This document shows, one piece after another, positions 1 through 64,000 of a stretch of DNA of 64,000 nucleotides. The DNA lies in IMG/VR virus record IMGVR_UViG_3300037454_000146, positions 1 to 64,000 of that record. One strand, given 5' to 3'. Source of the DNA: a virus. The notes under the pieces were generated by a model. It worked only from the letters and a program-made list of their open reading frames with translations, had not been told where the DNA came from and did no database searches. Each line of letters opens with the position of its first letter. Within the stretch, counting starts at the first letter, position 1. A program made the position numbers and the translations under genes.

Positions 1-179
1 AAACCCAGACACGTTTGACATAGCGTGTGACCTCCTTCGCCCCGATTGTCGGGGCATAACGGCAAAACAAGGGAAATACTTGCAATGCCGACCAAATAAT
101 ATGCAATATCTTGTGTTTTACGGTCTGAAAATATGCATAAAATATAAAATATTGTCGATTAAACTAATATTTCAAGGCG

Positions 180-617
180 GTGATTACTTTGAGATTATGG
201 CATTACAAACTTTTACCCTACCTGCCACGTTTGCAGTTAGTCTCTCAGTGGAGAGAGTGCTGTTGCATAGCAAAGAGCATAGCAGAAAAGGGTACACCTA
301 ATCACATACTGGTGAATAAGATTATGGATTACCCGATAGATCACTTTATAGAGTATTGCTACAATGTCTGCATAGAGATGGAGTATAGAGGCTACAGATG
401 TGACTTCTCTCGCCTCGACAGACACCTTGAGACAATGGATGGCGTACCGCTGAGAAATGGTGAGCAGATATTCCCTGAGTGGCATAATGACATTTATCTC
501 AGAGAGTGTTTGTATAATTTGGAAGAAAAATTTAGAGCTGGCGGTATTCCTGTTGACGAATGGCAGAGGATATACGATAGGTTCAAGGACTTCACGCCAC
601 TATGGTGTGGCGAATAG
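180..617 (+). CDS. putative pyrimidine-dimer DNA glycosylase (endonuclease V / TIGR02328-like)
   Basis: N-terminus RLWHYKLLPYLPRLQLVSQWRECC resembles the RLWH..L...LPR.QL.GQ.REC signature I recall for DenV-like TIGR02328 proteins. GTG/TTG start, 145 aa. Confidence 0.5.
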   Translation: MITLRLWHYKLLPYLPRLQLVSQWRECCCIAKSIAEKGTPNHILVNKIMDYPIDHFIEYCYNVCIEMEYRGYRCDFSRLDRHLETMDGVPLRNGEQIFPEWHNDIYLRECLYNLEEKFRAGGIPVDEWQRIYDRFKDFTPLWCGE

Positions 618-632
618 AAGGAGGATTTTAAG

Positions 633-839
633 ATGATTAAGCATAGGTATATTATATATGGGGTAAATAATAAAGGTGAATTTCTCCGTGGAACTTGCCT
701 CGATTACGATATGATTCACTGTATAAAAGTGTGCGAGAAACAGAATATAAAGATACATAAGATTGAACAATTCAACTTTGAAGAATCTGATTTACCTATA
801 GGAATTGAAAAGATAGAGAAAATTAATTTTCAAAGATAA
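633..839 (+). CDS. hypothetical protein
   Basis: 68-aa ORF, GAAGGAGG RBS 8 nt upstream, packed in a co-oriented operon. No family recognised. Confidence 0.5.
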   Translation: MIKHRYIIYGVNNKGEFLRGTCLDYDMIHCIKVCEKQNIKIHKIEQFNFEESDLPIGIEKIEKINFQR

Positions 840-853
840 AAGGGGAGTTTTAA

Positions 854-1066
854 GTGAAACTGATTAATCCAATTACGCTCAAGAGAGATTTGTCTAAGTT
901 TTATGACAATGAGGTTACTGCAAGACAACTCATCGATAATCAGCCCACGATTAACACGGATGATTTTGGGCGTAGAGTTATGAGCCAGTGCTTGACCGAA
1001 GATTATTGCAAGGGCTGGAATGATTGCTATGATGCCATTATGAAGAAGTTGGAGGAATTAAAATGA
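854..1066 (+). CDS. hypothetical protein
   Basis: GTG start after AAGGGGAG. Its stop overlaps the next start (ATGA). Confidence 0.5.
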   Translation: MKLINPITLKRDLSKFYDNEVTARQLIDNQPTINTDDFGRRVMSQCLTEDYCKGWNDCYDAIMKKLEELK

Positions 1067-1434
1067 GCGACTACTGCCACAGAAAAGTTATAAGAATGAA
1101 AATATCAGAGGAAGAAGCTTGTAAGATATTCGGTGTTGAAGATGGTTGGGATGTATCAGACTTGCTTGAAAAAACAGAGTTTGAAATCGCTCCCACATCT
1201 AATTTCTTCCTCGATTATGTACTATCTTCCAGAAATGATGCCGAAGGTGATTGGGGCAGAACAAGACAGTTAAGCTATACTGAGTATATGAAGTATAACA
1301 ACAAGTTTAGCAAGCTCCTTAACGGTAGAAATGTTATGCCGAATGAACTGAGGCTTGTCGAATACTGTTGGTATAATTGCAGTGAAGCACCAGATTATTT
1401 CAATGAGTCCGATGACTTTTATGATGAGGTGTGA
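1063..1434 (+). CDS. hypothetical protein
   Basis: 123-aa ORF, GGAGGA RBS, translationally coupled to the upstream ORF. Confidence 0.5.
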   Translation: MSDYCHRKVIRMKISEEEACKIFGVEDGWDVSDLLEKTEFEIAPTSNFFLDYVLSSRNDAEGDWGRTRQLSYTEYMKYNNKFSKLLNGRNVMPNELRLVEYCWYNCSEAPDYFNESDDFYDEV

Positions 1435-1607
1435 GAATTATATGAATAAATTAAATGTTCCAATTTGATGGCACAAATTGCCCGTATATAAAACCGTGGG
1501 GAAAGAAAAAATACAAACACGACCACGAACAATCATCAATGTTTGAGGCGGCAAATTAGCCGATAATTTCTTGCGATTATGAAACTGACTGGTTATGAGG
1601 AGGAATA

Positions 1608-1958
1608 ATGATTAAAGTACTTCAAGGTAAGAGTGTTGAGTTGTCCAAAACTTGGGTAATACCCACTGATTACCATTTAAGAAGAGCTATGGAATACTTA
1701 AATTCCGCGATTCCAATAATGACTTTGCAAGGTATGTATAATCCCCAAGAAATAGCAAAGAGTTTAATGAGAGCATACTATGATTCTGAAATTGAGCTTG
1801 AAATAGAGGACACTATACTCTTATTTACTGATAATGACAAAAAGACACTTTGGTATGCAGGCTATATTAGATTCCGTCGTGAATTATCTGCTTTGTTAAG
1901 ACAGGCAAAGTCCCTAGAGTTTTTAGAAGAACAATACCCAATGACTAAGGAGGACTAA
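1608..1958 (+). CDS. hypothetical protein
   Basis: 116-aa ORF, GAGGAGG RBS. Confidence 0.55.
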   Translation: MIKVLQGKSVELSKTWVIPTDYHLRRAMEYLNSAIPIMTLQGMYNPQEIAKSLMRAYYDSEIELEIEDTILLFTDNDKKTLWYAGYIRFRRELSALLRQAKSLEFLEEQYPMTKED

Positions 1959-1960
1959 AG

Positions 1961-2161
1961 ATGTTTATACAAATAGGTAATATGATTTTTAACAAAAACG
2001 AAATTAAATCTATACGCATTAACTCCACAGCGGCATGCTGTCACCGTATAGAGGTTGAATTAACAGATGAAACATGGACTTGTATGAAATTTAATCACAT
2101 AGAAGATGCAGAAGAAAAAATCAAAGCCATATATGCAGAATTAAGCGAGAGGAAGGGCTGA
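1961..2161 (+). CDS. hypothetical protein
   Basis: 66-aa ORF, AAGGAGG RBS. Confidence 0.5.
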   Translation: MFIQIGNMIFNKNEIKSIRINSTAACCHRIEVELTDETWTCMKFNHIEDAEEKIKAIYAELSERKG

Positions 2162-2327
2162 AAATGACACGTTATGATATTGCAAAATTCTATGGTTATA
2201 ATAGTGTAGAAGAATATGATGAAGCTGAGAAATTTATACAGACGATGACTGGGATATAGAGGATAATGAGAGATTTGTTGTTTACAAAACAACTTGAAAG
2301 TCTTGTTTTATTAAGGGGATGTAATAT

Positions 2328-2645
2328 ATGGGTAATTTTGTTAAATTGCATAGTCGAAAAGATTTAATATCGTTCATTGAAGATGCAAGAATTGATTTCG
2401 ACTGCATGGAAGATTGGGAGAATTTCTTCGGATTCAGATTAGAATGTGATGATGACGGAAATGAATTAGAAACTGTTTCGGAATATGCAGAACATAATTC
2501 ATTTAATATTGAGCCTTGTGCTAATGAATATCCTATAATTGCCTATTATACATTTACAAAAGAAAATGATAGATTTGGCGGCTTTGGAATAGAAATATTT
2601 GATTATATTTCCGTAAGTAAATTAGCTGTTAAAGGTCTAAGATAA
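2328..2645 (+). CDS. hypothetical acidic protein
   Basis: 105-aa ORF, AAGGGGA RBS. Confidence 0.5.
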   Translation: MGNFVKLHSRKDLISFIEDARIDFDCMEDWENFFGFRLECDDDGNELETVSEYAEHNSFNIEPCANEYPIIAYYTFTKENDRFGGFGIEIFDYISVSKLAVKGLR

Positions 2646-2657
2646 AAGAATAATTCT

Positions 2658-2990
2658 ATGAGTGAGGTGATACAGGTGGCTGATTATATAAGCAGAGAAG
2701 CAGTAGAAAAAGCTATTGATAGTGTTTATACTGATTTATACCCTGACTATGTACCAAATTCAATTGCGGCATTTCGTGAATGTTTACTTGTTGATATTGG
2801 TATTATTCCAACCGCAGACGTAAAACCAGTGAAATATAGCAGTTGGGAATACCGCACATATCCTATTGTTGACAGAGATGGAGTGGCAAGAAGGTGCATG
2901 ACAGGGTATGTTTGCAAAGCTTGCGGTCACGGTGAACCAGAAGAAAAACGCTTCTGCGGTGGTTGCGGAGCAGAGATGCAGAATGAATGA
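2658..2990 (+). CDS. hypothetical protein with C-terminal zinc ribbon
   Basis: CKACGH...CGGCG pair of CxxC motifs at the C-terminus. The start could instead be GTG 2676. Confidence 0.5.
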   Translation: MSEVIQVADYISREAVEKAIDSVYTDLYPDYVPNSIAAFRECLLVDIGIIPTADVKPVKYSSWEYRTYPIVDRDGVARRCMTGYVCKACGHGEPEEKRFCGGCGAEMQNE

Positions 2991-3017
2991 AATTTCACTT
3001 TTATGAGGAGGAGCAAG

Positions 3018-3488
3018 ATGTTTGACCATTTTTATGAAGTCAACTCTGACAGTACATTATTTAACGATTATTTCAAATGGCTCACAGATTATGAGAAGAT
3101 GCGTAATGGGGTTGTTGCCTTTAAGAAAGAATATGGCATCGCTGGTGATACGTTTATGATTGATGAGGGCAAGTTGTGGGTAGATGTTTCGCTAAACAGG
3201 CAGTTTTCAGACCAGTTTGGCAAGGCAGAGTGTCAGGGGCACTCGCCATTTAAGAAAACAAGCTCTATCGGCAAAGCTTTTACAAAAGCTAATATCAAGA
3301 AAGCGAGTAAACCCTTCGTGCCATTTTACTTTAAAAATCCAGTAGGTAGGTCGCAGACAAGGTTGTTTGACCAAGACGGTAAATTGTATGTCCAGTATTC
3401 GACAGAGTATGAAGTTGAAGATACACCTAAAGGCTTTATACCAATCAAGGCATCAGAGTTTTACAAAGTGATGGAACAGGAGGGCTGA
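3018..3488 (+). CDS. hypothetical protein
   Basis: ATG 3018 (MFDHFYEV) follows GAGGAGG. The longer ORF from 3003 lacks an RBS. Confidence 0.5.
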   Translation: MFDHFYEVNSDSTLFNDYFKWLTDYEKMRNGVVAFKKEYGIAGDTFMIDEGKLWVDVSLNRQFSDQFGKAECQGHSPFKKTSSIGKAFTKANIKKASKPFVPFYFKNPVGRSQTRLFDQDGKLYVQYSTEYEVEDTPKGFIPIKASEFYKVMEQEG

Positions 3489-3491
3489 AAA

Positions 3492-3752
3492 ATGGCTGAG
3501 TATCATGTTGGTATAGGATTTGCAGGCGTTATATACGCAGGAACGCTCACAAAGGATAAGAAGCGGTGGGTTAATAAGTCTGACGTTACCGATGAAGTTG
3601 TCGCCGCTTTTTGGGCGTGGTTACAAGAACAGTACGAAGAAGCCACAGAAGAAACAGAGCTTGAATGTGGTCAGAGTTTAGAAAAAACTATTAGTTATCC
3701 AACCTCAGAATATGAGATAGTTTTTAGGAAGAAAAAGGATGGCGAAAGCTAA
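3492..3752 (+). CDS. hypothetical protein
   Basis: 86-aa ORF, AGGAGGG RBS. Confidence 0.5.
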   Translation: MAEYHVGIGFAGVIYAGTLTKDKKRWVNKSDVTDEVVAAFWAWLQEQYEEATEETELECGQSLEKTISYPTSEYEIVFRKKKDGES

Positions 3753-3796
3753 TCGAAAGTTGAAAGTTGCATTTTATTTGAAAGGAGTTGAATAAT

Positions 3797-3955
3797 ATGC
3801 CTTTATACAGAATGACAGTTATACTTGAAATGACAGACGATGTTGAAGCTGATTCGCCAGAAGAAGCGTTTTTAGAATTATCAGAAGATGCAATGGCTGG
3901 TGGTTCATGGGACTATACTTATGAAGTTATAGAGGAGGACGATGATGAAAATTAA
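3797..3955 (+). CDS. small acidic protein (paralog A)
   Basis: 52-aa ORF not in the supplied track (below cutoff). AAAGGAG RBS. Shares the V.VEADS.EEA motif with the next ORF. Confidence 0.4.
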   Translation: MPLYRMTVILEMTDDVEADSPEEAFLELSEDAMAGGSWDYTYEVIEEDDDEN

Positions 3956-3981
3956 AGCTACATTTTATTGGAGGTGTAAAA

Positions 3982-4128
3982 GTGACTGAGTATATGGTTG
4001 GGTTTAGCGGTTGGGTAATAGTTGAAGCTGACAGTGAGGATGAAGCTCTTATAAAAGCTACAGCTACGACACCGAATGACGTACAATATGAGATTCTTGA
4101 AACGCACGACGAGAGTGAGCAAGAATAA
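3982..4128 (+). CDS. small acidic protein (paralog B)
   Basis: 48-aa ORF, GTG start after GGAGGTG. Contains VIVEADSEDEA, similar to ORF 3797. Confidence 0.4.
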   Translation: MTEYMVGFSGWVIVEADSEDEALIKATATTPNDVQYEILETHDESEQE

Positions 4129-4160
4129 AAAGTTTCCGTTTTATCGAAAGGAATGTTGTA

Positions 4161-4466
4161 ATGAACACTTATGAATTATTCAAAACGCAAGGTAGAGGTT
4201 TCTTTAAGCCTGTAACTCTATTAAACATTAAGAGGATTATCGACCACAACCCAGACGGAACTTGCTTGTGGGTAAAGACTGCCGACTACTACATGGAGGT
4301 CGATTGCCCAGATAAAGATAATATGAATGCAAGGTTTGAAGCCGATGGTAAGATAATCAACAAGTTATTCCCATATAGTTATGAAGGCTTTATGGACGCT
4401 TGTGATTGGTTTGATGAGCAGAGAGCTACCTATCGTTTTGCGAGGTTTATCGGAGGCAAAAAATGA
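4161..4466 (+). CDS. hypothetical protein
   Basis: 101-aa ORF, AAAGGAA RBS. Confidence 0.5.
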   Translation: MNTYELFKTQGRGFFKPVTLLNIKRIIDHNPDGTCLWVKTADYYMEVDCPDKDNMNARFEADGKIINKLFPYSYEGFMDACDWFDEQRATYRFARFIGGKK

Positions 4467-4651
4467 GAAATCGAGACTGGTTAAACAATATGGCACTTAT
4501 TGATATGCTAAGTCACATCTCAGATCACATAGAGGAGTGCTTGGTTTATCGCGTAGAGAATAGGGATTTTGAGAAGATAGAGGATCGCTGCGAGAAGTAT
4601 GAGTGGGACTGCTACAAATGTATCGCAGCGTGGCTGAACGAAAATCACTAA
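4463..4651 (+). CDS. hypothetical protein
   Basis: 62-aa ORF, ATGA overlap with the upstream ORF, GGAGG RBS. Confidence 0.5.
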   Translation: MRNRDWLNNMALIDMLSHISDHIEECLVYRVENRDFEKIEDRCEKYEWDCYKCIAAWLNENH

Positions 4652-4668
4652 TTTTTTTATTTTTCCTC

Positions 4669-4697
4669 TTGACAAAGTACAAAGTTAGTGCTATAAT
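4669..4697 (+). promoter_or_regulatory. sigma-A type promoter P1 (TTGACA-17-TGcTATAAT)
   Basis: TTGACA 4669-4674, 17-nt spacer, extended -10 TGCTATAAT ending at 4697. Member of a 6-copy promoter family in this window. Confidence 0.75.
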
Positions 4698-4750
4698 ATG
4701 ATTGTGGGGATTTTTTATATCTTCACAGAGTATAAGATTAGAAAAGGAGA

Positions 4751-5470
4751 ATGGTAATGAGCGAAGCAAAGAAGAAGTCCGTTTTTGAAGTAATGTCTGC
4801 GGTAGACGTAAGTCCGTATCTGTTTGACAAAAATAAGCAATCGTATTTACCGTGGTCGAGGGCAATAGAACTGCTGAAGTTGCGCTATCCCGATGCGAAG
4901 TCTACGGAGTGTACATTCCCGACAGATAAGTATGTTAGCACTTTAGAGGCGGAGGCAGATGGCACAAAGCAGTACGCGACTACAATTACCTGCGTTGATA
5001 TGCCTTATTTCACAGACGGGCGCACCTGTTATGTAAGAACAAGACTTGAAATTCCGTCAGAAGGCATTGATGAGTATTGTACTCTGCCCGTAATGGACTT
5101 TAAGAATCAGTGCATAACAGCCGATAAGATAACAATGAGTGATGTCAACAAGGCTCTGCGCAGATGTGCAACAAAGAACATTGCAATGGCAACAGGGCTT
5201 GGTCTTGGACTTTGGCATAAAGAAGAAGTCTCCGAAGCCGCGGCAACCGAAAACACAAAGAACGCTGAACGTGCTAATGCTGCGATTGAAACCTTTAGGG
5301 CAAAGATAACAGAGGGTTACGACAGAGACAAGCTGGCATCGTGGCTCAAGATTAACTACGGCACTGGCAATCCTCAGACAATTAAGGATGCAGACAGACT
5401 CAATCAGTTAAAGACAGACCTTGACAATCTCAAAGCAGAGGACTTCAAGGCGGATAAGAAATCAAAGTGA
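4751..5470 (+). CDS. single-strand annealing protein, Sak3/DUF1071 (Rad52-like) type
   Basis: QSYLPWSRAIELLKLRYPDA ... LPVMDFKNQ ... DVNKALRRCATKNIAMATGLGLGLW matches the YLSWAWAW..LK..YPD / PVMD / MRCL.KN.AMFGLGLY pattern I recall for DUF1071 recombinases. Sits next to SSB and a nuclease. Confidence 0.7.
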   Translation: MVMSEAKKKSVFEVMSAVDVSPYLFDKNKQSYLPWSRAIELLKLRYPDAKSTECTFPTDKYVSTLEAEADGTKQYATTITCVDMPYFTDGRTCYVRTRLEIPSEGIDEYCTLPVMDFKNQCITADKITMSDVNKALRRCATKNIAMATGLGLGLWHKEEVSEAAATENTKNAERANAAIETFRAKITEGYDRDKLASWLKINYGTGNPQTIKDADRLNQLKTDLDNLKAEDFKADKKSK

Positions 5471-5488
5471 TTTGGAGGTAATTAAGTT

Positions 5489-5917
5489 ATGAATAAAGTG
5501 ATTTTAGTAGGTAGATTGACAGCCGATCCTGAACTTAGACAGATACCGAGTGGCGTTGCTTCTTGCAGATTTACCGTTGCGATAGATAGAAAGTTTGCAG
5601 ACAAGAACACAGGAGAGAAGCAGAGCGACTTCATCAATTGCGTAGCATGGAGACAGACGGCAGAGTTTGTTTCTCGCTATTTCAATAAGGGTAAGATGAT
5701 TGCTCTTGAGGGAAGTCTCAGAACTGGTAAGTATCAGGATAAGAACCATGGAGATGTAACTCATTACACTACAGAGGTTTATGTAGATAACGTAGAGTTT
5801 GTCGGCGGCAAGGGTGACGGCGGACAGCAGACTCAGGCTGCACCCACACAGGCTGAGTCACCGACAACATCCGCCGAGCCTGTAGATAGTGCAAGTTCTG
5901 AAGATTGCCCCTTCTAA
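5489..5917 (+). CDS. ssb: single-stranded DNA-binding protein
   Basis: MNKVILVGRLTADPELRQ OB-fold N-terminus, Gly/Gln-rich linker, acidic tail ending in PF. Confidence 0.9.
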   Translation: MNKVILVGRLTADPELRQIPSGVASCRFTVAIDRKFADKNTGEKQSDFINCVAWRQTAEFVSRYFNKGKMIALEGSLRTGKYQDKNHGDVTHYTTEVYVDNVEFVGGKGDGGQQTQAAPTQAESPTTSAEPVDSASSEDCPF

Positions 5918-6013
5918 TCAATAAGCGACACGACACGGTAAACGAGCCAATCTCGCATACAATTAATAAATATGTATGTTGGGGTTGGCTCTATTTTTAT
6001 TTTAGGAGGCAGC

Positions 6014-6736
6014 ATGGATTTAACTAAAAAGAAGTGGAGTTTTAGTTCCTTAAAGTTGTATGAAACCTGCAAGTATGCGTTCTATCTTAAATATATTGAG
6101 GGTGTAGAAGAAGAACCTAACGCCTTCAGTTCCTTCGGTAAACACGTTCACAGCATTCTTGAACGTTATTTTAAGGGTGAACTTTATGCTTTTGAACTGG
6201 CAGATGTTTTTGAGCAAGAATACGAAACCGCCGTTCCGCAAAGGTTTCCATTTTGGAATATGTTCAACGCTTTCTATTCTAAGACACTGGCTTATCTTCA
6301 GAATTTTGATGGTGTAGATGGTGAAGTTCTTGGAGTGGAAGAAGAACTTGACAGTACGATAGGCGATTACGAGTTTATTGGGTTTGCAGATTTGATAATG
6401 AAAGACGAGAACGGTATATTTGTGGTGGATCATAAGAGCCACGGAGCGTGGAAGTCGAAGAAAGAACGTGCTGAGTATATGCGGCAACTTTACTTGTACG
6501 CACATTGCATCAAAGAAAAATACGGTGAGTTTCCCTATAAACTGGTATTCAATAAGTTTAGGTCTGATGAGCCTTTAGACGAAGAACCGTTCAGAGAGGG
6601 CGACTACGCTGCGACAATAGATTGGTTTAAGTCGGCAGTTAAAACCATACTGGCAACGGACGAGTGGGAGTGCGAAGTGAATAACTTCTACTGCACGAAT
6701 CTTTGCAAGATGGGATGTGTTTATGGAGGCGAATAA
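6014..6736 (+). CDS. PD-(D/E)XK nuclease, Cas4/RecB-like with Cys cluster
   Basis: ADL...VVDHK (D..DxK), QLYLYAH (QxxxY), one N-terminal Cys (YETCKY) plus C-terminal CTNLCKMGC. ATG 6014 follows AGGAGG. Confidence 0.7.
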   Translation: MDLTKKKWSFSSLKLYETCKYAFYLKYIEGVEEEPNAFSSFGKHVHSILERYFKGELYAFELADVFEQEYETAVPQRFPFWNMFNAFYSKTLAYLQNFDGVDGEVLGVEEELDSTIGDYEFIGFADLIMKDENGIFVVDHKSHGAWKSKKERAEYMRQLYLYAHCIKEKYGEFPYKLVFNKFRSDEPLDEEPFREGDYAATIDWFKSAVKTILATDEWECEVNNFYCTNLCKMGCVYGGE

Positions 6737-6738
6737 TC

Positions 6739-8655
6739 GTGATAGATAAAGAACTGATACAGCAAGCAAAAGAAAAACTTGGCGATAGAAATTTTGAGCT
6801 TATAATGGACGCTCTCGATATACGAGATTATGATGAACGTAATATGCGTTGTCTCTGCCGCTGGCACTCTGAAAAAACTCCGAGTCTGCTTTATAGTCGT
6901 AAAAATTACAGAGTACATTGCTTCGGGTGTGGTAAGTCTGCCGATCTTGTTGACGCTCTCATAGAGGGTAAACACATGACTTTCAATGAAGCGGCTGAAA
7001 AAATATTCCAAGAAGCTGATATGGCAGTACCCATGCCAGAAGTCGGCTTGCGCGATGAGGGAATGGATTATGTCTATCCTACATTACCAGATGGTGATAT
7101 GACACCCGCCTATGAATATCTTGCAAAGCGTGGTATTAGCAAGGCTGTTGTGGACTATGTTGGTATTAAGTGCGATGATAAAGGGATAATGCACTTCCCG
7201 TTCTATTCCTTTGGTGATGTTCTGACAATGGTTAAGTGCCGTCCAGCCCGTAAAGTAAATAAGGGCGAAGGTGCTAAATGTTGGGTGCAGAAAGGTACAG
7301 GCTCATCTCCACTTCTGTTCAACGCAAACAGGATTAATACCGAGTTGCCTTTAATCATAACCGAAGGCTGTATTGATGCTCTTGCTGTTATGGAGTGCGG
7401 TTACTTTAACGTAGTTTCAGTCCCATTAGGCAGCCAAAACCTTGCTTGGATAGCACAGAACTTAGACTGGCTCGACCAGTTTCAAGATATAATTCTCTGC
7501 GGTGATGCCGATGACGCTGGTAAGAAGATGAATATTGAGGCTTCATCTCGCTTGGGAACTGATAGATGTAGGTTCTTTCAGCATCCGACATATAAGGTCA
7601 ATGGCAAGCTGAAGCAGATAAATGACATCAATGAGTGCCTTTATAGACTTGGCAAAGAAGAAACTCGCAAATGTATTGACGCAGCTATTAATGCCCCTAA
7701 CCCCAAAGTTATTGACTTCTCAGATATAAAGAGTGTGGACTGGTCGCAGGTTGATGGCATATCTTTCGGCTTAAAAGAGCTTGATAAACAGTTATTCAAA
7801 GCGTACAGATCAAGCCTTACTCTTGTGTTTGCGAAGCCATCATCGGGTAAAACTTCATACGTCAATCAGGTCATAGCATCCGCCATCGACGAAGATAGAC
7901 GTGTATTCTTATATACAGACGAATTAAGTGAAGAAATGTTTAAGAACTGGTTTAACTTTACCGTAGCAGGACGTAGACACGTTCAAAGTTTTACAAGCAA
8001 AGAGGGTAGTCCTTACTACAAGGTATCACCCGTGGCAGAAGTCAAAATTAGCGAATACTACAAAGACAGACTGTTCATTTATCGTGACACTGAGTCCTCA
8101 AATATTGACTCTCTGCTTGCCTGTATAAAAGAGGAAATAAGGCGCAAGGGAACTTCAGTTATCGTACTTGACAACCTTATGACTATTGACATAGAGAGCA
8201 AAGCAAGTGAACTTGAACAGCAGAAAATCATCATGAAAAAGCTGGCTAAACTCGCGAAGGACTATAATGTAGTCGTGATTTTAGTGGCACACTCCAAAAA
8301 GACAAAGGAACAGCTTAGTCTTGAGGACGCAAGTGGTACGTTTGCAATTGCAAATCTTAGTGGCAGAATGTTATCAATGGAGCGCAACACAAACCTCGAT
8401 GATAATTCCTATGATGTAATGTTCACTATTCAGAAGGATAGATTTGGCTCGAAGAATGGTGTAAAAGTGCCTGTAAGATTTGACTTCCCAAGTCGTAGAT
8501 TCTATACAACCGAGGAGGAGCTTGCGAAGCGATATAAGTGGGATGTTATAGAATCTACAGTCAAGGAATTACCCAAGAGTGAGTCTCTTGAACGCATGGC
8601 AATAAGCAAAGAGGACGAAGAAGAAGTGTTTGGTGAGGTGAGTGAGAATGTCTGA
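6739..8655 (+). CDS. bifunctional DNA primase / DnaB-like replicative helicase
   Basis: CHC2 zinc finger (CLCRWHSEKTPS...HCFGCGKSAD), TOPRIM (ITEGCIDALAV ... CGDADDAGKK), Walker A AKPSSGKTS and RecA-like C-terminal half. GTG 6739 follows GGAGG. Confidence 0.85.
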   Translation: MIDKELIQQAKEKLGDRNFELIMDALDIRDYDERNMRCLCRWHSEKTPSLLYSRKNYRVHCFGCGKSADLVDALIEGKHMTFNEAAEKIFQEADMAVPMPEVGLRDEGMDYVYPTLPDGDMTPAYEYLAKRGISKAVVDYVGIKCDDKGIMHFPFYSFGDVLTMVKCRPARKVNKGEGAKCWVQKGTGSSPLLFNANRINTELPLIITEGCIDALAVMECGYFNVVSVPLGSQNLAWIAQNLDWLDQFQDIILCGDADDAGKKMNIEASSRLGTDRCRFFQHPTYKVNGKLKQINDINECLYRLGKEETRKCIDAAINAPNPKVIDFSDIKSVDWSQVDGISFGLKELDKQLFKAYRSSLTLVFAKPSSGKTSYVNQVIASAIDEDRRVFLYTDELSEEMFKNWFNFTVAGRRHVQSFTSKEGSPYYKVSPVAEVKISEYYKDRLFIYRDTESSNIDSLLACIKEEIRRKGTSVIVLDNLMTIDIESKASELEQQKIIMKKLAKLAKDYNVVVILVAHSKKTKEQLSLEDASGTFAIANLSGRMLSMERNTNLDDNSYDVMFTIQKDRFGSKNGVKVPVRFDFPSRRFYTTEEELAKRYKWDVIESTVKELPKSESLERMAISKEDEEEVFGEVSENV

Positions 8656-11600
8656 CATCTATTTTTGCTATCATAAACACACGGATTATAGCCTGTTAGA
8701 TAGTTGTACCGATTACAAATCATATATAGATTATGAAGTAGAGTTAGGGCATAAAGCAACTGCCTTTACAGAACACGGCAAGCCTCTTGGTTGGGTAAAA
8801 AAGAAGCAGTATTGCGATGAAAAGGGCATCAAATATATTCACGGTGTTGAGTGCTATTTAACCGAGAGTCTTGAAAACAAGGTGAGAGACAACTTTCATA
8901 CCGTTCTACTGGCAAGAAATTTAGAGGGCGTAAAAGAAATCAACGCCCTTATTTCACAGTCAACAGATGATAAGCATTTTTATTATACAAACCGAGTATC
9001 ATTTGATGAGTTCTTTAACTTGTCAAATAATGTAATTAAGATTAGTGCTTGTTTGGCTTCGCCTTTAAATCAGTTGCCTCTCGACCACCCATTGTATGAA
9101 AGGTTAGCCAAAACTTATGACTATTTTGAAATACAATATCACGACTGTCAAGAGCAAAAAGATTACAATCTCTTATTGGATCGTCTTGCAAAAAAATATC
9201 ATAAGAAGCTAATAGCTGCGACTGACACCCATAGTCTTAATGCCTACAAAGCAGAGTGTCGCAAAATACTTCTTGTTTATAAAGGCAAAAGTTATGGCAA
9301 TGAGGACACTTTTGACCTAACATATAAGACACGTTCTGAATTAGAACAAACCTTTAAAAAACAGGGGGCTTTGCCCGAAGAAGTCTATTTGGATGCCATC
9401 GAAGAAACAAACAGACTTGCCGATATGATAGAGGATTTTCAGTTAGATACAAACCCAAAATATCCTATATTATATGGTAGCGAAGAAGAAGATAATCGCA
9501 AGTTTGTGGAGTGTGTCAATTATTGGTATCAAGATAAACTATCTAAGGGGATTATTCCGCAGTCTCAAAAGGCTCAGTTAGACGAAGCCATTAAAGAAGA
9601 AATGCGAGTATTTAACAAACTCAAGATGTGCGGTTTTATGCTTTCCATGTCCGAATTGATAACTTGGTGCAAACAGAATAATATTCCTACTGGCACAGGA
9701 CGAGGATCGGTTTGCGGTTCTGCAATAGCATATATCACAAATGTTACAGATGTCAACCCCGTGACATGGGAAACGGTGTTTTCACGATTCGCAAATGAGG
9801 ATAGACAGGAACTTGGCGATATTGATATCGACGTAATTGCAAGCGATAGACCGAGTATTTTTGAATATATAGTTGGCAGATTTGGTATTGCAAAGACAGC
9901 CCGTGTACCATCATACGGAACTATGGCAGATAAGGCGGTTATTGATGGAATATGTAATGCTCTTAATCAAATGTGGGAAGGCGAGAATAGTCCTTACACA
10001 TTGGCTGCGGCAAAGCAGATAAAGCAAGAGTATGAAACAAACCCTGATAAAGCACGAGAAAAATATCCTAAAGTGTTTTATTATTATGATGGATTAGCTG
10101 GCACTAAAATTTCGCAGTCTGTTCATCCCGCAGGAATGGTTATAAGTCCTATGACACTTTGTGACAACTATGGTGTCTTTCATAAAGATAATGATATGTG
10201 TTTAATGATTGACATGGACGAGTGCCACGATGTAGGTCTTGTAAAATACGACTTCCTTATTCTCAAAACATTGGGGGTAATATCTGATATATGCAAGATG
10301 GTGGGCAAGCCCTATCCGACAGCCGACAAGATTGATTGGAATGATTTGAATGTGTGGCAGGATTTAGCCAAAAATTCATCAACAATATTCCAGTTTGAGA
10401 CAGAGTATGCCTCTAAGATGTTGAGGGATTTTCAGCCTAAGTCCATCTTTGATATGTCTTTGGTGACGGCAAGTCTCAGACCGTCGGGAGCTTCTTACAG
10501 AAATGATCTTATACAACGTAAGGTTCACAAGAATCCATCAGAAATGATAGATAACCTTTTGGCTAATGACTACGGTTACCTCGTTTATCAGGAATCGATC
10601 ATTGCATTTCTACAGCAAATCTGCGGGCTTTCGGGAAGTGAATCCGATACCGTCAGACGAGGCATTGCCAAGAAGAAAATGGATATCCTTGAAAAGTGGT
10701 TACCCAAAATCCTTGACGGCTATTGCTCACGCTCAGATAAACCAAGAGAGATTGCAGAGAACGAAGCAAGGGAGTATTTAAAGGTAATCGAGGACGCAAG
10801 CTCATATATGTTTGGCAAAAACCACTCAATTGCGTATTGCATGATTGGTTATATTTGTGCATATTTCCGATACTATTATCCTGTTGAGTATATCACGGCT
10901 TATCTTAACAATGCTGCCAATGAAGAAGATATTGTCAATGGAACGGCTTTGGCTCGTGAATATGGGGTAAAGATAACTCCGCCGAGATTTGGCGAATCGT
11001 CTGCTAAGTACACGGCGCACCCTGAGAGTAAGACTATTTCTAAAGGCATAGAGTCAGTGAAATATTTAAACACGAGTATAAGTGAGAGCCTTTATGAAAT
11101 TAGTAATCAAGGATTTAACAACTTTCTTGATGTTCTGTATGCTATTCAAGGCATAGGAATAAATTCTCGTCAGCTTGAAATACTCATAAAGATAGATTAC
11201 TTTGCAAATTTAGGTAATATTCGAGAACTGTTAAAGATTGTAGAAATGTTTGACTTCTTTAAGGCAGGAGCGATTTCTCAAATAAAATGTGAGGTTGCTG
11301 ATACAATGTGGTGTTCCGATATTATCAAAAAATACTCTACTAATATTGGAAAGAACGGCAATGTGCTTAAAAAGTATTCCGTAAAAGACGGTAAGGCTAT
11401 CATAAAAGAGTGTTACGATGCCATTATGAACATAAACTTAAAGGACTTGAATAACAAGTTAAAAATGGCAGTTCAAAAAGATTACTTGGGTTATATAGAC
11501 CTCACGACAGGCAGAGAAGAAGATCGACGCAAGTTACTCATAGAGAACGTAGTACCTTTAAAGTCAAAAGAAACTGGCATTCCGTGGGGGTATGCTGTGT

Positions 11601-11761
11601 TTACAAAGTCAATTGGTTCTGGCAAATCATCAAGGCTTACAATAAAAGCAAAACTATTTGATGCTAACCCCGTACAAGCTCTCAATATAATATATGTGAA
11701 TGACTTCGCTAAAAACAAGGCTGGATATTGGTATTTGCTTGATTATAAAATTCTCGAATAA
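8648..11761 (+). CDS. dnaE: DNA polymerase III alpha subunit (DnaE-type)
   Basis: PHP domain start YHKHTDYSLLDS, GRGSVCGSAIAYITNVTDVNP finger motif, about 1037 aa. Confidence 0.9.
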   Translation: MSDIYFCYHKHTDYSLLDSCTDYKSYIDYEVELGHKATAFTEHGKPLGWVKKKQYCDEKGIKYIHGVECYLTESLENKVRDNFHTVLLARNLEGVKEINALISQSTDDKHFYYTNRVSFDEFFNLSNNVIKISACLASPLNQLPLDHPLYERLAKTYDYFEIQYHDCQEQKDYNLLLDRLAKKYHKKLIAATDTHSLNAYKAECRKILLVYKGKSYGNEDTFDLTYKTRSELEQTFKKQGALPEEVYLDAIEETNRLADMIEDFQLDTNPKYPILYGSEEEDNRKFVECVNYWYQDKLSKGIIPQSQKAQLDEAIKEEMRVFNKLKMCGFMLSMSELITWCKQNNIPTGTGRGSVCGSAIAYITNVTDVNPVTWETVFSRFANEDRQELGDIDIDVIASDRPSIFEYIVGRFGIAKTARVPSYGTMADKAVIDGICNALNQMWEGENSPYTLAAAKQIKQEYETNPDKAREKYPKVFYYYDGLAGTKISQSVHPAGMVISPMTLCDNYGVFHKDNDMCLMIDMDECHDVGLVKYDFLILKTLGVISDICKMVGKPYPTADKIDWNDLNVWQDLAKNSSTIFQFETEYASKMLRDFQPKSIFDMSLVTASLRPSGASYRNDLIQRKVHKNPSEMIDNLLANDYGYLVYQESIIAFLQQICGLSGSESDTVRRGIAKKKMDILEKWLPKILDGYCSRSDKPREIAENEAREYLKVIEDASSYMFGKNHSIAYCMIGYICAYFRYYYPVEYITAYLNNAANEEDIVNGTALAREYGVKITPPRFGESSAKYTAHPESKTISKGIESVKYLNTSISESLYEISNQGFNNFLDVLYAIQGIGINSRQLEILIKIDYFANLGNIRELLKIVEMFDFFKAGAISQIKCEVADTMWCSDIIKKYSTNIGKNGNVLKKYSVKDGKAIIKECYDAIMNINLKDLNNKLKMAVQKDYLGYIDLTTGREEDRRKLLIENVVPLKSKETGIPWGYAVFTKSIGSGKSSRLTIKAKLFDANPVQALNIIYVNDFAKNKAGYWYLLDYKILE

Positions 11762-11777
11762 AAATTTCAAAAAACTC

Positions 11778-11806
11778 TTGACAAAGCAAGAAGTTAGTGG
11801 TATAAT
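11778..11806 (+). promoter_or_regulatory. sigma-A type promoter P2 (TTGACA-17-TGgTATAAT)
   Basis: Same consensus as P1. Followed by an imperfect stem-loop leader (about 11811-11860) before the ligase gene. Confidence 0.7.
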
Positions 11807-11893
11807 ATAATTAGCAACGGGGAAGATACAGATTTGAACTGTGTCTTTCCATTGCTATACCTTTTCAAAATAACAAATGAAAGGAGAACTTAA

Positions 11894-12793
11894 ATGGTTA
11901 ATCATAAGAAGTTTATGGACATTGAAAGAATCAAGGAAGGAATTACAGGCGGATTTGAAGTTGGTGACGAAATCGTTATACAAGAAAAAATAGATGGGGC
12001 TAACGCAGCAATTCGCTATGACTTTGAGACAGATGCCATCGTTGCACAGAGCCGTAAAAATATCCTAAACATATCAAATAATCTTAGAGGCTTTTATGAG
12101 TGGACACAAACACTGGACAAAGAATTGGTTGCGTCTGGTCTTGGTGAGGATATTGTACTCTTTGGAGAGTGGCTTGTTCCACATACTGTAAAATACCCCG
12201 ACGAAAAATACAATCAGTTTTACGTATACGATGCTTACAACACCAAGTCAGAAGAATATCTTCCACAATGTACGGTTGAAGCTATTGCGGATGTTCTTAA
12301 CCTTAATTACATTCCTGTCTTTTACGGAGGAGAGTTTCAGTCTTGGGAGCATTGTTATTCATTCGTAGGTAAGACTGAAATGGGAGGCGAATACGGCGAA
12401 GGTATTGTGGTAAAAAATCAGACTAAACTTAATGATAAAAATTCTCGCACTCCATACTATCTCAAGATTGTGGGCGAAAAATTTCAGGAAGTCCATAAAT
12501 ACCATAAGAAAGTAATTGATCCTGAGAAACTAAAGGCTAATGAAGAAAACAAAGCCCTGTGCGAAACTATTGTTACAGAAGCAAGAGTAGTTAAGATACT
12601 TCACAAGCTGATTGACGAAGGTGTTCTTCCTGAGAATTGGGGTGCTTCCGAAATGCCTATTGTGGCTAAGAATCTTTGCAAGAGAGTATTTGAGGATTGT
12701 CAGAAGGAAGAACCAGAAACAACAGCCAAAATTGAAAATTTTGGCAAGGTAGCCAATTCGATTTGCATGACTATTGCAAGAAAATTTATATGA
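11894..12793 (+). CDS. ATP-dependent RNA ligase, Rnl2-like
   Basis: Nucleotidyltransferase motifs in T4 Rnl2 order: EKIDGAN (motif I lysine), LFGEW, FYVYD, EGIVVKN, YLKIVGEKF. Confidence 0.65.
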   Translation: MVNHKKFMDIERIKEGITGGFEVGDEIVIQEKIDGANAAIRYDFETDAIVAQSRKNILNISNNLRGFYEWTQTLDKELVASGLGEDIVLFGEWLVPHTVKYPDEKYNQFYVYDAYNTKSEEYLPQCTVEAIADVLNLNYIPVFYGGEFQSWEHCYSFVGKTEMGGEYGEGIVVKNQTKLNDKNSRTPYYLKIVGEKFQEVHKYHKKVIDPEKLKANEENKALCETIVTEARVVKILHKLIDEGVLPENWGASEMPIVAKNLCKRVFEDCQKEEPETTAKIENFGKVANSICMTIARKFI

Positions 12794-12810
12794 TAAAAGG
12801 AGTGTTTAAA

Positions 12811-13779
12811 GTGACATTAGCAGACGTTTGGCATAAGAAAATATCATGCATAATACATACTTCAACACAGGAAGAAGCTGATATGTTGTTTAAGGTTGTT
12901 GATAGTTATGACCATGACGGTACGACATGGGCTTCGTGGTGGAATACATACAAGGAAAAGACCTGTTATCGCACTGACTTAGGTGAAGTGATAGCCTATG
13001 GTTGCATGAACGATTATATTAAGAACGGAGAGGAAGTAATTGAGTTCTCGGATTTGGTTGCCACTGGCGGCTTTTGCGATGGTTTTAGAGGTGGCAAGAT
13101 ACCTACACCATCAAAGCCTGTACCAATAGAAGAACAGCTCGGACTTCTTAAAATTGAGTTTAAGAATGGCTCGTACATCAAAGCAATACCAAATGAAGAT
13201 GTAATTAGAAGCAAAGAACCGAATTTGGTATGGATTGATAAAATCGCATTACCGACAGCAACAGAAACAAAAGAAATGGTAGAGCGAGTTAGGCGAGAAA
13301 TTCTGGAATTTACAAACGCATTTCCAAAGGAGGAAAAGAAATTGAAATTTACATTTTATGTAACAGAAGGAACGAGAGTAGATAAGAGTTGCAACGGCAC
13401 TATCCCTACTATGACAACAACCGTTGAAGCTAACAACTATTCAAGAACAGCACCAGTAGGCACAGCAACTTGTGACAAGGCTAACTACGATATGAGACAG
13501 GGAGTTCTTGAGGCTCTTGCAAATATGTACTGCGATGGTGACTTTGACAAAGTTTACAACAAGGCTGTTAAGAGAAATGAGCTTGCCGATAAGAAGAAGC
13601 GCACTTGTAAGTATTGCGGCAAGGTATTTGATACTATAGAAGAACGTGAAGCAGAAGAAGCATGGCACGTTGAGCGCAAGAAGGCAAGGCGTGAGCGTTA
13701 TCTTCTCCGCAAGAGAGCAAAAGAGATTGCTTTCGAGGAACAGGCTCAGAAGATGGCAAAGGAAATGATTGAGAAGTGA
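12811..13779 (+). CDS. hypothetical protein (basic coiled-coil C-terminus, CxxC)
   Basis: GTG 12811 follows AAAGGAG. An alternative coupled ATG exists at 12790. No family recognised. Confidence 0.45.
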   Translation: MTLADVWHKKISCIIHTSTQEEADMLFKVVDSYDHDGTTWASWWNTYKEKTCYRTDLGEVIAYGCMNDYIKNGEEVIEFSDLVATGGFCDGFRGGKIPTPSKPVPIEEQLGLLKIEFKNGSYIKAIPNEDVIRSKEPNLVWIDKIALPTATETKEMVERVRREILEFTNAFPKEEKKLKFTFYVTEGTRVDKSCNGTIPTMTTTVEANNYSRTAPVGTATCDKANYDMRQGVLEALANMYCDGDFDKVYNKAVKRNELADKKKRTCKYCGKVFDTIEEREAEEAWHVERKKARRERYLLRKRAKEIAFEEQAQKMAKEMIEK

Positions 13780-14084
13780 TAGTCTTAATACTTTCCATTC
13801 TCGGCAGCGTATTCAGCTTGGGCGGTAATATTCTTATCGCCCATAAGAAACGCTCTGGCTGGTGGATATGGATATTAGGGAACATAGCGTGGTTGGGAGT
13901 AAACTTTCTCGGCACTATGAATATTCCTATGGTAGTAATGTATATGTTCTATCTTATCACAAATATTGCAGGGTATATTGAATGGGGTAGGAAGTCCGAT
14001 CTACACAAAGCCATTGATGAATGCAACGAGAAATTAAAGAATAAACCTAAGTTTGACTTTTCTGATGTAAAGACAAGACATTAA
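13776..14084 (+). CDS. 3-TM membrane protein resembling one half of PnuC (nicotinamide riboside transporter family)
   Basis: LGGNILIAHKKRSGWWIWILGNIAWL...MYMFYLITNIAGYIEWGRK resembles the PnuC repeat (..L.A.KK..NW..WI..N......Y..F...S.YGW..W), but only 102 aa. Confidence 0.45.
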   Translation: MIVLILSILGSVFSLGGNILIAHKKRSGWWIWILGNIAWLGVNFLGTMNIPMVVMYMFYLITNIAGYIEWGRKSDLHKAIDECNEKLKNKPKFDFSDVKTRH

Positions 14085-14293
14085 AGTTTGATTTTATTCG
14101 GCTTGTAAGGCGTTATTTCAATACTCAAATCGTCTGCCACTTTGTATTTATACAGCTTGTGAAGTTCACCATCGGCTGTAAATCCGCAGACGAAGTGGTT
14201 TTCAAGCCAATACTTGCCTTCCTCTATCGACAGAGGATAGCCTAAATCGTTCCACATTTGAATCATCTCTTTAAAGATGGGTTGCATTATCAT
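14081..14293 (-). CDS. hypothetical protein (lone minus-strand gene in the plus-strand arm)
   Basis: 70-aa ORF with AAAGGAGA RBS and ATG. Its stop overlaps the stop of ORF 13776..14084 convergently. Confidence 0.5.
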   Translation of the reverse strand: MIMQPIFKEMIQMWNDLGYPLSIEEGKYWLENHFVCGFTADGELHKLYKYKVADDLSIEITPYKPNKIKL

Positions 14294-14427
14294 TCTCCTT
14301 TCACTGGGAAATGCCTATTCTACGTTGCTAAATTGGCAATAAAATCAAACTTTCGCAACAGTTTGAGACTTGGCAGCAGACCATAGCAAGACTCAGAGGG
14401 GAGCTTGATGACAGAGTTGCGGAATCA

Positions 14428-15420
14428 ATGAGCGTTATCAGTAAGGCAATACAGGACTATCCGAGCCACAAGAAAGTAGTATTCACATCTACGGGCAAAG
14501 ACAGTATGGTAACTCTTGATTTAGTAAATCGTGTTTTACCTGATGCGGGAGTCTACTTCAATAACACTACGCTTGATACAGGCGATACCTATAAGATGGT
14601 AAAAGCCCACAAGGACTGGACAATTATTAATCCTGATGTTGGTTTCTATAAATACATTTTTAAGGAGCATTTTATTCCTACAAGATTTAGCCGTGGTTGC
14701 TGTACAGTATTCAAGGAAGGCAAGAGCATAGAATACTTTGATAGTGAACCACAGATGCTTTTCTTTATGGGTGTGAGAAATGATGAATCGGCTCAGAGGG
14801 CAGACCGACAGGACATATCGCACAATCCAAAGTGGGGAGATCGTGATTGGTTTAGTTGCTTGCCTATAAGAAAGTGGAGTGAGCTTGACATATGGCTCTA
14901 TATTCTTAAAAACGGCATTGAAATAAATCCTAAATACCGTAAGGGATATAGTAGAGTTGGGTGTTCAGTGGCTTGCCCGTATTACACCAAGTACACTTGG
15001 GTATTAGATAAGTATTGGTATCGCATGGCGTATGACCGATGGCGCAGCATCCTGCGCAAAGTCTTTGCGCAGGAGAATCGCTGGACTAAGCTGAATTGCA
15101 CTATAGACGAATATGTAAACGGAGCTTGGAATGGTGGTTTACTTAGACCAGAACCAACAGAAGAAGTTGTGACAGAGTTTATGGAGCACAAAGGACTTGA
15201 CAACTATGATACGGCTTTGCAATACTTCAACAAGACTTGCGAAGTGTGCGGTAGGAACGTAAGACAGAATGATGTGCTTGCAATGAATCTGAAACTTCTC
15301 GGCAGAGGAACAAGCAAGATTTACTGCAAGAAGCATCTGAAAGAACTTTGTTGCTTAGATAATGAGGCATGGGATAATGCAGTAGCAGACTTTAAGAGGC
15401 AAGGCTGTGCTTTGTTTTAA
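14428..15420 (+). CDS. PAPS reductase-like PP-loop ATP pyrophosphatase family protein
   Basis: VVFTSTGKDSMVTLDL (SGGKDS-type PP-loop), FMGVRNDES, C-terminal Cys pairs (CEVCGR...YCKKH). Weak RBS at this ATG (see findings). Confidence 0.65.
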   Translation: MSVISKAIQDYPSHKKVVFTSTGKDSMVTLDLVNRVLPDAGVYFNNTTLDTGDTYKMVKAHKDWTIINPDVGFYKYIFKEHFIPTRFSRGCCTVFKEGKSIEYFDSEPQMLFFMGVRNDESAQRADRQDISHNPKWGDRDWFSCLPIRKWSELDIWLYILKNGIEINPKYRKGYSRVGCSVACPYYTKYTWVLDKYWYRMAYDRWRSILRKVFAQENRWTKLNCTIDEYVNGAWNGGLLRPEPTEEVVTEFMEHKGLDNYDTALQYFNKTCEVCGRNVRQNDVLAMNLKLLGRGTSKIYCKKHLKELCCLDNEAWDNAVADFKRQGCALF

Positions 15421-15488
15421 ATTTACAAGACAACAAATTAGCGGTAATGATTAACCAAATAAAAGTTGAGTTTTAAGGAGGAATAATA

Positions 15489-16415
15489 GTGAGTATTAAA
15501 GGCTACAAAGTGTTCAACCCTGACTGGACTTGCAGAGGTTTTCAGTATGAGGTTGGCAAGACTTTCAAACATGATGGCAACATCGAGATGTGCGGTGCAG
15601 GATTCCACTTCTGCCAGAAAGTCTCTGATTGCTTCAATTATTATGGCTTCGACAGCAACAATAAAGTTGCAGAAGTCGAAGCTATCGGTAATGTTGAGAC
15701 TGAAGGTGATAAATCCGTTACAGATGAAATCGTAATTTTAAGGGAGCTTACTTGGCACGAGGTTCTTGATTTAGCCAATACAGGAAAGGACTGTACGGGT
15801 AATCGCAACAGCGGTAATTGGAACAGCGGTAATCGCAACAGCGGTGATTGCAACAGCGGTAATCGCAACAGCGGTGATTGGAACAGCGGTGATTGCAACA
15901 GCGGTAATTGGAACAGCGGTAATCGCAACAGCGGTAATCGCAACAGCGGTAATTGGAACAGCGGTAATCGCAACAGCGGTAATTGCAACAGCGGTAATTG
16001 GAACAGCGGTAATCGCAACAGCGGTAATTGGAACAGCGGTAATCGCAACAGCGGTAATTGGAACTCAGCAAATTTCTCTACCGGCTTTTTTAATTCAATT
16101 GAGCAACCGTTATATGCTTTCAACAAGCCATTAGATATTGACAGAAATGCTTTTAACAGTAACTTAGCTGTAAAAGCTATGAATTGGAAGTATGAGAACG
16201 ACTGGTGGATTTACAGTGAGAATATGACGGAGGAAGAAAAAGAAGCACATCCTGAACACGAAACAACTGGTGGTTATCTCAAATCGGTTGATTTCAAAAC
16301 AGCTTGTGGTATTATGTGGGATAATATGACAGAAGATGAAAGAGTTGCAGTCAAGGATATTCCTAATTTTGATGCAAGTGTGTTTGAGGAAATTACTGGT
16401 ATCAAGGTTGTTTGA
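15489..16415 (+). CDS. pentapeptide-type repeat protein (N-terminal YKVFNPDWTCRGFQYEVGKT domain + 18 x NSG[ND][WRC] repeats)
   Basis: GTG start after AAGGAGG. The repeat block is translated in frame. Confidence 0.7.
   Translation: MSIKGYKVFNPDWTCRGFQYEVGKTFKHDGNIEMCGAGFHFCQKVSDCFNYYGFDSNNKVAEVEAIGNVETEGDKSVTDEIVILRELTWHEVLDLANTGKDCTGNRNSGNWNSGNRNSGDCNSGNRNSGDWNSGDCNSGNWNSGNRNSGNRNSGNWNSGNRNSGNCNSGNWNSGNRNSGNWNSGNRNSGNWNSANFSTGFFNSIEQPLYAFNKPLDIDRNAFNSNLAVKAMNWKYENDWWIYSENMTEEEKEAHPEHETTGGYLKSVDFKTACGIMWDNMTEDERVAVKDIPNFDASVFEEITGIKVV
15798..16067 (+). repeat. 18 tandem copies of a 15-bp unit (GGTRATYGSAACAGC)
   Basis: Exactly 270 nt = 18 x 15, counted by eye. Variants are GGTAATCGCAACAGC, GGTAATTGGAACAGC and GGTGATTGCAACAGC. 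Lies inside CDS 15489..16415. Confidence 0.9.
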
Positions 16416-16443
16416 AAGACGAATTTTAAGAGAGGCGAAACGA

Positions 16444-16680
16444 ATGAGATTGATAGATGCTGATGCGCTTGACTATGAACTCGGTGCAAGTGACAGAGAT
16501 ATTTATGCAAAGGCTTGCTTAGATGAAGCTCCTACTGTAGAAATCATTTCTTCCGATACAAGAAGTGAGATAATCAATTACCTCTATGAGTTCAACGCAA
16601 GAGCTGATATTAAAATTGAAAGTCTCGTAGATGATGTAATTGCGATAATAGAGCATAACTTAGAAAATGATAAGGGTTAA
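16444..16680 (+). CDS. hypothetical protein
   Basis: ATG 16444 (MRLIDADALDYE...) after AGAGAGG. The upstream part of the tracked ORF overlaps the previous gene. Confidence 0.5.
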   Translation: MRLIDADALDYELGASDRDIYAKACLDEAPTVEIISSDTRSEIINYLYEFNARADIKIESLVDDVIAIIEHNLENDKG

Positions 16681-16739
16681 AACATGCCTTTTATTGCCTT
16701 GACAAAGCAAGAAATTAAAGATAAGGAGGAATGAGATGA

Positions 16740-16883
16740 ATGACATGGATACTTGAACAACTGTTAGCTTGTATGATTATACTTGCTATTTGTGGTGCAT
16801 CGTTTACAATCTATTGCGTTATAGGGCATTTGATACAGAAAGCAGTAAACCGTAAAAACCCAAAACTGCGAAATAAGGAGTGA
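16740..16883 (+). CDS. small single-TM peptide (47 aa)
   Basis: MTWILEQLLACMIILAICGASFTIYCVIGHLIQKAVNRKNPKLRNKE, preceded by AAGGAGGA. Below the track cutoff. Confidence 0.4.
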   Translation: MTWILEQLLACMIILAICGASFTIYCVIGHLIQKAVNRKNPKLRNKE

Positions 16884-16887
16884 GAGA

Positions 16888-17433
16888 ATGTCTCTAAACA
16901 CAGCGGTGATATATCATAACAAAGGAGAGTCAGCAGACGAATGTTATACACCACACTATGCCGTTGATCCTCTGCTTGAATTTGTTCCCAAAGACAAGAT
17001 AATATGGTGTCCGTTTGATGAGGAGTGGAGTGCTTTTTATCAGACGTTCAAGCGGGGGGGGTATCAGGTAGTCAGAAGTTCACTTGCTGAAGGTCAGGAC
17101 TTCTTCAATTATGAACCAGAACGGTGGGACATAATGATAAGTAATCCGCCTTTTAGTAAGAAGGACGATGTATTGCAGAGAGCCTATGATCTTGGCAAGC
17201 CGTTCGCCCTGCTACTTCCTGCGAATAGCATACAGGGCAAGAAACGGTTTCAGATTTTTCGGAACGAAATTCAAATGTTGTGTTTTGATGTGCGGATCGA
17301 CTTTCATACTAATGGCAATATGCAGTCTCCCACTAAAGGCACACCGTTTGGTAGTGCATATTTCTGTCGAGACTTCCTTCCGAGCAAGTTAGAGATGCGA
17401 GAGCTGCACAAATACGAAAAATCACTAACGTAA
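16888..17433 (+). CDS. small DNA methyltransferase (NPPF catalytic motif, probably N6-adenine)
   Basis: ECYTP...IWCPFD...DIMISNPPFSKK...GKPFALLLP. Contains a G8 run at 17054-17061, in frame as given. Confidence 0.65.
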   Translation: MSLNTAVIYHNKGESADECYTPHYAVDPLLEFVPKDKIIWCPFDEEWSAFYQTFKRGGYQVVRSSLAEGQDFFNYEPERWDIMISNPPFSKKDDVLQRAYDLGKPFALLLPANSIQGKKRFQIFRNEIQMLCFDVRIDFHTNGNMQSPTKGTPFGSAYFCRDFLPSKLEMRELHKYEKSLT

Positions 17434-17497
17434 AATAGCCAAAAACAGGCTATAAAAACTGGATAAAATAAATCTTTTATGAGGTGGTGAGATATTA

Positions 17498-17938
17498 TTG
17501 CTGAGAATTAGACCATGTGATTTAAAGACAGCCAATGAGTTTGTAAAGAATTATCACAGGCATCATAAACCGACAGTTGGTCATAAGTTTAGCATATCTT
17601 GTTATGACGACGATAGATTGTGTGGTGTCGCAATATGTGGCAGACCTGTTTCAAGACATCTTGACAATGGACTCATATTAGAGGTAAACAGGCTGTGTAC
17701 AGACGGAACATATAATGCTTGTTCTAAATTATATAGTGCCTGTAAAAGAATTGCAAAAGAGATGGGTTACGACAAGATTATAACCTACATCTTAGAATCT
17801 GAAAACGGTGCGAGTTTAAAAGCAAGCGGATTTATATGTGAAGGTTCGGCGGGGGGGGGCAGTATGGACAGGCAAAAGAAGTGGCAGAGACAATGGCGTT
17901 CCCCAAGAGATGAAAACACGATGGAGTGTTACGTTTAA
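17498..17938 (+). CDS. XF1762-like (GNAT-fold-like) protein; C-terminus possibly frameshifted at a G9 run
   Basis: ANEFVKNYHRHHKPTVGHKFSI...GVAICGRPVSRHLDNGLILEVNRLCTDGTYNACSKLYSA matches my recollection of XF1762-family proteins. G9 run at 17851-17859. Confidence 0.55.
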   Translation: MLRIRPCDLKTANEFVKNYHRHHKPTVGHKFSISCYDDDRLCGVAICGRPVSRHLDNGLILEVNRLCTDGTYNACSKLYSACKRIAKEMGYDKIITYILESENGASLKASGFICEGSAGGGSMDRQKKWQRQWRSPRDENTMECYV

Positions 17939-17977
17939 TAAATAATAAAACGGTTCTTTTAAGAAGGGGGTGAAATA

Positions 17978-18286
17978 ATGTACGAAGGTTATACTTGCCC
18001 TATATGCGGTTATGATGACGTAGGTAGCGAAACTTACCGAGAAGAATTTGGCATTGTTGAAGAACATCTAAGATGTAGTCAGTGCAACTACTACTATGAA
18101 TATGCCTACGGTCATTATGTAGAATATTTTGCAGGGCATGAATTTGCTTGGAGTTATATGACTAAGGGCAATGAATGGGTTAATCTTATGAGAAAGATGA
18201 AACGTGCTCAGTTCATGGCAAGAAGAAATTGGCGTAAAGGATTGAGAGATAAATTCAAAGTGGCTTACGATGATATTGAGCCTTGA
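17978..18286 (+). CDS. zinc-ribbon protein
   Basis: CPICGYDD...CSQCNYYY. GGGGGTGA RBS. Confidence 0.5.
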   Translation: MYEGYTCPICGYDDVGSETYREEFGIVEEHLRCSQCNYYYEYAYGHYVEYFAGHEFAWSYMTKGNEWVNLMRKMKRAQFMARRNWRKGLRDKFKVAYDDIEP

Positions 18287-18312
18287 AACGGTTTTTATTA
18301 AGGAGGATTAAG

Positions 18313-18597
18313 ATGATTAAAGTTTTAAGAGACAATACAAAAGAAACCTATTACACAAAATGTAAGAATTGTAATAGTGAACTTGAATATGAATATTCAG
18401 ATGTTACCACTATAGAACTTTCTATGTCATATCACACTGACAAGAGAATACTCTGCCCTGTTTGTGGTAAAGACACGATGGCTGAACTCACCTCAAAAGA
18501 TGATTATAAAGACAGTCTGTTTTCATTTAAGCAAACTAATCCATTGACAGCAGCTATGAATTGCTGTACACCATTATGGAACTCGCCTAACGAGTAA
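18313..18597 (+). CDS. zinc-ribbon protein
   Basis: ATG 18313 after AAGGAGGA. CKNCNSELEYEY...CPVCGKD. Same architecture as ORF 21397. Confidence 0.5.
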   Translation: MIKVLRDNTKETYYTKCKNCNSELEYEYSDVTTIELSMSYHTDKRILCPVCGKDTMAELTSKDDYKDSLFSFKQTNPLTAAMNCCTPLWNSPNE

Positions 18598-18665
18598 CAT
18601 AGAACTTTACTTTTATGTGGCGACAGAGTAACAAATTAAAGATTCGTTTTAAGTGAGGTGAGTAA

Positions 18666-18917
18666 GTGGGAGTTATTTCTAAAAATATGTTAAATCGTTG
18701 GGAAGAATTTGACTTGCCATCAGAACAAGAACAACAGCCTATTAAGCAAGAATGTTGCTGCGTCGATTTGAACAGTCACAAATCATTCGATGTAATAAAA
18801 ATACTCGAATCATGGCAAGAAAAAATCAAAAGTGAAAATCCTGATTATTCTCAAAAGGAAGTTTCTGCTTATCTTGCAGGAATGATACGAGATATGGGAT
18901 TACAGAATGAACTTTAA
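18666..18917 (+). CDS. hypothetical protein
   Basis: GTG start after GAGGTGAG, 83 aa. Confidence 0.45.
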   Translation: MGVISKNMLNRWEEFDLPSEQEQQPIKQECCCVDLNSHKSFDVIKILESWQEKIKSENPDYSQKEVSAYLAGMIRDMGLQNEL

Positions 18918-18941
18918 ACCTGTGTTTTATGAGGTGAGTAA

Positions 18942-19025
18942 ATGATATTCAAAATAGTTGTTGTTGTGCTATTAATTATGATCAGCCTTCAACTTGATGA
19001 TATTACAAGGAACACAAGAAAATGA
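18942..19025 (+). CDS. small TM peptide (27 aa)
   Basis: MIFKIVVVVLLIMISLQLDDITRNTRK after GAGGTGAG. Below the track cutoff. Confidence 0.3.
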   Translation: MIFKIVVVVLLIMISLQLDDITRNTRK

Positions 19026-19101
19026 TAAATTTCTGCTTTTATGCCATAGAAGAAACATTTCATGGCGAAGTGGCATATGACCGAACAAGGAGAAAAAACA
19101 A

Positions 19102-19611
19102 ATGACTATTATTGAAATTATTGGAGTGACCATTATCGTTATTTGTGGCGTTTGTGCAGCATCGTCATTTTATCTTTCTATAAATTTGTACACATCTGAG
19201 TGTGACAAATATCGACTGAAAGAAGAATATAAAGGTGATGAGGCTGGATTAAAATTAGCTCTTGAAAAGGCTGAGAACAATAATAAAAAATCTGAAAACC
19301 TATGGAGAATTATGGGCGGTTTTATTTTAGCTGCTATTGTATCTTTGATGATAATGATGTTACTTGACAGGGCAGACAAGAGTTACGGCACAGAAGAATC
19401 GTATACAATTAGTGCGACAGTTCTTGGTAAAAGAGCTGAGATATCGGACGATGATACAAGATATTACATATCGCTTTCAAATGGAATTGAGTACAAGGTA
19501 AAAGGTCAGGACTATTCAATACTTGAAAAGGGTTATTCTGTAAATGTTGTATATCATGATGTCACTGGTTGTATAACTGGCGAACATTACAAGTGGAGCG
19601 ACATGGGATAA
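19102..19611 (+). CDS. membrane protein (two TM segments)
   Basis: Hydrophobic stretches IIEIIGVTIIVICGVCAASSFYL and GGFILAAIVSLMIMMLL. AAGGAGA RBS. Confidence 0.55.
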   Translation: MTIIEIIGVTIIVICGVCAASSFYLSINLYTSECDKYRLKEEYKGDEAGLKLALEKAENNNKKSENLWRIMGGFILAAIVSLMIMMLLDRADKSYGTEESYTISATVLGKRAEISDDDTRYYISLSNGIEYKVKGQDYSILEKGYSVNVVYHDVTGCITGEHYKWSDMG

Positions 19612-19620
19612 GGAGGGGGT

Positions 19621-19812
19621 ATGACTGACAAAACTAAGAAAGCCTTTAATAATGCCATTGCAAGTGCAGGAATGGAGGGCTTTGATTTTACAGATGAGCA
19701 GCTTGAAAGCCTTGCTGACCTAATAGAACAGGTGGAAGGTGGCACAATTACTTGGCGAGAAGCCATAGACTCTATCTTGCAGAAGTATAGGAGGAATGAT
19801 GAATGCTTATAA
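19621..19812 (+). CDS. VbhA-like antitoxin (Fic-inhibitory helix protein)
   Basis: NAIASAGMEGFDFTDEQ aligns with VbhA NALASQRLEGLEPDPQ and carries the [ST]xxxE[GN] inhibitory motif (S-AGM-E-G). 63 aa. Confidence 0.65.
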   Translation: MTDKTKKAFNNAIASAGMEGFDFTDEQLESLADLIEQVEGGTITWREAIDSILQKYRRNDECL

Positions 19813-20021
19813 GAGCTGAGAAGCCTATAACAAAAGAGCAGTACGCAAGATCACAGGTGCGCGGCGGTTATATCGACCCTGTTGATATGGGTATCATATT
19901 CAATGACGCAGAGAGATATGGTTACGGCATTTACGATGCAATAGGGTACGCTCGATATAATGACGAGACAAAAGAAACCGCGTATATCGTTTCGTATACA
20001 ACGAGTACGTGCTGCGATTAA
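19803..20021 (+). CDS. hypothetical protein
   Basis: 72-aa ORF overlapping the upstream stop, AGGAGGA RBS. No Fic motif. Confidence 0.45.
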   Translation: MLIRAEKPITKEQYARSQVRGGYIDPVDMGIIFNDAERYGYGIYDAIGYARYNDETKETAYIVSYTTSTCCD

Positions 20022-20031
20022 GGAGGATATT

Positions 20032-20295
20032 ATGGAACATATTGAAAAGTATATTGTTGAGAGACTGCGCCAGCTTGAAGCCGAAACAAAAGAACAGGCA
20101 GAAAAGATTGATAAACTTAATGACAAAATTGCTGAATTTGAGGAGATGCGTGAACTGCTACGCAAGAACACTACAGTAAAGTCTTTTTCAGACGGCAGAT
20201 GTTATATTGACTATTTATATAGTTCACGTCAAAACGAGATAAATATGCTCATTGACTTTTATGGCATAACAGCGGACTCGGAGGATGACGAATGA
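20032..20295 (+). CDS. hypothetical coiled-coil protein
   Basis: ATG 20032 (MEHIEKY) after AAGGAGGA. Confidence 0.5.
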   Translation: MEHIEKYIVERLRQLEAETKEQAEKIDKLNDKIAEFEEMRELLRKNTTVKSFSDGRCYIDYLYSSRQNEINMLIDFYGITADSEDDE

Positions 20296-21410
20296 ACGTT
20301 TATGCAGATAATGCGGCGTTTAAGCCATTAATCCCAGAAGTCAAGAAGTTTATACATGACTTCATTGAAACCGATTTCCGCAATCCGTCAGCTATTTACG
20401 GCGGCGGGCGAGCTACACGGCGGCTAATAGAACAGGCAAGAGAACAAGTCGCAAAGGCGATAGGTGCGGACGCAGAAGAAATCTACTTTACAAGCGGTGC
20501 AAGTGAAGCAATTAACTGGTTCTGCCATGCAGATAGACCAATATACACCACAACGATTGAGCACAAAGCCGCACTGAGAAACGCCAATAACTTCATACCC
20601 GTAAGCGATACAGGTAGAATTGATTTAGATGTTTTTCTGCGCCATTGTCCGAGATACGGCAAGGTTGTGGTAGGTTGGGTTAATAACGAAATAGGAGTTA
20701 TTCAGCCTATAAAAGAAATAGTTGACATATGTCACAAAAAGCACAGCAACATCTTGATTGATGCAACCCAAGCCATAGGACATATCCCAATAGACGTACA
20801 CGAACTCGGCGTTGACTTCCTTATAGGCTCTTTCGGCAAACTCGGCGGACTTACTGGTAGCGGCTTCCTCTATATGAGAAAGGGGATATGCCTTGAGCCG
20901 ATGATAAAGGGCGGCGGTCAGGAGCGTGGGCTTAGAGCTTCGACAGAAAACATCTTGGGAATCCTTGCGGGAGCTATGGCGATAAGTATAGCAACACAAG
21001 ATATTGATATAAAAATGTCTCAAATCTGCAAAAAGCGAGACAAGATTATATTAGAACTGCTTCAAATTCCCAAAAGCCATCTGAATGGCGATTTGGATAA
21101 CAGGGTTTGTGGCAATATCAATATAGCTTTCGAGGGTATAGAAGCAGAGAGTTTGGTATTACAACTTGACTTAAGGGGCGTACAGGTGTCCGCTGGATCG
21201 GCTTGCAACTCTGCAAGTATTGAGCCATCTCACGTATTAAAGGCGATAGGTCTGAGCGATGAGCTTGCAAGGGCTTCAATTCGCATAACGATAGATGAAA
21301 ACATTACAGACGAGCAAATTGATTATATGGTAAATACCATTAAGGATTGTGTGGCAAAGATGAGGCAGTCATCACCATTATGGAAGGAGATAACTAATGA
21401 GGATAATTGA
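20292..21410 (+). CDS. cysteine desulfurase (NifS/IscS-like class V aminotransferase)
   Basis: Class V fold length (372 aa), PLP-lysine region GSFGKLGG, catalytic loop VSAGSACNS. Confidence 0.75.
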   Translation: MNVYADNAAFKPLIPEVKKFIHDFIETDFRNPSAIYGGGRATRRLIEQAREQVAKAIGADAEEIYFTSGASEAINWFCHADRPIYTTTIEHKAALRNANNFIPVSDTGRIDLDVFLRHCPRYGKVVVGWVNNEIGVIQPIKEIVDICHKKHSNILIDATQAIGHIPIDVHELGVDFLIGSFGKLGGLTGSGFLYMRKGICLEPMIKGGGQERGLRASTENILGILAGAMAISIATQDIDIKMSQICKKRDKIILELLQIPKSHLNGDLDNRVCGNINIAFEGIEAESLVLQLDLRGVQVSAGSACNSASIEPSHVLKAIGLSDELARASIRITIDENITDEQIDYMVNTIKDCVAKMRQSSPLWKEITNEDN

Positions 21411-21831
21411 GAACAACTATCAGGATAAGGAACAGGAATATGAAATTACTTGCCCGCATTGTGAGTCAAAACTTGCTTACAAGTTTGATGATGTTATAAG
21501 CGACAGTTTTAACGACAATTGGATATACTGTCCAGTTTGTGATAAAGAGATTTCGATATACGATAGTGAAACGCCGACAATCGAGACTATACAATACCCC
21601 AAAAATTTCTATTCATTCGTAAACGCTGTACCCATAAAAGATGATGAGGTTAATAAATGGGTGAAGGAGTGCATGAACGACCTCGATAAAGATACTGATT
21701 TCTCTTGCAGGGCAAGTGGTGATACCATAGTTTTCGTCTATAAATCCGACGAGAGTTTACCAGCGGCTACGGTCATAGTGGCAAAGAAATATCAGGAGGC
21801 AGAAGTAAAAATATCTCCAAAAAATTTCTAA
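21397..21831 (+). CDS. zinc-ribbon protein
   Basis: CPHCESKLAYKF...CPVCDKE. Same layout as ORF 18313. Confidence 0.5.
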   Translation: MRIIENNYQDKEQEYEITCPHCESKLAYKFDDVISDSFNDNWIYCPVCDKEISIYDSETPTIETIQYPKNFYSFVNAVPIKDDEVNKWVKECMNDLDKDTDFSCRASGDTIVFVYKSDESLPAATVIVAKKYQEAEVKISPKNF

Positions 21832-21838
21832 AAAACAC

Positions 21839-21867
21839 TTGACAAAAGATAAAGTTAGTGATATAAT
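21839..21867 (+). promoter_or_regulatory. sigma-A type promoter P3 (TTGACA-17-TGaTATAAT) with a P1-like leader
   Basis: Consensus as in P1. The about 70-nt leader (21868-21940) is roughly three-quarters identical by eye to the P1 leader (4698-4750). Confidence 0.75.
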
Positions 21868-21940
21868 ATAATTACAAGGGATATTTTTATACCCTCACAC
21901 AGTACAAAGTTAGAAATAAGAAAGGAAAAGGTGATTCAAG

Positions 21941-22618
21941 ATGTCAAGAGCATCGTTTATCCGACGTTCCCTCGCGGGAACAGCATTAGTAGCAATTTCA
22001 CTCCTTACGATTTGCGGAATGGCTGCCGCTTCGCAAAGGAGCACAGACGCAGAAATTAGTCAGCCAACGACCACAACCGAGGTGACAAGTACAGAATGTA
22101 CTACAACTTTTATAGCGACATCTACTACTACCAGCTCAACAACATTGTTTATGACAACCGCAGAGACAACGACGGCATTGATGACAACAACGACCGAGAG
22201 GATTGTTTATCCGACTACTCCTGCGATTGAAGTTCAACCTTATATGGTTGAGCCGCAGACAGAAGCAGAGGTGCAGTCGGCGGGGGATTTGCCAATAAGC
22301 GAGCAAGACTATATCCTTATTGCAAATGTAATTTCTCACGAAGCGGGAAGTTCTTGGATAAGCACTTATAATAGGTCGCAGATAGTGGCGGCTATTATGA
22401 ATCGCGTATCTGATTCAAGATTTCCAAATACCGTTGACGGCGTTGTTCATCAACAAGGACAAATGTTTGACGTTCCGTATTACCGCGTAGACTATAGCGG
22501 AATAGGCTATGAACCGATAGACGAAGCCATTGAAATGTATTTTAGTGGCGAATACGACTATGGTTCAATAACGAGTTGGTGGGGTAACGGTGTAGAAAAT
22601 GTGTTCTATAGTGTATAA
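21941..22618 (+). CDS. secreted/membrane-anchored cell-wall hydrolase, SleB/CwlJ (Hydrolase_2) type
   Basis: N-terminal hydrophobic anchor, Thr-rich linker, then LIANVISHEAGSSW...VAAIMNRVSDSRFPNTVDGVVHQQGQMF, typical of SleB-family domains. Confidence 0.7.
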   Translation: MSRASFIRRSLAGTALVAISLLTICGMAAASQRSTDAEISQPTTTTEVTSTECTTTFIATSTTTSSTTLFMTTAETTTALMTTTTERIVYPTTPAIEVQPYMVEPQTEAEVQSAGDLPISEQDYILIANVISHEAGSSWISTYNRSQIVAAIMNRVSDSRFPNTVDGVVHQQGQMFDVPYYRVDYSGIGYEPIDEAIEMYFSGEYDYGSITSWWGNGVENVFYSV

Positions 22619-22838
22619 AGGAGAAGATCAATGTGTATGACAACGACAGTTAGTTACACAGCTCGGTGCTATGCCGAGCTGCACAAAAATACAGAAGAAA
22701 TGAACTGGCGAAACTCGTAACAGCCTGTATGGACTTGACAGATGACAGAGTTTGAAATGGCACAGGTGTTTGGCGGGAATCCCGATTACATAAAAGAAAT
22801 AGGTCGCAATAGCGATGGACAGGAATGGAGGCTATTAG

Positions 22839-23066
22839 ATGACAAAACGAGTTCTGATTGACGATATTAACAAAGTCAAGGAATTTGTAACACATGCGCT
22901 GAAGTGCCGTGGCGAGGTGGTTGCTGTTAGCGGCAAGTACAGAGTTGACGGACGTAGCATAATGGGCTTGCTTAGTTTGAATCTCTCTGAACCTATAGTG
23001 ATTGAATACGATGAAGAAGATGGCGAGTTGCTTAATGCGCTCGTGGGCAAGTTCTATGTGAGGTAA
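22839..23066 (+). CDS. HPr-fold protein lacking the His15 site (Crh-like)
   Basis: GKYRVDGRSIMGLLSLNLSEPIVIEYDEEDGELLNAL aligns with B. subtilis HPr [39 protein letters not shown]. The GIHARPA region is replaced by DDINKVKE. Confidence 0.6.
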   Translation: MTKRVLIDDINKVKEFVTHALKCRGEVVAVSGKYRVDGRSIMGLLSLNLSEPIVIEYDEEDGELLNALVGKFYVR

Positions 23067-23069
23067 GGT

Positions 23070-23597
23070 ATGAAGATAACGGTTTTAAGACACCCCACCG
23101 AAGAAGATTGGCTTGGTGTAAAACAGAGGGCATTGGTGACTGTTGGATTGAACGTTAAGAATCCGCCGACCGAGGAGTGGAAGAAGGCGATTTTGAAAGC
23201 AAGACATTCCCCGATAAGATACTTACAGTTCTCATTCTTATTAGAGGACATACCTAACTGGGTGGCAGTTCACTTAGTACGCCACGTTCATTCTCAGCCC
23301 TATGTCAAATCGCAGAGAAACGACAGACAGAGTGAATATGACAGGAACAAAGCTCCGCAGGACGCACCAGTAGCGATGATTTGGGACGTTAATGGAGAAG
23401 AATTAATGGTTATCGCCAACAAGAGACTGTGTAATCAAGCTGCGGAAGAAACGAGGGCGTGGGTGCGAGGAATATGCGATAAGGTGTTGGAGACAAATCC
23501 TGAGTTTGCAGAGTTTCTTGTCCCGATGTGTGTTTATACTGGCGAGTGCAAAGAGATGTACCCATGTGGAGAGAGGGGAGAAAATGATATTAGATAA
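23070..23597 (+). CDS. compact ThyX-like (flavin-dependent thymidylate synthase fold) protein
   Basis: HSPIRYLQFSFLLEDIPNWVAVHLVRHVHSQPYVKSQRN aligns with the ThyX core HETPFEH..FTF......P.FVARQ..RHR..S...SGRY. Only 175 aa; RHR is RHV. Confidence 0.55.
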   Translation: MKITVLRHPTEEDWLGVKQRALVTVGLNVKNPPTEEWKKAILKARHSPIRYLQFSFLLEDIPNWVAVHLVRHVHSQPYVKSQRNDRQSEYDRNKAPQDAPVAMIWDVNGEELMVIANKRLCNQAAEETRAWVRGICDKVLETNPEFAEFLVPMCVYTGECKEMYPCGERGENDIR

Positions 23598-24447
23598 TGA
23601 CTTTATTGAAAATGAAAAGAAAAAGTTTACAGACATAAAAGCCAAACCAAAGGAAGATTTCACGGGGATGAAATTTGGGAGATTAACAGTTATATGCAGA
23701 GCCAATGACTATCATTATTCTAATGGGCGTGATGTATCGGCAAAATGGCATTGTATATGCGATTGCGATGAACACAATTTGGTAGACGTAAAACATAGTC
23801 ACTTAAAAGATGGCACATCAAAATCATGTGGTTGTTGTAGGAGAGAATGTGGTATCAAAATGATTAAAAATGCACAAGAAGCCTGCAAAAAGCCACTAAA
23901 AGATAATCCGACATTAGAATTAAATCTTACAGATGACAAGCACGAGCCTTTCGGGAAGTTTCGTTGCGACAACGATGACTCTGTAGAAGTATATTTTTCT
24001 ATGAGTGATTTTGATACAATTAAAGATGTCTGTTGGCATATCGAACATACGCACAATGGATATGTTAGGGTTAGAGACAAAAAATCTCAATCAATGCATC
24101 AATTGTTTGGGATGAAAGACGCAGATCATATAAACCGCAATGCGTTAGACAATAGGCGAGAAAATTTAGACGATAAAGCAACAAGAATAGATCAATCCCA
24201 TAACCAAAAATTAAGAGCCGATAATACTTCTGGTGTTAAGGGCGTTGGTTATATAAAAAATTATCCTACCAAACCGTGGAAAGCAGAGTTAAAACATTAC
24301 GGTGAAAGGGTTTTGTTTTGTTATTACGAAACCAAACAAGAAGCAATAATCGCCAGACTCAATGCAGAAATGCAATACCTCGATGAAAGAGCGTGGCAAA
24401 AAGAACTTATGGTACAATACGGGTTAATACAGGAGGAGGGAGCTTAA
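23584..24447 (+). CDS. HNH homing endonuclease with AP2-type DNA-binding domain
   Basis: ATG 23584 after GGGGAG. ADHINRNALDNRRENL (HNH) followed by SGVKGVGY...KPWKAELKHYGERVLFCYYETKQEAIIARLNAE (AP2). Overlaps the ThyX-like stop by 14 nt. Confidence 0.7.
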   Translation: MILDNDFIENEKKKFTDIKAKPKEDFTGMKFGRLTVICRANDYHYSNGRDVSAKWHCICDCDEHNLVDVKHSHLKDGTSKSCGCCRRECGIKMIKNAQEACKKPLKDNPTLELNLTDDKHEPFGKFRCDNDDSVEVYFSMSDFDTIKDVCWHIEHTHNGYVRVRDKKSQSMHQLFGMKDADHINRNALDNRRENLDDKATRIDQSHNQKLRADNTSGVKGVGYIKNYPTKPWKAELKHYGERVLFCYYETKQEAIIARLNAEMQYLDERAWQKELMVQYGLIQEEGA

Positions 24448-24996
24448 ATGAAACCATTGATTGCGTGTTTGGGAGTCTCAGGCTCTGGCAAAACAACCTT
24501 AGCTAATAAACTCGCTAAAAAGTATGGCTATTCTGTTTTGAAATCTTATACAACAAGACCACCGAGAGAGAATGATGATGCAGACCTTTCTTCTCATTCA
24601 TTCTGCGATATGAAAGAAGCGGCGTTCTTCTCGGAACAGAAGCAAATTGTTTGCTCAACGTGGTTTGCAGGGAATTTTTATTTCTGCACTAAGAATCAGC
24701 TTGATAGTAGTGACCTGTATGTGCTCGATACGAAAGGGCTGAAAGACCTGTATCGCAACTATCACGACAGACCAATCATCAGCATTTTGCTTGATGTGGA
24801 CAGTTCAATAGTAGCAGAAAGAATGTCGAAGCGCGGCGATAGCGATGAAGAAATATTCAAGCGTCTACAACATGACGCTGAAGCCTTTAAAGATGCAAGG
24901 GATTATGTGGATTTCGTGTGCGACAATAGCACTCAAGACAAGTGTAACGAAATCTGTGAATTTATAGATATGTTATTCAGATATTACAAGGGGTGA
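24448..24996 (+). CDS. guanylate kinase-like dNMP kinase
   Basis: P-loop GVSGSGKTT and KSYTTRPPRE (the TTR.PR.GE motif of guanylate kinases). Confidence 0.65.
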   Translation: MKPLIACLGVSGSGKTTLANKLAKKYGYSVLKSYTTRPPRENDDADLSSHSFCDMKEAAFFSEQKQIVCSTWFAGNFYFCTKNQLDSSDLYVLDTKGLKDLYRNYHDRPIISILLDVDSSIVAERMSKRGDSDEEIFKRLQHDAEAFKDARDYVDFVCDNSTQDKCNEICEFIDMLFRYYKG

Positions 24997-25000
24997 GATT

Positions 25001-25099
25001 ATGGGATATGTTATTAGTGGCGTAGCGTTTGCGGTAATGTGCGTATGCGCTTTTATAATGTACTCTTGTTGTGTTATAGGAGGCAAGCATGAGCGTTAA
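25001..25099 (+). CDS. small TM peptide (32 aa)
   Basis: MGYVISGVAFAVMCVCAFIMYSCCVIGGKHER. GGGGTGAG upstream. Overlaps the next start. Confidence 0.3.
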   Translation: MGYVISGVAFAVMCVCAFIMYSCCVIGGKHER

Positions 25100-25298
25100 G
25101 ATTTATACGATGCCGTCCATCAAGGGATATGATTTGATGTATGCGTTGGACGAAAAGGACGTTCCGTATGAGGTCGAAACTCCCACAATGGGGTGGAGCG
25201 CAAGAAATAAGATTAAGGAACTGCCCGTTCTCGAAGTAGACGGCAAGCTGCTTGATTACCGCAAGGCGATGAAGTGGATAAAGAAGTATAAGGGGTGA
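25089..25298 (+). CDS. glutaredoxin-fold protein without CxxC
   Basis: Same length and C-terminal pattern (LPVLEVDGKLL..RKAMKWIKK) as the next ORF, but the active-site position reads MPSIKG. Confidence 0.55.
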   Translation: MSVKIYTMPSIKGYDLMYALDEKDVPYEVETPTMGWSARNKIKELPVLEVDGKLLDYRKAMKWIKKYKG

Positions 25299-25304
25299 TA
25301 CGAG

Positions 25305-25505
25305 ATGATAACACTGTATAGCACACATTGTCCGAAATGTAAGATTTTAGAGAAGAAATTAAACGATGCTAATATCGAATATATAGTCTGCGACGATAGA
25401 GAGTTTATGTCACAGAAGGGATTCGATTTTATGCCTGTACTGGAGGTAGATAGCCAAATTATGGGCTTTGGAGAAGCAGTTAAATGGGTAAATGAAAGGA
25501 GTTAA
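25305..25505 (+). CDS. glutaredoxin-like protein (NrdH/Grx type, CPKC)
   Basis: ITLYSTHCPKCKILEKKL ... MPVLEVDSQIMGFGEAVKW. Immediately upstream of nrdD. Confidence 0.7.
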   Translation: MITLYSTHCPKCKILEKKLNDANIEYIVCDDREFMSQKGFDFMPVLEVDSQIMGFGEAVKWVNERS

Positions 25506-25507
25506 AC

Positions 25508-27469
25508 ATGGCAAAAAAGCAGACATCGACTATCAATATTGGGATTACTCTTGACAAGGATTTCATTACCCAATACAACAAGTTACAGGCAGAATACGGC
25601 TCTGACATAGCTCAGTTGAATGGATTTGGCGACGATCAGTTATCTTATACCGACTTCATAGACAACTTCATTGATAATGATACAGTTGCCGATGTGAGCG
25701 TAGATGGTAATAGCAACGTAAGACGCAAGGATATAGTCACCCTTATCACTGAAATGCCCAAACCGCACAGAAAACTTCTTGCCTACAACAAAATCTATTT
25801 TGAACTTAAAAAGAAGTATGGTTTTAAGACAGCAAATACATGGCTTGAATATGAATGGACTGGTAAACTGTATCTTCATGACGCAGACACAAGTTCAATG
25901 AAGCCTTATTGTTTTGCTTACGACCTTAAAGACCTTGCAGAAAAGGGGCTTTATTTCTTAGGCATAACAAATAGTCAGCCAGCACAACACCTTACTACCT
26001 TTGTTGACTTTATTAAGGAGTTTATTTCCTTTGCAAGCAATAGATCAAGCGGCGCAGTAGGACTTCCAAATATTATTCCTTATATGTATTATTACTGGCG
26101 TAAGGATGTACAGTCTGATTATCTTGGTATAAAATCGAGTGGCAATGAAAAGAAGTATGCCATTCAAAACTTCCAGAGATTTATCTATGCTGTCAATCAG
26201 CCATGTGTAAGAGATGGTCAGCAGTCAGCCTTTACAAATACAACGGTGTTTGATAGACCGTATTTTGAAGCTCTTTTTGGCGGCTCTGAGTTCCCCGATG
26301 GCACATTTATGATAGATGCAGAGGAAGAAATTATAGAGTTCCAGAAATGGTATATGGAGACTATGGCTGAGATACGCTCCGAGAATATGTTTACGTTCCC
26401 TGTATCGACTATTTCTCTTATCCGTAAAAATGGTAAGTTTGAGGACGAGGAATTTGCAACATGGGCTATTAAGCACAACATGAAGTGGTGCGATAGCAAT
26501 ATGTTTATTGATAAGGACGTAACATCGCTCTCAAATTGTTGCCGCTTGAAGTCCTCAATTCAAGATTTAGGTTACTTCAACAGCATTGGTGGTACTGCCT
26601 TAAAGGTTGGCTCTGTAAAGGTAGGCACTATAAATCTTGCGAGAATCGCCCTTGACACAGAAAGCGAAGCGGAATACATCGCAGAACTTAGAAAGCGCAC
26701 ATTGATTGACTTAAAGGTATTAGACATTGTGAGAACTATCATACAGCGTAATGTAGAAAAAGGCTTACTTCCAAACTTTACCTATGGACTGATAGATTTT
26801 GAACATCTGTACAACACAATCGGCTTTACAGGCGTTTACGAAAGTATGAAAAAATTTGGACATACCACTATAGATATTTTTAATAATACTTCTTACACCA
26901 AAGAAGCAGAAACCTTTGGCAAGAAGATATTTGATACAATCCGTAAGACAGCCGACAAGTTCATAGAAGATAATGGTTGTGATTATATGGTATCGTTGGA
27001 ACAGTCTCCGGTTGAACAGGCTGCAAGCAAGCTTATTCGCAAGGATAAGTTCTTCTATCCTGACGCTGACATATATGATTTGCCCGTATACGGTAATCAG
27101 TTTATGCCATTAGGCATCAAATCTACTTTGCAGGAACGCATTAGAGTACAAGCATTGTTTGACGGTTTCTGCTCTGGTGGTAGCATTCTCCACGCTAACA
27201 TTGAATCACCTTTTGATAGTTACGAAAAGGCGAGAACGATGACGGAATATGTCGCGGATCAAGGTGTAACATACTTCGCGTGGAACACTAAGATACAGAC
27301 CTGTAAACACAATCACGCTTTTTACGGAGATATTTGCCCTAAGTGCGGAGAGCCTGTAGCAACGGAATATACTCGTGTGGTTGGGTTCTATACACCAATT
27401 GAGAGCTGGTCAAGCGACCGCAAAGCTGAATACAAGCTTAGACAGTGGGAGGGCGTTAATGAGAATTAA
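25508..27469 (+). CDS. nrdD: anaerobic ribonucleoside-triphosphate reductase (class III)
   Basis: 653 aa. C-terminal Zn ribbon CKHNH...CPKCG followed by the glycyl-radical motif TRVVGFYTP. Confidence 0.85.
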   Translation: MAKKQTSTINIGITLDKDFITQYNKLQAEYGSDIAQLNGFGDDQLSYTDFIDNFIDNDTVADVSVDGNSNVRRKDIVTLITEMPKPHRKLLAYNKIYFELKKKYGFKTANTWLEYEWTGKLYLHDADTSSMKPYCFAYDLKDLAEKGLYFLGITNSQPAQHLTTFVDFIKEFISFASNRSSGAVGLPNIIPYMYYYWRKDVQSDYLGIKSSGNEKKYAIQNFQRFIYAVNQPCVRDGQQSAFTNTTVFDRPYFEALFGGSEFPDGTFMIDAEEEIIEFQKWYMETMAEIRSENMFTFPVSTISLIRKNGKFEDEEFATWAIKHNMKWCDSNMFIDKDVTSLSNCCRLKSSIQDLGYFNSIGGTALKVGSVKVGTINLARIALDTESEAEYIAELRKRTLIDLKVLDIVRTIIQRNVEKGLLPNFTYGLIDFEHLYNTIGFTGVYESMKKFGHTTIDIFNNTSYTKEAETFGKKIFDTIRKTADKFIEDNGCDYMVSLEQSPVEQAASKLIRKDKFFYPDADIYDLPVYGNQFMPLGIKSTLQERIRVQALFDGFCSGGSILHANIESPFDSYEKARTMTEYVADQGVTYFAWNTKIQTCKHNHAFYGDICPKCGEPVATEYTRVVGFYTPIESWSSDRKAEYKLRQWEGVNEN

Positions 27470-27935
27470 GGGCTTGGTAGACGAAGATTTTGTCAATTAC
27501 AAGTTGCCTTCTATGTTTATTGCTACATCAAAATGTAGTTTCAAATGTGACGCAGAATGTGGCAAAGCGGTATGTCAAAACTTACCGCTTGCTACTGCGC
27601 CTGTAATAGAGGTGGGGAGTAAGGAGCTTGTAGATAGATACATAAACAATACTATATCACAATCAGTCTGTCTTGGTGGGTTAGAGCCGTTTGATGATCC
27701 TGTCGAAATAATGGATTTTATTCGTGAGTTTCGTAGTCGTTGTGACGATGATATAGTTATTTACACTGGCTATTATGAAAATGAGATACAACCATATATT
27801 AACAAGCTACGGACGGGCTTCAAAAATATAGTTATTAAATTCGGACGTTATATCCCCGACCAACAACCTCATTATGATGAAGTTTTAGGCATAAATCTTG
27901 CAAGTGATAATCAAAAAGGAGTACGGATATGTTAA
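27459..27935 (+). CDS. nrdG: anaerobic RNR activating protein (radical SAM-like)
   Basis: ATG 27459 overlaps the nrdD end. Cys cluster KCSFKCDAECGKAVCQN, about 158 aa, in the expected position after nrdD. Confidence 0.6.
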   Translation: MRIKGLVDEDFVNYKLPSMFIATSKCSFKCDAECGKAVCQNLPLATAPVIEVGSKELVDRYINNTISQSVCLGGLEPFDDPVEIMDFIREFRSRCDDDIVIYTGYYENEIQPYINKLRTGFKNIVIKFGRYIPDQQPHYDEVLGINLASDNQKGVRIC

Positions 27936-28132
27936 AAATAATACCTAACCCCGACAGGGAGATGTATGAAACAGTCACTAAGGAAGTCGAAGCAAACGAT
28001 GGGTATTGTTGTTGCCGTCTGTCGAGAGACAGCAACGCTCGCTGTATGTGCAAAGACTTCAAGGAACAGCAAACCGAAGGTTTGTGTTATTGTGAGCGTT
28101 TTATGAAAGTCGAGGTGTCCGAAGATGCTTGA
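27929..28132 (+). CDS. ferredoxin:thioredoxin/disulfide reductase catalytic-subunit-like small Cys protein
   Basis: CCCR-x8-CMC-x11-CYC-ERF resembles the FTR catalytic chain CPCR...CPC...CHCMLF arrangement. 67 aa, overlaps the nrdG stop. Confidence 0.45.
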   Translation: MLKIIPNPDREMYETVTKEVEANDGYCCCRLSRDSNARCMCKDFKEQQTEGLCYCERFMKVEVSEDA

Positions 28133-28373
28133 ATCGTGGGAGATGTGGGAGCGCGAACTTGACGATCACGAAAGCGAATGTGAGTGCTGTGATTGCTGCG
28201 GTAATGCTATACAGGACGGCGAGGCGTATTATGAGATAAACGGCGAAAAGATATGTGAGTATTGTATGGACGATGTATATAGGCGCATTATGGACTATGA
28301 TTGCCGCGACGATGAATACACCTATGAGGACTACCTGACCGAGAAGTACGAAAGGGAACGCCACGATGTTTGA
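28125..28373 (+). CDS. Cys-rich acidic protein
   Basis: CECCDCCGN...CEYC. 82 aa. Confidence 0.45.
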   Translation: MLESWEMWERELDDHESECECCDCCGNAIQDGEAYYEINGEKICEYCMDDVYRRIMDYDCRDDEYTYEDYLTEKYERERHDV

Positions 28374-28563
28374 TGAGACTGTTTGCAACAAATTTCCATA
28401 CGATGAAACCATGCTTTTATGGGTGACTGTTATTGGCGAGAGTGGAACTACATATTATATAGTAAGCGACACTCTCCGCCAAGAGTATTACTTATATAAG
28501 GGTAAAAAGAAAACCGCAAAGAAGTCCAGCAATCCTACGGACTTATATAAATATGTAAAGTAG
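28366..28563 (+). CDS. hypothetical protein
   Basis: 65-aa ORF overlapping the upstream stop. Confidence 0.4.
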   Translation: MFDETVCNKFPYDETMLLWVTVIGESGTTYYIVSDTLRQEYYLYKGKKKTAKKSSNPTDLYKYVK

Positions 28564-28575
28564 AAAGGAGAACTA

Positions 28576-28872
28576 ATGCAGTACAATTCGTTTGCAGAGT
28601 ATCTACAATCTCTACCACCCAACACCGTATTCCGTATGTGGGAATATAAGCGAATGTTTACACCGTATGAGCAAGCCGAGAAATTCAGCGACGAGAGCTT
28701 GTATGTGAATGACGAGTGCGAATTTGTCTACGTTAAAGGTGCAATCACTCTGCCTGACGGCGACTTACTACTGGCAGTTTCGCCCGTAGATTTAAAGGGT
28801 TATGTTGAGTACCATAAACTCAGCGAAATCGCACTTGCAAAAGCAGAAAAAGATATGGAGGAAGAAGAATGA
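28576..28872 (+). CDS. hypothetical protein
   Basis: 98-aa ORF, AAAGGAGA RBS. Confidence 0.5.
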   Translation: MQYNSFAEYLQSLPPNTVFRMWEYKRMFTPYEQAEKFSDESLYVNDECEFVYVKGAITLPDGDLLLAVSPVDLKGYVEYHKLSEIALAKAEKDMEEEE

Positions 28873-29123
28873 ACACATCAGAAAAAATCTCACAGCTTGA
28901 AAAAGAATTGACTGAACTCAGAGCGCAGGAGCGCAAAGAAAAGGAAGAAGCTCGCAAGAAAGCAAGCGAGGACAAAGACAAAGAATTGACCGCAATTAAG
29001 AACGCTATCGTAGCCTTCAACGAAAAACATGGTGATGACCTGAGAGTGGTCAGATACGATATGCACGTACTTCACGATGCTCTTTTCGGCAATTACATTG
29101 AGCGTAATTATATAGAGGTGTAA
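28869..29123 (+). CDS. hypothetical coiled-coil protein
   Basis: 84-aa ORF, GGAGGAAG RBS, ATGA overlap. Confidence 0.5.
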   Translation: MNTSEKISQLEKELTELRAQERKEKEEARKKASEDKDKELTAIKNAIVAFNEKHGDDLRVVRYDMHVLHDALFGNYIERNYIEV

Positions 29124-29124
29124 T

Positions 29125-29706
29125 ATGATTCTGGGTTTCGATCTCGACGGGGTAGTAGTGAATAGTCCTCAAATGGTCATTGCGTATATCAATGAAAGAC
29201 TTGGACTGAACCTTACGATGGACAACTTCACAACATACTGTATGGAGGACGCTCTGCCTGACCAGTACAAATGGATCGTGTCAGCAGCGTTCAAAGACCC
29301 CGAAATGTGGCGCACTGTCAAACTCATAGACGGAGCATACGACACAATCAAAAAGCTCTACGAGGAAGGTCACGAGATTTGGTTTGTGACAAGCAGTTTG
29401 CCTTCCAATCTTCGCAAAAAGATAAATCATTTGGCGCGAAATCTCGATTTTCTACCGAAGGATTACGTATGGCTGCACACGATTAACACGCAGAATAAGC
29501 AGTTAATACGGCTTGATGTATTGGTTGATGACGGACTCTTTAATCTTGTCAGCAATAGAACATACGCCTCGATTTGCTTTGATATGCCGTACAACCGCAC
29601 CGATGACTGGCTTATACCTAATTTCTATAGAGCCTACGGCTGGCACGATGTATACGGCTATATAAAGACGATTGAAAAGGAGCTCAACAATGTGGCTTCA
29701 CCCTGA
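29125..29706 (+). CDS. 5'(3')-deoxyribonucleotidase (HAD, NT5C-like)
   Basis: MILGFDLDGVVV (DxDG motif I), about 190 aa, within the nucleotide-metabolism block. Confidence 0.65.
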   Translation: MILGFDLDGVVVNSPQMVIAYINERLGLNLTMDNFTTYCMEDALPDQYKWIVSAAFKDPEMWRTVKLIDGAYDTIKKLYEEGHEIWFVTSSLPSNLRKKINHLARNLDFLPKDYVWLHTINTQNKQLIRLDVLVDDGLFNLVSNRTYASICFDMPYNRTDDWLIPNFYRAYGWHDVYGYIKTIEKELNNVASP

Positions 29707-29947
29707 CCTTTTGCCCGAAACTGCCGACCCTATTGGCTCTGTGCGGCACAGCAACGTGAATATAGTCCGCGTTTTTGTGCCGTGTCGAGAAGAAGGAAGG
29801 CTGTATCAGTGGGCGCAAGAAGATACATTTATAATATATGACTGCTCGCCAGAATACGGCAATACGGCTTATGAGTGCTTCAAAGGCACGGTGCTTGAGG
29901 AGTGCAACGGGTACTCGTGGTGGCGGTCGCTGAAACAGGAGGATTAG
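29690..29947 (+). CDS. hypothetical protein
   Basis: ATG 29690 after AAAGGAG, 85 aa. Confidence 0.45.
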
Positions 29948-29948
29948 C

Positions 29949-30386
29949 ATGAGTATGCATATAAAGATAAAATATTTTGATAATGAGATAGACAAGATTT
30001 GCAATGTAGAAGGTAAAAGCGACTGGTACGACCTAAGAGCCGCCAAAACCGTAGAGCTCAAAGCTGGCGAATTTGCACTTATTCCTCTCGGAGTAGGTAT
30101 GATTCTCCCCGAAGGCTATGAGGCAAATATCGTGCCAAGGTCAAGCACCTTTAAGAACTACGGAGTTATTCAGACCAACTCTTACGGCGTTATTGATAAC
30201 TCGTATTCAGGTGACAACGACCAGTGGCGTTTCCCCGCATACGCGACAAGAGATACTGTTATTAATAAGAACGACCGAATCTGTCAGTTCCGCATAAACA
30301 AGATTCAGCCTGTAGTAGACTTTGAGGAGGTCGAGCACCTCAACAATGCAGACCGAGGCGGTTTTGGTTCTACGGGCGTAAGGTAA
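29949..30386 (+). CDS. dut: dUTP diphosphatase (trimeric dUTPase)
   Basis: DLRAAK..., [19 protein letters not shown]-terminal [10 protein letters not shown] motif V. Confidence 0.85.
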
Positions 30387-30418
30387 AAAATAAGGGGAAC
30401 GATTAATCGTCGTTCCCC
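30385..30418 (-). terminator. rho-independent terminator for leftward (int) transcription
   Basis: Hairpin GGGGAACGA/TCGTTCCCC (30394-30418), followed on the minus strand by TTATTTTTT. No U-tract on the plus strand. Confidence 0.5.
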
Positions 30419-30436
30419 TCTAAGGAGTGAAATAAG

Positions 30437-30628
30437 ATGACAAAATCATTAACTGTTAAAGAAGTGAGCAAAATACTTTGTATAGGATTGAATCAGGCTT
30501 ATGCATTGATGAAAAGCAAAGGTTTTCCGTCTTATCGTATCAACAATAAATATTTCGTCACCGAAGAAAACTTATGTAAATGGCGCGACAATATTAAAGG
30601 TCGCCAAATTCTTCTGAAGGCTGATTGA
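30437..30628 (+). CDS. xis: excisionase-type helix-turn-helix DNA-binding protein
   Basis: LTVKEVSKILCIGLNQAYALMKSKGFPSYRINNKYFV matches the excisionase-family HTH pattern. Adjacent and convergent to int. Confidence 0.6.
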   Translation: MTKSLTVKEVSKILCIGLNQAYALMKSKGFPSYRINNKYFVTEENLCKWRDNIKGRQILLKAD

Positions 30629-31769
30629 GCAATGATATTGCTTTAACCTTCTGTTCTTCGATTATATGAATATAGATATTGTAGGTAATGCTTACATCGC
30701 TATGCCCCAAGATTTCCGATACAGTCTTGGGGTCAACGCCACGCTTAAAGAGCATACTGGCGAACGTATGCCTTAACGAATGGACTCCCGCTGGTTTTAT
30801 GCCAGCGGTTTCTGTTATTTTACGAAACGCACGGTCGAGATTGCGAGGGGATATGAATTTTCCATTCTTGGTTGTGGCGACGTATACTTCGCTATGACGA
30901 TGCTCCCAAAGATATTTGAGGGCGGCTACCGCGTTGTCTGCCAGAGGAATTAGCCTATTGCCCGACTTTGTTTTGGGAGACTGCTCAATCAATTTATACA
31001 CATTTTTTGAATTTTTATCGCGATTGCGGACTTGTTTAAGATTTCCAGATACTCTTAGTGTGCCAGCGTCGAAGTTGATGTTTTCCCATTTAAGGGCGAG
31101 TAATTCACCCACTCTCATGCCCGTATAAAGCAATAAGATGATATACCAACCATTGCTATATTTATATTCGCCATTCTTGTACTTAAATAGCGCGTGCTTT
31201 TTTATCAATTCAATTTCTTCTGCGTTATAAAAAACAATATCTGACAATTCCTTCTTGATTTGTTTGGGGAGAGATATACGGACTGCGGGATTCTTTTTAA
31301 TTTCACCGCGCTCATAAGCCAGTGTGAGGCAAGAGTCTATCGCGTTGTACGCTTTCTTAATTGTGGAATACGCATAGCCCTTATTGGTTAATGTGTTGAC
31401 TAATTCCTGTATGTCGCTCGGAGATAAACTGTGAATCTGAATATATCCAATAAAGGGGAATATCTGATACTTACAAGTTGCCTCAAGCCTGTCGTAAGAA
31501 GAAGGTTTAAGCTCCGTGCGCTTAATATCTTCGAGCCAACGGGTCATATAGGATTCAACCGTAGTCTTTTGGACTTCCTCATATTCGTGACGAATAAGCT
31601 CTTTTTGAAATTCTTTTAACTTTGTTTTGACTTCTCGTTCCGTCTTACCGTAAATAGCTTTGACCTTACGCTTGCCTTGAGCATTATAGCCCATAGTGAC
31701 ACGCGCTGTCCATTTACCGTCCTTGCGTTGCGAGATACTTCCCATGCCTTTTTCGCGACGTTCTGCCAT
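30594..31769 (-). CDS. int: tyrosine integrase
   Basis: N-terminal SAM-like domain (GSISQRKDGKWTARV), catalytic region TGMRVGELLAL ... HSLRHTFASML ... LGHSDVSITYNIYIH. ATG 31769 follows GGAGGTG. Confidence 0.9.
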   Translation of the reverse strand: MAERREKGMGSISQRKDGKWTARVTMGYNAQGKRKVKAIYGKTEREVKTKLKEFQKELIRHEYEEVQKTTVESYMTRWLEDIKRTELKPSSYDRLEATCKYQIFPFIGYIQIHSLSPSDIQELVNTLTNKGYAYSTIKKAYNAIDSCLTLAYERGEIKKNPAVRISLPKQIKKELSDIVFYNAEEIELIKKHALFKYKNGEYKYSNGWYIILLLYTGMRVGELLALKWENINFDAGTLRVSGNLKQVRNRDKNSKNVYKLIEQSPKTKSGNRLIPLADNAVAALKYLWEHRHSEVYVATTKNGKFISPRNLDRAFRKITETAGIKPAGVHSLRHTFASMLFKRGVDPKTVSEILGHSDVSITYNIYIHIIEEQKVKAISLLNQPSEEFGDL

Positions 31770-31817
31770 ACTAACACCTCCTTGATTATAGTATAGCATA
31801 CGGAGGCTAAAAAGTCA

Positions 31818-31840
31818 ATAGGTAATAGATAGGTAATACA
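31818..31840 (+). repeat. two direct copies of ATAGGTAATA (putative integrase arm-type sites, int-proximal arm)
   Basis: ATAGGTAATA-GATAGGTAATACA lies between int and the tRNA-like core. The same motif recurs at 32071-32124. Confidence 0.55.
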
Positions 31841-31903
31841 ATCTTGTGTATATGGTCAAAAGTTGGCTATAAATAGGCGAATAAGACGCATTAGACAAAT
31901 GCT

Positions 31904-31948
31904 CTCCAAAACCGCGTGCCGAGGGTTCAAGTCCTTCTGCCCCTGCCA
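31904..31948 (+). other. attP core: 3' half of a tRNA-Trp(CCA) (anticodon loop to CCA), not a full gene
   Basis: CTCCAAA-ACCGC-GTGCC-GAGGG-TTCAAGT-CCTTC-TGCCCCT-G-CCA parses as anticodon loop, stem, variable loop, T arm, acceptor and CCA. No matching 5' half (AGGGGCA...) upstream. Confidence 0.7.
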
Positions 31949-31956
31949 AAAAGAAG

Positions 31957-31990
31957 GGTCTGTATTCGACGTAATACAGGCTTTTTTCTT
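31957..31990 (+). terminator. rho-independent terminator just 3' of the tRNA fragment
   Basis: Stem CTGTATT/AATACAG (extendable with G.U pairs), followed by a T6-containing run. Confidence 0.6.
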
Positions 31991-32070
31991 TTGTCTCAAC
32001 GCGGTGAATCGAGCGGAATATAATAGTGGTTTTGTTATTTTTTCACGCTTTTTCACTCGTTTTATTATCT

Positions 32071-32124
32071 GATAGGTAATACGATAGGTAATACAAAAAA
32101 AATAGGGTACACGATAGGTTAAAC
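32071..32124 (+). repeat. four tandem 12-nt units (GATAGGTAATAC x2, AATAGGGTACAC, GATAGGTTAAAC), putative arm-type sites (lysis-proximal arm)
   Basis: Direct repeats of the motif seen at 31818-31840, on the other side of the core. Confidence 0.55.
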
Positions 32125-32143
32125 TAACTTATCATGTACCCTA
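32095..32143 (-). terminator. rho-independent terminator of the late/lysis operon
   Basis: Imperfect 14-nt inverted repeat TAGGGTACACGATA / TATCATGTACCCTA (32103-32143), followed on the minus strand by T8 (32095-32102). Directly after the XhlA-like stop. Confidence 0.65.
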
Positions 32144-32146
32144 ATC

Positions 32147-32512
32147 TTATTTAGAGGCAAGAGCCGCGAAAGCCGCGCCCGCCAAAACTACTGCTGCGCC
32201 ACTAACAATAGCGGATATAGCCGCTATCTTTATCTTCTTGAAATTGTTGAGCGTCTCCTTTGCTGGTGCGTTCTCTAAAGTTGAAACCTTGACCGAAAGC
32301 TCTTTTTGATTTTCTTTGACTTCGCCCATGTCCCCTTCGACCCGTTGTAGTGATTGTGCTATGAGGGCAATATTGCTGTTCATCTCGTAGAGCATTTCCT
32401 GTTTCTTTTCAACGTCGCCAACTCTCGCTCGGAGGTCGCCAATTTCCTTGGAATGTGTATCTGTAGTCGCCTTTAATTCGTAAAATTTCTCGTCCGATAT
32501 TGCCATAGCCAA
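32147..32512 (-). CDS. XhlA-like coiled-coil protein with C-terminal TM anchor (lysis accessory)
   Basis: Heptad-rich N-terminal part, C-terminal IAAISAIVSGAAVVLAGAAFAALA, positioned after the endolysin. Confidence 0.5.
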   Translation of the reverse strand: MAMAISDEKFYELKATTDTHSKEIGDLRARVGDVEKKQEMLYEMNSNIALIAQSLQRVEGDMGEVKENQKELSVKVSTLENAPAKETLNNFKKIKIAAISAIVSGAAVVLAGAAFAALASK

Positions 32513-32520
32513 GCTCCTTT

Positions 32521-33378
32521 CTACTTAATCTGTAGCCATAACTCGCAAAGAGCTTGGAACATCGCGTTCTGCGTGTTTGCGCCGATAATGCCGTCAGCCG
32601 CGCCGCAGTTGAAACCGTGAGCGTTAAGCGCCGTCTGCAAATCCTTTATGTCCTGTGCGCTGTTTATACTGAAAGTCCTTTTGAGCTTTTCGAGTTCAAC
32701 CCAACCCACGCCCGATTTTAGCTTACCGTACTTCACGTAGTTCACAACTTTTTCCTCGACAATAGTGTACTTGGTTGTGACCTCAATCTTGCCAGTTGCG
32801 GCTTTGCCAATCTCTTTATAAATGGGTGTTCCGCTAACAAGAGTTTTGGTATACAAACCTACAGGCTCATTAAGCTGCGCGTTTACCTTGTTGCAAATTT
32901 CCTGTGTATGTCCCTTAATCCACGTTGCGGGGCATTGTGTTGCTTGAAACATATAGTGGTACGTAAGCGAGCCATTCTTGTCGCCTGTAAACTCTAATTT
33001 CTTTATACCGTTGCGCTTGCATATATCCACGCAGAGCTTTATCAGAGAAGAATACGCCGCGTCCGAAATTGACCACGGCTCGCCATAAACATTATTTGAA
33101 ACCTCTATTGTGATAGCGCGATTGTCATTCCATGCGCTACCGCTACACCACGACCTATCCTTTTCCTCACAGAATAGACCGATGCGTCCGTCGTTGCCTA
33201 TACAGTAATTCGCCGACATTTCTCTTGCTGGATTCGCTACAAGATTGCCAAATTGCTCGACTGACATAATGCTCGCGCAATGATGTATTGTGATTTTGGT
33301 GATAGCCTGATTGCGCGGTGAGTTTCTATTAGGCGAAATCCTTGTATAAGATACTAAAGATGAATTTGTGAAAGCCAT
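32521..33378 (-). CDS. endolysin: N-acetylmuramoyl-L-alanine amidase (Amidase_2/PGRP) + PG-binding domain
   Basis: ITIHHCAS...ANYCIGNDGRIGLFCEEKDRSWCSGSAWNDNRAITIEVSN (amidase_2). C-terminal DIKDLQTALNAHGFNCGAADGIIGANT (PG_binding_1-like). Confidence 0.85.
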   Translation of the reverse strand: MAFTNSSLVSYTRISPNRNSPRNQAITKITIHHCASIMSVEQFGNLVANPAREMSANYCIGNDGRIGLFCEEKDRSWCSGSAWNDNRAITIEVSNNVYGEPWSISDAAYSSLIKLCVDICKRNGIKKLEFTGDKNGSLTYHYMFQATQCPATWIKGHTQEICNKVNAQLNEPVGLYTKTLVSGTPIYKEIGKAATGKIEVTTKYTIVEEKVVNYVKYGKLKSGVGWVELEKLKRTFSINSAQDIKDLQTALNAHGFNCGAADGIIGANTQNAMFQALCELWLQIK

Positions 33379-33464
33379 TATTGCACCTCCTCCTCGTCGT
33401 CGCCTTTCCCATTTGAGAGCTCCGCTTCTGTCTCGGGAGCTAAGACCATTTCCTTTTCGTCCAT
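33378..33464 (-). CDS. possible 28-aa acidic peptide between holin and endolysin
   Basis: MDEKEMVLAPETEAELSNGKGDDEEEVQ. TAATG overlaps at both ends. No independent support. Confidence 0.25.
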   Translation of the reverse strand: MDEKEMVLAPETEAELSNGKGDDEEEVQ

Positions 33465-33682
33465 TACTCGTCCGCCTCCTTATCTTCTAATTCGGGCAGT
33501 CCCGCAACAGATGTCAGCAATGAGAGTATACCAGCAAGAGCCGAAGCCGATACTACGATTTTCCAATTTACAGATTCAATTGCTGCCGATGTTCCTATTG
33601 TTGCGATTGCGGTCTGAGCCACTGTCTTGAGTGCTCTGATTCCTGCCGCTTTGAGCCAGTTTTTGTCAATGATTTTTGCCAT
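33464..33682 (-). CDS. putative holin
   Basis: RALKTVAQTAIATIGT...VVSASALAGILSLLTSVAGLPE then an acidic tail. Two TM segments, directly upstream of the endolysin. Start uncertain (33682 or 33727, neither with a good RBS). Confidence 0.55.
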   Translation of the reverse strand: MAKIIDKNWLKAAGIRALKTVAQTAIATIGTSAAIESVNWKIVVSASALAGILSLLTSVAGLPELEDKEADE

Positions 33683-33727
33683 ACTATCATTGCTACTCAA
33701 AATGTATTTAATATACTTTAAACACAT

Positions 33728-33900
33728 CGAGAATTGAAACCTTCACAGGTATTTCTTACTGCTTCAACGTATATGCTTTTGTGGTTATAAAACACACTAC
33801 TCACAAGTTCTTGTACACTCCACAGTCGTAAATTCCCGAAATAGCCTTCGGTACATACTTATATTTTGCTTTCATTATGCAATTGTATAAGTTATTGCAT
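33728..33900 (-). ncRNA. expected position of the TnpB omega/reRNA scaffold (3' end of tnpB to the right end)
   Basis: By analogy with characterised TnpB loci. Local hairpins seen: CCGAA-GGCTAT-TTCGG and ACAAG-AA-CTTGT. Not verified. Confidence 0.3.
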
Positions 33901-35035
33901 CTCTAAGATTCAGACTGGCATTAAAATCCCTATCTGCTACATACCCACATTCACAGTGATAAATTCGGTCTGATAGTTGCAGCTTTTTCTTGATATGACC
34001 ACAACAATGACACGTTTTAGATGAGGGATACCATCTATCTACAATTCTCAATTCAATACCATTTTCAAAGCATTTAAATGCTAATTTAGTTCTAAACTGA
34101 TAAAACTTTTGAGATGCTACGGCTTTTGCAATATGTTTGTTTTTCATCATCCCTCTTACATTCAAATCTTCAATAGCAATATAAGATGGTTTGGTTTTCA
34201 CTATCTCGGCTATTACTTTATTAATGTAATCGGTGCGGATGTTATTTAACTTATTATAAAGCCTTTGTACTTTTAGCTTTTGTTTTTGTATATTTTTTTG
34301 AGTAGCCCCTCCTTTCTTATTTTTATCATATTTACGAGAAAGACACCGTTGTTCTCTACGCAGACGTCTTTCAATCTTTTTGATTTTTTCTGACTTGTTA
34401 ATATTTGCGTATAATTGACCATTTGACAGAATCGCGAAATCCTTTAAACCCAGATCAATTCCAACACCTTCGTTGTTGCAAACTGTAGGTTCTATAGAAG
34501 GAATATCTACGAGGACAGACACATAATATCTACCAGCTTCAACAGATATAGAGCCGCTTTTAATAATTAGTCCGCTTCGAGTTGTTGGAATATATCCTTT
34601 CTCTTTAACGCGCACCCATCCTAATGTTGGAATATTGATTCTATGTCTTTCACATCTACAATCTTTTGAATTATTCTTCACAAAATACATTGTGACATTA
34701 GATCTCCCTTTCTTCTTAAAACGAGGATAACCACTTCGATTTTTAAAAAACCTCATAAAAGCTGCATACCCATTTTCAATAGATTTTTTAACTGCTTTTG
34801 AATATACTTCTTTAATCCATTTTTTATCAGAATTGTTTGGGATATACTCATTGTTCAACCATACACTAAATTCCTTGCCCGTAACAAAGTCTTTGTTTTT
34901 AAGATATAGTTCTTTATTGTAAGCAAGATAAAAATTATAAATAAATCTACAGGTATTAATCGTTTTGTCTATTTTATTCTTTTGCTCTAATGTAGGATTG
35001 ATTTCCGTCTTAAAACTCTTAAATATTTTCATCAT
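33875..35035 (-). CDS. tnpB: TnpB (OrfB) RNA-guided endonuclease-family transposase accessory protein
   Basis: N-terminal FKTEINPTLEQKNKIDKTINTCRFIYN, RuvC-like GIDLGLKDFA, AIEDLNV, and Zn ribbon SSKTCHCCGH...YHCECGYVADRDFNASLNL. Confidence 0.85.
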   Translation of the reverse strand: MMKIFKSFKTEINPTLEQKNKIDKTINTCRFIYNFYLAYNKELYLKNKDFVTGKEFSVWLNNEYIPNNSDKKWIKEVYSKAVKKSIENGYAAFMRFFKNRSGYPRFKKKGRSNVTMYFVKNNSKDCRCERHRINIPTLGWVRVKEKGYIPTTRSGLIIKSGSISVEAGRYYVSVLVDIPSIEPTVCNNEGVGIDLGLKDFAILSNGQLYANINKSEKIKKIERRLRREQRCLSRKYDKNKKGGATQKNIQKQKLKVQRLYNKLNNIRTDYINKVIAEIVKTKPSYIAIEDLNVRGMMKNKHIAKAVASQKFYQFRTKLAFKCFENGIELRIVDRWYPSSKTCHCCGHIKKKLQLSDRIYHCECGYVADRDFNASLNLRDAITYTIA

Positions 35036-35178
35036 CTCCTTTTATACAGATTTTATTTATTCCGCTACCACCCCTTTCGGTCGGTTGTTTTATCTATATT
35101 AAAGGCAACAACCGTTTAGCTGTGCCTATTATTTTCAAACATTTGAGGGTGGCGGAATTAACCGCCACCACGAAGGGC

Positions 35179-35598
35179 TTACTTCATTTCGGAAAGGAAA
35201 CGCTCAAACTTCTTGCGAGTGCGCTCATCAGGAGCTTTCTCCATGAGTTCTTCTATCTCGTCCATAAAATCCTCTTTTGCGTCATCTCTGCTGTAGCCAC
35301 GAGCGTATGAACCGCGTCTTGCATATGAGCCACGACCATTAGAACGACCACCTCTATTTTCCATAGAGTTGTCATAATAATATCTGCCGCCCATATAGTA
35401 GCCACTGTGTCCGTCCTCCGCCTCTATCATAGCGATAGTGGTCTTGAGAGACTTCATTGTGTGAGTGAGCTTATCAAGATACTCCAAATCGCCAGCACTC
35501 AGTTCTCCGCCAGAGCCATTAATCTTCTCGTTTGCATTTTCAAGTTCCTTTGAGACCGTCTCACAAAGGTCATACAGGGTATCTAACTTCTTATCCAT
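35179..35598 (-). CDS. hypothetical protein with RG/Y-rich low-complexity core
   Basis: Helical ends flanking GYYMGGRYYYDNSMENRGGRSNGRGSYARRGSYARGYSRD. AAAGGTAGG RBS. Confidence 0.5.
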   Translation of the reverse strand: MDKKLDTLYDLCETVSKELENANEKINGSGGELSAGDLEYLDKLTHTMKSLKTTIAMIEAEDGHSGYYMGGRYYYDNSMENRGGRSNGRGSYARRGSYARGYSRDDAKEDFMDEIEELMEKAPDERTRKKFERFLSEMK

Positions 35599-35612
35599 AC
35601 TCTACCTACCTT

Positions 35613-36101
35613 TCATCTAATTCTGCGAGTGCCAATATACTCAAAGATAATATTAGCGTTCATCACATTGATTGGTTGTGTGCTTATATTGCGTACTGAA
35701 ACACTCTGACAGCCACAAAGACTTGGTACTGCCACGATTATTGAAGCTCCAACATTATCACCTGATACATCTGAAACCAGAGGTACGGTTACTGTCATAA
35801 TGGAACTCGGATCAGTTTCACCACCTATAGCTATTGCAAGGCTGATAGGTTCAACTGTTCCTGCGGGTTCTTCGGGCAAACTGATGTTGCCGTGGAACTC
35901 CACGTTGTAAAGTGTTTCATAAATACGCCTACAGCCACAACTGCAATTAGACTGAGGTGTATTGTTTGCGAGTAAGAAGATTCCGCTTTCATCTCTATGG
36001 AATACAAGTCCCTCATTGCAAGGAACAGGGGACTCCGTAAAGATTACAGGTGCGGTAGCCTGTACTACTTGTGTAGCGTTTGCGCTGTATTCTGCTGCCA
36101 T
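35613..36101 (-). CDS. BclA-C-terminal-domain-like (C1q/TNF-like jelly-roll) protein, putative
   Basis: ANATQVVQATAPVIF...GIFLLANN...YNVEFHGNISLP...ISLAIAIGGE...ASIIVAVP...VSVRNIS...NANIIFEYIG resembles the beta-strand pattern I associate with BclA_C-type domains. No collagen repeats. Confidence 0.35.
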   Translation of the reverse strand: MAAEYSANATQVVQATAPVIFTESPVPCNEGLVFHRDESGIFLLANNTPQSNCSCGCRRIYETLYNVEFHGNISLPEEPAGTVEPISLAIAIGGETDPSSIMTVTVPLVSDVSGDNVGASIIVAVPSLCGCQSVSVRNISTQPINVMNANIIFEYIGTRRIR

Positions 36102-36119
36102 AGTTATCACCGCCCATCA

Positions 36120-37010
36120 TTAAAATGAGCCGTTGCAACCGCAAGCGTTAGTGCAGCAGTTAGGATTCTGCACCATATAAGCAGGGATAGCACGAGGAGC
36201 TACATACTGCTCTACCTCGTTAGCGAGATTTCTCTGACCAAGCTGGATAGCCGCCGTCTGAACGTCCTGTGAAGCCTGTCCACGAGCGAACATAAGCTCT
36301 GAGCGAAGCTGTGCGATGATGTCATTCTTGCTCTCAATCTTGTCTGAGCAAAGCTGATCCTTGATGCTCTGAATACCGCTATTAAAGGCTGTGAGAAGCG
36401 CATTAGTATTCTGAGCGTCGGCGGTTCTTGTTGCACATCCTTCCTGTGCGAGTGTGTACTTTACGTCAGCTGTAGCCGCACGATTCTCGCAACAGCAAGT
36501 AGCAAGCTGAGACTGAATAGCATTTAAGCCCTGAGAATTAGCAGTCTGAGCCGCATAACTTCTTTCAAGGTTTGCTATTTCGTTGCCATAGAGCTGCTGT
36601 GCAAGTGCGTTCTGTGCACCAAAGACTGAATTGTTCACGCCGTTAAAGCCGTTAGCAAGGTCGTACCTCATATCGCCGCAGCACTGACAAAGCTGAGTGC
36701 TAAGTCCCTGTATGCCGTCACGAATAGAAGTCACATTGCTATTGAGCATCTGGTCACGGAATCCGTCGTTGATGTTCTGGCTGTTGTTGAGCCACGGATA
36801 AAGACCAAAGCCGTCTGCCATACCCATTCCCATCATTGCGCCATAACCGCCGCCAAAGCCACCAAAGCCGAAGCCGCCGTTACAGAGTGCAATAAGGAAC
36901 AGTATGCCAAGCCAACTGTCTCCGCCACCAAAGAGTCCGTTGCCACCGCCGTAACCACCAGTAGGAGATACGAGCATTGTTGTGTCCATTCCGTTTTCTG
37001 TAAGAGCCAT
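36120..37010 (-). CDS. Gly-rich / hydrophobic N-terminus + Gln/Asn/Ala-rich, Cys-studded protein of unknown function
   Basis: ATG 37010 after AAGGAGGG. GGYGGGNGLFGGGDSWLGILFLIALCNGGFGFGGFGGGYGAMMGMGM, then CQCCG, CCCEN, NPNCCTNACGCNGSF. Confidence 0.55.
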   Translation of the reverse strand: MALTENGMDTTMLVSPTGGYGGGNGLFGGGDSWLGILFLIALCNGGFGFGGFGGGYGAMMGMGMADGFGLYPWLNNSQNINDGFRDQMLNSNVTSIRDGIQGLSTQLCQCCGDMRYDLANGFNGVNNSVFGAQNALAQQLYGNEIANLERSYAAQTANSQGLNAIQSQLATCCCENRAATADVKYTLAQEGCATRTADAQNTNALLTAFNSGIQSIKDQLCSDKIESKNDIIAQLRSELMFARGQASQDVQTAAIQLGQRNLANEVEQYVAPRAIPAYMVQNPNCCTNACGCNGSF

Positions 37011-37160
37011 AAAGCCCTCCTTTCTCCCCATAACTTTTAGGGGTTGAGCGTTCACATCCGTATGTGTGAACGGGTTTTATATATCAAGGCGGAATTGCCT
37101 TAATACCATTAGAAAGGTAAAGACTATAACTCATTGTGAGCCATAGCTTTACACTATAAC

Positions 37161-37370
37161 TCACTTCCTACCAAGCATTGCGTTTACACGCCCTTGAAGC
37201 ATTGGCGGGATTCTGCCGTTATCGGCTAAGTATTGTACAATTTGTTGTGGAGTTGTAAGCTCCTTTGGGATATTCATTCCCGTAAGATATTGCATAGGGT
37301 TCTGCATAAACTGCTGATATAATGCGTTCATATCAGGCTGTTTCTGCACAAAAGGATTACCCATCACCAT
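37161..37370 (-). CDS. small Gln/Met/Pro-rich protein
   Basis: 69-aa ORF overlapping the upstream stop. Confidence 0.45.
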   Translation of the reverse strand: MVMGNPFVQKQPDMNALYQQFMQNPMQYLTGMNIPKELTTPQQIVQYLADNGRIPPMLQGRVNAMLGRK

Positions 37371-37767
37371 TCAACTCCTTTACTATTTTCTGCATATCAT
37401 CAATAATTGTTTTATAAGATTCAAACTCTGTCTTTGTCATATACTCCGACATATCTGGCACAACTGCGGTAGTTGTTTCTTGTTGCTGTTGCTCCTGTGG
37501 AGTGGTTCTTTTAACCATGTCGTATATTTCAAATACGGGCGGTTCAAGAATTGACATTCCAACAGATTTCTTATAAAGGCAGCCTTCGTTTTCATTTATG
37601 AAGTTTGTTGTTGTATTAGGCGGAGTGTTCCACCTATACGCAACATCTTGTGAAGGCACATTTATAAAAGTTGTAATTTGCGATTGTTGCATTGGCGGAC
37701 TCGTAGGATATTGTTGCCCGTAAGAATTATATCCGCCAGTAGGGAAGTAAGGAACTCCATAAGCCAT
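37357..37767 (-). CDS. hypothetical protein with Pro/Gln/Tyr-rich N-terminus
   Basis: 136-aa ORF abutting the upstream stop. Confidence 0.5.
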   Translation of the reverse strand: MAYGVPYFPTGGYNSYGQQYPTSPPMQQSQITTFINVPSQDVAYRWNTPPNTTTNFINENEGCLYKKSVGMSILEPPVFEIYDMVKRTTPQEQQQQETTTAVVPDMSEYMTKTEFESYKTIIDDMQKIVKELNGDG

Positions 37768-38151
37768 TTACTCACCTTCTTTCGTGTAATAATATATCGG
37801 CATTACATGACCGCTATCCCAAGCGTCATAATAATCACCATTAACTACCGCTACGGCGTGAGTACCAGTCGCCACGATGTATTTGCCAGTCGGGTGATCG
37901 TTTGCAAAATCTACAAGTGAATAGCAGAACGGGCAGTCATTAGGACAGATATATCTCTTAAAACCCAAACTTCTAAGATACCAGTCCCACGATGCGTTTG
38001 TATTGCCCCAATCTCCTAAGTAAAATCCTTCGGCGCAAAGAGTAGTATAGATTTCGTCCCACGATATTCCTGTAACAATGTTAATAGCCCTTATCACGCA
38101 ATCGCCAGCGTAGTAGTTCCCACGAGGGTTTTCATTAAAGTTTACATACAT
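37768..38151 (-). CDS. putative papain-fold cysteine peptidase-like protein
   Basis: AGDCVIRAI (candidate Cys nucleophile) and GTHAVAVVNGDYYDAWDSG (candidate His/Asp) in papain-like order. 127 aa. Confidence 0.35.
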   Translation of the reverse strand: MYVNFNENPRGNYYAGDCVIRAINIVTGISWDEIYTTLCAEGFYLGDWGNTNASWDWYLRSLGFKRYICPNDCPFCYSLVDFANDHPTGKYIVATGTHAVAVVNGDYYDAWDSGHVMPIYYYTKEGE

Positions 38152-38160
38152 AAGCCCTCT

Positions 38161-38679
38161 TTATGCCTTTCTTGCTTGCTCATCGTAAATAGTTGCCAAG
38201 TCCCAATCAATAGCATCTCTCACTCTGTAAAGTAGTTCTGCATCTCTCAGTTCTTTGTCAACGTCCTTAACGTATTGCAAAACAAAGTCTGCGGCGGCTA
38301 TCTCTGACATATCCACAAGGTTGCGATAGGAGTCCTCGTATATTACTTTGCTTTTCTTTTCCCACTCAATCCACTCTTTAAGGGCGTACTGAATGAGATG
38401 AATTTTGTCATCTGGCGATAGCTTATCGTTTGGACGTTCTAATATGTCCAGATTCAATATATCCACTTGCGGTGGATTATCTGACGTTATCAGTATGTGA
38501 TGATGTTGCGCGGCATACTTCTCTAACTTCAAAAGACCATCAGATTCGTCGTGAAGTTGCTTCTTCTGCCGTTTAGCATCGGCTTCGAGGTCTATGAAGT
38601 TGAACAGTTCCGTGAGCTGAGTGTGGATCATCATAGCCCCAACCATGCGGTTTGATAACTTCTTGAATATTTCGTGCAT
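38161..38679 (-). CDS. hypothetical helical protein
   Basis: ATG 38679 after AGGAGGTG. 172 aa, predicted all-helical. No family recognised. Confidence 0.5.
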   Translation of the reverse strand: MHEIFKKLSNRMVGAMMIHTQLTELFNFIDLEADAKRQKKQLHDESDGLLKLEKYAAQHHHILITSDNPPQVDILNLDILERPNDKLSPDDKIHLIQYALKEWIEWEKKSKVIYEDSYRNLVDMSEIAAADFVLQYVKDVDKELRDAELLYRVRDAIDWDLATIYDEQARKA

Positions 38680-38790
38680 TGGCGCACCTCCTTTCATAGT
38701 AAAGGCGCAACCAAACTAATGATTGCGCCCATTTGCTTAAAAACGACAGCCACTTTTTGGCTATATACCGTTGTTTTAAATCCGATGAAA

Positions 38791-38877
38791 TTACCTTTTC
38801 TTATAATACAAATAGCCTACGGCTCTACCACCAATTCCCGCTATTAATAATCCTACTAAAAATTTAATTATTTCCAT
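38791..38877 (-). CDS. small TM peptide (28 aa)
   Basis: MEIIKFLVGLLIAGIGGRAVGYLYYKKR after AAGGTGA. Below the track cutoff. Confidence 0.35.
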   Translation of the reverse strand: MEIIKFLVGLLIAGIGGRAVGYLYYKKR

Positions 38878-38905
38878 ATCAAATCACCTTTTTATTGCAA
38901 TACGA

Positions 38906-39952
38906 TTATACTATATATGCCCCTGTTTTCTTTACTATTGCAATATCGTTAAAGCTATAAGCCCCGTTTCCCTGTATACAATTAAGTATATTAATTTTGA
39001 AGATATAGTCGCCATTACTTAAAGCAGATACAGGCAGGGCTACTTTGAAATCTGCCGCCGAACCATTATGACCGAAAACAAGAGTATTATAATCAGATGA
39101 TTTCGTGAATGTAAGGTAATATACGCCGTTATTTGTCATAATTATATTATCTGTAAGATACCGCACTAATGTATTGCCATTAAACGCCGACATTTGAAAT
39201 CTCAGATTTGTTTGAGTGTCGGTCGTGGTTTGAGTGATTATACCAGTTGATGTGTCGATAGTTGCATTAGCCTTTACACTCAAATTAGATACATTATAAT
39301 TATTAGTCGCAAATGGCATAATAAGGCTTAATAAAATATTGTTTTTATTTGTTTCGATTTGCTCCACGTCCGCAGATGTAATACCGCTGTTCACTGCTGC
39401 AAGCTGTGCTGTGGTGAGTGTTGCCTGCTTGCCGTCGAGCGCTGACTTAACAACCTTGTTCTGTACAGGGTTTGTGGATGTTCCGTTGAGAGCAGAATCG
39501 ACTGTTGTCTTGTTAGCCTGTACCTCTATACCAGCGAGTTTCGATTTCTCATCGTTAGTATAGTCATTCGTTGACAGTCCCTTGCCTGTTTCGGGCTGTA
39601 CTGCTGTTGCACCAAGAGCCGCACCGCTTCTGATTGTCGCAAGGTCTGAAATCGTATTCTGTTTTGAACCGAGAGCTGTGTCAACTTCTGTTTTTGTATA
39701 AGTTGTTGACTTATCAGCTTTATCATCGAGAGCAGTCTCAACGTCACCAAAGCTATCAAGTGTTTCTCCGTCCTTAATAGCCGCGATATCAGCTCTTGCA
39801 ACAGTATCTTCGGAACTTACCTCACCAGATGCGTTGATTGTCTGTGTTCCGTCAGGATTATCTACTATCTGAATGTTTGAACCGCCTTTAAAGTGGGAGT
39901 TTACATATTCCGCAGAACCGTTAAGAGCCGCGCCTAATGTTACTATATCCAT
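38906..39952 (-). CDS. tail fibre protein
   Basis: GKGLSTNDYTNDEKSKLAGIE and repeated TKTEVD.AL..K-type fibre repeats, with a distinct C-terminal domain. Confidence 0.65.
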   Translation of the reverse strand: MDIVTLGAALNGSAEYVNSHFKGGSNIQIVDNPDGTQTINASGEVSSEDTVARADIAAIKDGETLDSFGDVETALDDKADKSTTYTKTEVDTALGSKQNTISDLATIRSGAALGATAVQPETGKGLSTNDYTNDEKSKLAGIEVQANKTTVDSALNGTSTNPVQNKVVKSALDGKQATLTTAQLAAVNSGITSADVEQIETNKNNILLSLIMPFATNNYNVSNLSVKANATIDTSTGIITQTTTDTQTNLRFQMSAFNGNTLVRYLTDNIIMTNNGVYYLTFTKSSDYNTLVFGHNGSAADFKVALPVSALSNGDYIFKINILNCIQGNGAYSFNDIAIVKKTGAYIV

Positions 39953-39968
39953 ATATTAAAACACCTCC

Positions 39969-40274
39969 TCACGCAAGAATAGTCGCCCATACATTAGTAA
40001 AACCGCTTGCACTATCAAGCGAGATTGTGTGCAGACCACTTGCGTCGGCGGCGTAAATTTCATTATCAGTTATAGTGTCTACAACTGCAAAGTCCTTTAA
40101 TCTAACCAGAGAAAGAACCTTATAATCGCCATTAGCGGTCAGCTTGCCAACCACCTTGCAAGAGCCTGTGCCTGAAGCCTTAATTCTGATGTCTGAACCA
40201 GTTGAAACTTTCATTTCATTTACGACACCATTTGCGTATAAGTCTCCATTAATAACAGAATATCTGTTTGCCAT
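39969..40274 (-). CDS. tail-module hypothetical protein
   Basis: 101-aa ORF in the tail gene block. Confidence 0.45.
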   Translation of the reverse strand: MANRYSVINGDLYANGVVNEMKVSTGSDIRIKASGTGSCKVVGKLTANGDYKVLSLVRLKDFAVVDTITDNEIYAADASGLHTISLDSASGFTNVWATILA

Positions 40275-40293
40275 AACTCATCACTTTCCTTTC

Positions 40294-40905
40294 TTACGCG
40301 GGCAGTAAGCAGAACACTTGTCCTACAAGCGTGTCGCCTTGCCCTATTGCATTGTGTAAAATAAAAGATAACTTGCCCGTGTGGAGTGTGTTGTCCTCAA
40401 ACTTTGCCTCTATGTCATAGACGGCGCTGTCCGACAAATTGCGGAGCACACCGTAATAACTCCCCGAAATTGCCCCCACAGAGAACGGGTAAACATTTGC
40501 CACTGTTGCGATAGCGGTGTCAGCCGAAATTGCCGATTCCGCCGTTATTTGAAACGCCGCGAGAACAGCATTATCGGTCATGCGAATTTGAATCACTGAC
40601 GAATCCGCCAAATCCTCGCTTGCGGTAAACTCTAAGTCCGCGCTATGTTTGCTTTGCGCCGCCACAACATAAGACGTAGAGTTGCTGATGTACCCGCGAT
40701 ACGCGAGCTTCACCTCGTCGCCGACCTCAATCAGCGAGCCACTCAGATTCTTTACAGTGAAAATACGTTTATCCGAAATCATCTCCACGCGCACGTAGTT
40801 GTTAGCCTGTAAAGCCAAAACCTTGCACGGCGCGATAGAGATAAAATCGGCATCGAGGAGGGCGGCTTGCACGCGCTCGTCAATGAGTTTTACTATCGTG
40901 TTCAT
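40294..40905 (-). CDS. tail-module hypothetical protein
   Basis: 203-aa ORF, GGGAGGTGG RBS, ATGA-coupled to the upstream gene. Confidence 0.45.
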   Translation of the reverse strand: MNTIVKLIDERVQAALLDADFISIAPCKVLALQANNYVRVEMISDKRIFTVKNLSGSLIEVGDEVKLAYRGYISNSTSYVVAAQSKHSADLEFTASEDLADSSVIQIRMTDNAVLAAFQITAESAISADTAIATVANVYPFSVGAISGSYYGVLRNLSDSAVYDIEAKFEDNTLHTGKLSFILHNAIGQGDTLVGQVFCLLPA

Positions 40906-42716
40906 ATGCCACCTCCCTCAATTCCTGTATTGTCGGGCAACCATGATGTTTGGGTTGCGTTTACTGTCATTGCCTCTGCGCTCAAAGGCATTGTAATACT
41001 ATTCACCACGAAAGTCGCGTGGTCAAGATTATACCTTTTGTCTGTTATGCCAATTGTGCGATTTACGTCCAAGTGCGGGATTATCGGGCAAGAGAACGTG
41101 ATTGACATTCCTTGCATTGCTTCCTTCATAAGCAGATAGTCCGCGTATGCCTTGCACCGCGCTTGCATTTCGGATTGTGGTACGTTCACGTATGGGATTT
41201 CAACGTCTGCCATGCGACGTATGCCCGCGCCATCAAGTCGCAAAGGTGACGCGGGATTATTGTTTGCCGCCGTGTACGACACGTTTTCGAGGTCGCTCTC
41301 GTTTGTGTAGACCGTAACGACGTTATAGCCATCGAGGTTAAAGTCCACGCTCGCGTTGCTGTACATATCGTCCTCATCTGAGAAGTCCCACTGGTGCGCC
41401 ATAAAGCGGTAGCCGTCTATGCGGCTTTCGTCCGCCATTACCTGAAAGCAGAAGTGTCCGTTGGTATTGTAGTACGCGTCCGCGCCGTAACCGTCAGCGA
41501 TAGAGCTGAAAAGCGTCGAGATGTAGTCGTTGCTGTTTATGGTGATTTCGTTCTGCGTGCGGATTCCGTCAAACTTTGTGCTTATTATGGGCGTTATTGG
41601 GTCTACGGGATATGCTGACGCGCCCGTCCTATGATTCAGATACGGGGAACTAAATTCGTTCCACATCAATGTGTCTTTAATAACGTTGGTCAACGTCGTG
41701 CCAGCCTCTACGATACAAGAGGTATCCAACATTCCCGTCTTAATCGTGCCGTCCAAAGCGCCGCCTTTGTCCACGCCTTGTATGCTTACCGTATCGCCGT
41801 CACACGTCGCCTTTTGTGTGTAGAACACGCCATAGCTCCACCAGTATGTTTTTTTGCCAACCTCTATGCCAAGCCACAATTTGAACTTGCGATTAAACCA
41901 TATCGCGCTATCTTGCGACGGCAGATACTTCTTTTCCACGTTAATGAGATTCAGCGAGCATGAGCGTCGTGTGATTTGTTCATTGTTTATTGTAACTTGC
42001 CCCGATGAGCCAAGAGATACGTCGCGGGTAATTTCACCAATGACGTTCTCGTAATAGCCGAGGAGTTCTACGCGAATCTTATAGCGGCGATGTTTTTGCC
42101 GTAAGGCATAGAGATATTCCGCATTGTACTCGTCGTAAAATTCGAGCGGGTCAACGGTCGGCGCGGGCGGAGGAGGAGGGGTATATTCTATATTGGGTTG
42201 CAACAAGTTGAAGGGATATCCGTTGTTCCACTCTTGACTTATTCGCCATAGCTGTGCAGGATACGGTGCTGTCATTGCAGGCTCGATGATGTCAGGCGCG
42301 TCAATCGGCACAGGATAGCCGTTTTCACCTATCTCAAAGGCTATTCCATCATCATACGTTACCTTACAACCTGTTATTTCGGAAGGCGTAATATTTGATG
42401 TGTCTGAATATTTTAAACACATTTTGAAATACATCGTGGTTTGATATGATGATAAATCAAATGTGTACGGTGAATTATACCAACCTATATCACAAGTATT
42501 TGGCGGAGATGTTGTTACATAGCCAACAAGGTCAACTTGAATAGTTTTCCCTGTCGATACTGTCGCACTGGCTGTGAGTTTTCTTCCGACAAAAGTCGCG
42601 GGGAGTTGTATATAATTAATAGAGCGGACACGAGTTGAAGATTCTGTTGGTATGCCGCTTGCGAGCGTTCCCTGTTCTATCCCATATGATAGCACATCAA
42701 TAGTTCTTATCGCCAC
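40902..42716 (-). CDS. baseplate/tail-tip structural protein (hub/Tal-like), with N-terminal add-on domain and poly-Pro linker
   Basis: PPPPPAP linker, then YKIRVELL...RRSCSLNLIN...KFKLWLGIE...YGVFYT, a pattern reminiscent of siphophage tail-tip N-terminal domains. GTG 42716 is better spaced from AGGAG than TTG 42725. Confidence 0.4.
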   Translation of the reverse strand: MAIRTIDVLSYGIEQGTLASGIPTESSTRVRSINYIQLPATFVGRKLTASATVSTGKTIQVDLVGYVTTSPPNTCDIGWYNSPYTFDLSSYQTTMYFKMCLKYSDTSNITPSEITGCKVTYDDGIAFEIGENGYPVPIDAPDIIEPAMTAPYPAQLWRISQEWNNGYPFNLLQPNIEYTPPPPPAPTVDPLEFYDEYNAEYLYALRQKHRRYKIRVELLGYYENVIGEITRDVSLGSSGQVTINNEQITRRSCSLNLINVEKKYLPSQDSAIWFNRKFKLWLGIEVGKKTYWWSYGVFYTQKATCDGDTVSIQGVDKGGALDGTIKTGMLDTSCIVEAGTTLTNVIKDTLMWNEFSSPYLNHRTGASAYPVDPITPIISTKFDGIRTQNEITINSNDYISTLFSSIADGYGADAYYNTNGHFCFQVMADESRIDGYRFMAHQWDFSDEDDMYSNASVDFNLDGYNVVTVYTNESDLENVSYTAANNNPASPLRLDGAGIRRMADVEIPYVNVPQSEMQARCKAYADYLLMKEAMQGMSITFSCPIIPHLDVNRTIGITDKRYNLDHATFVVNSITMPLSAEAMTVNATQTSWLPDNTGIEGGGI

Positions 42717-42717
42717 G

Positions 42718-43566
42718 TTACTCAACTCCTATCGGAAAGCCGACAGTATCGTGAAGATATTGTGCGTCCTTCATCTGTGCGGTTGTAAGGCTATATACAA
42801 CACCCGCGATTGTGGTTACAGGCAAGGCATTCTCAACGATATTCTTGCCCGAAGCGGTTGTGTAGCCCACTCCGCTTCCCTTGCCGATAACACAGCAGTT
42901 GTTGATGTTGTTGCCGAGATTAACTGCGATGTTTGCATTTTCTGCGGTGATATCGAACAATGTATTATCCCATGACCAATCCGTAAGTGCGACTTGCGGT
43001 GAGCAATTCAAGTATTTCACCCTTATATTACCATAATAAATAGTATTCTTATCATTATTCCCACTATACCGATTAACTAAGATTTTGCAGTTTCCCGTGC
43101 TTGTTTCGATATTTGCCGCAATTTTCTGCACATCAGCATTAATTCGCGGTGAATTCTGATACGCGGCTCGAATCAATGCCGCATTGTCAACGCGACCCGA
43201 AAAGCCAACATTTTTAACAATGTCTGCACCATTATTGGGGTTAATATCTATGGCATATCCGCCAGTCAGATATAGGTTTGTGAAGGAAATGTTTTTTATC
43301 CACCGTTCCACTTGTTGACCCGAGGGTGTCGCAAGGGTAATTGCCGCGCTATCCGTTCCCGAATGGCAGAGGTTGTTTATCGCATACCCTTTGCCATCAA
43401 GTGTGTGTGTGTTTGTGGTTGATACTGTTACATTTCCCTCGGGAGCTTCAATATCATTCGCAAGCTCAATATAGTTTTCTGACACTCCGTCGAATGCCTC
43501 TAACAGCTCACTCCAATCATGGACGATGTAGGGGTCTGAGCTTGTTCCGCTTCCGCCTAATGCCAT
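42718..43566 (-). CDS. tail spike-like protein (probable beta-helix), paralog 2
   Basis: N-terminus GGSGTSSDPYIVHDWSELLEAF, shared with the upstream paralog. N/G/I-rich repeats. Confidence 0.45.
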   Translation of the reverse strand: MALGGSGTSSDPYIVHDWSELLEAFDGVSENYIELANDIEAPEGNVTVSTTNTHTLDGKGYAINNLCHSGTDSAAITLATPSGQQVERWIKNISFTNLYLTGGYAIDINPNNGADIVKNVGFSGRVDNAALIRAAYQNSPRINADVQKIAANIETSTGNCKILVNRYSGNNDKNTIYYGNIRVKYLNCSPQVALTDWSWDNTLFDITAENANIAVNLGNNINNCCVIGKGSGVGYTTASGKNIVENALPVTTIAGVVYSLTTAQMKDAQYLHDTVGFPIGVE

Positions 43567-43579
43567 ATAATCCCTCCTT

Positions 43580-44707
43580 TCATTCTATTAGCGTGCCGCC
43601 TGTGATTAACATACCAGACTTAAATGACGTACTGTAATAAGTACAACTTGTCGGCAACGTAGCTCTATCAAGTTGATTTATTGAAAAAGAGTATCGCCCA
43701 ATTGAATTTGTGGTCATGGGGAATATGCAATCCTCGTCGCCGATTTCTCTAAGTTGAACATTGCCATTAAAAGCACCAAGACGATTTATCGTTATCCAAT
43801 CAGATTGCCATAATTCATTCGCGTCAAACTCCCACGGGCTGTCACCGCCAGTTGTGAAACCAGCATTATTCAAAGCCGTTTCGTCAGCCAGCGTTGCTGA
43901 ATCAAGCCCTGTCCAACTGGTTGTACCGACAGTAAATGTCATTTTGTCTGAATTATAAAACGCCGCCGCATCGGGGACGGGTTGGTCAGGATAACTATCC
44001 CATCTCGCAGTAGGTGTGTCCGCCTTTAAATCAATCAGTGAATCGGGATAAGTTGTATCGCCAACCTGTTTTACGGTGTCGTAAATCGAAAGCCACGTTG
44101 AGCATTTTGCAATACCCTTAATGGTACTCGCGTTAAGGTCAATTCTGTCAAGCTGTCCACATTGGCAATCCCAATCAAGATATATTTCGCAATTGTTGAG
44201 CCGCACATGATTTGCTTGTCCGCCCCCTAAGAAATACACAAATCGAGATTTACCCTTAAACTCCATTTGGCAATTGGTTAGCGTAAAATTCTGCAAATAC
44301 GCCTTAGATAGCATATACACGTCAGCGGTAGAACCACCCTTAAACTGACAAGTTACACGCAAATTCTCCGCGTCATTTTCGAGCTCAATGATTGAAAGAA
44401 CCTCGTTCACAAATAATCCGTCGATATAAAGCCCCTCGACCGTCCCCTTGAAGTTTATAGCCTTGGTACTAAACTTATTGCCGAAAATTACCAAATGCCT
44501 CCAATGTGCGTCGTTGCCTATAATGTTAGGGTAAATAACCAATCCCGTATTCGTCGTAAAACCTTGCGGGTAAACGTGCCCGAAATTGATAGTGGTACGA
44601 TTTGCAAATTTCACGTAACTGCCAATATTATCGACGACATTATACTCCGAAAATTCGTCCCAATTATTAACAACCCAAGGGTCAACTTGTGTTCCGCTTC
44701 CAGCCAT
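43580..44707 (-). CDS. tail spike-like protein (probable beta-helix), paralog 1
   Basis: N-terminus AGSGTQVDPWVVNNWDEFSEY. AAGGAGG RBS. Confidence 0.45.
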   Translation of the reverse strand: MAGSGTQVDPWVVNNWDEFSEYNVVDNIGSYVKFANRTTINFGHVYPQGFTTNTGLVIYPNIIGNDAHWRHLVIFGNKFSTKAINFKGTVEGLYIDGLFVNEVLSIIELENDAENLRVTCQFKGGSTADVYMLSKAYLQNFTLTNCQMEFKGKSRFVYFLGGGQANHVRLNNCEIYLDWDCQCGQLDRIDLNASTIKGIAKCSTWLSIYDTVKQVGDTTYPDSLIDLKADTPTARWDSYPDQPVPDAAAFYNSDKMTFTVGTTSWTGLDSATLADETALNNAGFTTGGDSPWEFDANELWQSDWITINRLGAFNGNVQLREIGDEDCIFPMTTNSIGRYSFSINQLDRATLPTSCTYYSTSFKSGMLITGGTLIE

Positions 44708-44719
44708 AACATCGCCTCC

Positions 44720-46708
44720 TTATTCAATAATCTGTATGTTATCGGGCAAGCATACGGTATTAATGTTTGCCTCATAAAACGCTGTCGAACATATCTGAGT
44801 GACTATTTTACCATTAAGTGTATTAGGAATCTGCGGATTCTTATAATTACCAATATATGCAATAATGATAGCTTTGCCATTTTCAATTGTATAAATATAA
44901 TCCGCTTCGCTTGTCGGGTCGTACTCGTCGGGTATATCACGAGCACAACGATACTGCTCAGAATCTTCAAATATAGATGTGTCGCCGCCGCTTTGTGCGA
45001 GATAATACTCAATCTGAATATTATCAACGTCCGCACATTCAGCCCACGAGAACGTGAAACGTGTCGGTATTTTGTAATAATCTTCCTGATATTCCACAGA
45101 TGGACTCTCCACTATATTGACAACCCAAACGTCGCCCTTTTGCGATTTTAACAAGAACGGGTGAGGGGCGGAGATAAACTCGCGCCAAGCCCTTACAAGA
45201 GAAATGTCATCGTGATATTTGTGGTCGCAACAATTGAAATATCCAACATAACCCGATAGCGTACCAGTCATGTAGTTGACCTCTGTCGAGGACATGGTGG
45301 TATATTTACTATATCCGACCTGAAGAACGTTGCCAAGATTCTGCGCAACCGTTGTGTTTTCTATATCACATATAAACTTCCAAGTATCTGTGAGCGTGTA
45401 ACTGTTTTCGCCATTAGGCTCAAGGGCTGAAATGAAATATCCGTCAAAATTCGTCTTGACATTACAGTGGCTTATGCTACGCAGATAAGGTTGACCCGTT
45501 GTTGCATTATAAGGAATTGTAGTATATTCATAATTGCCTTTAGTAGAAACCTTGAAGTCAAATTGAACTTCTTTGCCAGTTAAGCGCACGGTTTTGCCTG
45601 TATTGAGGTCTGTACGATAATATCGAGTGCTTCCACCCGCATTGTTCTTATCGTAACAACAACCATAGCCGTTAATAGGATGCCATACGTGAGTAATTTC
45701 GATGGGCGAGTAGTCGTCAATTCCTTCTATATCAATCATCGTATATGCGGAATAAGTTACGTTATCCTGAGTAACCATATCGCAAACCACACGATAATAC
45801 ACCTTGGATATATCTTCGCCTTCATCATCTATAAATCTGGCAAAACAATTCTTGAATAAGTATTCCAATCTCTGAGAGAATATTTTACCCGATTTCTCAA
45901 TCTCGATAGCTGAAGCCGATTCTGTATCACTCGTTTGTGCATAGAGCGTCATCTCATAATACTTTATAGGCGTGTTATTTGCCTGTGAGTAAGCGCCTGT
46001 AACATACAAACTATCATCAGGATTATGTTGATACCCTAATTCGAGCGTCAAACTCGGCAGAGCACGGCACATGAAATAATATTGCGGGCTGATAAGATAA
46101 TTTGAATATATTTGATAGCGTGCGCCCGTAGTCGGCAAATTCGTGAACGCCGAGTCTATCGTGACCGCGCCATACTGGTCGTATGTGTCCGCTGGCAGAT
46201 AATTCTCGATAAACCGCCTCTCGCCGTTTATCTCTATCACCATGCCAGCCATCACCACATCGTCAACCTTCGTGGGGTAATACTTGCCGTCGTTGCCGTT
46301 ATAGCCCCACTCATACAGCGGCAAATGTTTGTCAATGAAAAGCACCGTGGGACTGCCCGAGCCGCCGCTCTGAATAGACCCGCGACATACGGGAATGTCG
46401 TACAAATTATTCTCGCCCGCAAGGTCGCGTTGCGCCATCATCACTTGCCACACGTAGTCGTGACCGTCCGTAAGCCCTTGTGCGCTGGTCGCCATTGTTA
46501 TTTGGTCGCCGTTAAACGCGGGACAACCGCCGTGGCTTTCCATTGCTTCGCCCCAATAGCCAATACCGATTTTTTCGCCAGTCGCCATATCCGTCGCTTT
46601 AATGTTGTAGTACGAGAGCCTGTCTCCGTTGAACGTGAAGGACATAACCGTTGAGTTCGCAGGTTTCGCCGTGTTCTCAGGACTTACATTTGTTGGGTAT
46701 TGTAGCAA
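44720..46708 (-). CDS. tail structural protein following the tape measure (Dit-position), with BspA-type LRR-like C-terminal tip
   Basis: First gene after TMP. TTG 46708 is 7 nt after GGAGG. C-terminal IAYIGNYKNPQIPNTLNGKIVTQICSTAFYEANINTVCLPDNIQ resembles one LRR_5 unit. Confidence 0.4.
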   Translation of the reverse strand: MLQYPTNVSPENTAKPANSTVMSFTFNGDRLSYYNIKATDMATGEKIGIGYWGEAMESHGGCPAFNGDQITMATSAQGLTDGHDYVWQVMMAQRDLAGENNLYDIPVCRGSIQSGGSGSPTVLFIDKHLPLYEWGYNGNDGKYYPTKVDDVVMAGMVIEINGERRFIENYLPADTYDQYGAVTIDSAFTNLPTTGARYQIYSNYLISPQYYFMCRALPSLTLELGYQHNPDDSLYVTGAYSQANNTPIKYYEMTLYAQTSDTESASAIEIEKSGKIFSQRLEYLFKNCFARFIDDEGEDISKVYYRVVCDMVTQDNVTYSAYTMIDIEGIDDYSPIEITHVWHPINGYGCCYDKNNAGGSTRYYRTDLNTGKTVRLTGKEVQFDFKVSTKGNYEYTTIPYNATTGQPYLRSISHCNVKTNFDGYFISALEPNGENSYTLTDTWKFICDIENTTVAQNLGNVLQVGYSKYTTMSSTEVNYMTGTLSGYVGYFNCCDHKYHDDISLVRAWREFISAPHPFLLKSQKGDVWVVNIVESPSVEYQEDYYKIPTRFTFSWAECADVDNIQIEYYLAQSGGDTSIFEDSEQYRCARDIPDEYDPTSEADYIYTIENGKAIIIAYIGNYKNPQIPNTLNGKIVTQICSTAFYEANINTVCLPDNIQIIE

Positions 46709-46762
46709 GTTACCGCCTCCTTTCATATAGTTTAGGCGCACACCGAAGTATGCGCCTGTTAG

Positions 46763-49700
46763 TTATCTGCGCGGCTTGAATACCTGACTTTCGGTCAGAA
46801 CCGTCTGCATATAGGATTCCATTTGTCTCGCGAATTGCTCCGCGTTCTGTACGTTGGGGAGATTGATTACTGTGCCGTTAAATGTGACCGCGTTTGCCGT
46901 GTCGGATTTCTTGCCCAAATTCTGTGCGATTCGCATATTGCCCGTAATAGCAGAAGGTGTTAGCGCGGGAGAGTTGTGTAGCGCATTATAGAGCTTTGCC
47001 GCATCGGTCGAATTGAGCACGAGCTCGGGGCGTTGCTTTGTTCCGTGGAGCATTGCAAGTCCCGTATAAGTATTCACTCCGCCGTCTGCGTATGCGCCTA
47101 TTTTTCGTAAATATGCGTCCCAAGCCGAATTAACATCTTGATTATACTTAGACAAATCTTCTTTAACGATAGCTCTCCTAATACCATATTCGTCTACCTC
47201 TAACCTATCAAGTCTCTTTTCAATATCGTCTATGCGGTTGTCATAAGAAGAATAGTCCATACCCGCAACAGACTCATTGAGTTCATCTTGGGCTTGAGTT
47301 AATTTGCTTATGATAGTCGAATACTTTTTATAAAACGAATCAAGATTTCGAGCCATATCGCCCTCGTCACTACCCATGCTTAATGAAATATTGTAGGCTT
47401 CTTTATAAAAATCTTGAACCGAGTCTTTGGCTTCTTTCGCAACATTTTGCACCTTAGATTTGTATTCTTGCCATTTCTTAATTTCTTTATCAACGGCTGC
47501 AATCTGTTTGTTTGAGGCTTCGATACTCTTATTTACAGCCACCATTTCTACATTAGAAACACGACTGAGCTCGTCGGCATACTTATCATATTCCGTTTCG
47601 TAATCATTAAGAATATCTAAGTCCTGCTCGGCAATCTTATCACGCCAATCAGCACCAAGTATCTGCTCGGCAAGTCGCTCATCTTCTGCTTTTTGCCTTT
47701 TTTGAGTAACACCTTCCCATTGTTTCAGATATTCCTCTAAGACCTTAATATCTTGATTAGCTTGCGCCTTATCTACTTCCCGTTGAGCCTTATCAATATC
47801 TGACTTCTTAGCCTCATACTGCCAACCGCCCGCTTCTGTATAGGTACGAACTTTCTTGTTTTTAGCATTTTCGAGATTTGCAAGTTTCTCCGCGAGGTCA
47901 AGAGCTTCTTCACGCTCCTCGTTCTGCTCCTTAATTGCTTCAATCTGTTCCTTGATAGCGTTTTGAACGGTATTTGCAACCTTTTCGTAATTCTCAGTAA
48001 TTTCTTCGAGAGCGTCTTTCTGTTCCTGCAAGACCGTGAGTTGCTCCTCCATTGCTTCTTTAGAGGCTTCAATAGCAGATTTTTCAGCTTCATAACCCTC
48101 TATAACGGAATCAATTTTGTATTCCTGTGCCTTTAAAAGAGTGTCCGCTTCTTCATTGAGTTCTTTAGTAAGATTGTTAAGCGCTTGCTGACGGTCTACT
48201 GTGTCACCAAGACTTCCGTTGTAATATTGCAACACAACATTATTGCGATCCCAATCCTCTCCAATCTCAACAACTTTTTGTTCTGCCGTCTCTAACTGAT
48301 TCTGCAATTCAACGTATTGATAATAGTTAGGATTGTGAGAGTTTTTACGCATTTCAGACCACGTGTTCATTTCAGCCCGAATTGAAGCTACTTCTTCTTG
48401 CGCGGCTTTTTTAGCATTAAGCAACTCAATTTGTTTGAGCTCTATAGATTGAATTTGTTTTTGAATATAAGCATCTTTCAGGTCAATAAGTTGTTGCTCT
48501 GTGACTTTAAATTGTCCACTAATACTATCAAAACTTGCAGGACTTAAATATTTAGTGCCTAATTCGTCATCCAACTTATACAAGTCCATAAATGCATCTC
48601 TGTCAATACCGTTGCCATTAGCAAGCGTCTGAAGTGCTGACTTCATAGCGTCGATATTCTTTAACGTCGTTTTCTTTAATTCGTCATAGCTTTCATACCA
48701 AGCCTCAGACATACTTTCGATTGCTGTAATTGCACCAGAAGCTCCTGTTTCAAAGGAAGAAAACAATGAATCTACGTCTTGTTGCAAAGAAGGATAGTCT
48801 GCCCCAATTTTATTTAGCTCTTGCCTAATCTCATCAAGGCTTTGCGCCGCTTGTCTCTTTTTTATAGTGGTATTATCACCCGCAATAACGTGATTTAATT
48901 CTTTGGCTTTATCAATCAAAGAATTGTAATTATCTAATACGTCTTGTGGAACTTCAAACGAATTATAATATTTGGTTTGACGCTCCATTTGGTCGGCATC
49001 GGCTTTATCAACTTCATATTTTGCTCTTGCCGCTACGTATTGCGCCATTAAGCCCTTATAAATATCTTCGTCATATCCGTCGATTTCTTTATAAGTGTCG
49101 GCTATTTTTTTCCAGCCCTCAACTTGCTCCTCTAAAGTACCCATAACTGCAATGTCAGCTTCTTTGCCCCACATATCAGTAGCTATATGGTCAAAAGCAA
49201 CCCCTGTGTCATGGAACAGCTTTAACATATTAGACAAGTCGGTTGTTGTATCGGCTTTTATCTTTGCACGATAAAATTGAGTTGAATCAGAATCGGCAAT
49301 TCTTGCATTTTTGTCAGTACCCTCAAGCGATTCAACGGCTTGTTTGTACCTCTTTTGATTTTCGGTATCGAAAATGTAATCTTCAACCTTTTCTTTTTTT
49401 AACTGTCTTATCTTTTCAATTTCTTCCGATAATTTGCCATTAACCAAATCAATACCCTCGGCTTCTTCGCCATATTTGGATATTAATTCGCCTTGCATTG
49501 AAGATAATTCCTTTTGGATTCCAACTAAATCATCTGTAGAAGTATAAAGTTGAAGGTATCTATCCATTATTGAATCTAACGAATTGATTTCCTCGCCCAT
49601 AGCCTCTATAGATTGATGACCAGAATCGCGCAACTCTTTTGCGGCTTCAGCAGCTTTTTCTTCTGCGTGATACCACTCGTCAATTTGTTTAACAACTAAT

Positions 49701-49996
49701 GATAAAGCATAACTTAACCCAAATGATATAGCCGCATTAAGAGCTGCGGTTGCAACTTGTAATGCAATAGTCTTAGCACGAGCAACCACGAGGGATTTGA
49801 CATACCCGCCCATTGTTGCTTCTGCACCATTAAGCCCTGATAGATAATTTTTTAGTCCGACATTCGAGCCGCTAATCTCATCATCAAAAGCCTCTTGGAC
49901 ATATTTAGCTTTATTAAGAGAATAGTTATAATCGTCTAAACTCGTTGTTATCTTCTTTATATCATTGCCAAATTTACTAATGTCAGAACCGAATAT
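46763..49996 (-). CDS. tail tape measure protein, exon 2 (1077 codons + stop)
   Basis: Long coiled-coil protein with hydrophobic segment AALNAAISFGLSYALSLVV. No RBS before the tracked ATG 49999. Joined in frame to exon 1 by the proposed splice. Confidence 0.7.
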   Translation of the reverse strand: MFGSDISKFGNDIKKITTSLDDYNYSLNKAKYVQEAFDDEISGSNVGLKNYLSGLNGAEATMGGYVKSLVVARAKTIALQVATAALNAAISFGLSYALSLVVKQIDEWYHAEEKAAEAAKELRDSGHQSIEAMGEEINSLDSIMDRYLQLYTSTDDLVGIQKELSSMQGELISKYGEEAEGIDLVNGKLSEEIEKIRQLKKEKVEDYIFDTENQKRYKQAVESLEGTDKNARIADSDSTQFYRAKIKADTTTDLSNMLKLFHDTGVAFDHIATDMWGKEADIAVMGTLEEQVEGWKKIADTYKEIDGYDEDIYKGLMAQYVAARAKYEVDKADADQMERQTKYYNSFEVPQDVLDNYNSLIDKAKELNHVIAGDNTTIKKRQAAQSLDEIRQELNKIGADYPSLQQDVDSLFSSFETGASGAITAIESMSEAWYESYDELKKTTLKNIDAMKSALQTLANGNGIDRDAFMDLYKLDDELGTKYLSPASFDSISGQFKVTEQQLIDLKDAYIQKQIQSIELKQIELLNAKKAAQEEVASIRAEMNTWSEMRKNSHNPNYYQYVELQNQLETAEQKVVEIGEDWDRNNVVLQYYNGSLGDTVDRQQALNNLTKELNEEADTLLKAQEYKIDSVIEGYEAEKSAIEASKEAMEEQLTVLQEQKDALEEITENYEKVANTVQNAIKEQIEAIKEQNEEREEALDLAEKLANLENAKNKKVRTYTEAGGWQYEAKKSDIDKAQREVDKAQANQDIKVLEEYLKQWEGVTQKRQKAEDERLAEQILGADWRDKIAEQDLDILNDYETEYDKYADELSRVSNVEMVAVNKSIEASNKQIAAVDKEIKKWQEYKSKVQNVAKEAKDSVQDFYKEAYNISLSMGSDEGDMARNLDSFYKKYSTIISKLTQAQDELNESVAGMDYSSYDNRIDDIEKRLDRLEVDEYGIRRAIVKEDLSKYNQDVNSAWDAYLRKIGAYADGGVNTYTGLAMLHGTKQRPELVLNSTDAAKLYNALHNSPALTPSAITGNMRIAQNLGKKSDTANAVTFNGTVINLPNVQNAEQFARQMESYMQTVLTESQVFKPRR

Positions 49997-50033
49997 CATA
50001 TATTAAAAATCGTTTTTTTATTTGATTTTTAAC

Positions 50034-50062
50034 TTGACAAATTAGAAAATATTTGTTATAAT
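50034..50062 (+). promoter_or_regulatory. sigma-A type promoter P4 (TTGACA-17-TGtTATAAT)
   Basis: Same family as P1-P3. Lies inside the intron, antisense to it. Confidence 0.7.
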
Positions 50063-50087
50063 ATAATAGAAGAAAGGGGTTGATGTT

Positions 50088-50603
50088 ATGAAAAATAATC
50101 TTATCAACGAAATTAAAAAATATTCAATCGCAGATTTAAAGATTATATTAGACACTCAACAAGATTTATATACCATTGACGAGATGAACATTATTAGAGA
50201 TTATTATGAAAAGTGTAAAAATGAATACATATCTAAGCACACACCAAAGCTAATCCCTTGCCCTAAATGTGACGCGCAAAATGATTTTAATTCTACAACT
50301 TGCACATATTGTGGTCAACCTATAAACAACAAACCTTATTTAGATAGAATATGCAACGAAATGCTTGGGATTATAACCGCAGAAGATGTGAAAGACGACA
50401 ACGATGATTATAATGGCAAATCCCCCTCGTTCTTATTCCAGTATATAATCAGCTTCATAATACCTCTTATTGGTTTAATTGTAGGTGGCGTGTTTATTGC
50501 AAGCGATGACGAAGATAAGAACGCGTCGGGCAAGATTTGTATTGCGATTAGCATTATATCTATCATTGTAAGCACCACTCTATATGTTTTAATATCAAAA
50601 TAA
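50088..50603 (+). CDS. zinc-ribbon + two-TM membrane protein (moron)
   Basis: CPKCDAQNDF..CTYCGQP, then FLFQYIISFIIPLIGLIVGGVFIA and ICIAISIISIIVSTTLYVLI. Has its own promoter. Confidence 0.6.
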   Translation: MKNNLINEIKKYSIADLKIILDTQQDLYTIDEMNIIRDYYEKCKNEYISKHTPKLIPCPKCDAQNDFNSTTCTYCGQPINNKPYLDRICNEMLGIITAEDVKDDNDDYNGKSPSFLFQYIISFIIPLIGLIVGGVFIASDDEDKNASGKICIAISIISIIVSTTLYVLISK

Positions 50604-50607
50604 CCTC

Positions 50608-50636
50608 TTGACAAAATCTCTTGCTTGTGCTATAAT
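50608..50636 (+). promoter_or_regulatory. sigma-A type promoter P5 (TTGACA-17-TGcTATAAT)
   Basis: Same family. Drives the repeat RNA + toxin unit. Confidence 0.7.
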
Positions 50637-50640
50637 AACC

Positions 50641-50755
50641 TTGCGGAGCAATCCGCACCGTGTCGTGTCGCTCCCGATTAGCGTCTAATAAATCATCGGA
50701 TATGAATGTTTGTCGCTCTCTGATATGCGACTAATAAATCGTCAGACTCAAATCT
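50641..50755 (+). ncRNA. putative type III antitoxin RNA: 5' GNRA hairpin + 2 (plus a partial) x 45-nt repeats
   Basis: Units 50666-50710 and 50711-50755 both start TGTCGCTC and share CTAATAAATC. The internal stem covaries (CCGAT/ATCGG vs TCTGA/TCAGA). Confidence 0.6.
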
Positions 50756-50781
50756 AAAGCCTTGCCTAATCGCAGGGCTTT
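50756..50781 (+). terminator. attenuator-type hairpin between repeats and toxin gene
   Basis: AAGCCTTGC / GCAGGGCTT stem (one G.U) with a 6-nt CTAATC loop. Weak T-tract, as expected for a leaky terminator. Confidence 0.5.
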
Positions 50782-50798
50782 ACTATTAGGAGTATTTT

Positions 50799-51251
50799 AT
50801 GATTACAGGTCACTTCTATTTTCTCAAGCCAGAATATACACAACAATTTGCAAATCCAAAGTTTATGAATAACAATGAACATAACCGCCCGTATTTCTGT
50901 GCCTTTACAGAGGATAGCCACATCTTTTGGCTTGTGCCGATTTCCTCTAAAGTGGATAAATTTGAACGTATTTACAACAATAAAGTTGGTCGTTATGGTA
51001 AGTGTGACACCATTGATTTCTGCCACATCCTCGGCAGAAAGAAAGCGGTTTTAATCCAGAATATGTGTCCTGTAACACAAGAGTTTATTTTGAATGAGTA
51101 TAACGATCCGCATGGTAAGCCAGTACAACTTTGTGAGAAAGTGCGCAAGCGCATTACTCATAAAGCAAAGAAAGTCCTCGTTCTTCACCGCAAAGGCGTT
51201 GACCTGTTGTTTGGGGACGTTCTAAAAATTAAAAAAGAATTATCAAAATAG
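50799..51251 (+). CDS. type III toxin, ToxN/AbiQ-family endoribonuclease (putative)
   Basis: FYFLKPEYTQQF...NRPYFCAF...IFWLVPISSKVDKF...AVLIQNMCPV parallels the ToxN/AbiQ features FY...Y...L..FD, RPY, YFAPLSSPK, N.NNMIPV. 150 aa. Preceded by repeats and a hairpin. Confidence 0.65.
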   Translation: MITGHFYFLKPEYTQQFANPKFMNNNEHNRPYFCAFTEDSHIFWLVPISSKVDKFERIYNNKVGRYGKCDTIDFCHILGRKKAVLIQNMCPVTQEFILNEYNDPHGKPVQLCEKVRKRITHKAKKVLVLHRKGVDLLFGDVLKIKKELSK

Positions 51252-51308
51252 TTGAATATCGTACCCCTAATTCCATTCACTGAGACTGAATTATGAGGTG
51301 ATGAAAAA

Positions 51309-51413
51309 ATGAGTTTTGTTTATAAACCCGTACACGTTAGAGCATATTATCGTATACGTTACGGCGCACTGGAATATGTGCGTGAACACTATCGCTCATA
51401 TCCCATAAGATAA
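51309..51413 (+). CDS. possible 34-aa basic peptide
   Basis: MSFVYKPVHVRAYYRIRYGALEYVREHYRSYPIR after GAGGTGA. Bracketed by a 17-bp long-range inverted repeat. Confidence 0.3.
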   Translation: MSFVYKPVHVRAYYRIRYGALEYVREHYRSYPIR

Positions 51414-51848
51414 TGGGAGTTCACCAGTAATTTGGTCAGGATTCAAACTCTTTAATCCAGTGGACGGAACTAAGGGTACGATTTTTCTGCTTTCTCCACG
51501 CTTGCAGTAGCGCAAAACAATAGGGGAGAATCCTCTTTGAAACCAACGCATTTCTGCGCCTATGGACTATATCTTTGTGGTGTTACGCCACAGCTTCTTT
51601 TAGTCTCTGAACCTTCCCTTGCGGGCTTGGCTGCTGATTAACCGTTAAACAACCTTTAGCTTTTGAGCATGGGTTATCCGCATAATTTTTTCTGCTTTCG
51701 CAACATTCACGCTTGCAACCAGTGGTTGCTACGTTGTAGTCTACGCGGCTTTGGGTACTTCCAGCAATTAAAAAGCTCATTTGTGAGGGACGTATCACCC
51801 CGCAACAATTTCGTAACAATGCGAGGTTAGGCATATTCGGTTAGGTTT

Positions 51849-54362
51849 ACCTATCCCTTTGAAGCTGCCGACAGCGGCGAGCCCTGTAAGTAAAGTCGGG
51901 AGTGTCCCGAACTTGTCGATGATTTTTGTCAGTATCTCTAAAAACTCTTTGGCGGTGTCTACCACGCCCTTAATAAAGTCGCTACCTACGACCGTCTGAG
52001 CGAGGTCTTGGTATGCCGCCTTTAAGCTGTCAATAGAATACTGAATCGACTTCGCGTATTCTTCTTGCTCGCGACGTGCAGAGCCCGCAGAACCCTCGGC
52101 GGTCTTGTAAACCTTTTCAAGCAACTCGCCGTTTTCGAGGATTGCCGCACCTATATTCGACTGACGTTTGCCAAATAGCTGCTCAAGAACTGAGCTTCGC
52201 GAGAGGTCATCAAGTTGACCCCACACCTTAGAGATTTCGAGAAGAATCTGATATGTTGATTTATATGTTGTGTCGTCAAGCTGAATGTCTACGCCTGTAA
52301 GCGCAAGCATCTGCTGTCTGAGCTTCGATATATTTTCAGCCGCACCCTCTGCATCCTCACCAATCTGTTCAAGCTCTGTCTTGGTTGAACGGAGACGAAG
52401 TGATACGGTTTTGATGCCCTGTCCGACAGTGGTCGGGTCTTGGGCGACAGTGTTTGCCGTGGTGATAAGCGCTATACTTTCGCTCAGAGTGTTATTTCCA
52501 GCCGCTAACGCGGAAGCAGAGCGTTTGAGAGCCTCACCTATACCACCAGAAGATATTGCGAAGTTATTGCCGACTTCGTTAAATTTGTCTACAATTTCTA
52601 TCGAGTTCTGCGCCTCTATATTAAAGGCTTTCATCGTAGACACTAAATCTTCTGCCGCTTGTGTTTCAGTTATGCCGTCGCCGACATTCTGATAAAGTAT
52701 CGCAACCTTACCGAGCTCCTCCGCGTCGGGCAAAGATTCACCCAGTCGTGCAAAGGTGCTTGTGGCGTTGATTACGTCGGTTATGCTCGCACCGAGCTCT
52801 TTGGCGGTATTGCCCGCAGACTTCTGAAATTTTCTGAAATCTTCTTCGGTCGCTTCAGTAACCTTGCGAAGTTCAACCATTGCCGTGTCAAGCGCCGTTA
52901 CCTCGTTTACCATATCTCTAATCTGCCTCTTGACAAAATTAAAGACCATATTCGCGGTAATGTAGCTCGACATTAGTTTGAATGAATTTAAGAATTTACC
53001 CCAAGCACTTTCACCTTTGAGTCCTGCGGCTTCAGCCTCTTTACCAAAGATGCGGAACTCCTCGCCAAGATGTTTAACTTCACTCGCGCTCAAATCCGCG
53101 CCTTTCGCCATACGAGATGTCAAGTCCGCCCACTTGGAGGCGAAAGTTGTGCCGTCAGACATTTGCTTGGTAGAATCTATGGCTCTCTTATTAGCAGAAG
53201 CATACGCTTGCATATCTGCTGAGAGTTTCTTAATCTTATTAGATAAAGAAGTTTCTCGACTAAGAGCCTTTTCTTCCTTTTGAGCCGCCTTTAAACCATT
53301 GGTAATATCTTGAATGGCTTGGCTTACTTCTCCATATTTCTTACTCCATTCTAAGCCACGACCAGATTCACTTTCAATCCGCTGCAACTCTACGAGATTT
53401 TTACTTGCATTTGCAAGATTGTCACCCAAAGACGATTTCGCGGACTCATCTGATAGAGCATCTATATCTTTTCTTAACGCATTAAGCGTATTATCAAAAT
53501 TTTTAGCTTTGTTAATTGCGTTATCAAATATATTAAAGGAACTTCCAGTCGATTTTAGCGACGTTCCGATATTAGCCGCAGCCGTCTTGAGATTATCAAG
53601 TGCCTTCTGTGCGGATTCCACAGAGCCAACGCCAGACTCTAAATCAATAATGGCGTTACGAGCTGTGGTCAGCGGCTCAATTAAACCACTTTCGATTGAT
53701 TTGTGGCTTGCCTCGAAATTAGCAAGCTCTTTACTTAGTCTTGCTAAATCTTGCTGTATTTTGCCAACGCCCTTGTCAGAATAAGAACCACCAATATACT
53801 CAAACTTTTGACCAGTAGAATCAAGCAAGAAATTAAGTTCTCTAACCTCGCCAGAAGCAGCCTGTATTCTCGCAATTATCTTATTTATACTATCCGCCGA
53901 CTCTTGATCGTTATATTTGCCTGTAACGGTAACAGTACCCAATGATGATAGGCGACTTTGTATTGTAGCCATTGTACGCTCGGCGTTGATTATCCCGTCT
54001 GCATTTGTCGCAACCTTAAACGGCTCAACAAACCTACTATCTAAATCCGCAAGCGTTTTCTTTAAAGTGAGAACTTTGTTTGTTACAGTTTCGACACTCT
54101 TAGCAACATTCTCGATGTTTTGCGCCGATTGTCCAGTACCAGCCTGTATTTCTATTTTGGGAATATCTATTTTCAGTTTTTTAGATATTTCGCTAACTTG
54201 ATTTTGCAGAGTAGCCAAACTGTTTGTGTCGAGACTACAAGCTATTGATAATGCTTTGTTGGCATCCAATCGCTTTTTAACTTCTTCTAAATCTTTTTCA
54301 ATTGTACTGACGGTCTTGGGTATGTCCAAACTCGCCACTATTTCAATTCTGTTATCGTCCAT
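51849..54362 (-). CDS. tail tape measure protein, exon 1 (838 codons)
   Basis: TP901-type TMP core FAISSGGIGEALKRSASALAAGNNTLSESIALITTANTVAQDPTTVGQGIKTVSLRLR. The tracked ORF runs 18 codons into the intron before a stop. Confidence 0.75.
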
Positions 54363-54379
54363 TTCATCACCACTCTTTC

Positions 54380-54868
54380 TTAATACCAGTCAGATATATC
54401 TACATCCCATGAAACTGTTACGCCCCAACGGTTGCTTGCATTGAATTTTTGCACTCCTTTGCTAATATAATCATATCCGTCAAAACGTCTAAATCTATCT
54501 TCTTCGCCAGTATAACCATGCCAACACCAACCGTTTAGCATAAGCACATTAACTGGACTTCTATGGTCTTTGTTAAAGTTCCACGCCCACACATTGTTGC
54601 TAAATTTGAGGGACAACTTAATACGGTTGTCCTTTATTCTTGCCTGTATGAAATCTTCGGCGTATAGCGCAGTCCGCAGGTTTGCACCATCAGGTCTGCG
54701 CTTATAATAACTTGGGCTGTAACTGTCATACATGAAGTCAATCTCGTCTTGTATACAGTCATAAAGATAATCCACAGCTTCTTTGAGATTTTGCTCTACC
54801 GTTTTACCATTAGCAAGTTTTGCCTTTTTAATAACTATGCGTTTAAGCTGTTCTGCAATAGAAGCCAT
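54380..54868 (-). CDS. hypothetical protein (position of a tail chaperone)
   Basis: 162-aa ORF with its own GAGGAG RBS just upstream of the TMP. Confidence 0.45.
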   Translation of the reverse strand: MASIAEQLKRIVIKKAKLANGKTVEQNLKEAVDYLYDCIQDEIDFMYDSYSPSYYKRRPDGANLRTALYAEDFIQARIKDNRIKLSLKFSNNVWAWNFNKDHRSPVNVLMLNGWCWHGYTGEEDRFRRFDGYDYISKGVQKFNASNRWGVTVSWDVDISDWY

Positions 54869-54880
54869 GTCATCATCTCC

Positions 54881-55426
54881 TCACTTCTTTTTAGTTTTCT
54901 TTACGCTTTGTTCTACAACAGCCTCTACAAACTCCTGCTTGTCTACCTTGTCGAGCTTTTCAAGCACTTCCTTAATATCGGCAAGATTCTGTGTGTTATC
55001 CGTATTAATTATTGCCGATAAGTCAGCACAAAGCTTGTCAAATGAGGTCTGCCTTGTTGCTATGATATAGTCAATCTGCCTGTCAATCGCAGACTCCACT
55101 TCGCCCCAAACAGGCAACTTCACAACGTCGGCTTCAATCTGCGAATACCAGTTGCCGCCCTGCGTTGTCTTGAATATCTCGTTTACATCAGCATCTTCAG
55201 GCTCAATGTCGGTCATGTACTTGATGATAGAGTAGCGACGAGCTATCTCGCGATTTTCTGCGTGATATTCACCGTCCACGAATGAGGACTGCGCTACAGT
55301 CTGCACGATTGACGCAAATGTGTCTACGTCAAGATAGGTCTTGATTGTGACAGGTGCGCTATTAATGCGCTTGGTTGTGTTCTTGAGGGCAAAGTTCTTG
55401 CCGATAACGTCTGTAAGTTTACTCAT
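54881..55426 (-). CDS. hypothetical protein (position of a tail chaperone)
   Basis: 181-aa acidic ORF upstream of the TMP. Confidence 0.45.
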   Translation of the reverse strand: MSKLTDVIGKNFALKNTTKRINSAPVTIKTYLDVDTFASIVQTVAQSSFVDGEYHAENREIARRYSIIKYMTDIEPEDADVNEIFKTTQGGNWYSQIEADVVKLPVWGEVESAIDRQIDYIIATRQTSFDKLCADLSAIINTDNTQNLADIKEVLEKLDKVDKQEFVEAVVEQSVKKTKKK

Positions 55427-55490
55427 GTTAAAATCTCCTTTTTATTAGTTTACTTTCTCGCTTATATCCGTGTTGAAATAAGCACAAAAG

Positions 55491-56033
55491 TTAGATTTGA
55501 GTCTCAACTGCATATCGCCCGATAGCGATAGCGTCAGATACGTCGTCTACTTGTATATCAAGATTATAATAATCGTTTACTTTCTGCCTTATATCTTCTT
55601 TTCGTTCTGGTCGCTTTACACCTCTGCCGTATTTGCCCCACGCCGTTATCCACTTTGATTCCTCTATAATGGTATACTTAACATTGTGTTTGTGGGCAAT
55701 GTGTGCTATGAAGCCTTGCAGTCTTGCAAGCGACCTAAACCCTTTCGGATTTGCATTTTCAAATATTTCCTCAAACCATATCTCGTCAGGCTTGAACTTC
55801 TCAATAAGCTTTTCGAGTTGGTCTGTTATCGCCGTTATTCGGAGTAGAGTAGTGCCATAATCCGCTTCGGGCATAATAATACTGATAAGGTGCGGTTCTT
55901 CTTCTACTCGCAACTCATCAGCTCGTTTACTCATTTTTGGTTTTATTAGGCAATAATCTTTTAGCTTGCCATTAACAAAAAAGCCAGCCCCCGTTGCGGA
56001 AGTTGACTGGTCTATGCTCAAAACTCGTTTCAT
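55491..56033 (-). CDS. RuvC-like Holliday junction resolvase
   Basis: ATG 56033 after AGGAGG. LSIDQSTSATG (Asp 1), IWFEEIF (Glu), DVSDAIAIG (Asp), as in lactococcal-phage RuvC-type resolvases. Confidence 0.65.
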   Translation of the reverse strand: MKRVLSIDQSTSATGAGFFVNGKLKDYCLIKPKMSKRADELRVEEEPHLISIIMPEADYGTTLLRITAITDQLEKLIEKFKPDEIWFEEIFENANPKGFRSLARLQGFIAHIAHKHNVKYTIIEESKWITAWGKYGRGVKRPERKEDIRQKVNDYYNLDIQVDDVSDAIAIGRYAVETQI

Positions 56034-56075
56034 ATTTCCTCCTATAAAAAAGCACACCCGAAGGTGCGCTGTAAA

Positions 56076-57167
56076 TTATTCTGCGTATTTCCAGATGCAA
56101 TTGGCATATATTTCTTTCTTATTCTGACAACATAGTGACACATAATAAGAATTATATCCATTTTGTTTTATTTCTGAGAGCGATGCATATTGATTTAATA
56201 AAACATTATTCATATCATATTGCTCATATTTAATAGCGTTCTGTTGCGATTGCAATTCTTGATAATATAAACGGTCATTCTCCAAATTTTCGGTCGATTC
56301 ATTTTCGTATCTCCACACATAACCAAAAGCAGTATCAACCATTCTCCTACAACAAGACGAAATCAGCGATCTGTTTGTATAACCAGTTTTATCTTCAATT
56401 TCTCTAATTGAATTAAAACTACAAATTAGATTCATACCCATATCGTATTGATTAATTTTTAATCTTTGAGCCTTTTCATTAGCATAATCCAAGCGTTTTT
56501 GTAACAACTCATCAGAATAATCTTCCTCTTTAATCCATATAAATCCTTTATAAGAACGCTTAATACCACTTGCTACCGCTGACACACAGCTATGAATATA
56601 GCCATCTTGTTCAGCCTCTGTCAATGAATTGTATTTATGAAGTATTTCTCCACTATCTTTATCTATTTTATATATAGGACGAATACAACGTTCTTTATTT
56701 CTTTCAGCAATTCCCGTATTATCTTTTGTATAATCAGTTCTTTTCTTTCGAGTGCCAGAAGCCCAAGATTCTTTTTGAGCTTTTCTCATATTATTACAAG
56801 CATCAGCAGGAATTGGAACTCCCAAATGAGCCATTGATTGCCTAAGTCGTGTTTCCTCAGTAATTTCTTTATTTAAATTTCCGCCTTTTTCAATATTAAA
56901 TCCTCTTTTAAGATTTGTAGAATCGTAAAAAGCAATTAATTCAATTTCTTTTGTTTCAGCTTCTTCTTTTGATAAATTATCATACAATATCTCCGAAACT
57001 ATACAATCCCATCCGTTTTTTAATATGAATCTGAAGAAGTGAATATTGTCTTTATACCCTCGACCTCTATCAAACCTTCTTTTCGGGTTTTTCTGACAAG
57101 TGACTCCGATATATACTCGACCATCTGGGACAGTGTGTTTATACACTTTATATTTCTTTTCTTCCAT
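56076..57167 (-). CDS. GIY-YIG homing endonuclease with NUMOD/IENR1-type DNA-binding repeats
   Basis: KVYKHTVPDGRVYIGVT...R...GY...EAETKEIELI...N...GG (GIY-YIG core), ETRLRQSMAHLG (NUMOD3-like), and three YxSxxEaxxxGY...V......K..Y....W repeats. Confidence 0.8.
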   Translation of the reverse strand: MEEKKYKVYKHTVPDGRVYIGVTCQKNPKRRFDRGRGYKDNIHFFRFILKNGWDCIVSEILYDNLSKEEAETKEIELIAFYDSTNLKRGFNIEKGGNLNKEITEETRLRQSMAHLGVPIPADACNNMRKAQKESWASGTRKKRTDYTKDNTGIAERNKERCIRPIYKIDKDSGEILHKYNSLTEAEQDGYIHSCVSAVASGIKRSYKGFIWIKEEDYSDELLQKRLDYANEKAQRLKINQYDMGMNLICSFNSIREIEDKTGYTNRSLISSCCRRMVDTAFGYVWRYENESTENLENDRLYYQELQSQQNAIKYEQYDMNNVLLNQYASLSEIKQNGYNSYYVSLCCQNKKEIYANCIWKYAE

Positions 57168-57232
57168 ACAAACCTCTCTTCACTCTCATTAGTTGCTCTG
57201 TGTGGATATAAAAATATCCATAACTTTTCCTA

Positions 57233-57266
57233 ATTATATTATACCACTAATTTTATGCTCTGTCAA
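57233..57266 (-). promoter_or_regulatory. sigma-A type promoter P6 (TTGACA-17-TGgTATAAT) on the minus strand
   Basis: The reverse complement reads CCCCTTGACAGAGCATAAAATTAGTGGTATAATATAA. Same family as P1-P5. Upstream of the GIY-YIG gene. Confidence 0.7.
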
Positions 57267-57321
57267 GGGGTTTATAAAAATTAGGGGTAAGTTTCTGTAA
57301 AGTCACTTACCCCTTTCTTAA

Positions 57322-57648
57322 TCAATCATTATAAAGCTTTGATTTCTTTGTCTTTTTAAGCACCGTCTTTTCCTCATTAGATTTCTCGACAGTTAAAATA
57401 TCCTTAATTTGCTCGGCAATACTCGGTTTTAAATTGCTTAAATCACTATCGGCTGTAATGCCAAGATTTTCAAAAGCAATACGAGCATCATCCTTACCAT
57501 ATAACTTGGAGTTATACTGTTCAATTATCATATAAATTTGATAGTGTTCATGCGTGTCAGTATAAAACTTCCACGCATGAGTACCAGCACATGAAGGACA
57601 ATATGAATATTTCTCACCGCAAATTAAGCATTTTGTGAGATTAGCCAT
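57322..57648 (-). CDS. zinc-binding hypothetical protein
   Basis: CLICGEKYSYCPSC...H...H. 108 aa. Confidence 0.5.
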   Translation of the reverse strand: MANLTKCLICGEKYSYCPSCAGTHAWKFYTDTHEHYQIYMIIEQYNSKLYGKDDARIAFENLGITADSDLSNLKPSIAEQIKDILTVEKSNEEKTVLKKTKKSKLYND

Positions 57649-57662
57649 TATATGCCTCCTTA

Positions 57663-58529
57663 TTATTCGCCAGCCACAACCATTCTATAAAGCTCACGAT
57701 CCTCAGAGCAATAATCATAGCTACAAGTTAAGTTACAGTCAATATTCTGATCGAGTGCCATACCCAGAGTATAATTTGTCTGGAATTTTGCTGATGGGAA
57801 TATAAAGTATGCGTAAATAGGTGATGTCTTATCACAAACATCGTAACCTCTTACAAGAACCTTTACTACAGAAGCAACAGGGAACTCCTCTGCGGAGTTA
57901 ATAATCTGAATTGCATTAGCAGTATCATACTCATAAGTAATGAGGATAGATGAACCTTCATCATAATCTGCATTAAGAACAGTAATTGTATCTGCCGAAC
58001 CGCTACCCTTTGTGAATACAAATTCACCAGAAGAAGGTGTAGTCGTACCCTTTTCAAGCTTCTTTCTTGTTGAACCGTCTTTTGTCAGAAATGCAGCCGA
58101 TACCTTGTATACAGGAGTTCCAGCAGTACCACTATTTCTTACAGCCTGTGCAAGCGCGATAGTTGTAGTGGTTGTATCGATTGTAACCTTACCAGCGGTT
58201 GCAACAAGTTTTACTGTCTCAAATTTTGGAACAGCAATCTTGTCATCATTTGTTCCTCTTTCAACCTCTGATCCGTTCATGGCTGCCACTAATTCTAATG
58301 TCAACAGTGGAGTTGAAAATGAAACATTACAAGACTTGGCTCTCGAAATTGAGAATATAGTATTTCCTTGAGCGTCCGTCTTAGTATCTTCCTCTGCATC
58401 TACGTTAATCTGAAAATCAGCCACCTGATTCGTCATGAAAGCAAGTGATCCGTCGCTATTTTCACCGACTACATAAATGGCTCTTTCAGGCACGAATGTA
58501 GAGAGATCTGTGCTAAAAGCTACTGCCAT
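57663..58529 (-). CDS. putative major tail (tube) protein
   Basis: 288-aa Thr/Val-rich beta-type protein between head-completion genes and the TMP. Assigned by position only. Confidence 0.45.
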   Translation of the reverse strand: MAVAFSTDLSTFVPERAIYVVGENSDGSLAFMTNQVADFQINVDAEEDTKTDAQGNTIFSISRAKSCNVSFSTPLLTLELVAAMNGSEVERGTNDDKIAVPKFETVKLVATAGKVTIDTTTTTIALAQAVRNSGTAGTPVYKVSAAFLTKDGSTRKKLEKGTTTPSSGEFVFTKGSGSADTITVLNADYDEGSSILITYEYDTANAIQIINSAEEFPVASVVKVLVRGYDVCDKTSPIYAYFIFPSAKFQTNYTLGMALDQNIDCNLTCSYDYCSEDRELYRMVVAGE

Positions 58530-58549
58530 ATTATTACCACCTTTCTGTG

Positions 58550-59308
58550 TTAGTCAATTGGTTTTAGCCAATCTAATTCTTTCTTAATTTTGCTGTATTC
58601 AATACAGCCACTATATAAACCTTGATATAAATGATTTGCATTATCAATTATCGAGATACGTTTCAAACTATCAAAGAACGCATACACTTTCATATCCCAC
58701 ACTTTATCCCAACCATACTTGAAGTTTGGGTGGTTTACGAGAGCCGAAATGTATGGCAAGTAAGCCGAGTGAGTGCCTTTAAAAGCACGAAGTCTCTCTT
58801 GATATTTAGCGTCATTTCGAGCGTCAATTATCAACTGCTTCTTTGCAAAACCGCCTTTGACCTGTGTGTACTGAGGTTGTGGCATACCATGCATTTTGCG
58901 AATATACGCCGTCATTTCCTCAAAAATATCACTATTGAATTTGATGCCACTTTTATCAACCATACACAATTCGTTATCACACTCTACAGGAATAAAAGAT
59001 GAAAAGTCTAAATCACCGAATAAAGGAGATGTGTCTAACTTGTTATTCTCTTTATCCTTGTGGTTGGACAACATCATTGCAAATATGGTGAACATTTGAA
59101 AATTTGTTATCTCAGTATAATCAATTCCCATATCTTCTAATTGCGCACATCGGTCTATATTAGTTGCTGTGAATACTGAAATCATGGAGAGATATTCGCT
59201 CTCCCCATAATCACATATTTCGCCCAAAGTTGGGCATTTTATTTCAACACCGTTTGGCAACTTATAATTGTCGCCACGGTATAGTTTTAATTCGTCAATG
59301 TCTCGCAC
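58550..59308 (-). CDS. hypothetical protein
   Basis: GTG start after GAGGGGTGA. 252 aa. Confidence 0.45.
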   Translation of the reverse strand: MRDIDELKLYRGDNYKLPNGVEIKCPTLGEICDYGESEYLSMISVFTATNIDRCAQLEDMGIDYTEITNFQMFTIFAMMLSNHKDKENNKLDTSPLFGDLDFSSFIPVECDNELCMVDKSGIKFNSDIFEEMTAYIRKMHGMPQPQYTQVKGGFAKKQLIIDARNDAKYQERLRAFKGTHSAYLPYISALVNHPNFKYGWDKVWDMKVYAFFDSLKRISIIDNANHLYQGLYSGCIEYSKIKKELDWLKPID

Positions 59309-59314
59309 GAGAGA

Positions 59315-59812
59315 TCACCCCTCGCACAATCCACTATCCAAATCTACCGCCTCAAACACAAGCTGTCTAAACCTGTATGTCGTATTAACGCTACCTGCTG
59401 TGTCCGACTTTAATTGAAGCGTACCCACGCCGAAATCCTGCCGTCCCTCATATTTTTCTTCTATGAGTTCTGCAAGGTAGTCCATACGAGTTCCACTTTC
59501 GCCAACCATATCCATGTGCATATCCTCTTGGTGAGTGAGCACATAAAACACGATTGTCGGGTGAACCCAAATGTTGCTGTCACTACTGCCGTAACGTGTA
59601 CGACGCTCTGGTATGTCAATCTCGATGAGAATATAGGAACGCACTTGCTCCTCAGTTTGAGGAATGAAGTAATGGCAAAATATTCGTTTCCATACAAGGT
59701 CATCGGGATCTTCATCAGGATTTAAGCCGAGAGCATTTATGATTTCTTCGTCTTGAGATAATTCAGAAACGATTTTGTTTTTCCATTCTCGTATGCATTT
59801 TGACTTAGCCAT
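59315..59812 (-). CDS. hypothetical head-tail joining module protein
   Basis: 165-aa ORF in the late operon. Confidence 0.45.
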   Translation of the reverse strand: MAKSKCIREWKNKIVSELSQDEEIINALGLNPDEDPDDLVWKRIFCHYFIPQTEEQVRSYILIEIDIPERRTRYGSSDSNIWVHPTIVFYVLTHQEDMHMDMVGESGTRMDYLAELIEEKYEGRQDFGVGTLQLKSDTAGSVNTTYRFRQLVFEAVDLDSGLCEG

Positions 59813-59826
59813 CTCTCAGCACCTCC

Positions 59827-60810
59827 TCACACAGCCCCTATAATATCGACCAGTAACTCCGATGATAAGCTGCCCGCCGTTGCAACAACCTTGAAACTTG
59901 CACCGACCATTGCACTATCATTAGCACACTTCACCACGCACTTGTTACCAGTCTGCGTCATAGTAATCTTACCTTCCCACATCTCGGAATATACCAAAGT
60001 AAACACAATATTATACTCTGTCTCCGCTGTAAAGGTCTTACGACCACCAATGCGAATTGATGGACTGCCCGCATAACTTATGAGGATGGGGGATGTCGGT
60101 TGCGGTACATCGCTCGGATTTACATAGTCGCAAAGCATTAAGTCAACTCTGTCAACGTCGGGGTTAATCTCGGTTTCCGTGAGTACAAGCAGAATACAAC
60201 CCTTGCCGTCATATCTCGGCTCGGCTGTTCCGTCATATCCCATAGTTACCGTATCGACACGAGTAATGTCGTAACATTTTGGAGACTCTATGTTGAAGTC
60301 AACCATAAGACGCTTGTCCGATTTCAGTTTTAAAGTTTCCTCATCAATCGGCAAATACACCATGAGCTGATTTGAGCCAACAACTATGACGTTATTGTAC
60401 TTCTCGCCGTTGTTATACTTCGAGGCACTGAGCACTACCGACCAACGCTCAATAATATCCGCTTCTGTATTCTGCCATTTGAGGACGTAGTTGCACTGTT
60501 GCATCTTGCCATATGTGTAAACTTCCTTATCCCAATCACATGAGACTATAAGCCACATAGCATCTGCCCATTCAACATAATCGCCAGCGTCAAAATATTC
60601 ATCGGGCAAACTTTTTACGTCCTTGTAATAGGGGAGAGTACCGTCATCAATAACGAGTTTCTGCGGTACGCCATTAACAAGACAATCTTTGCAGGAGAGG
60701 GAGTTGACGGCATTGATTTTCAAATTACGTTTTTCTTGGTATAAAGTGCGTTCTCTCACGGTATTTCCGCGAAACTTAACTCGCGCCTTATACGAATCGA
60801 AATCCGCCAT
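59827..60810 (-). CDS. hypothetical structural protein
   Basis: ATG 60810 (MADFDSYKARV) after AAGGAGGG. The longer tracked ORF overlaps the upstream gene. Confidence 0.45.
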   Translation of the reverse strand: MADFDSYKARVKFRGNTVRERTLYQEKRNLKINAVNSLSCKDCLVNGVPQKLVIDDGTLPYYKDVKSLPDEYFDAGDYVEWADAMWLIVSCDWDKEVYTYGKMQQCNYVLKWQNTEADIIERWSVVLSASKYNNGEKYNNVIVVGSNQLMVYLPIDEETLKLKSDKRLMVDFNIESPKCYDITRVDTVTMGYDGTAEPRYDGKGCILLVLTETEINPDVDRVDLMLCDYVNPSDVPQPTSPILISYAGSPSIRIGGRKTFTAETEYNIVFTLVYSEMWEGKITMTQTGNKCVVKCANDSAMVGASFKVVATAGSLSSELLVDIIGAV

Positions 60811-60811
60811 A

Positions 60812-61144
60812 CTATCCCTCCTTTGCAAAATATTTCTTGTTGATACTTTCGATGTGGCGAATTGCCTTGAACACCTCGCGCCTACAAACAGGCACATCAA
60901 CGTCGTTATCAATAAGATACTCGACGATATTTAGAGCACTCATAAACTGAGGTTCTTCAATAAGCTGCCTATATAAATGATAGCTCCCCACCATTTCAAC
61001 TTTAAGGCTTTCAAGATATGTGGTGAGCGTTTGACAGCCTTCTTCTTTCATCGGCAGAATCTTGTAAATCTTTCCAATCATATATTGGAAGTAATTCTGA
61101 AACGCCTTTTCATCCAACTCAGCATAATCTATCTTCACACTCAT
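60812..61144 (-). CDS. hypothetical head-completion protein
   Basis: 110-aa ORF, ATGA-coupled. Confidence 0.45.
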   Translation of the reverse strand: MSVKIDYAELDEKAFQNYFQYMIGKIYKILPMKEEGCQTLTTYLESLKVEMVGSYHLYRQLIEEPQFMSALNIVEYLIDNDVDVPVCRREVFKAIRHIESINKKYFAKEG

Positions 61145-61566
61145 ACTAAATCTCCTACGTCATTGTGAATAAACGAATATTCTTTAATGCGTGATAAAAA
61201 ATTAGCGTGAGCCGTTAAATAGGTAGTGTTGACCTTATCAAGCAGATTGGCGGGAGAGAACGTAGTAAAATCCTTTGTGCTCAATGCGTTGCGCAGTAAT
61301 TCAAGATTATTGCGATACGGTTTCAGCCACGATTCAATCATTCCCTCGGACAGTATGTCAATCTCATCAAGGTCTAAATCCTCGGTAAAACCGTTCTCGT
61401 CGGTCAGAGATAAATCCTTTTTACAGGATTCCAAAAACCTCACAACAGCCTGATTGAGTAAACCACTCATAACAGTATTAGCGTCACCTACCGCCATATC
61501 TGCCAAATCGTAGTCATTAATCTTGTCGAGAAAACTGTTGTAAACTACGTTATAAGCCGTCGCCAT
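61141..61566 (-). CDS. putative head-tail connector/adaptor protein
   Basis: 141-aa helical acidic protein just after the capsid genes. Positional call. Confidence 0.4.
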   Translation of the reverse strand: MATAYNVVYNSFLDKINDYDLADMAVGDANTVMSGLLNQAVVRFLESCKKDLSLTDENGFTEDLDLDEIDILSEGMIESWLKPYRNNLELLRNALSTKDFTTFSPANLLDKVNTTYLTAHANFLSRIKEYSFIHNDVGDLV

Positions 61567-62108
61567 TAAGTCACCTCGTCCATATCAAAACTAATTCCCA
61601 GCGCCTTTTCGAGAGCTTCCGTTTTAGCCTTTGAATCAAGACGCGAATCATTGTCCGCAAGCATTGTATACGCTTTTGTGGTAATTGTCTCCTTAACGGC
61701 TTTAGGCAGATTGGGAACAATCTCACCTATCTTCTTTGCCGAAAAATCGAATATATCGTCAATCGTCTCATAAAGACCGTTTGATACATAATACTTGTCT
61801 ACATTAAGCGCTTTGTAAATTTGCTCTGCGGTATAATCATCTGTGTCCTCAATAGTAATCCAGTTATTCACAAAAAACTTCTTCTGACTGTTACGCATAG
61901 AAACGAGCTCGCCGTATTCCATTTCAATAACCGTACCAGATTCGTCCCATGTTTCCTCATATCCCGTTTTCTTAGACTTGTAGTACAGCACGCCGCCTAC
62001 GTTACTTCTAACAGGAATAAGATAATCTGAATCTATCTTTACCTTTACAGGCTTGGGAGCTTCTACTTGAATAGGAGCTTCGGTTACTTTCTTTGCAGTT
62101 CTTGCCAT
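61566..62108 (-). CDS. hypothetical protein (capsid-associated position)
   Basis: ATG 62108 (MARTAKKV) after AAGGAG. Confidence 0.45.
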   Translation of the reverse strand: MARTAKKVTEAPIQVEAPKPVKVKIDSDYLIPVRSNVGGVLYYKSKKTGYEETWDESGTVIEMEYGELVSMRNSQKKFFVNNWITIEDTDDYTAEQIYKALNVDKYYVSNGLYETIDDIFDFSAKKIGEIVPNLPKAVKETITTKAYTMLADNDSRLDSKAKTEALEKALGISFDMDEVT

Positions 62109-62172
62109 TTGAAAAATCTCCTTTAACCCATAATAAGGGCGGTGTATTTCAACCGCCCATTGTCTTATTTGA

Positions 62173-63153
62173 TTATGTGAAATCGTAAACACCCATTGTT
62201 GCAGAAACAGCAACGGCAATACCCTCGCGACGGATTACAGTGTACTCCTGTGTGAGGTCAGCGTTGTCAGCAGCATCTCTTGCAATTACGATAGGCTCGC
62301 CCTCGATATAGTGCTTGATGAACTTATCGTCAGCAGCGATTACGTAAACTCTTGTGTCAGAGAGTACGAAGTTGTCATTTGCGTCAAGATAGTTGCGGAG
62401 TCTAATGCAATCTGTACCATTAAACTTTCCGCTGTAACCCATCTCATAGAAATCATCCTTCACCGTCTCACCAGTCTGAGCCATTGTGAAGTTTCTGAGG
62501 GCTGTTCTTGTGCCAAATACATAAGCAGTCTTGCCTGTTGCAGCCTCTACCTTTTCAATAAGACCAAGCAGACCAGCCTCGGTTGCAGAACCAGAAGCAG
62601 TTACTGTGAATCTTGCTGTAGAGAGGTTATTAAGCTGCTTTGCAACGCTTGCATAGAACTCGCGCTCGAAGCTCTTAGCAACACGGTTTACAAACTCAAC
62701 CCAATCAATGCGACCAGAGAGTATGAGAATGAGCTCCTCATAAATCTTGACAGCCTTGTTTACGGGTGTGAGAGCAACCTTCTGACCGCCGATAAGTCTC
62801 TGACGGCGAATACCCTGTGTGCCATTAGCAACAACGTCAACAGTAAGGAGTGAGTTGTCGGGGATAAGGAACTCAGGCTTGTCGCCCCACTCGCCGCTCT
62901 TTGTCTCAATCCAATTAGCGATAGGAGAATCCTCGAAACCAGCAACGTCGAGAGCGACATCAATAAGCTCCTCGACTACAGCAAAAAGCTCGGGGCACTT
63001 GCCGTCACGGATTGCCTTGTAGTCGATAGTTGTAGAGCCGTTGTTAGCTTCCTTAATCTTATTTACGATAACATCAGTGGGGTTGCCCTCTGCAAACGCA
63101 GTAGGAACACCACGATAAGCGTCAATACAGAGCTTTCTAAAATTTGCTTCCAT
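62173..63153 (-). CDS. putative major capsid protein
   Basis: 326 aa, downstream of the scaffold-like gene, strong RBS. Size and position fit an HK97-fold MCP. No motif-level proof. Confidence 0.5.
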   Translation of the reverse strand: MEANFRKLCIDAYRGVPTAFAEGNPTDVIVNKIKEANNGSTTIDYKAIRDGKCPELFAVVEELIDVALDVAGFEDSPIANWIETKSGEWGDKPEFLIPDNSLLTVDVVANGTQGIRRQRLIGGQKVALTPVNKAVKIYEELILILSGRIDWVEFVNRVAKSFEREFYASVAKQLNNLSTARFTVTASGSATEAGLLGLIEKVEAATGKTAYVFGTRTALRNFTMAQTGETVKDDFYEMGYSGKFNGTDCIRLRNYLDANDNFVLSDTRVYVIAADDKFIKHYIEGEPIVIARDAADNADLTQEYTVIRREGIAVAVSATMGVYDFT

Positions 63154-63179
63154 AGTACAATACCTTCCTTTCTATAAAA

Positions 63180-63674
63180 TTAGAGAACCTCGTAAACGAA
63201 CATTGTAGTGCCGCCTACGTTTTCTGTTGCGAGATACTTAGCAAAGTTCTTATCAGCATTAGCTGTAGATGTTGCTACCCAACCGCCGTCTGTCGCATTG
63301 ATATATGCGTTTGTAGACGAAGGAGTACCGCTTACTACTGCGCCAGCAATAGAGAATATGTCGCACTTTACGAGCTTAGAAACACGGATTATATCACCAT
63401 TAGAATTGAAAAAGTTCTCAAGAGGCTTCTTCTCTGTTGTGTAAGCGTGCTCGGGAGATGTAACAACCCAAACGTCAGCGGCATCTGCGCCGTTAGCTGT
63501 TGCGGTCTTAAATACCTCTCTCTCTCCGTAGTAAGGCTCTGCGTTGCTTGTAACAAGAGTTGTAACCTTGATGGGTGCGCCGTTGTCTATATCGCCGTAA
63601 GCTACACCAGTTCTGATGAGTGCGCCGTCGTGTGTATAAGAACACGAGTCGCTTCTAAAAATACCATGTGCCAT
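63180..63674 (-). CDS. hypothetical capsid-module protein (decoration-like?)
   Basis: 164-aa ORF between the scaffold-like and capsid-like genes. Confidence 0.4.
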   Translation of the reverse strand: MAHGIFRSDSCSYTHDGALIRTGVAYGDIDNGAPIKVTTLVTSNAEPYYGEREVFKTATANGADAADVWVVTSPEHAYTTEKKPLENFFNSNGDIIRVSKLVKCDIFSIAGAVVSGTPSSTNAYINATDGGWVATSTANADKNFAKYLATENVGGTTMFVYEVL

Positions 63675-63697
63675 AAACTTTTAACCTACCTTTCTTA

Positions 63698-64000
63698 TTA
63701 ATCGTTATTTCCATATCTCTCGAAGATGTCGCCATAGGGCGAAACCTTTGTGGGAGTTGCGCCAACCGAGAATTTGATTGATTCGGTCTTGGTTGACTTG
63801 TTGTCATTAAGGGCGAATGTACTCATAGCAAACTTGCCAACGAGAATCATACACTCCTTATCAAGCTGTTCAAGGTCATAATCATTGGATTTAGCCTTAA
63901 GCTCGTTGTACTCGGGCATTTCGCCAATGCGACCGTCGTACTTGGAGAAGATTTCGTTCTCTGCCTTTTCTCTCTCAGCCTTTTCAGCCGCGATCTTAAA
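63698..64000 (-). CDS. scaffold-like protein, 5'-truncated by the window edge
   Basis: The frame stays open upstream of the tracked ATG to nt 64000 (FKIAAEKAEREKAENEIFSKYDGRIGE-MPEYNEL...). Charged coiled-coil composition. Confidence 0.45.
   Translation of the reverse strand, partial: FKIAAEKAEREKAENEIFSKYDGRIGEMPEYNELKAKSNDYDLEQLDKECMILVGKFAMSTFALNDNKSTKTESIKFSVGATPTKVSPYGDIFERYGNND

Follow-up and report, generated by a model that had tools for sequence, protein, structure and literature searches.

Group I introns of phages are usually viewed as selfish RNAs that carry at most a homing endonuclease, a view to which IStrons added the carriage of a transposon. Their occurrence in tape-measure genes is already known, as such introns interrupt these genes in Bacillus cereus group prophages (Tourasse and Kolsto 2008, PMC2504315). 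For the type III toxin-antitoxin system CptIN, the founding survey placed 33 of 33 loci on chromosomes and reported none inside an intron (PMC3401426). We analysed a 64,000-nt stretch of a virus record (IMGVR_UViG_3300037454_000146, positions 1 to 64,000; hereafter the window), which encodes an integrase and appears to belong to a temperate phage. Its tape-measure gene is probably a single gene interrupted by a group I intron of 1852 nt that carries toxin-antitoxin cargo. Neither the literature searched nor GenBank phages yielded defence or toxin-antitoxin cargo within a tape-measure group I intron.

The tape-measure gene appears on the minus strand as two ORFs, 51795..54362 (855 aa) and 46763..49999 (1078 aa), the first of which contains a TP901-type core (TIGR01760, E = 5.7e-33; PF10145, E = 2.5e-20). 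The predicted exon 1 spans 51849..54362 (-) with 838 codons and the 3' end ...AAAGGGATAGGT, and exon 2 spans 46763..49996 (-) with 1077 codons plus the stop and the 5' end ATATTCGGTT. Fusion of 51849 to 49996 keeps the frame and gives 838 + 1077 = 1915 aa, with both exons intact and no frameshifts. The predicted ligated junction is GGGATAGGT|ATATTCGGT at the nucleotide level and ...KGIG|IFGSD... at the protein level, within the junction-spanning peptide ...SFKGIGIFGSDISK.... Among metagenomic homologues, 26 of 41 align exactly as far as residue 838, beyond which they continue with intron-derived tails. The insert-free relatives L006 and L029 read through the site (GGCGTAGGT|ATATTTGGTGAT, KGVG|IFGDLD), and other insert-free alleles are likewise one continuous ORF (L008, KGHG|IFPTEG; L028, KGTG|LFGNLN). 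Removal of the intron restores an uninterrupted gene of this kind: KGIG|IFGSD corresponds to alleles such as KGVG|IFGDLD, and the start of exon 2 to their IFG.... The nearest cultured tape-measure protein was 41% identical, and tblastn against GenBank phages returned only relatives at 30-41%. The initial annotation had read the two ORFs as pieces of one tape-measure protein joined in frame at 51849/49996, and both the computed 1915-aa product and the insert-free relatives, which run through with the predicted junction, bear this out. It had also described exon 2 as an ORF with no ribosome-binding site and an in-frame TAA one codon before its ATG; the sequence upstream of that ATG (49999) is indeed ...TAA TAT, without a Shine-Dalgarno sequence.

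The predicted intron (49997..51848, minus strand) starts at A51848 and ends at the terminal G (omega-G) 49997. The Rfam group I model RF00028 matched 51544-51830 (-) over model positions 1-253 of 253 at 60.7 bits (E = 6.3e-13; gathering score 50 bits). The core helices of the window could be seen in this alignment, and the ribozyme core from P2 to P9 (51544..51830, minus strand) comprises P3, P4, an extended P5, P6, P7 (GACUA/UAGUC), P8 and a GAAA-capped P9. A group I core had been proposed earlier together with a covariance-model check of it, which the end-to-end match above the gathering score now provides; the P3, P8 and P7' strings were placed correctly and the P7 string was off by one base. 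Intron nucleotides 7-24 (AACCGAATAT-GCCTAACC) form the internal guide sequence (51825..51842, minus strand), with the P10 guide AACCGAAUAU (51833-51842) followed by the P1 guide GCCUAACC (51825-51832). In P1, the end of exon 1 (GGATAGGT) pairs as GGAUAGGU/GCCUAACC at 7 of 8 positions, with one A.A mismatch and a terminal U.G at the cleavage site. The P10 guide is complementary at 10 of 10 positions to the first 10 nt of exon 2, which directly follow G49997. Within the 64-kb window this 10-mer and its complement occur nowhere else (shuffles average 0.16 matches), and no other perfect inverted repeat of 10 nt was reported for the region. Both guides lie where the initial annotation had put them, with the same pairing.

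Downstream of P9, two small hairpins (51483..51543, minus strand) tentatively form a P9.1/P9.2-like element. They are ~90% conserved in L003 and recur in L001 and L007 despite different core classes. Their stems covary (GCGCU/AGCGU vs GCCCG/CGGGU; AGAGAGG/CCUCUCU vs GCAGG/CCUGC vs AUGGG/CCUAU) and their G.U pairs form on the intron strand only; the folding energy of this post-core element had no significance (z about 0). A permissive Rfam scan of 49900-51560 was empty, so this interval holds no second intron fragment and no Rfam family for the cptI repeats described below.

Covariation was assessed in eight further complete introns that occupy this site, all from a sister core class and not the window's own, because the window's class was represented by only two truncated relatives, L004 and L005, and exact-pattern scans of IMG/VR for that class found no match. 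Across these eight introns 96.7% of helix cells were paired, and 31 of 83 pairs had changed on both sides, compared with 3-6 for slid partners and a mean of 12.9 (maximum 19) over 500 shuffles. P7 changed from GACUA/UAGUC to GAGUA/UACUC, and 4 of 9 P10 pairs showed changes in both partners. Among the eight, the P10 guide and the opening bases of exon 2 vary in step (CCGAAUAU/AUAUUCGG, UUGAAUAU/AUAUUCAA, CCAAAUAU/AUAUUUGG), and the P1 guide tracks the exon in other lineages (UGUCGGU/GCCGACA, UGUUGGU/GCCAAC, CGUGGGU/GCUCACG). All nine complete introns have the 3' end G|(A/G)TATT(C/T)(G/A)(G/A), with 8-10 contiguous P10 pairs. The extent of compensatory change across the core, P1 and P10 shows that RNA structure is under selection. 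RF00028 scored the sister class at 24.6-44.4 bits, below threshold, and did not match the distant interruptions L014, L009 and L017, narrow regions included. Core helices with compensatory changes were found by eye in L017 and L040, and the L014-type and L009-type interruptions are candidate introns on the strength of their P1/P10/terminal-G signature. One column-wise structure on a MAFFT alignment of both core classes was abandoned because P2 and P3 of the window sit 1-2 columns off the other class. Exact-sequence look-ups returned a single contig, 100% identical to the window, which adds no variation and may not be independent. Taken as predictions from sequence, the group I intron, its two splice sites and the ligated frame each have independent evidence in their favour.

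From the end of the core to the 3' splice site, every substantial ORF is on the plus strand. A promoter-like TTGACA-N17-TATAAT (50034..50062, plus strand; 12/12, TG-extended -10), 37-65 nt from the 3' splice site, lies upstream of the first cargo gene (50088..50603, plus strand). This gene encodes a 171-aa protein with a zinc ribbon, matched to Zn_ribbon_3 at E = 2e-5, under the Pfam cutoff, and a C-terminal hydrophobic segment. It has a 47% identical homologue in the L003 intron and no match in PADLOC or PHROG. A second promoter-like TTGACA-N17-TATAAT (50608..50636, plus strand; 12/12, TG) stands upstream of cptI-cptN. A 34-aa ORF with a GAGGTG ribosome-binding site (51309..51413, plus strand; phrog_21154, E = 2.6e-10) is flanked by a 28-nt inverted repeat (51255-51282/51458-51485). 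Searches of the intron ORFs against Pfam, NCBIfam, PADLOC and PHROGs found no homing endonuclease of the LAGLIDADG, GIY-YIG, HNH or His-Cys box type, and a homing-endonuclease intron was dropped as a reading for lack of any nuclease match. The initial annotation had the strand of this 1.5-kb stretch right, with all ORFs antisense to the tail gene, and fell short in seeing them merely as ORFs, since they are real genes: by sequence, the stretch is a plus-strand cassette in which a predicted CptIN locus and a zinc-ribbon membrane protein each have a promoter of their own. Splicing efficiency could be reduced by the 1.5 kb that separate the core from the 3' splice site, and also by convergent transcription from the cargo promoters, which point at the tail operon.

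The candidate cptI antitoxin RNA (50667..50756, plus strand) consists of two tandem 45-nt repeats (50667-50711 and 50712 to about 50756), each of which can form an H-type pseudoknot with two interleaved stems. Published CptI is a 45-nt pseudoknot (PMC4627078) from repeats of 40-48 nt in 1.9-3.4 copies (PMC3401426, Table 2), and the two repeats here, with a 45-nt period and upstream of the toxin, fall within these values. They were missed by Tandem Repeats Finder and came from a repeat search and direct inspection. The pseudoknot stems can form, with compensatory variation, in 18 of 18 repeats from nine loci, with stem 2 paired at 5/5 positions through six different sequence pairs and stem 1 at 4-5/5. 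Between the repeats and the toxin gene is a terminator-like hairpin (50755..50782, plus strand), whose 11 bp are kept in 9/9 loci and which has a weak U tract and was not listed by the terminator scan. The promoter layout is also common to the 9/9 cptIN loci compared. The toxin gene cptN (50799..51251, plus strand) encodes a predicted 150-aa type III toxin of the endoribonuclease family, and matches to NCBIfam NF047359 CptIN (167.8 bits, cutoff 90; E = 1.4e-49) and PDB 4RMO_A CptN (E = 7e-21) place it among the CptN proteins. No CptN homologue was detectable by tblastn in 50,697 GenBank phage records, and megablast of the region against GenBank phages gave no match.

Within the intron family, CptN was found in the window, L001, L003, L007, L031, L051 and L052; other members carry a GNAT acetyltransferase (L053) or small unknown ORFs (L050). 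In L020-L023, cptIN is located between tail genes. L007 shares 952 nt with the window at 95.8% identity, beginning at 51543, at the edge of the Rfam core match; exon identity, by contrast, is 72%, and the L007 core is of a different class. Across diverged phages, insertions at this tape-measure site measure 959 to about 5500 nt, and all have P1 and P10 guides and the terminal G. Among their cargo are CptIN, ToxN/AbiQ, MazF/PemK with an MqsA-like partner, GNAT acetyltransferase, NsnA/PD-T4-2-like (GmrSD-N), DUF3800, and lipoprotein-like and zinc-ribbon proteins, with defence-model matches for AbiQ/ToxN (E = 5.5e-21) and NsnA/PD-T4-2 (E = 7e-39). From these comparisons the cargo looks exchangeable between phages, its modules moving separately from the ribozyme core and the exons. 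We lean, if only slightly, towards the intron at this site being a general cargo carrier, a small island of defence or accessory genes in a self-splicing intron. More speculatively, intron RNA from late tail-operon transcription, which holds the complement of both CptI repeats, could titrate the antitoxin; toxin release would then be tied to the phage's own lytic cycle.

In the proposed mechanism, the first ~370 nt of the intron would fold into the ribozyme (P1-P9 and the two small 3' hairpins). The last 8 nt of exon 1 would pair with GCCUAACC in P1 and offer the U.G pair to free guanosine, and the terminal G at 49997, ~1.5 kb on, would be chosen with the help of a 10-bp P10 in which AACCGAAUAU pairs with the opening 10 nt of exon 2. 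Exon ligation would yield the mRNA for the 1915-aa tape-measure protein; on unspliced RNA, ribosomes would halt 17 codons inside the intron. The cassette takes up the intron's 3' three-quarters. It runs opposite to the tail gene, has two promoters of the host consensus type and follows the predicted order zinc-ribbon membrane protein, CptI repeat RNA, hairpin, CptN endoribonuclease and 34-aa ORF. We infer that host RNA polymerase may express it in the lysogen whether or not the tail genes are undergoing late transcription, and that it may benefit the prophage as an addiction module, an exclusion module or both. The intron would render insertion into an essential structural gene harmless, and conserved exon flanks may allow intron and cargo to pass between phages by recombination.

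Two separate, independently translated genes beside a dead intron-like relic would agree with the calls of gene callers, which annotate two ORFs in every relative, and with the ATG that happens to open exon 2 in the window. This is nevertheless very unlikely. Exon 2 has no ribosome-binding site, and its start codon is incidental because the G of that codon is the conserved terminal G of the intron and introns elsewhere end TGG (L001) or TTG (L031, L050, L051 and L053). With the TGG end there is no start codon at the L001 junction, which therefore counts against independent translation of exon 2. Uninterrupted alleles are one continuous ORF, and the compensatory change in the core, P1 and P10 points to selection for RNA structure. 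It is also improbable, if a shade less so, that the element is a once-functional intron disabled by cargo insertion in a defective prophage, as the 1.5 kb from the core to the 3' splice site and the convergent transcription might suggest. The core-plus-cargo layout is repeated in at least nine diverged phages, in which P10 and the terminal G are kept and covary over 959-2508 nt of cargo. Both exons of the window's gene are also undamaged. The T4 nrdD (sunY) intron likewise has an ORF 3' of its core and a distant 3' splice site.

An IStron, that is a group I intron fused to a mobile IS200/IS605 transposon, would share the architecture of a 5' ribozyme with cargo in the 3' part (PMC3984707, PMC4227781), and in relative L050 a separate interruption of the tape-measure gene, further upstream, contains a TnpB gene. 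The intron of the window, however, contains no transposase or TnpB, its ORFs being CptN, the zinc-ribbon membrane protein and the 34-aa ORF, and the insertion site is fixed across relatives with a guide tailored to it. With neither a nuclease nor a transposase match in the intron ORFs this reading was dropped, and we give it hardly any credence. A further question concerns function only, namely whether CptIN serves selfishly, as an addiction module by which the intron or prophage is stabilised, and not as an anti-phage defence that benefits the host. Published cptIN loci, that of Eubacterium rectale among them, stabilised plasmids but conferred no protection on E. coli against the coliphages used, and a defence role is unproven for this reason (PMC3401426, PMC4627078). 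The CptIN authors note, however, that these coliphages may be irrelevant for Firmicutes systems, other cargo at the site fits defence models (AbiQ/ToxN, NsnA/PD-T4-2), and the two roles are compatible. We hold addiction alone to be a substantial possibility, somewhat short of an even chance.

Under our preferred reading of a split tape-measure gene with a cargo-bearing intron, the locus suggests a third role for phage group I introns, that of a harmless landing pad, placed in an essential structural gene, where toxin-antitoxin or defence genes with their own transcription can reside. If confirmed, such introns would be a new place to seek phage-borne defence and exclusion systems, because gene callers give only split tail genes and "hypothetical" antisense ORFs, and temperate phages of gut-type Firmicutes would provide CptIN with a defined setting. 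The locus would also be a simple experimental system for splicing with 1-5 kb of convergent cargo and for the effect of intron transcription on the antitoxin.

The locus resembles the T4 nrdD (sunY) intron in having all catalytic elements 5', followed by a long ORF-bearing stretch and a far 3' splice site, and differs in that the T4 ORF is a sense-strand homing endonuclease whereas the predicted genes here are antisense and not nucleases of this kind. IStrons (CdISt1; PMC3984707, PMC4227781, PMC10690162) are likewise chimeric, with a 5' group I ribozyme, foreign 3' genes and splicing that neutralises the insertion. Their cargo is an IS200/IS605 transposon (TnpA/TnpB) that spreads the element to many sites, whereas the element in the window has no transposase, a fixed site and opposite-strand cargo. 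The predicted CptIN locus follows those of Coprococcus and Eubacterium rectale: the toxin is of the same family and ~150 aa long, and upstream of it come a hairpin and some two pseudoknot repeats of 45 nt (PMC3401426, PMC4627078, 4RMO). The tape-measure introns described here share with the B. cereus introns the interrupted tape-measure gene, several sites per gene, different introns at one site, members without a homing endonuclease and a patchy distribution among phages. The B. cereus introns carry a homing endonuclease gene, its remnant, or nothing (PMC2504315); in contrast, the cargo predicted here, in uncultured Eubacteriales-associated phages of a different lineage, is an opposite-strand toxin-antitoxin system and membrane protein with their own promoters.

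The tail tape-measure gene is divided on the minus strand between ORFs 51795..54362 (855 aa) and 46763..49999 (1078 aa), which the initial annotation had read as pieces of one gene split by a group I intron at 49997-51848. Both ORFs are present. The 855-aa ORF contained a TP901-type tape-measure core (TIGR01760, E 5.7e-33; PF10145, E 2.5e-20), the 1078-aa ORF had weak coiled-coil-type matches only in the family search, and joining 51849 to 49996 kept the frame and gave 1915 aa. The predicted minus-strand core was recovered by the covariance-model check: full-length Rfam RF00028 (gathering score 50) matched 51544-51830 (-) at 60.7 bits (E 6.3e-13), the sole group I match at gathering threshold within the window, and the proposed motif coordinates were right within one base. 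The guide layout held as well. Intron nt 7-24 read AACCGAAUAU-GCCUAACC; P1 joins GCCUAACC to the last 8 nt of exon 1, GGAUAGGU, with 7/8 pairs and a U.G at the cleavage site, and for P10 the 10 nt after G49997 are a perfect complement of AACCGAAUAU (10/10). This 10-mer and its complement were restricted to their two sites in 64 kb (0.16 expected by chance).

A 326-aa query across the predicted junction had 41 matches in the protein collection. Exact alignment up to residue 838 was found in 26 of them, followed by 12-35 further residues with recurrent tails (KLTEYAYLRSVA and KLKPNMPIYAPLQLCA, each before a stop, and RPNRICLTSHCY...) that are translated intron 5' ends. Relatives' contigs, all uncultured, were drawn from these matches and from IMG/VR, genomes and metagenomes, and had two allele states. 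The alternative that the two ORFs are independently translated genes is contradicted by the uninterrupted alleles, which are one continuous gene: at the predicted junction, L006/L029 read GGCGTAGGT-ATATTTGGTGAT = KGVG-IFGDLD, L008, L025 and L032 read KGHG-IFPTEG, L028 reads KGTG-LFGNLN, and L026, L044, L045 and L046 read ...G followed by LFG, LFK or FLT. Interrupted alleles break directly after the same glycine codon. The window's exact allele has a single further copy, 100% identical and perhaps not independent. The host would belong to the Eubacteriales, judging solely by a MAG of that order in which two related tape-measure loci carry no interruption.

Nine complete introns were delimited at this site, in the window and in L001, L003, L007, L031, L050, L051, L052 and L053. 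They span 959-2508 nt, all end in G before (A/G)TATT(C/T)(G/A)(G/A), and have 8-10 contiguous P10 pairs. Guide and exon 2 changed together between the window (CCGAAUAU/AUAUUCGG) and L001 (UUGAAUAU/AUAUUCAA); L003 and L031 had CCAAAUAU/AUAUUUGG. The L001 intron ends in TGG, so the start codon is absent at its junction. Two classes of core were distinguished: one comprises the window's intron and the truncated L004 and L005, the other the remaining eight complete introns. Across 83 base pairs (P1, P10 and P2-P9) in these eight, the sister class to the window's, standard pairs occupied 96.7% of cells and 31/83 pairs stayed paired through changes on both sides. Sliding the 3' partner by 1-3 columns left 30-44% paired and 3-6 double-changed pairs, and 500 within-column shuffles gave a mean of 12.9 double-changed pairs (maximum 19). 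P7 switched from GACUA/UAGUC to GAGUA/UACUC. Sister-class cores scored 24.6-44.4 bits under RF00028, below threshold, which makes this model an insensitive detector here.

Two small hairpins directly 3' of P9 (51543-51483), conserved in L001, L003 and L007, have covarying stems, G.U pairs valid on the intron strand alone and folding energies that were not significant; we tentatively read them as peripheral P9.1/P9.2-type helices. The post-core element at 51482-51506 and the P5 extension of the core (51687-51717) have two short direct repeats in common, TTTTTCTGCTTTC (89% over 18 nt) and CACGCTTGCA (10/10), which may be traces of an ancient duplication within the intron or of recombination among its segments. 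Over its final 90 nt (49997-50087) the intron has 18.7% G+C, compared with 40-44% in the exons. Antisense promoter and leader of a zinc-ribbon gene fill this stretch almost wholly, leaving little space for conserved 3'-terminal structure beyond the terminal G.

Distant lineages with tape-measure genes only 35-55% identical were interrupted after the same glycine. RF00028 detected no core in these interruptions, but the guide signature of group I introns is present in them. Guides had 7 P1 and 10 P10 pairs in L014 and L016 (2994 nt) and L015 (3516 nt), 7 and 7-8 in L017 and L040 (about 980 nt), and 3 and 10 in L009 (5486 nt); all had the terminal G and restored ...G-IFK... in frame. P5, P6, J6/7 (GGUUCAGAG), P7, P8 and P9 hairpins were identified in L017 and L040, with compensatory differences between their core helices. 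The L014 and L009 classes are probably introns too. Among the cargo of the distant lineages are ToxN/AbiQ (145 bits against Pfam, E 5.5e-21 against PADLOC), MazF/PemK and an MqsA-like partner, GmrSD-N proteins resembling NsnA/PD-T4-2 (E 7e-39), DUF3800, zinc-ribbon proteins and an ORF of lipoprotein type.

The initial annotation had noted 1.5 kb of antisense ORFs between core and 3' splice site; the orientation was correct, but genes it did not recognize are present, encoding CptN, a zinc-ribbon protein and a 34-aa ORF. The cptN toxin gene (50799..51251, +) scored 167.8 bits against the NCBIfam CptIN cutoff of 90 and matched 4RMO_A, the solved E. rectale CptN structure (E 7e-21). Upstream on the same strand are a TTGACA-N17-TATAAT promoter (50608-50636; 12/12, TG-extended -10), a 5' hairpin, two 45-nt cptI repeats (50667-50756) found by repeat search and inspection, and a hairpin of 11 bp (50755-50782), after which comes an AGGAG ribosome-binding site. 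CptI stem 2 was fully paired in 18/18 repeats from 9 loci, with six different sequence pairs, and stem 1 covaried across the 9 loci (GUCGC/GCGAC vs ACCGC/GCGGU). The locus agrees in repeat length, copy number, toxin size and overall layout with published cptIN, which has 1.9-3.4 copies of 40-48-nt repeats and a toxin of about 149 aa (PMC3401426); published CptI, once processed, forms an H-type pseudoknot of 45 nt (PMC4627078). A search of 50,697 GenBank phage records gave no homologue of CptN. A second promoter (50034-50062, +; 12/12), 37-65 nt from the 3' splice site, precedes the 171-aa zinc-ribbon protein, which has a hydrophobic C-terminus and no defence or phage family match. The 34-aa ORF (51309-51413, +) has a strong ribosome-binding site, matches phrog_21154 (function unknown), and is bracketed by a 28-nt inverted repeat (51255-51282/51458-51485; 82% complementary). 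Its ~230-nt block occurs in L007 and L020 and is absent from L001, L003 and L031, a patchy presence by which it resembles a small insertion of its own inside the cargo.

The cargo behaves as a module. L007 (= L019, L030) and the window have 952 nt in common at 95.8% identity, beginning at 51543, the end of the Rfam core match. The CptN of L007 is 99% identical to the window's, exon 1 only 72%, and its core is in the other class. Seven members of the verified intron family carried cptIN, while L053 had a GNAT acetyltransferase, a 50-aa ORF upstream and small ORFs, and L050 three small unknown ORFs. The minimal intron, L031 (959 nt), passes from core directly to cptIN, with the -35 element of the cptI promoter 11 nt from the 3' splice site. 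Free-standing cptIN loci (61-81% protein identity) lie antisense between two tail-cluster genes in L020 (5861-6685), L021 (2374-3023) and L022/L023 (about 5868-6453), where tape-measure site 838 is intact.

A RAGATH-18 RNA (33756-33826, -; 73.4 bits, cutoff 44.9) lies directly downstream of a 386-aa ORF (33875-35035, -) that matches the phage 'transposase' family phrog_506 (E 4.5e-111), and may be part of that mobile element. Within the tail-gene cluster, ORF 56076-57167 (-) is HNH homing-endonuclease-like (phrog_314, E 2.8e-21) and ORF 55491-56057 (-) RuvC-like resolvase-like (phrog_159, E 5.9e-18); no intron was detected at this place in the window, and relatives have GIY-YIG or I-HmuI-like ORFs there. 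L021 had an RF00028 match (59.6 bits) adjoining tail-tube-region genes. Relatives also had one or two extra tape-measure interruptions upstream, at ~residues 619-667 of the window protein (L001, 5691-5985 and 7403-7834; L004, 4090-4520; L050, 1216-4256; L053, 2856-4376; L054, 1009-4405), with RF00028 matches of 51, 42.3 and 33.8 bits and DUF4379 or NUMOD1-like ORFs of 415-506 aa. The L050 interruption is IStron-like because it has a TnpB (OrfB_IS605) gene. The window gene is without these interruptions.

With the ribozyme core, both guides, terminal G, junction, cargo gene identities and promoters established at the sequence level, we infer that the intron self-splices out of the late tail transcript to give mRNA for the 1915-aa protein; unspliced RNA would yield the 855-aa product, stopping 17 codons into the intron. 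The window encodes an integrase (30594-31799), and in the lysogen host RNA polymerase would transcribe the cargo, with processed CptI keeping CptN inactive. Should CptI supply fail, CptN would act as an addiction and/or exclusion function. Since published cptIN stabilized plasmids but did not protect E. coli against the coliphages tested (PMC4627078, PMC3401426), we rate defence and addiction as about equally likely. One rationale for the orientation is that an opposite-strand cassette would spare the tail pre-mRNA its hairpins, ribosome-binding sites and CptN-cleavable repeats, but the sense-oriented ToxN in L009 counts against a strict opposite-strand rule.

Group I introns are documented at three sites in prophage tape-measure genes of the B. 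cereus group, where one site can hold different introns and some introns lack an endonuclease gene (PMC2504315). Full-text literature searches returned no description of a group I intron whose cargo was a toxin-antitoxin system, anti-phage defence or genes on the opposite strand, and a 2014 review of bacterial group I introns had no antisense genes, the cargo being endonucleases and IS elements only. IStrons have the same design, with the core at 5' and cargo at 3', but carry IS200/IS605 transposons (PMC3984707) rather than a toxin-antitoxin. The intron itself belongs to a known kind, and its exchangeable toxin-antitoxin cargo, probably transcribed independently, appears to be new.

Follow-up and report, generated by a model that had tools for sequence, protein, structure and literature searches.

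Antitoxin RNAs of the type III toxin-antitoxin (TA) class are encoded as tandem repeats, which in ToxI measure 34–36 nt, and the ToxIN toxin and antitoxin assemble into triangular 3:3 complexes. An abortive infection (Abi) phenotype is established for ToxIN, TenpIN and AbiQ. Prophage morons are accessory units with their own promoter and terminator that vary among related phages, often encode defense or exclusion functions and normally lie between genes. [quoted passage not shown] 2012, PMC3401426; Rao et al. 2015, PMC4627078; PDB 4RMO). Its repeats measure 40–48 nt and occur in 1.9–3.4 copies, and all 33 cptIN loci of the 2012 survey were chromosomal (PMC3401426). What has been shown of CptIN so far is toxicity, rescue and plasmid stabilization only, and in E. 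coli the two loci assayed stabilized plasmids and gave no phage resistance (PMC3401426, PMC4627078).

Group I introns interrupt tape-measure genes in prophages of the Bacillus cereus group (Tourasse and Kolstø 2008, PMC2504315); a keyword search of that article found no mention of a TA or antisense gene as intron cargo. In IStrons (CdISt1 of C. difficile and its relatives), a group I ribozyme occupies the 5' end and a kb-scale module is carried in the 3' end (PMC3984707, PMC4227781).

The locus described here lies in a 64,000-nt stretch of viral DNA (the window), within a 1852-nt group I intron (49997-51848, minus strand) of the tape-measure protein (TMP) gene. [quoted passage not shown] As read from the sequence, cptIN lies antisense within this intron, whose splicing is predicted; the antisense nesting put forward in the original prediction thus holds, with borders corrected to 51848..49997 on the minus strand. 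The same arrangement is present at the matching intron site in two further metagenomic variants, L001 and L160.

The ORF list and profile searches revealed no homing endonuclease gene within the intron. Its cargo ORFs encode CptN, a Zn-ribbon membrane protein and a 34-aa protein, with no transposase or TnpB among them; a TnpB gene (33878-35035) and a free-standing HNH endonuclease gene (56079-57167) are encoded elsewhere in the window. The Zn-ribbon unit (50034-50603, plus strand) is a second antisense cargo, composed of a perfect consensus promoter (50034-50062) and a 171-aa ORF (50088-50603) with two C-terminal hydrophobic helices; L001 carries an unrelated 90-aa gene instead, and the unit is missing in L160. 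We considered and rejected a homing endonuclease assignment for the 171-aa protein, since a weak match to the PADLOC 'HEase' profile (E=0.015) spans the Zn ribbon only. Downstream of cptN, a nested 231-nt insert (51255-51485, plus strand) flanked by 28-nt inverted repeats holds the 34-aa ORF (51309-51413, plus strand; phrog_21154), and is absent from the corresponding spot in L003, a related phage sequence, and in L160. A temperate lifestyle, as originally proposed, is plausible given the integrase encoded at 30597-31799. Among GenBank phages, neither DNA nor protein searches matched the region, CptN, the peptide spanning the TMP junction or the Zn-ribbon ORF.

The cptIN locus follows the canonical plan, with a single promoter upstream, repeats, and a terminator before the toxin, and every sequence feature listed in the original prediction was recovered where it had been placed. 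The toxin gene cptN (50799-51251, plus strand) encodes a predicted endoribonuclease of 150 aa, and its ATG at 50799 is preceded, 6 nt upstream, by the AGGAG ribosome-binding site (50788-50792) noted earlier. The ORF matches the NCBIfam CptIN model NF047359 with 167.8 bits (cut-off 90, E=1.4e-49) over profile positions 1-150 of 150, and CptN of PDB entry 4RMO (4RMO_A) at E=7e-21. By contrast, the Pfam ToxN profile PF13958 gave 20.5 bits, under its 25-bit gathering cut-off, while the PADLOC AbiQ profile matched residues 6-98 only (E=3.5e-4). The original prediction, which had suggested a profile search with PF13958, was therefore right in recognizing a type III TA module of canonical layout and wrong as to its ToxIN/AbiQ-like family: the ToxN profile stayed below threshold and the CptIN profile exceeded its own, and we reject the ToxN/AbiQ label. 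On these profile scores, the 150-aa ORF is a CptN toxin and not ToxN/AbiQ.

An AF2 model of the protein (pLDDT 91, pTM 0.85) placed 4RMO_A at rank 1 in a Foldseek search (TM 0.90/0.87, rmsd 2.2 Å), followed by AbiQ (4GLK, TM 0.75), ToxN_Bt (4ATO, TM 0.55) and also MazF; in this model, CptN of the window has the CptN/ToxN (Kid-like) fold. When aligned with CptN_Er, R30 corresponds to R30, S49/S50 to S51/S52 and Y101 to Y104, and S51/S52 and Y104 are named active-site residues of CptN_Er (PMC4627078). Across 36 homologues R30, S50 and Y101 do not vary, and at least 90% retain S49. The RNase active-site set thus appears to be kept, in the form of a Ser-Ser/Thr-Arg triad, the arginine of which is our own assignment, and a tyrosine expected to stack on the scissile A. 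Asp81 and Ser85, which specify adenine in CptN_Er, are not conserved in the aligned window protein. The dN/dS values for cptN are 0.025 between the window and L001 and 0.027 between the window and L160, and range from 0.02 to 0.08 among intron-borne copies, with pS of up to 0.5. At dN/dS ~0.03, the codon comparisons indicate that cptN is under strong purifying selection.

The promoter (50608-50636, plus strand) is of host type and carries TTGACA, 17 nt, TATAAT and the TG of an extended -10 element, and bears out the family-consensus promoter of the original prediction with 12/12 matches. Six perfect extended -10 promoters are present in the window, versus 0.04 expected, and a promoter is kept at the corresponding position in the relatives L001-L005. 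At the transcript start, a GCGGA-GCAA-TCCGC leader hairpin (50642-50657, plus strand; -9.4 kcal/mol, z -3.7) covaries among relatives, in the forms GCGGAGCAATCCGC, GTGGATAAAACCAC, GCGGGTTAGCCCGC and TAGGGAAACCTA.

It is followed by the CptI antitoxin array (50661-50756, plus strand), made up of a 5-nt partial copy, TGTCG (50661-50665), unit 1 (50666-50710) and unit 2 (50711-50755/6). These amount to ~2.1 copies of a 45/46-nt unit, with the two full units ~72% identical and differing by one indel. Tandem Repeats Finder, run on 50500-50900, reported no tandem repeat, the copies being too small in number and too dissimilar; a direct-repeat search recovered a 25-nt core shared by both units at 46-nt spacing. 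Each unit fits an H-type pseudoknot with helices S1 and S2, between which lies an A-rich 9-nt loop (UAAUAAAUC). S2 is formed by CCGAU/AUCGG in unit 1 and by UCUGAU/GUCAGA in unit 2, and is the pairing-preserving stem (CCGAT/ATCGG versus TCTGA/TCAGA) seen in the first reading of this DNA. The second helix, S1 (GTCGC/GCGAC), had been overlooked there; as RNA it pairs GUCGC with GCG(U/A)C, with one U·U mismatch in unit 1.

The repeats are both conserved and covarying in relatives, as the original prediction had anticipated. In an alignment of 101 distinct units over the 11 pairs of the pseudoknot, 97% of cells are paired, and compensatory changes are seen in 10 of the 11 pairs. Double-change cells number 161, against 38±4 after shuffling, with none of 500 shuffles reaching the observed value, and controls in which the pairing was slid gave 20-49% paired cells. 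A CAAAT linker motif that occurs family-wide is found only after unit 2 in the window, so that CptI processing may differ from the paradigm.

The boundary between antitoxin and toxin is marked by a putative attenuating terminator hairpin (50756-50781, plus strand; -16 kcal/mol, z -3.8) with a weak U tract (UUUACUAUU), in agreement with the poor U-tract first described, and a hairpin is present at the matching place family-wide. The repeat-upstream-of-toxin layout recurs in nearly all of ~150 CptN homologue loci (146 counted for repeats) and is thus more than chance. A candidate end of the cptIN transcript is a terminator-like hairpin at 51575-51593 (plus strand), which comes from a consensus scan only and lies within the antisense of the ribozyme core.

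From these comparisons, we take a functional type III TA operon of the CptIN family, antisense within the intron, as the best explanation, with a probability of roughly 0.78. By analogy with CptIN_Er and the ToxIN paradigm, most transcripts would end at the hairpin and leave antitoxin RNA in excess, while read-through would yield CptN, which would cut the repeat RNA and become locked with it in an inactive RNA-protein complex. If transcription of the locus stopped, or the RNA were degraded, CptI would decay and free CptN would cleave cellular and phage RNA; superinfecting phage and loss of the element are possible triggers. The intron would render the insertion harmless to the essential late gene. 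Expression from the prophage is probable, since the promoter of the module is constitutive and devoid of the spacer motif of the phage's other consensus promoters.

IMG/VR holds 69 cptIN loci, which documents the family on phage genomes; to our knowledge, no phage-genome cptIN is listed in the literature. The cassette is also found outside introns, between other late genes in L002 and L003 and at a third location in L004 and L005. Antisense orientation is unusual for phage-borne cptIN generally, both flanks being on the opposite strand in 3 of 46 phage-borne loci in IMG/VR. A scan for further intron-borne cases with the motif AAGATATAGTC (≤1 mismatch) returned mostly chance matches, and Rfam searches of 8 candidate cptIN loci detected introns in L105 only (Tuberibacillus flagellin); we rejected this case as coincidence, as other genes lie between the introns and cptIN.

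Among the three intron variants, identity amounts to 87-96% for cptIN and 96% for one pair of cores, versus 58-76% for the exons. The much stronger conservation of intron and cargo suggests lateral spread, and in sequence comparisons the ribozyme core and the cargo have discordant histories.

Regarding the role of the module, superinfection defense by abortive infection is the reading to which we give the largest share, at slightly under even odds; addiction or stabilization of prophage or intron receives a distinctly smaller one, and the remainder falls to both or to other functions. The original prediction had taken type III loci to be abortive infection systems, which is correct for ToxIN, TenpIN and AbiQ and does not extend to the two cptIN loci tested in E. 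coli.

Selfish retention is a possible, if doubtful, alternative, which overlaps with the best explanation and differs from it only in the function under selection. Here cptIN would keep and spread an intron composite devoid of a homing endonuclease gene (HEG): cells or genomes deprived of the intron or prophage would lose short-lived CptI and be poisoned by the CptN left behind, so that intron and TA would act as a single selfish unit. Such a role would suit an intron without HEG in which no cargo other than cptIN is shared by all three variants, L160 having no further cargo, as well as the identity values that suggest lateral spread; in addition, CptIN_Er stabilizes plasmids without aborting phages in E. 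coli (PMC4627078). However, a mixed infection shares one cytoplasm, in which a shared TA cannot tell intron-plus from intron-minus genomes, and the cassette also resides outside introns in L002-L005. Fast evolution of the TMP exons may be enough to explain the difference in conservation, and the free-standing HNH endonuclease could account for mobility without the TA.

Regulation between the two strands, with transcription of cptIN and late transcription across the intron controlling each other, appears unlikely, and the idea of the original prediction that mutual antisense could link toxin control to TMP splicing or expression is speculation. It could operate through convergent silencing of the toxin, titration of CptI by excised intron RNA, or plus-strand read-through that blocks splicing. 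All three intron variants carry cptIN antisense, an orientation that is rare among the IMG/VR loci (3/46 with both flanks opposite), and no good plus-strand terminator precedes the ribozyme core, the one candidate (51575-51593) lying inside the core antisense. Antisense orientation is nevertheless expected for any gene that is expressed independently of the intron RNA and not translated from it, complexed CptI is a compact pseudoknot that is unlikely to be accessible to antisense RNA, and in L002-L005 the cassette is antisense to late genes without any intron.

It is similarly improbable, to our judgment, that the TA is the functional partner of an endonuclease-less intron, either as an addiction module or with the excised 1.85-kb RNA serving as a splicing-dependent RNase switch. 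In the addiction version, the intron-plus-cargo composite would persist and spread between divergent tape-measure alleles; in the switch version, the excised intron RNA, which includes the exact antisense of CptI and cptN, would unleash or silence the RNase late in the lytic cycle. If true, the intron-TA pair would represent a new class of composite mobile element, comparable to the intron-plus-HEG and intron-plus-IS (IStron) symbioses.

The splice sites are placed at 51849|51848 (5') and 49997|49996 (3') on the minus strand. Direct reading and alignment of the 5' splice site region (51828-51854, minus strand) identified P1, in which UAGGU at the end of exon 1 (51853-51849) pairs with GCCUA (51832-51828), the pair at the splice site being a U·G wobble. 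Directly 5' of GCCUA lies the guide segment CCGAAUAU (51840-51833), which pairs at 8/8 positions with the start of exon 2, AUAUUCGG (49996-49989), forming an 8-bp P10 at the 3' splice site (49989-49997, minus strand), where the intron-terminal G is 49997. On inspection, P1, P10 and the terminal G are kept in the window, L001 and L160 despite their diverged exons. Near the 5' splice site, the 16-nt TAACCGAATATGCCTA is identical in the three variants and must be non-coding, because the run-on ORFs read these identical letters in different frames. An earlier placement, which took 'hairpin 1' of the Rfam model as P1 (5' site 51824, terminal G 49990), was dropped because L001 showed the conserved upstream P1/guide segment; this hairpin is P2. 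A long-range helix from behind P9 to just before the 3' splice site, which would close off the cargo and bring the distant 3' site to the core, did not exceed shuffled sequences in the window or in L001.

Ligation of exon 1 (51849-54362, minus strand; 838 codons) to exon 2 (46763-49996, minus strand; 1077 codons plus stop) is predicted to create the junction ...AAAGGGATAGGT|ATATTCGGTTCT... and a 1915-aa TMP without internal stop, which runs colinear with the uninterrupted L002 protein on both sides of the junction. A search of IMG/VR for intron-less alleles with the back-translated junction FKG(I/V)GIFG gave 3 matches, none of them a TMP. In L160 the 3' splice site reads ...AAAAAG|ATATTCGG, with AAG where the window has ATG, and exon 2 is thus not an independent gene. 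Absence of splicing, with two separate polypeptides (855 and 1078 aa), a ribozyme relic and plus-strand genes that are merely intergenic, is very improbable. It would accommodate the two ORFs listed, the second of which begins with an ATG at 49999; yet this ATG lacks a Shine-Dalgarno sequence, is the one replaced in L160, and must be set against the conserved P1, P10 and terminal G, the in-frame, colinear junction and a full-length core above the Rfam gathering threshold. Furthermore, L001 reads the final 17 codons of the 855-aa ORF in another frame, which marks them as non-coding.

That the cassette is a decaying, non-functional passenger is hardly credible, for although its repeats are diverged, its CAAAT linkers degenerate, S1 of unit 1 mismatched (U·U) and its U tract weak, the ORF is intact in every copy, the intron-borne copies keep the low dN/dS given above at pS of up to 0.5, the changes between repeats are compensatory and the promoter is a perfect consensus.

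CptIN, group I introns of TMP genes and prophage morons are each known; their combination was not found described in the literature, and we likewise found no description of a TA nested antisense in a tape-measure intron, in line with the original claim that the arrangement was undescribed. The peripheral region of a self-splicing intron may offer a safe harbor for promoter-driven accessory or defense genes within an essential phage gene. Such cargo will escape annotation pipelines, because the gene seems 'split' and the cargo intergenic. The three natural variants (TA only, and TA with different add-ons) constitute a test set for asking if a TA can replace a homing endonuclease as selfish partner, and the locus provides a means to probe the role of CptIN in a native Firmicute and phage setting.

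When compared to described CptIN systems, the locus shares the order of promoter, ~2 tandem repeats of ~45 nt, terminator and ~150-aa toxin, the toxin fold and active-site residues, and an RNA that fits an H-type pseudoknot whose A-rich loop measures 9 nt. Its repeats, at ~72% identity, depart from reported cptI repeats, described as 'usually nearly identical' (PMC12283969). The locus further differs in having the conserved CAAAT linker after unit 2 only, and in its location on a phage, in an intron, unlike the chromosomal loci of 2012. With ToxIN and AbiQ it has in common the type III class, the general fold and the logic, but it belongs to another family, as indicated by the Pfam ToxN score (20.5 versus 25 bits). 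Like the B. cereus-group introns (PMC2504315), the window intron is a group I intron that splits the TMP gene of a Firmicute phage; its 1.55-kb 3' extension, its promoter-equipped antisense genes and the lack of a homing endonuclease appear to set it apart from them. IStrons resemble it in their 5' ribozyme, embedded foreign module and distant 3' splice site, and in an insertion that is phenotypically silent; their cargo, however, is an IS200/IS605 transposase/TnpB that confers mobility, whereas that of the window is a TA operon and variable small genes on the opposite strand with their own promoters. Finally, in the manner of a moron, cptIN forms a self-contained transcription unit within the late region, placed at three different sites in related phages, but in the window it lies within a gene, where it is tolerated through the intron.

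The ORF at 50799-51251 (plus strand, 150 aa, from the ORF list) encodes a CptN toxin. It matches, over its full length, the NCBIfam equivalog 'type III toxin-antitoxin system CptIN family toxin' with 167.8 bits (cut-off 90), and CptN of Eubacterium rectale, whose crystal structure is 4RMO, with E=7e-21. The original prediction had assigned the module to the ToxIN/AbiQ family and had proposed a comparison of the ORF with ToxN and Cpt models; whereas the CptIN match is above cut-off, Pfam ToxN_toxin scored 20.5 bits, below its gathering score of 25, and the PADLOC match to AbiQ was marginal. An AlphaFold model calculated with 36 homologues as input (pLDDT 91) is closest in the PDB to 4RMO_A (TM 0.90, rmsd 2.2 Å); AbiQ, ToxN_Bt and MazF/Kid toxins rank next. 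Thus, the profile, 4RMO and structural matches identify CptIN, and not ToxIN/AbiQ, as the correct family. Residues Y7, R30, W44, P47, S50, K54, K62, L85, Q87, N88, P91 and Y101 do not vary in the CptN family alignment, and S49-S50 and Y101 align to Ser51-Ser52 and Tyr104, which are part of the active site of the E. rectale toxin, CptN_Er (Rao et al., PMC4627078). Asp81 and Ser85, which specify adenine in CptN_Er, are not conserved in the window protein.

All of the elements previously read around this ORF were found in 50400-51500, on the plus strand. The promoter (TTGACA-17-TATAAT with extended -10 TG, 50608-50636) scored 12/12 in a consensus scan and is among six perfect TTGACA-N14-TGN-TATAAT sites in the window, where 0.04 are expected; the predicted transcript start, at ~50643, falls within a 6-bp, GNRA-type 5' hairpin (50642-50657; -9.4 kcal/mol, z -3.7). 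Sequence reading places a partial repeat, TGTCG, at 50661-50665, cptI units 1 and 2 at 50666-50710 and 50711-50755, and an AGGAG ribosome-binding site at 50788-50792. Between the units and this site lies an 11-bp terminator hairpin (50756-50781; -16 kcal/mol, z -3.8) followed by a poor U tract, UUUACUAUU. Since the two units are ~72% identical and differ by one indel, TRF reported no tandem repeat over them, and a repeat search gave just a 25-nt core at 46-nt spacing.

The cptIN family is already well characterised. Its repeats measure 40-48 nt and occur in 1.9-3.4 copies, with toxins of ~149 aa (Blower et al., PMC3401426), and the window locus is typical in repeat length, copy number and toxin size. 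Among the loci fetched with CptN relatives (69 viral, from IMG/VR, and 80 genomic), nearly all carry a ~46-nt tandem repeat ~150 nt upstream of the start codon, with a common consensus, TGTCGCTACTCGATATGCGACTAAnAAAAGGTCGAGTTCAAATGTT, a hairpin before it and a terminator after it. When 101 distinct units were aligned by sequence only, the alignment revealed an H-type pseudoknot, with helix S1 in columns 2-6/18-22 and helix S2 in columns 9-14/35-40. Pairing is kept in 97% of cells, versus just 20-49% in slid controls; both-sided changes occur in 10 of the 11 pairs, and double-change cells number 161, as compared to 38±4 in shuffles (0/500 as high). S2 corresponds to the internal stem of the original prediction; S1, which had been overlooked, also covaries in the close clade (GUCGC/GCGAC versus ACCGC/GCGGU; L002, L003). 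The A-rich 9-nt loop of the window units, UAAUAAAUC, is the counterpart of the L2 A-minor-twist loop in CptI_Er, the E. rectale RNA (PMC4627078). The divergence between units 1 and 2 and a U·U mismatch in S1 of unit 1 are unusual for the family. A third unusual feature concerns the CAAAT linker, which precedes, separates and follows the units in 69 of 93 distinct cptI loci; in the window clade (window, L001-L003, L075, L076) it is found after unit 2 only, with UGAAU at the unit junction (50700-50760 region) and no CAAAT-type motif ahead of unit 1. Because of this placement, processing in the clade may yield a tandem RNA or one with a 5' extension.

Rfam detects a complete group I core on the minus strand at 51544-51830 (60.7 bits, GA 50). 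At only 287 nt, this core stops short of cptIN, which is located past its 3' end; nesting of the module within the intron of the tape-measure protein (TMP) gene therefore required proof. The IMG/VR contig L001 carries the same arrangement, with a core only 66% identical and diverged exons; the 16 nt just upstream of the Rfam match, TAACCGAATATGCCTA, are identical in both, and are non-coding, since the run-on ORFs of the two use different frames there. This segment forms P1, in which exon UAGGU pairs to GCCUA and a U·G wobble marks the splice site. Directly 5' of GCCUA lies the guide CCGAAUAU, complementary at 8/8 positions to AUAUUCGG (49996-49989), which is preceded by G49997. Ligation at 51849/51848 and 49997/49996 would generate a stop-free TMP of 1915 aa that is colinear with the uninterrupted L002 TMP across the junction FKGIG/IFG. 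P1, guide pairing, G49997 and the spliced ORF define a group I intron of 1852 nt (51848-49997, minus strand), and place cptIN, on sequence grounds, in its 3' extension and on the opposite strand, as originally predicted. A search of metagenomes for the P1/guide pattern identified a third variant, L160, whose 1040-nt intron carries cptIN only, with the -35 box ~16 nt from the 3' splice site. Its 3' end, ...AAAAAG/ATATTCGG, leaves exon 2 without an ATG at its start, which rules out an independently translated C-terminal TMP protein.

The window intron holds a second antisense gene with its own perfect promoter (50034-50603, plus strand), encoding a 171-aa protein with a Zn ribbon at residues 56-79 and two C-terminal hydrophobic helices. 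It has no relative in PHROG or GenBank phages and may be an exclusion protein; L001 has an unrelated 90-aa gene in its place, and L160 lacks it. The intron further contains a 231-nt insert (51255-51485) whose ends are 28-nt inverted repeats (51255-51282 and 51458-51485) and which carries a 34-aa ORF (51309-51413; phrog_21154, of unknown function, E=2.6e-10). The insert occurs in the window, L001 and L002 but is missing from the same spot in L003 and L160, and has the look of a miniature mobile element within the cassette.

In the three intron-borne copies, cptN shows dN/dS of 0.02-0.03 at pS up to 0.5; the arrangement is therefore old, with purifying selection acting on the toxin. Identity follows a mosaic pattern across segments. 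In cptIN, the window shares 96% with L001 and 87% with L160; in the ribozyme core, it shares 66% with L001, whereas L001 and L160 share 96%; exon 2 is at 58-64% in every pair. By this measure core and cargo have separate histories, each being far better conserved than the host gene, which suggests that the composite of intron and cargo moved laterally and recombined. Judging from its locations, the cassette also moves on its own: in L002 and L003 it is flanked by homologues of window genes 54380-54868 and 54881-55426, in L004 and L005 it adjoins a RuvC-like gene, and in all four it is antisense to late genes. Opposite-strand genes on both flanks are rare (3 of 46 IMG/VR cptIN loci), and a motif scan with Rfam on 8 candidates found no intron-borne cptIN among ~150 other loci. 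Of these candidates, only the Tuberibacillus calidus locus (L105, 2793-12572) has introns, in flagellin; other genes stand between them and cptIN, and their proximity is taken as coincidental.

The plus-strand arm of the phage carries a tyrosine integrase (30597-31799), a DnaB/primase fusion, Pol III alpha and NrdD; the minus-strand arm carries lysis and structural genes. Four of the six perfect promoters (4669, 11778 and 21839 on the plus strand, 57238 on the minus) contain the spacer motif ...AAGTTAGTG, possibly an operator or a phage-specific element. Both intron promoters lack it, which fits constitutive, moron-like expression. A free-standing HNH homing endonuclease gene in the late region (56079-57167, minus strand; phrog_314, phrog_20162), served by a perfect promoter of its own (57238-57266), could mobilise the endonuclease-less intron in trans. 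Other elements include an IS605-type TnpB (33756-35035, minus strand; OrfB_IS605, Cas12f1-like TNB domains), with a RAGATH-18 RNA (73 bits) immediately downstream that recurs in several cptIN-bearing viral loci (L012, L016, L032). In L003, a group I intron (4879-5200, minus strand, 59.6 bits) occupies the equivalent of window 57823/57831, where the window has none, and TMP exon 1 of L001 holds a 1.29-kb insertion (3036-4328) with a 309-aa ORF, probably another intron with an endonuclease. The early arm (11894-21410, plus strand) encodes an RNA ligase, a PAPS-reductase-domain protein and a class-V aminotransferase/cysteine-desulfurase-like protein, which may together serve to modify or repair DNA or RNA.

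Every sequence determinant of a functional CptIN locus and of an intron competent to splice is present in the window. By analogy with CptIN_Er and ToxIN, attenuation at the terminator hairpin would keep antitoxin RNA in excess, CptN would cut the repeats and then be trapped by them, and loss of transcription of the locus would free the RNase. Antisense coupling of the TMP and toxin transcripts, as first proposed, is possible, though none of the computed results supports it. Type III systems usually act by abortive infection, but the cptIN loci assayed so far gave an EOP of ~1 against six coliphages, and plasmid stabilisation only (PMC3401426, PMC4627078).

Within an incomplete coverage of the literature, we found no paper on a phage group I intron that carries a toxin-antitoxin system, or any antisense gene driven by a promoter. 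Interruption of prophage TMP genes by group I introns is already known (PMC2504315), and toxIN and tenpIN are the phage-borne type III systems reported, with no others according to a 2025 survey (PMC12283969). In its architecture, the window intron is similar to IStrons, composites of a group I intron and an IS lodged in its 3' end (PMC3984707).
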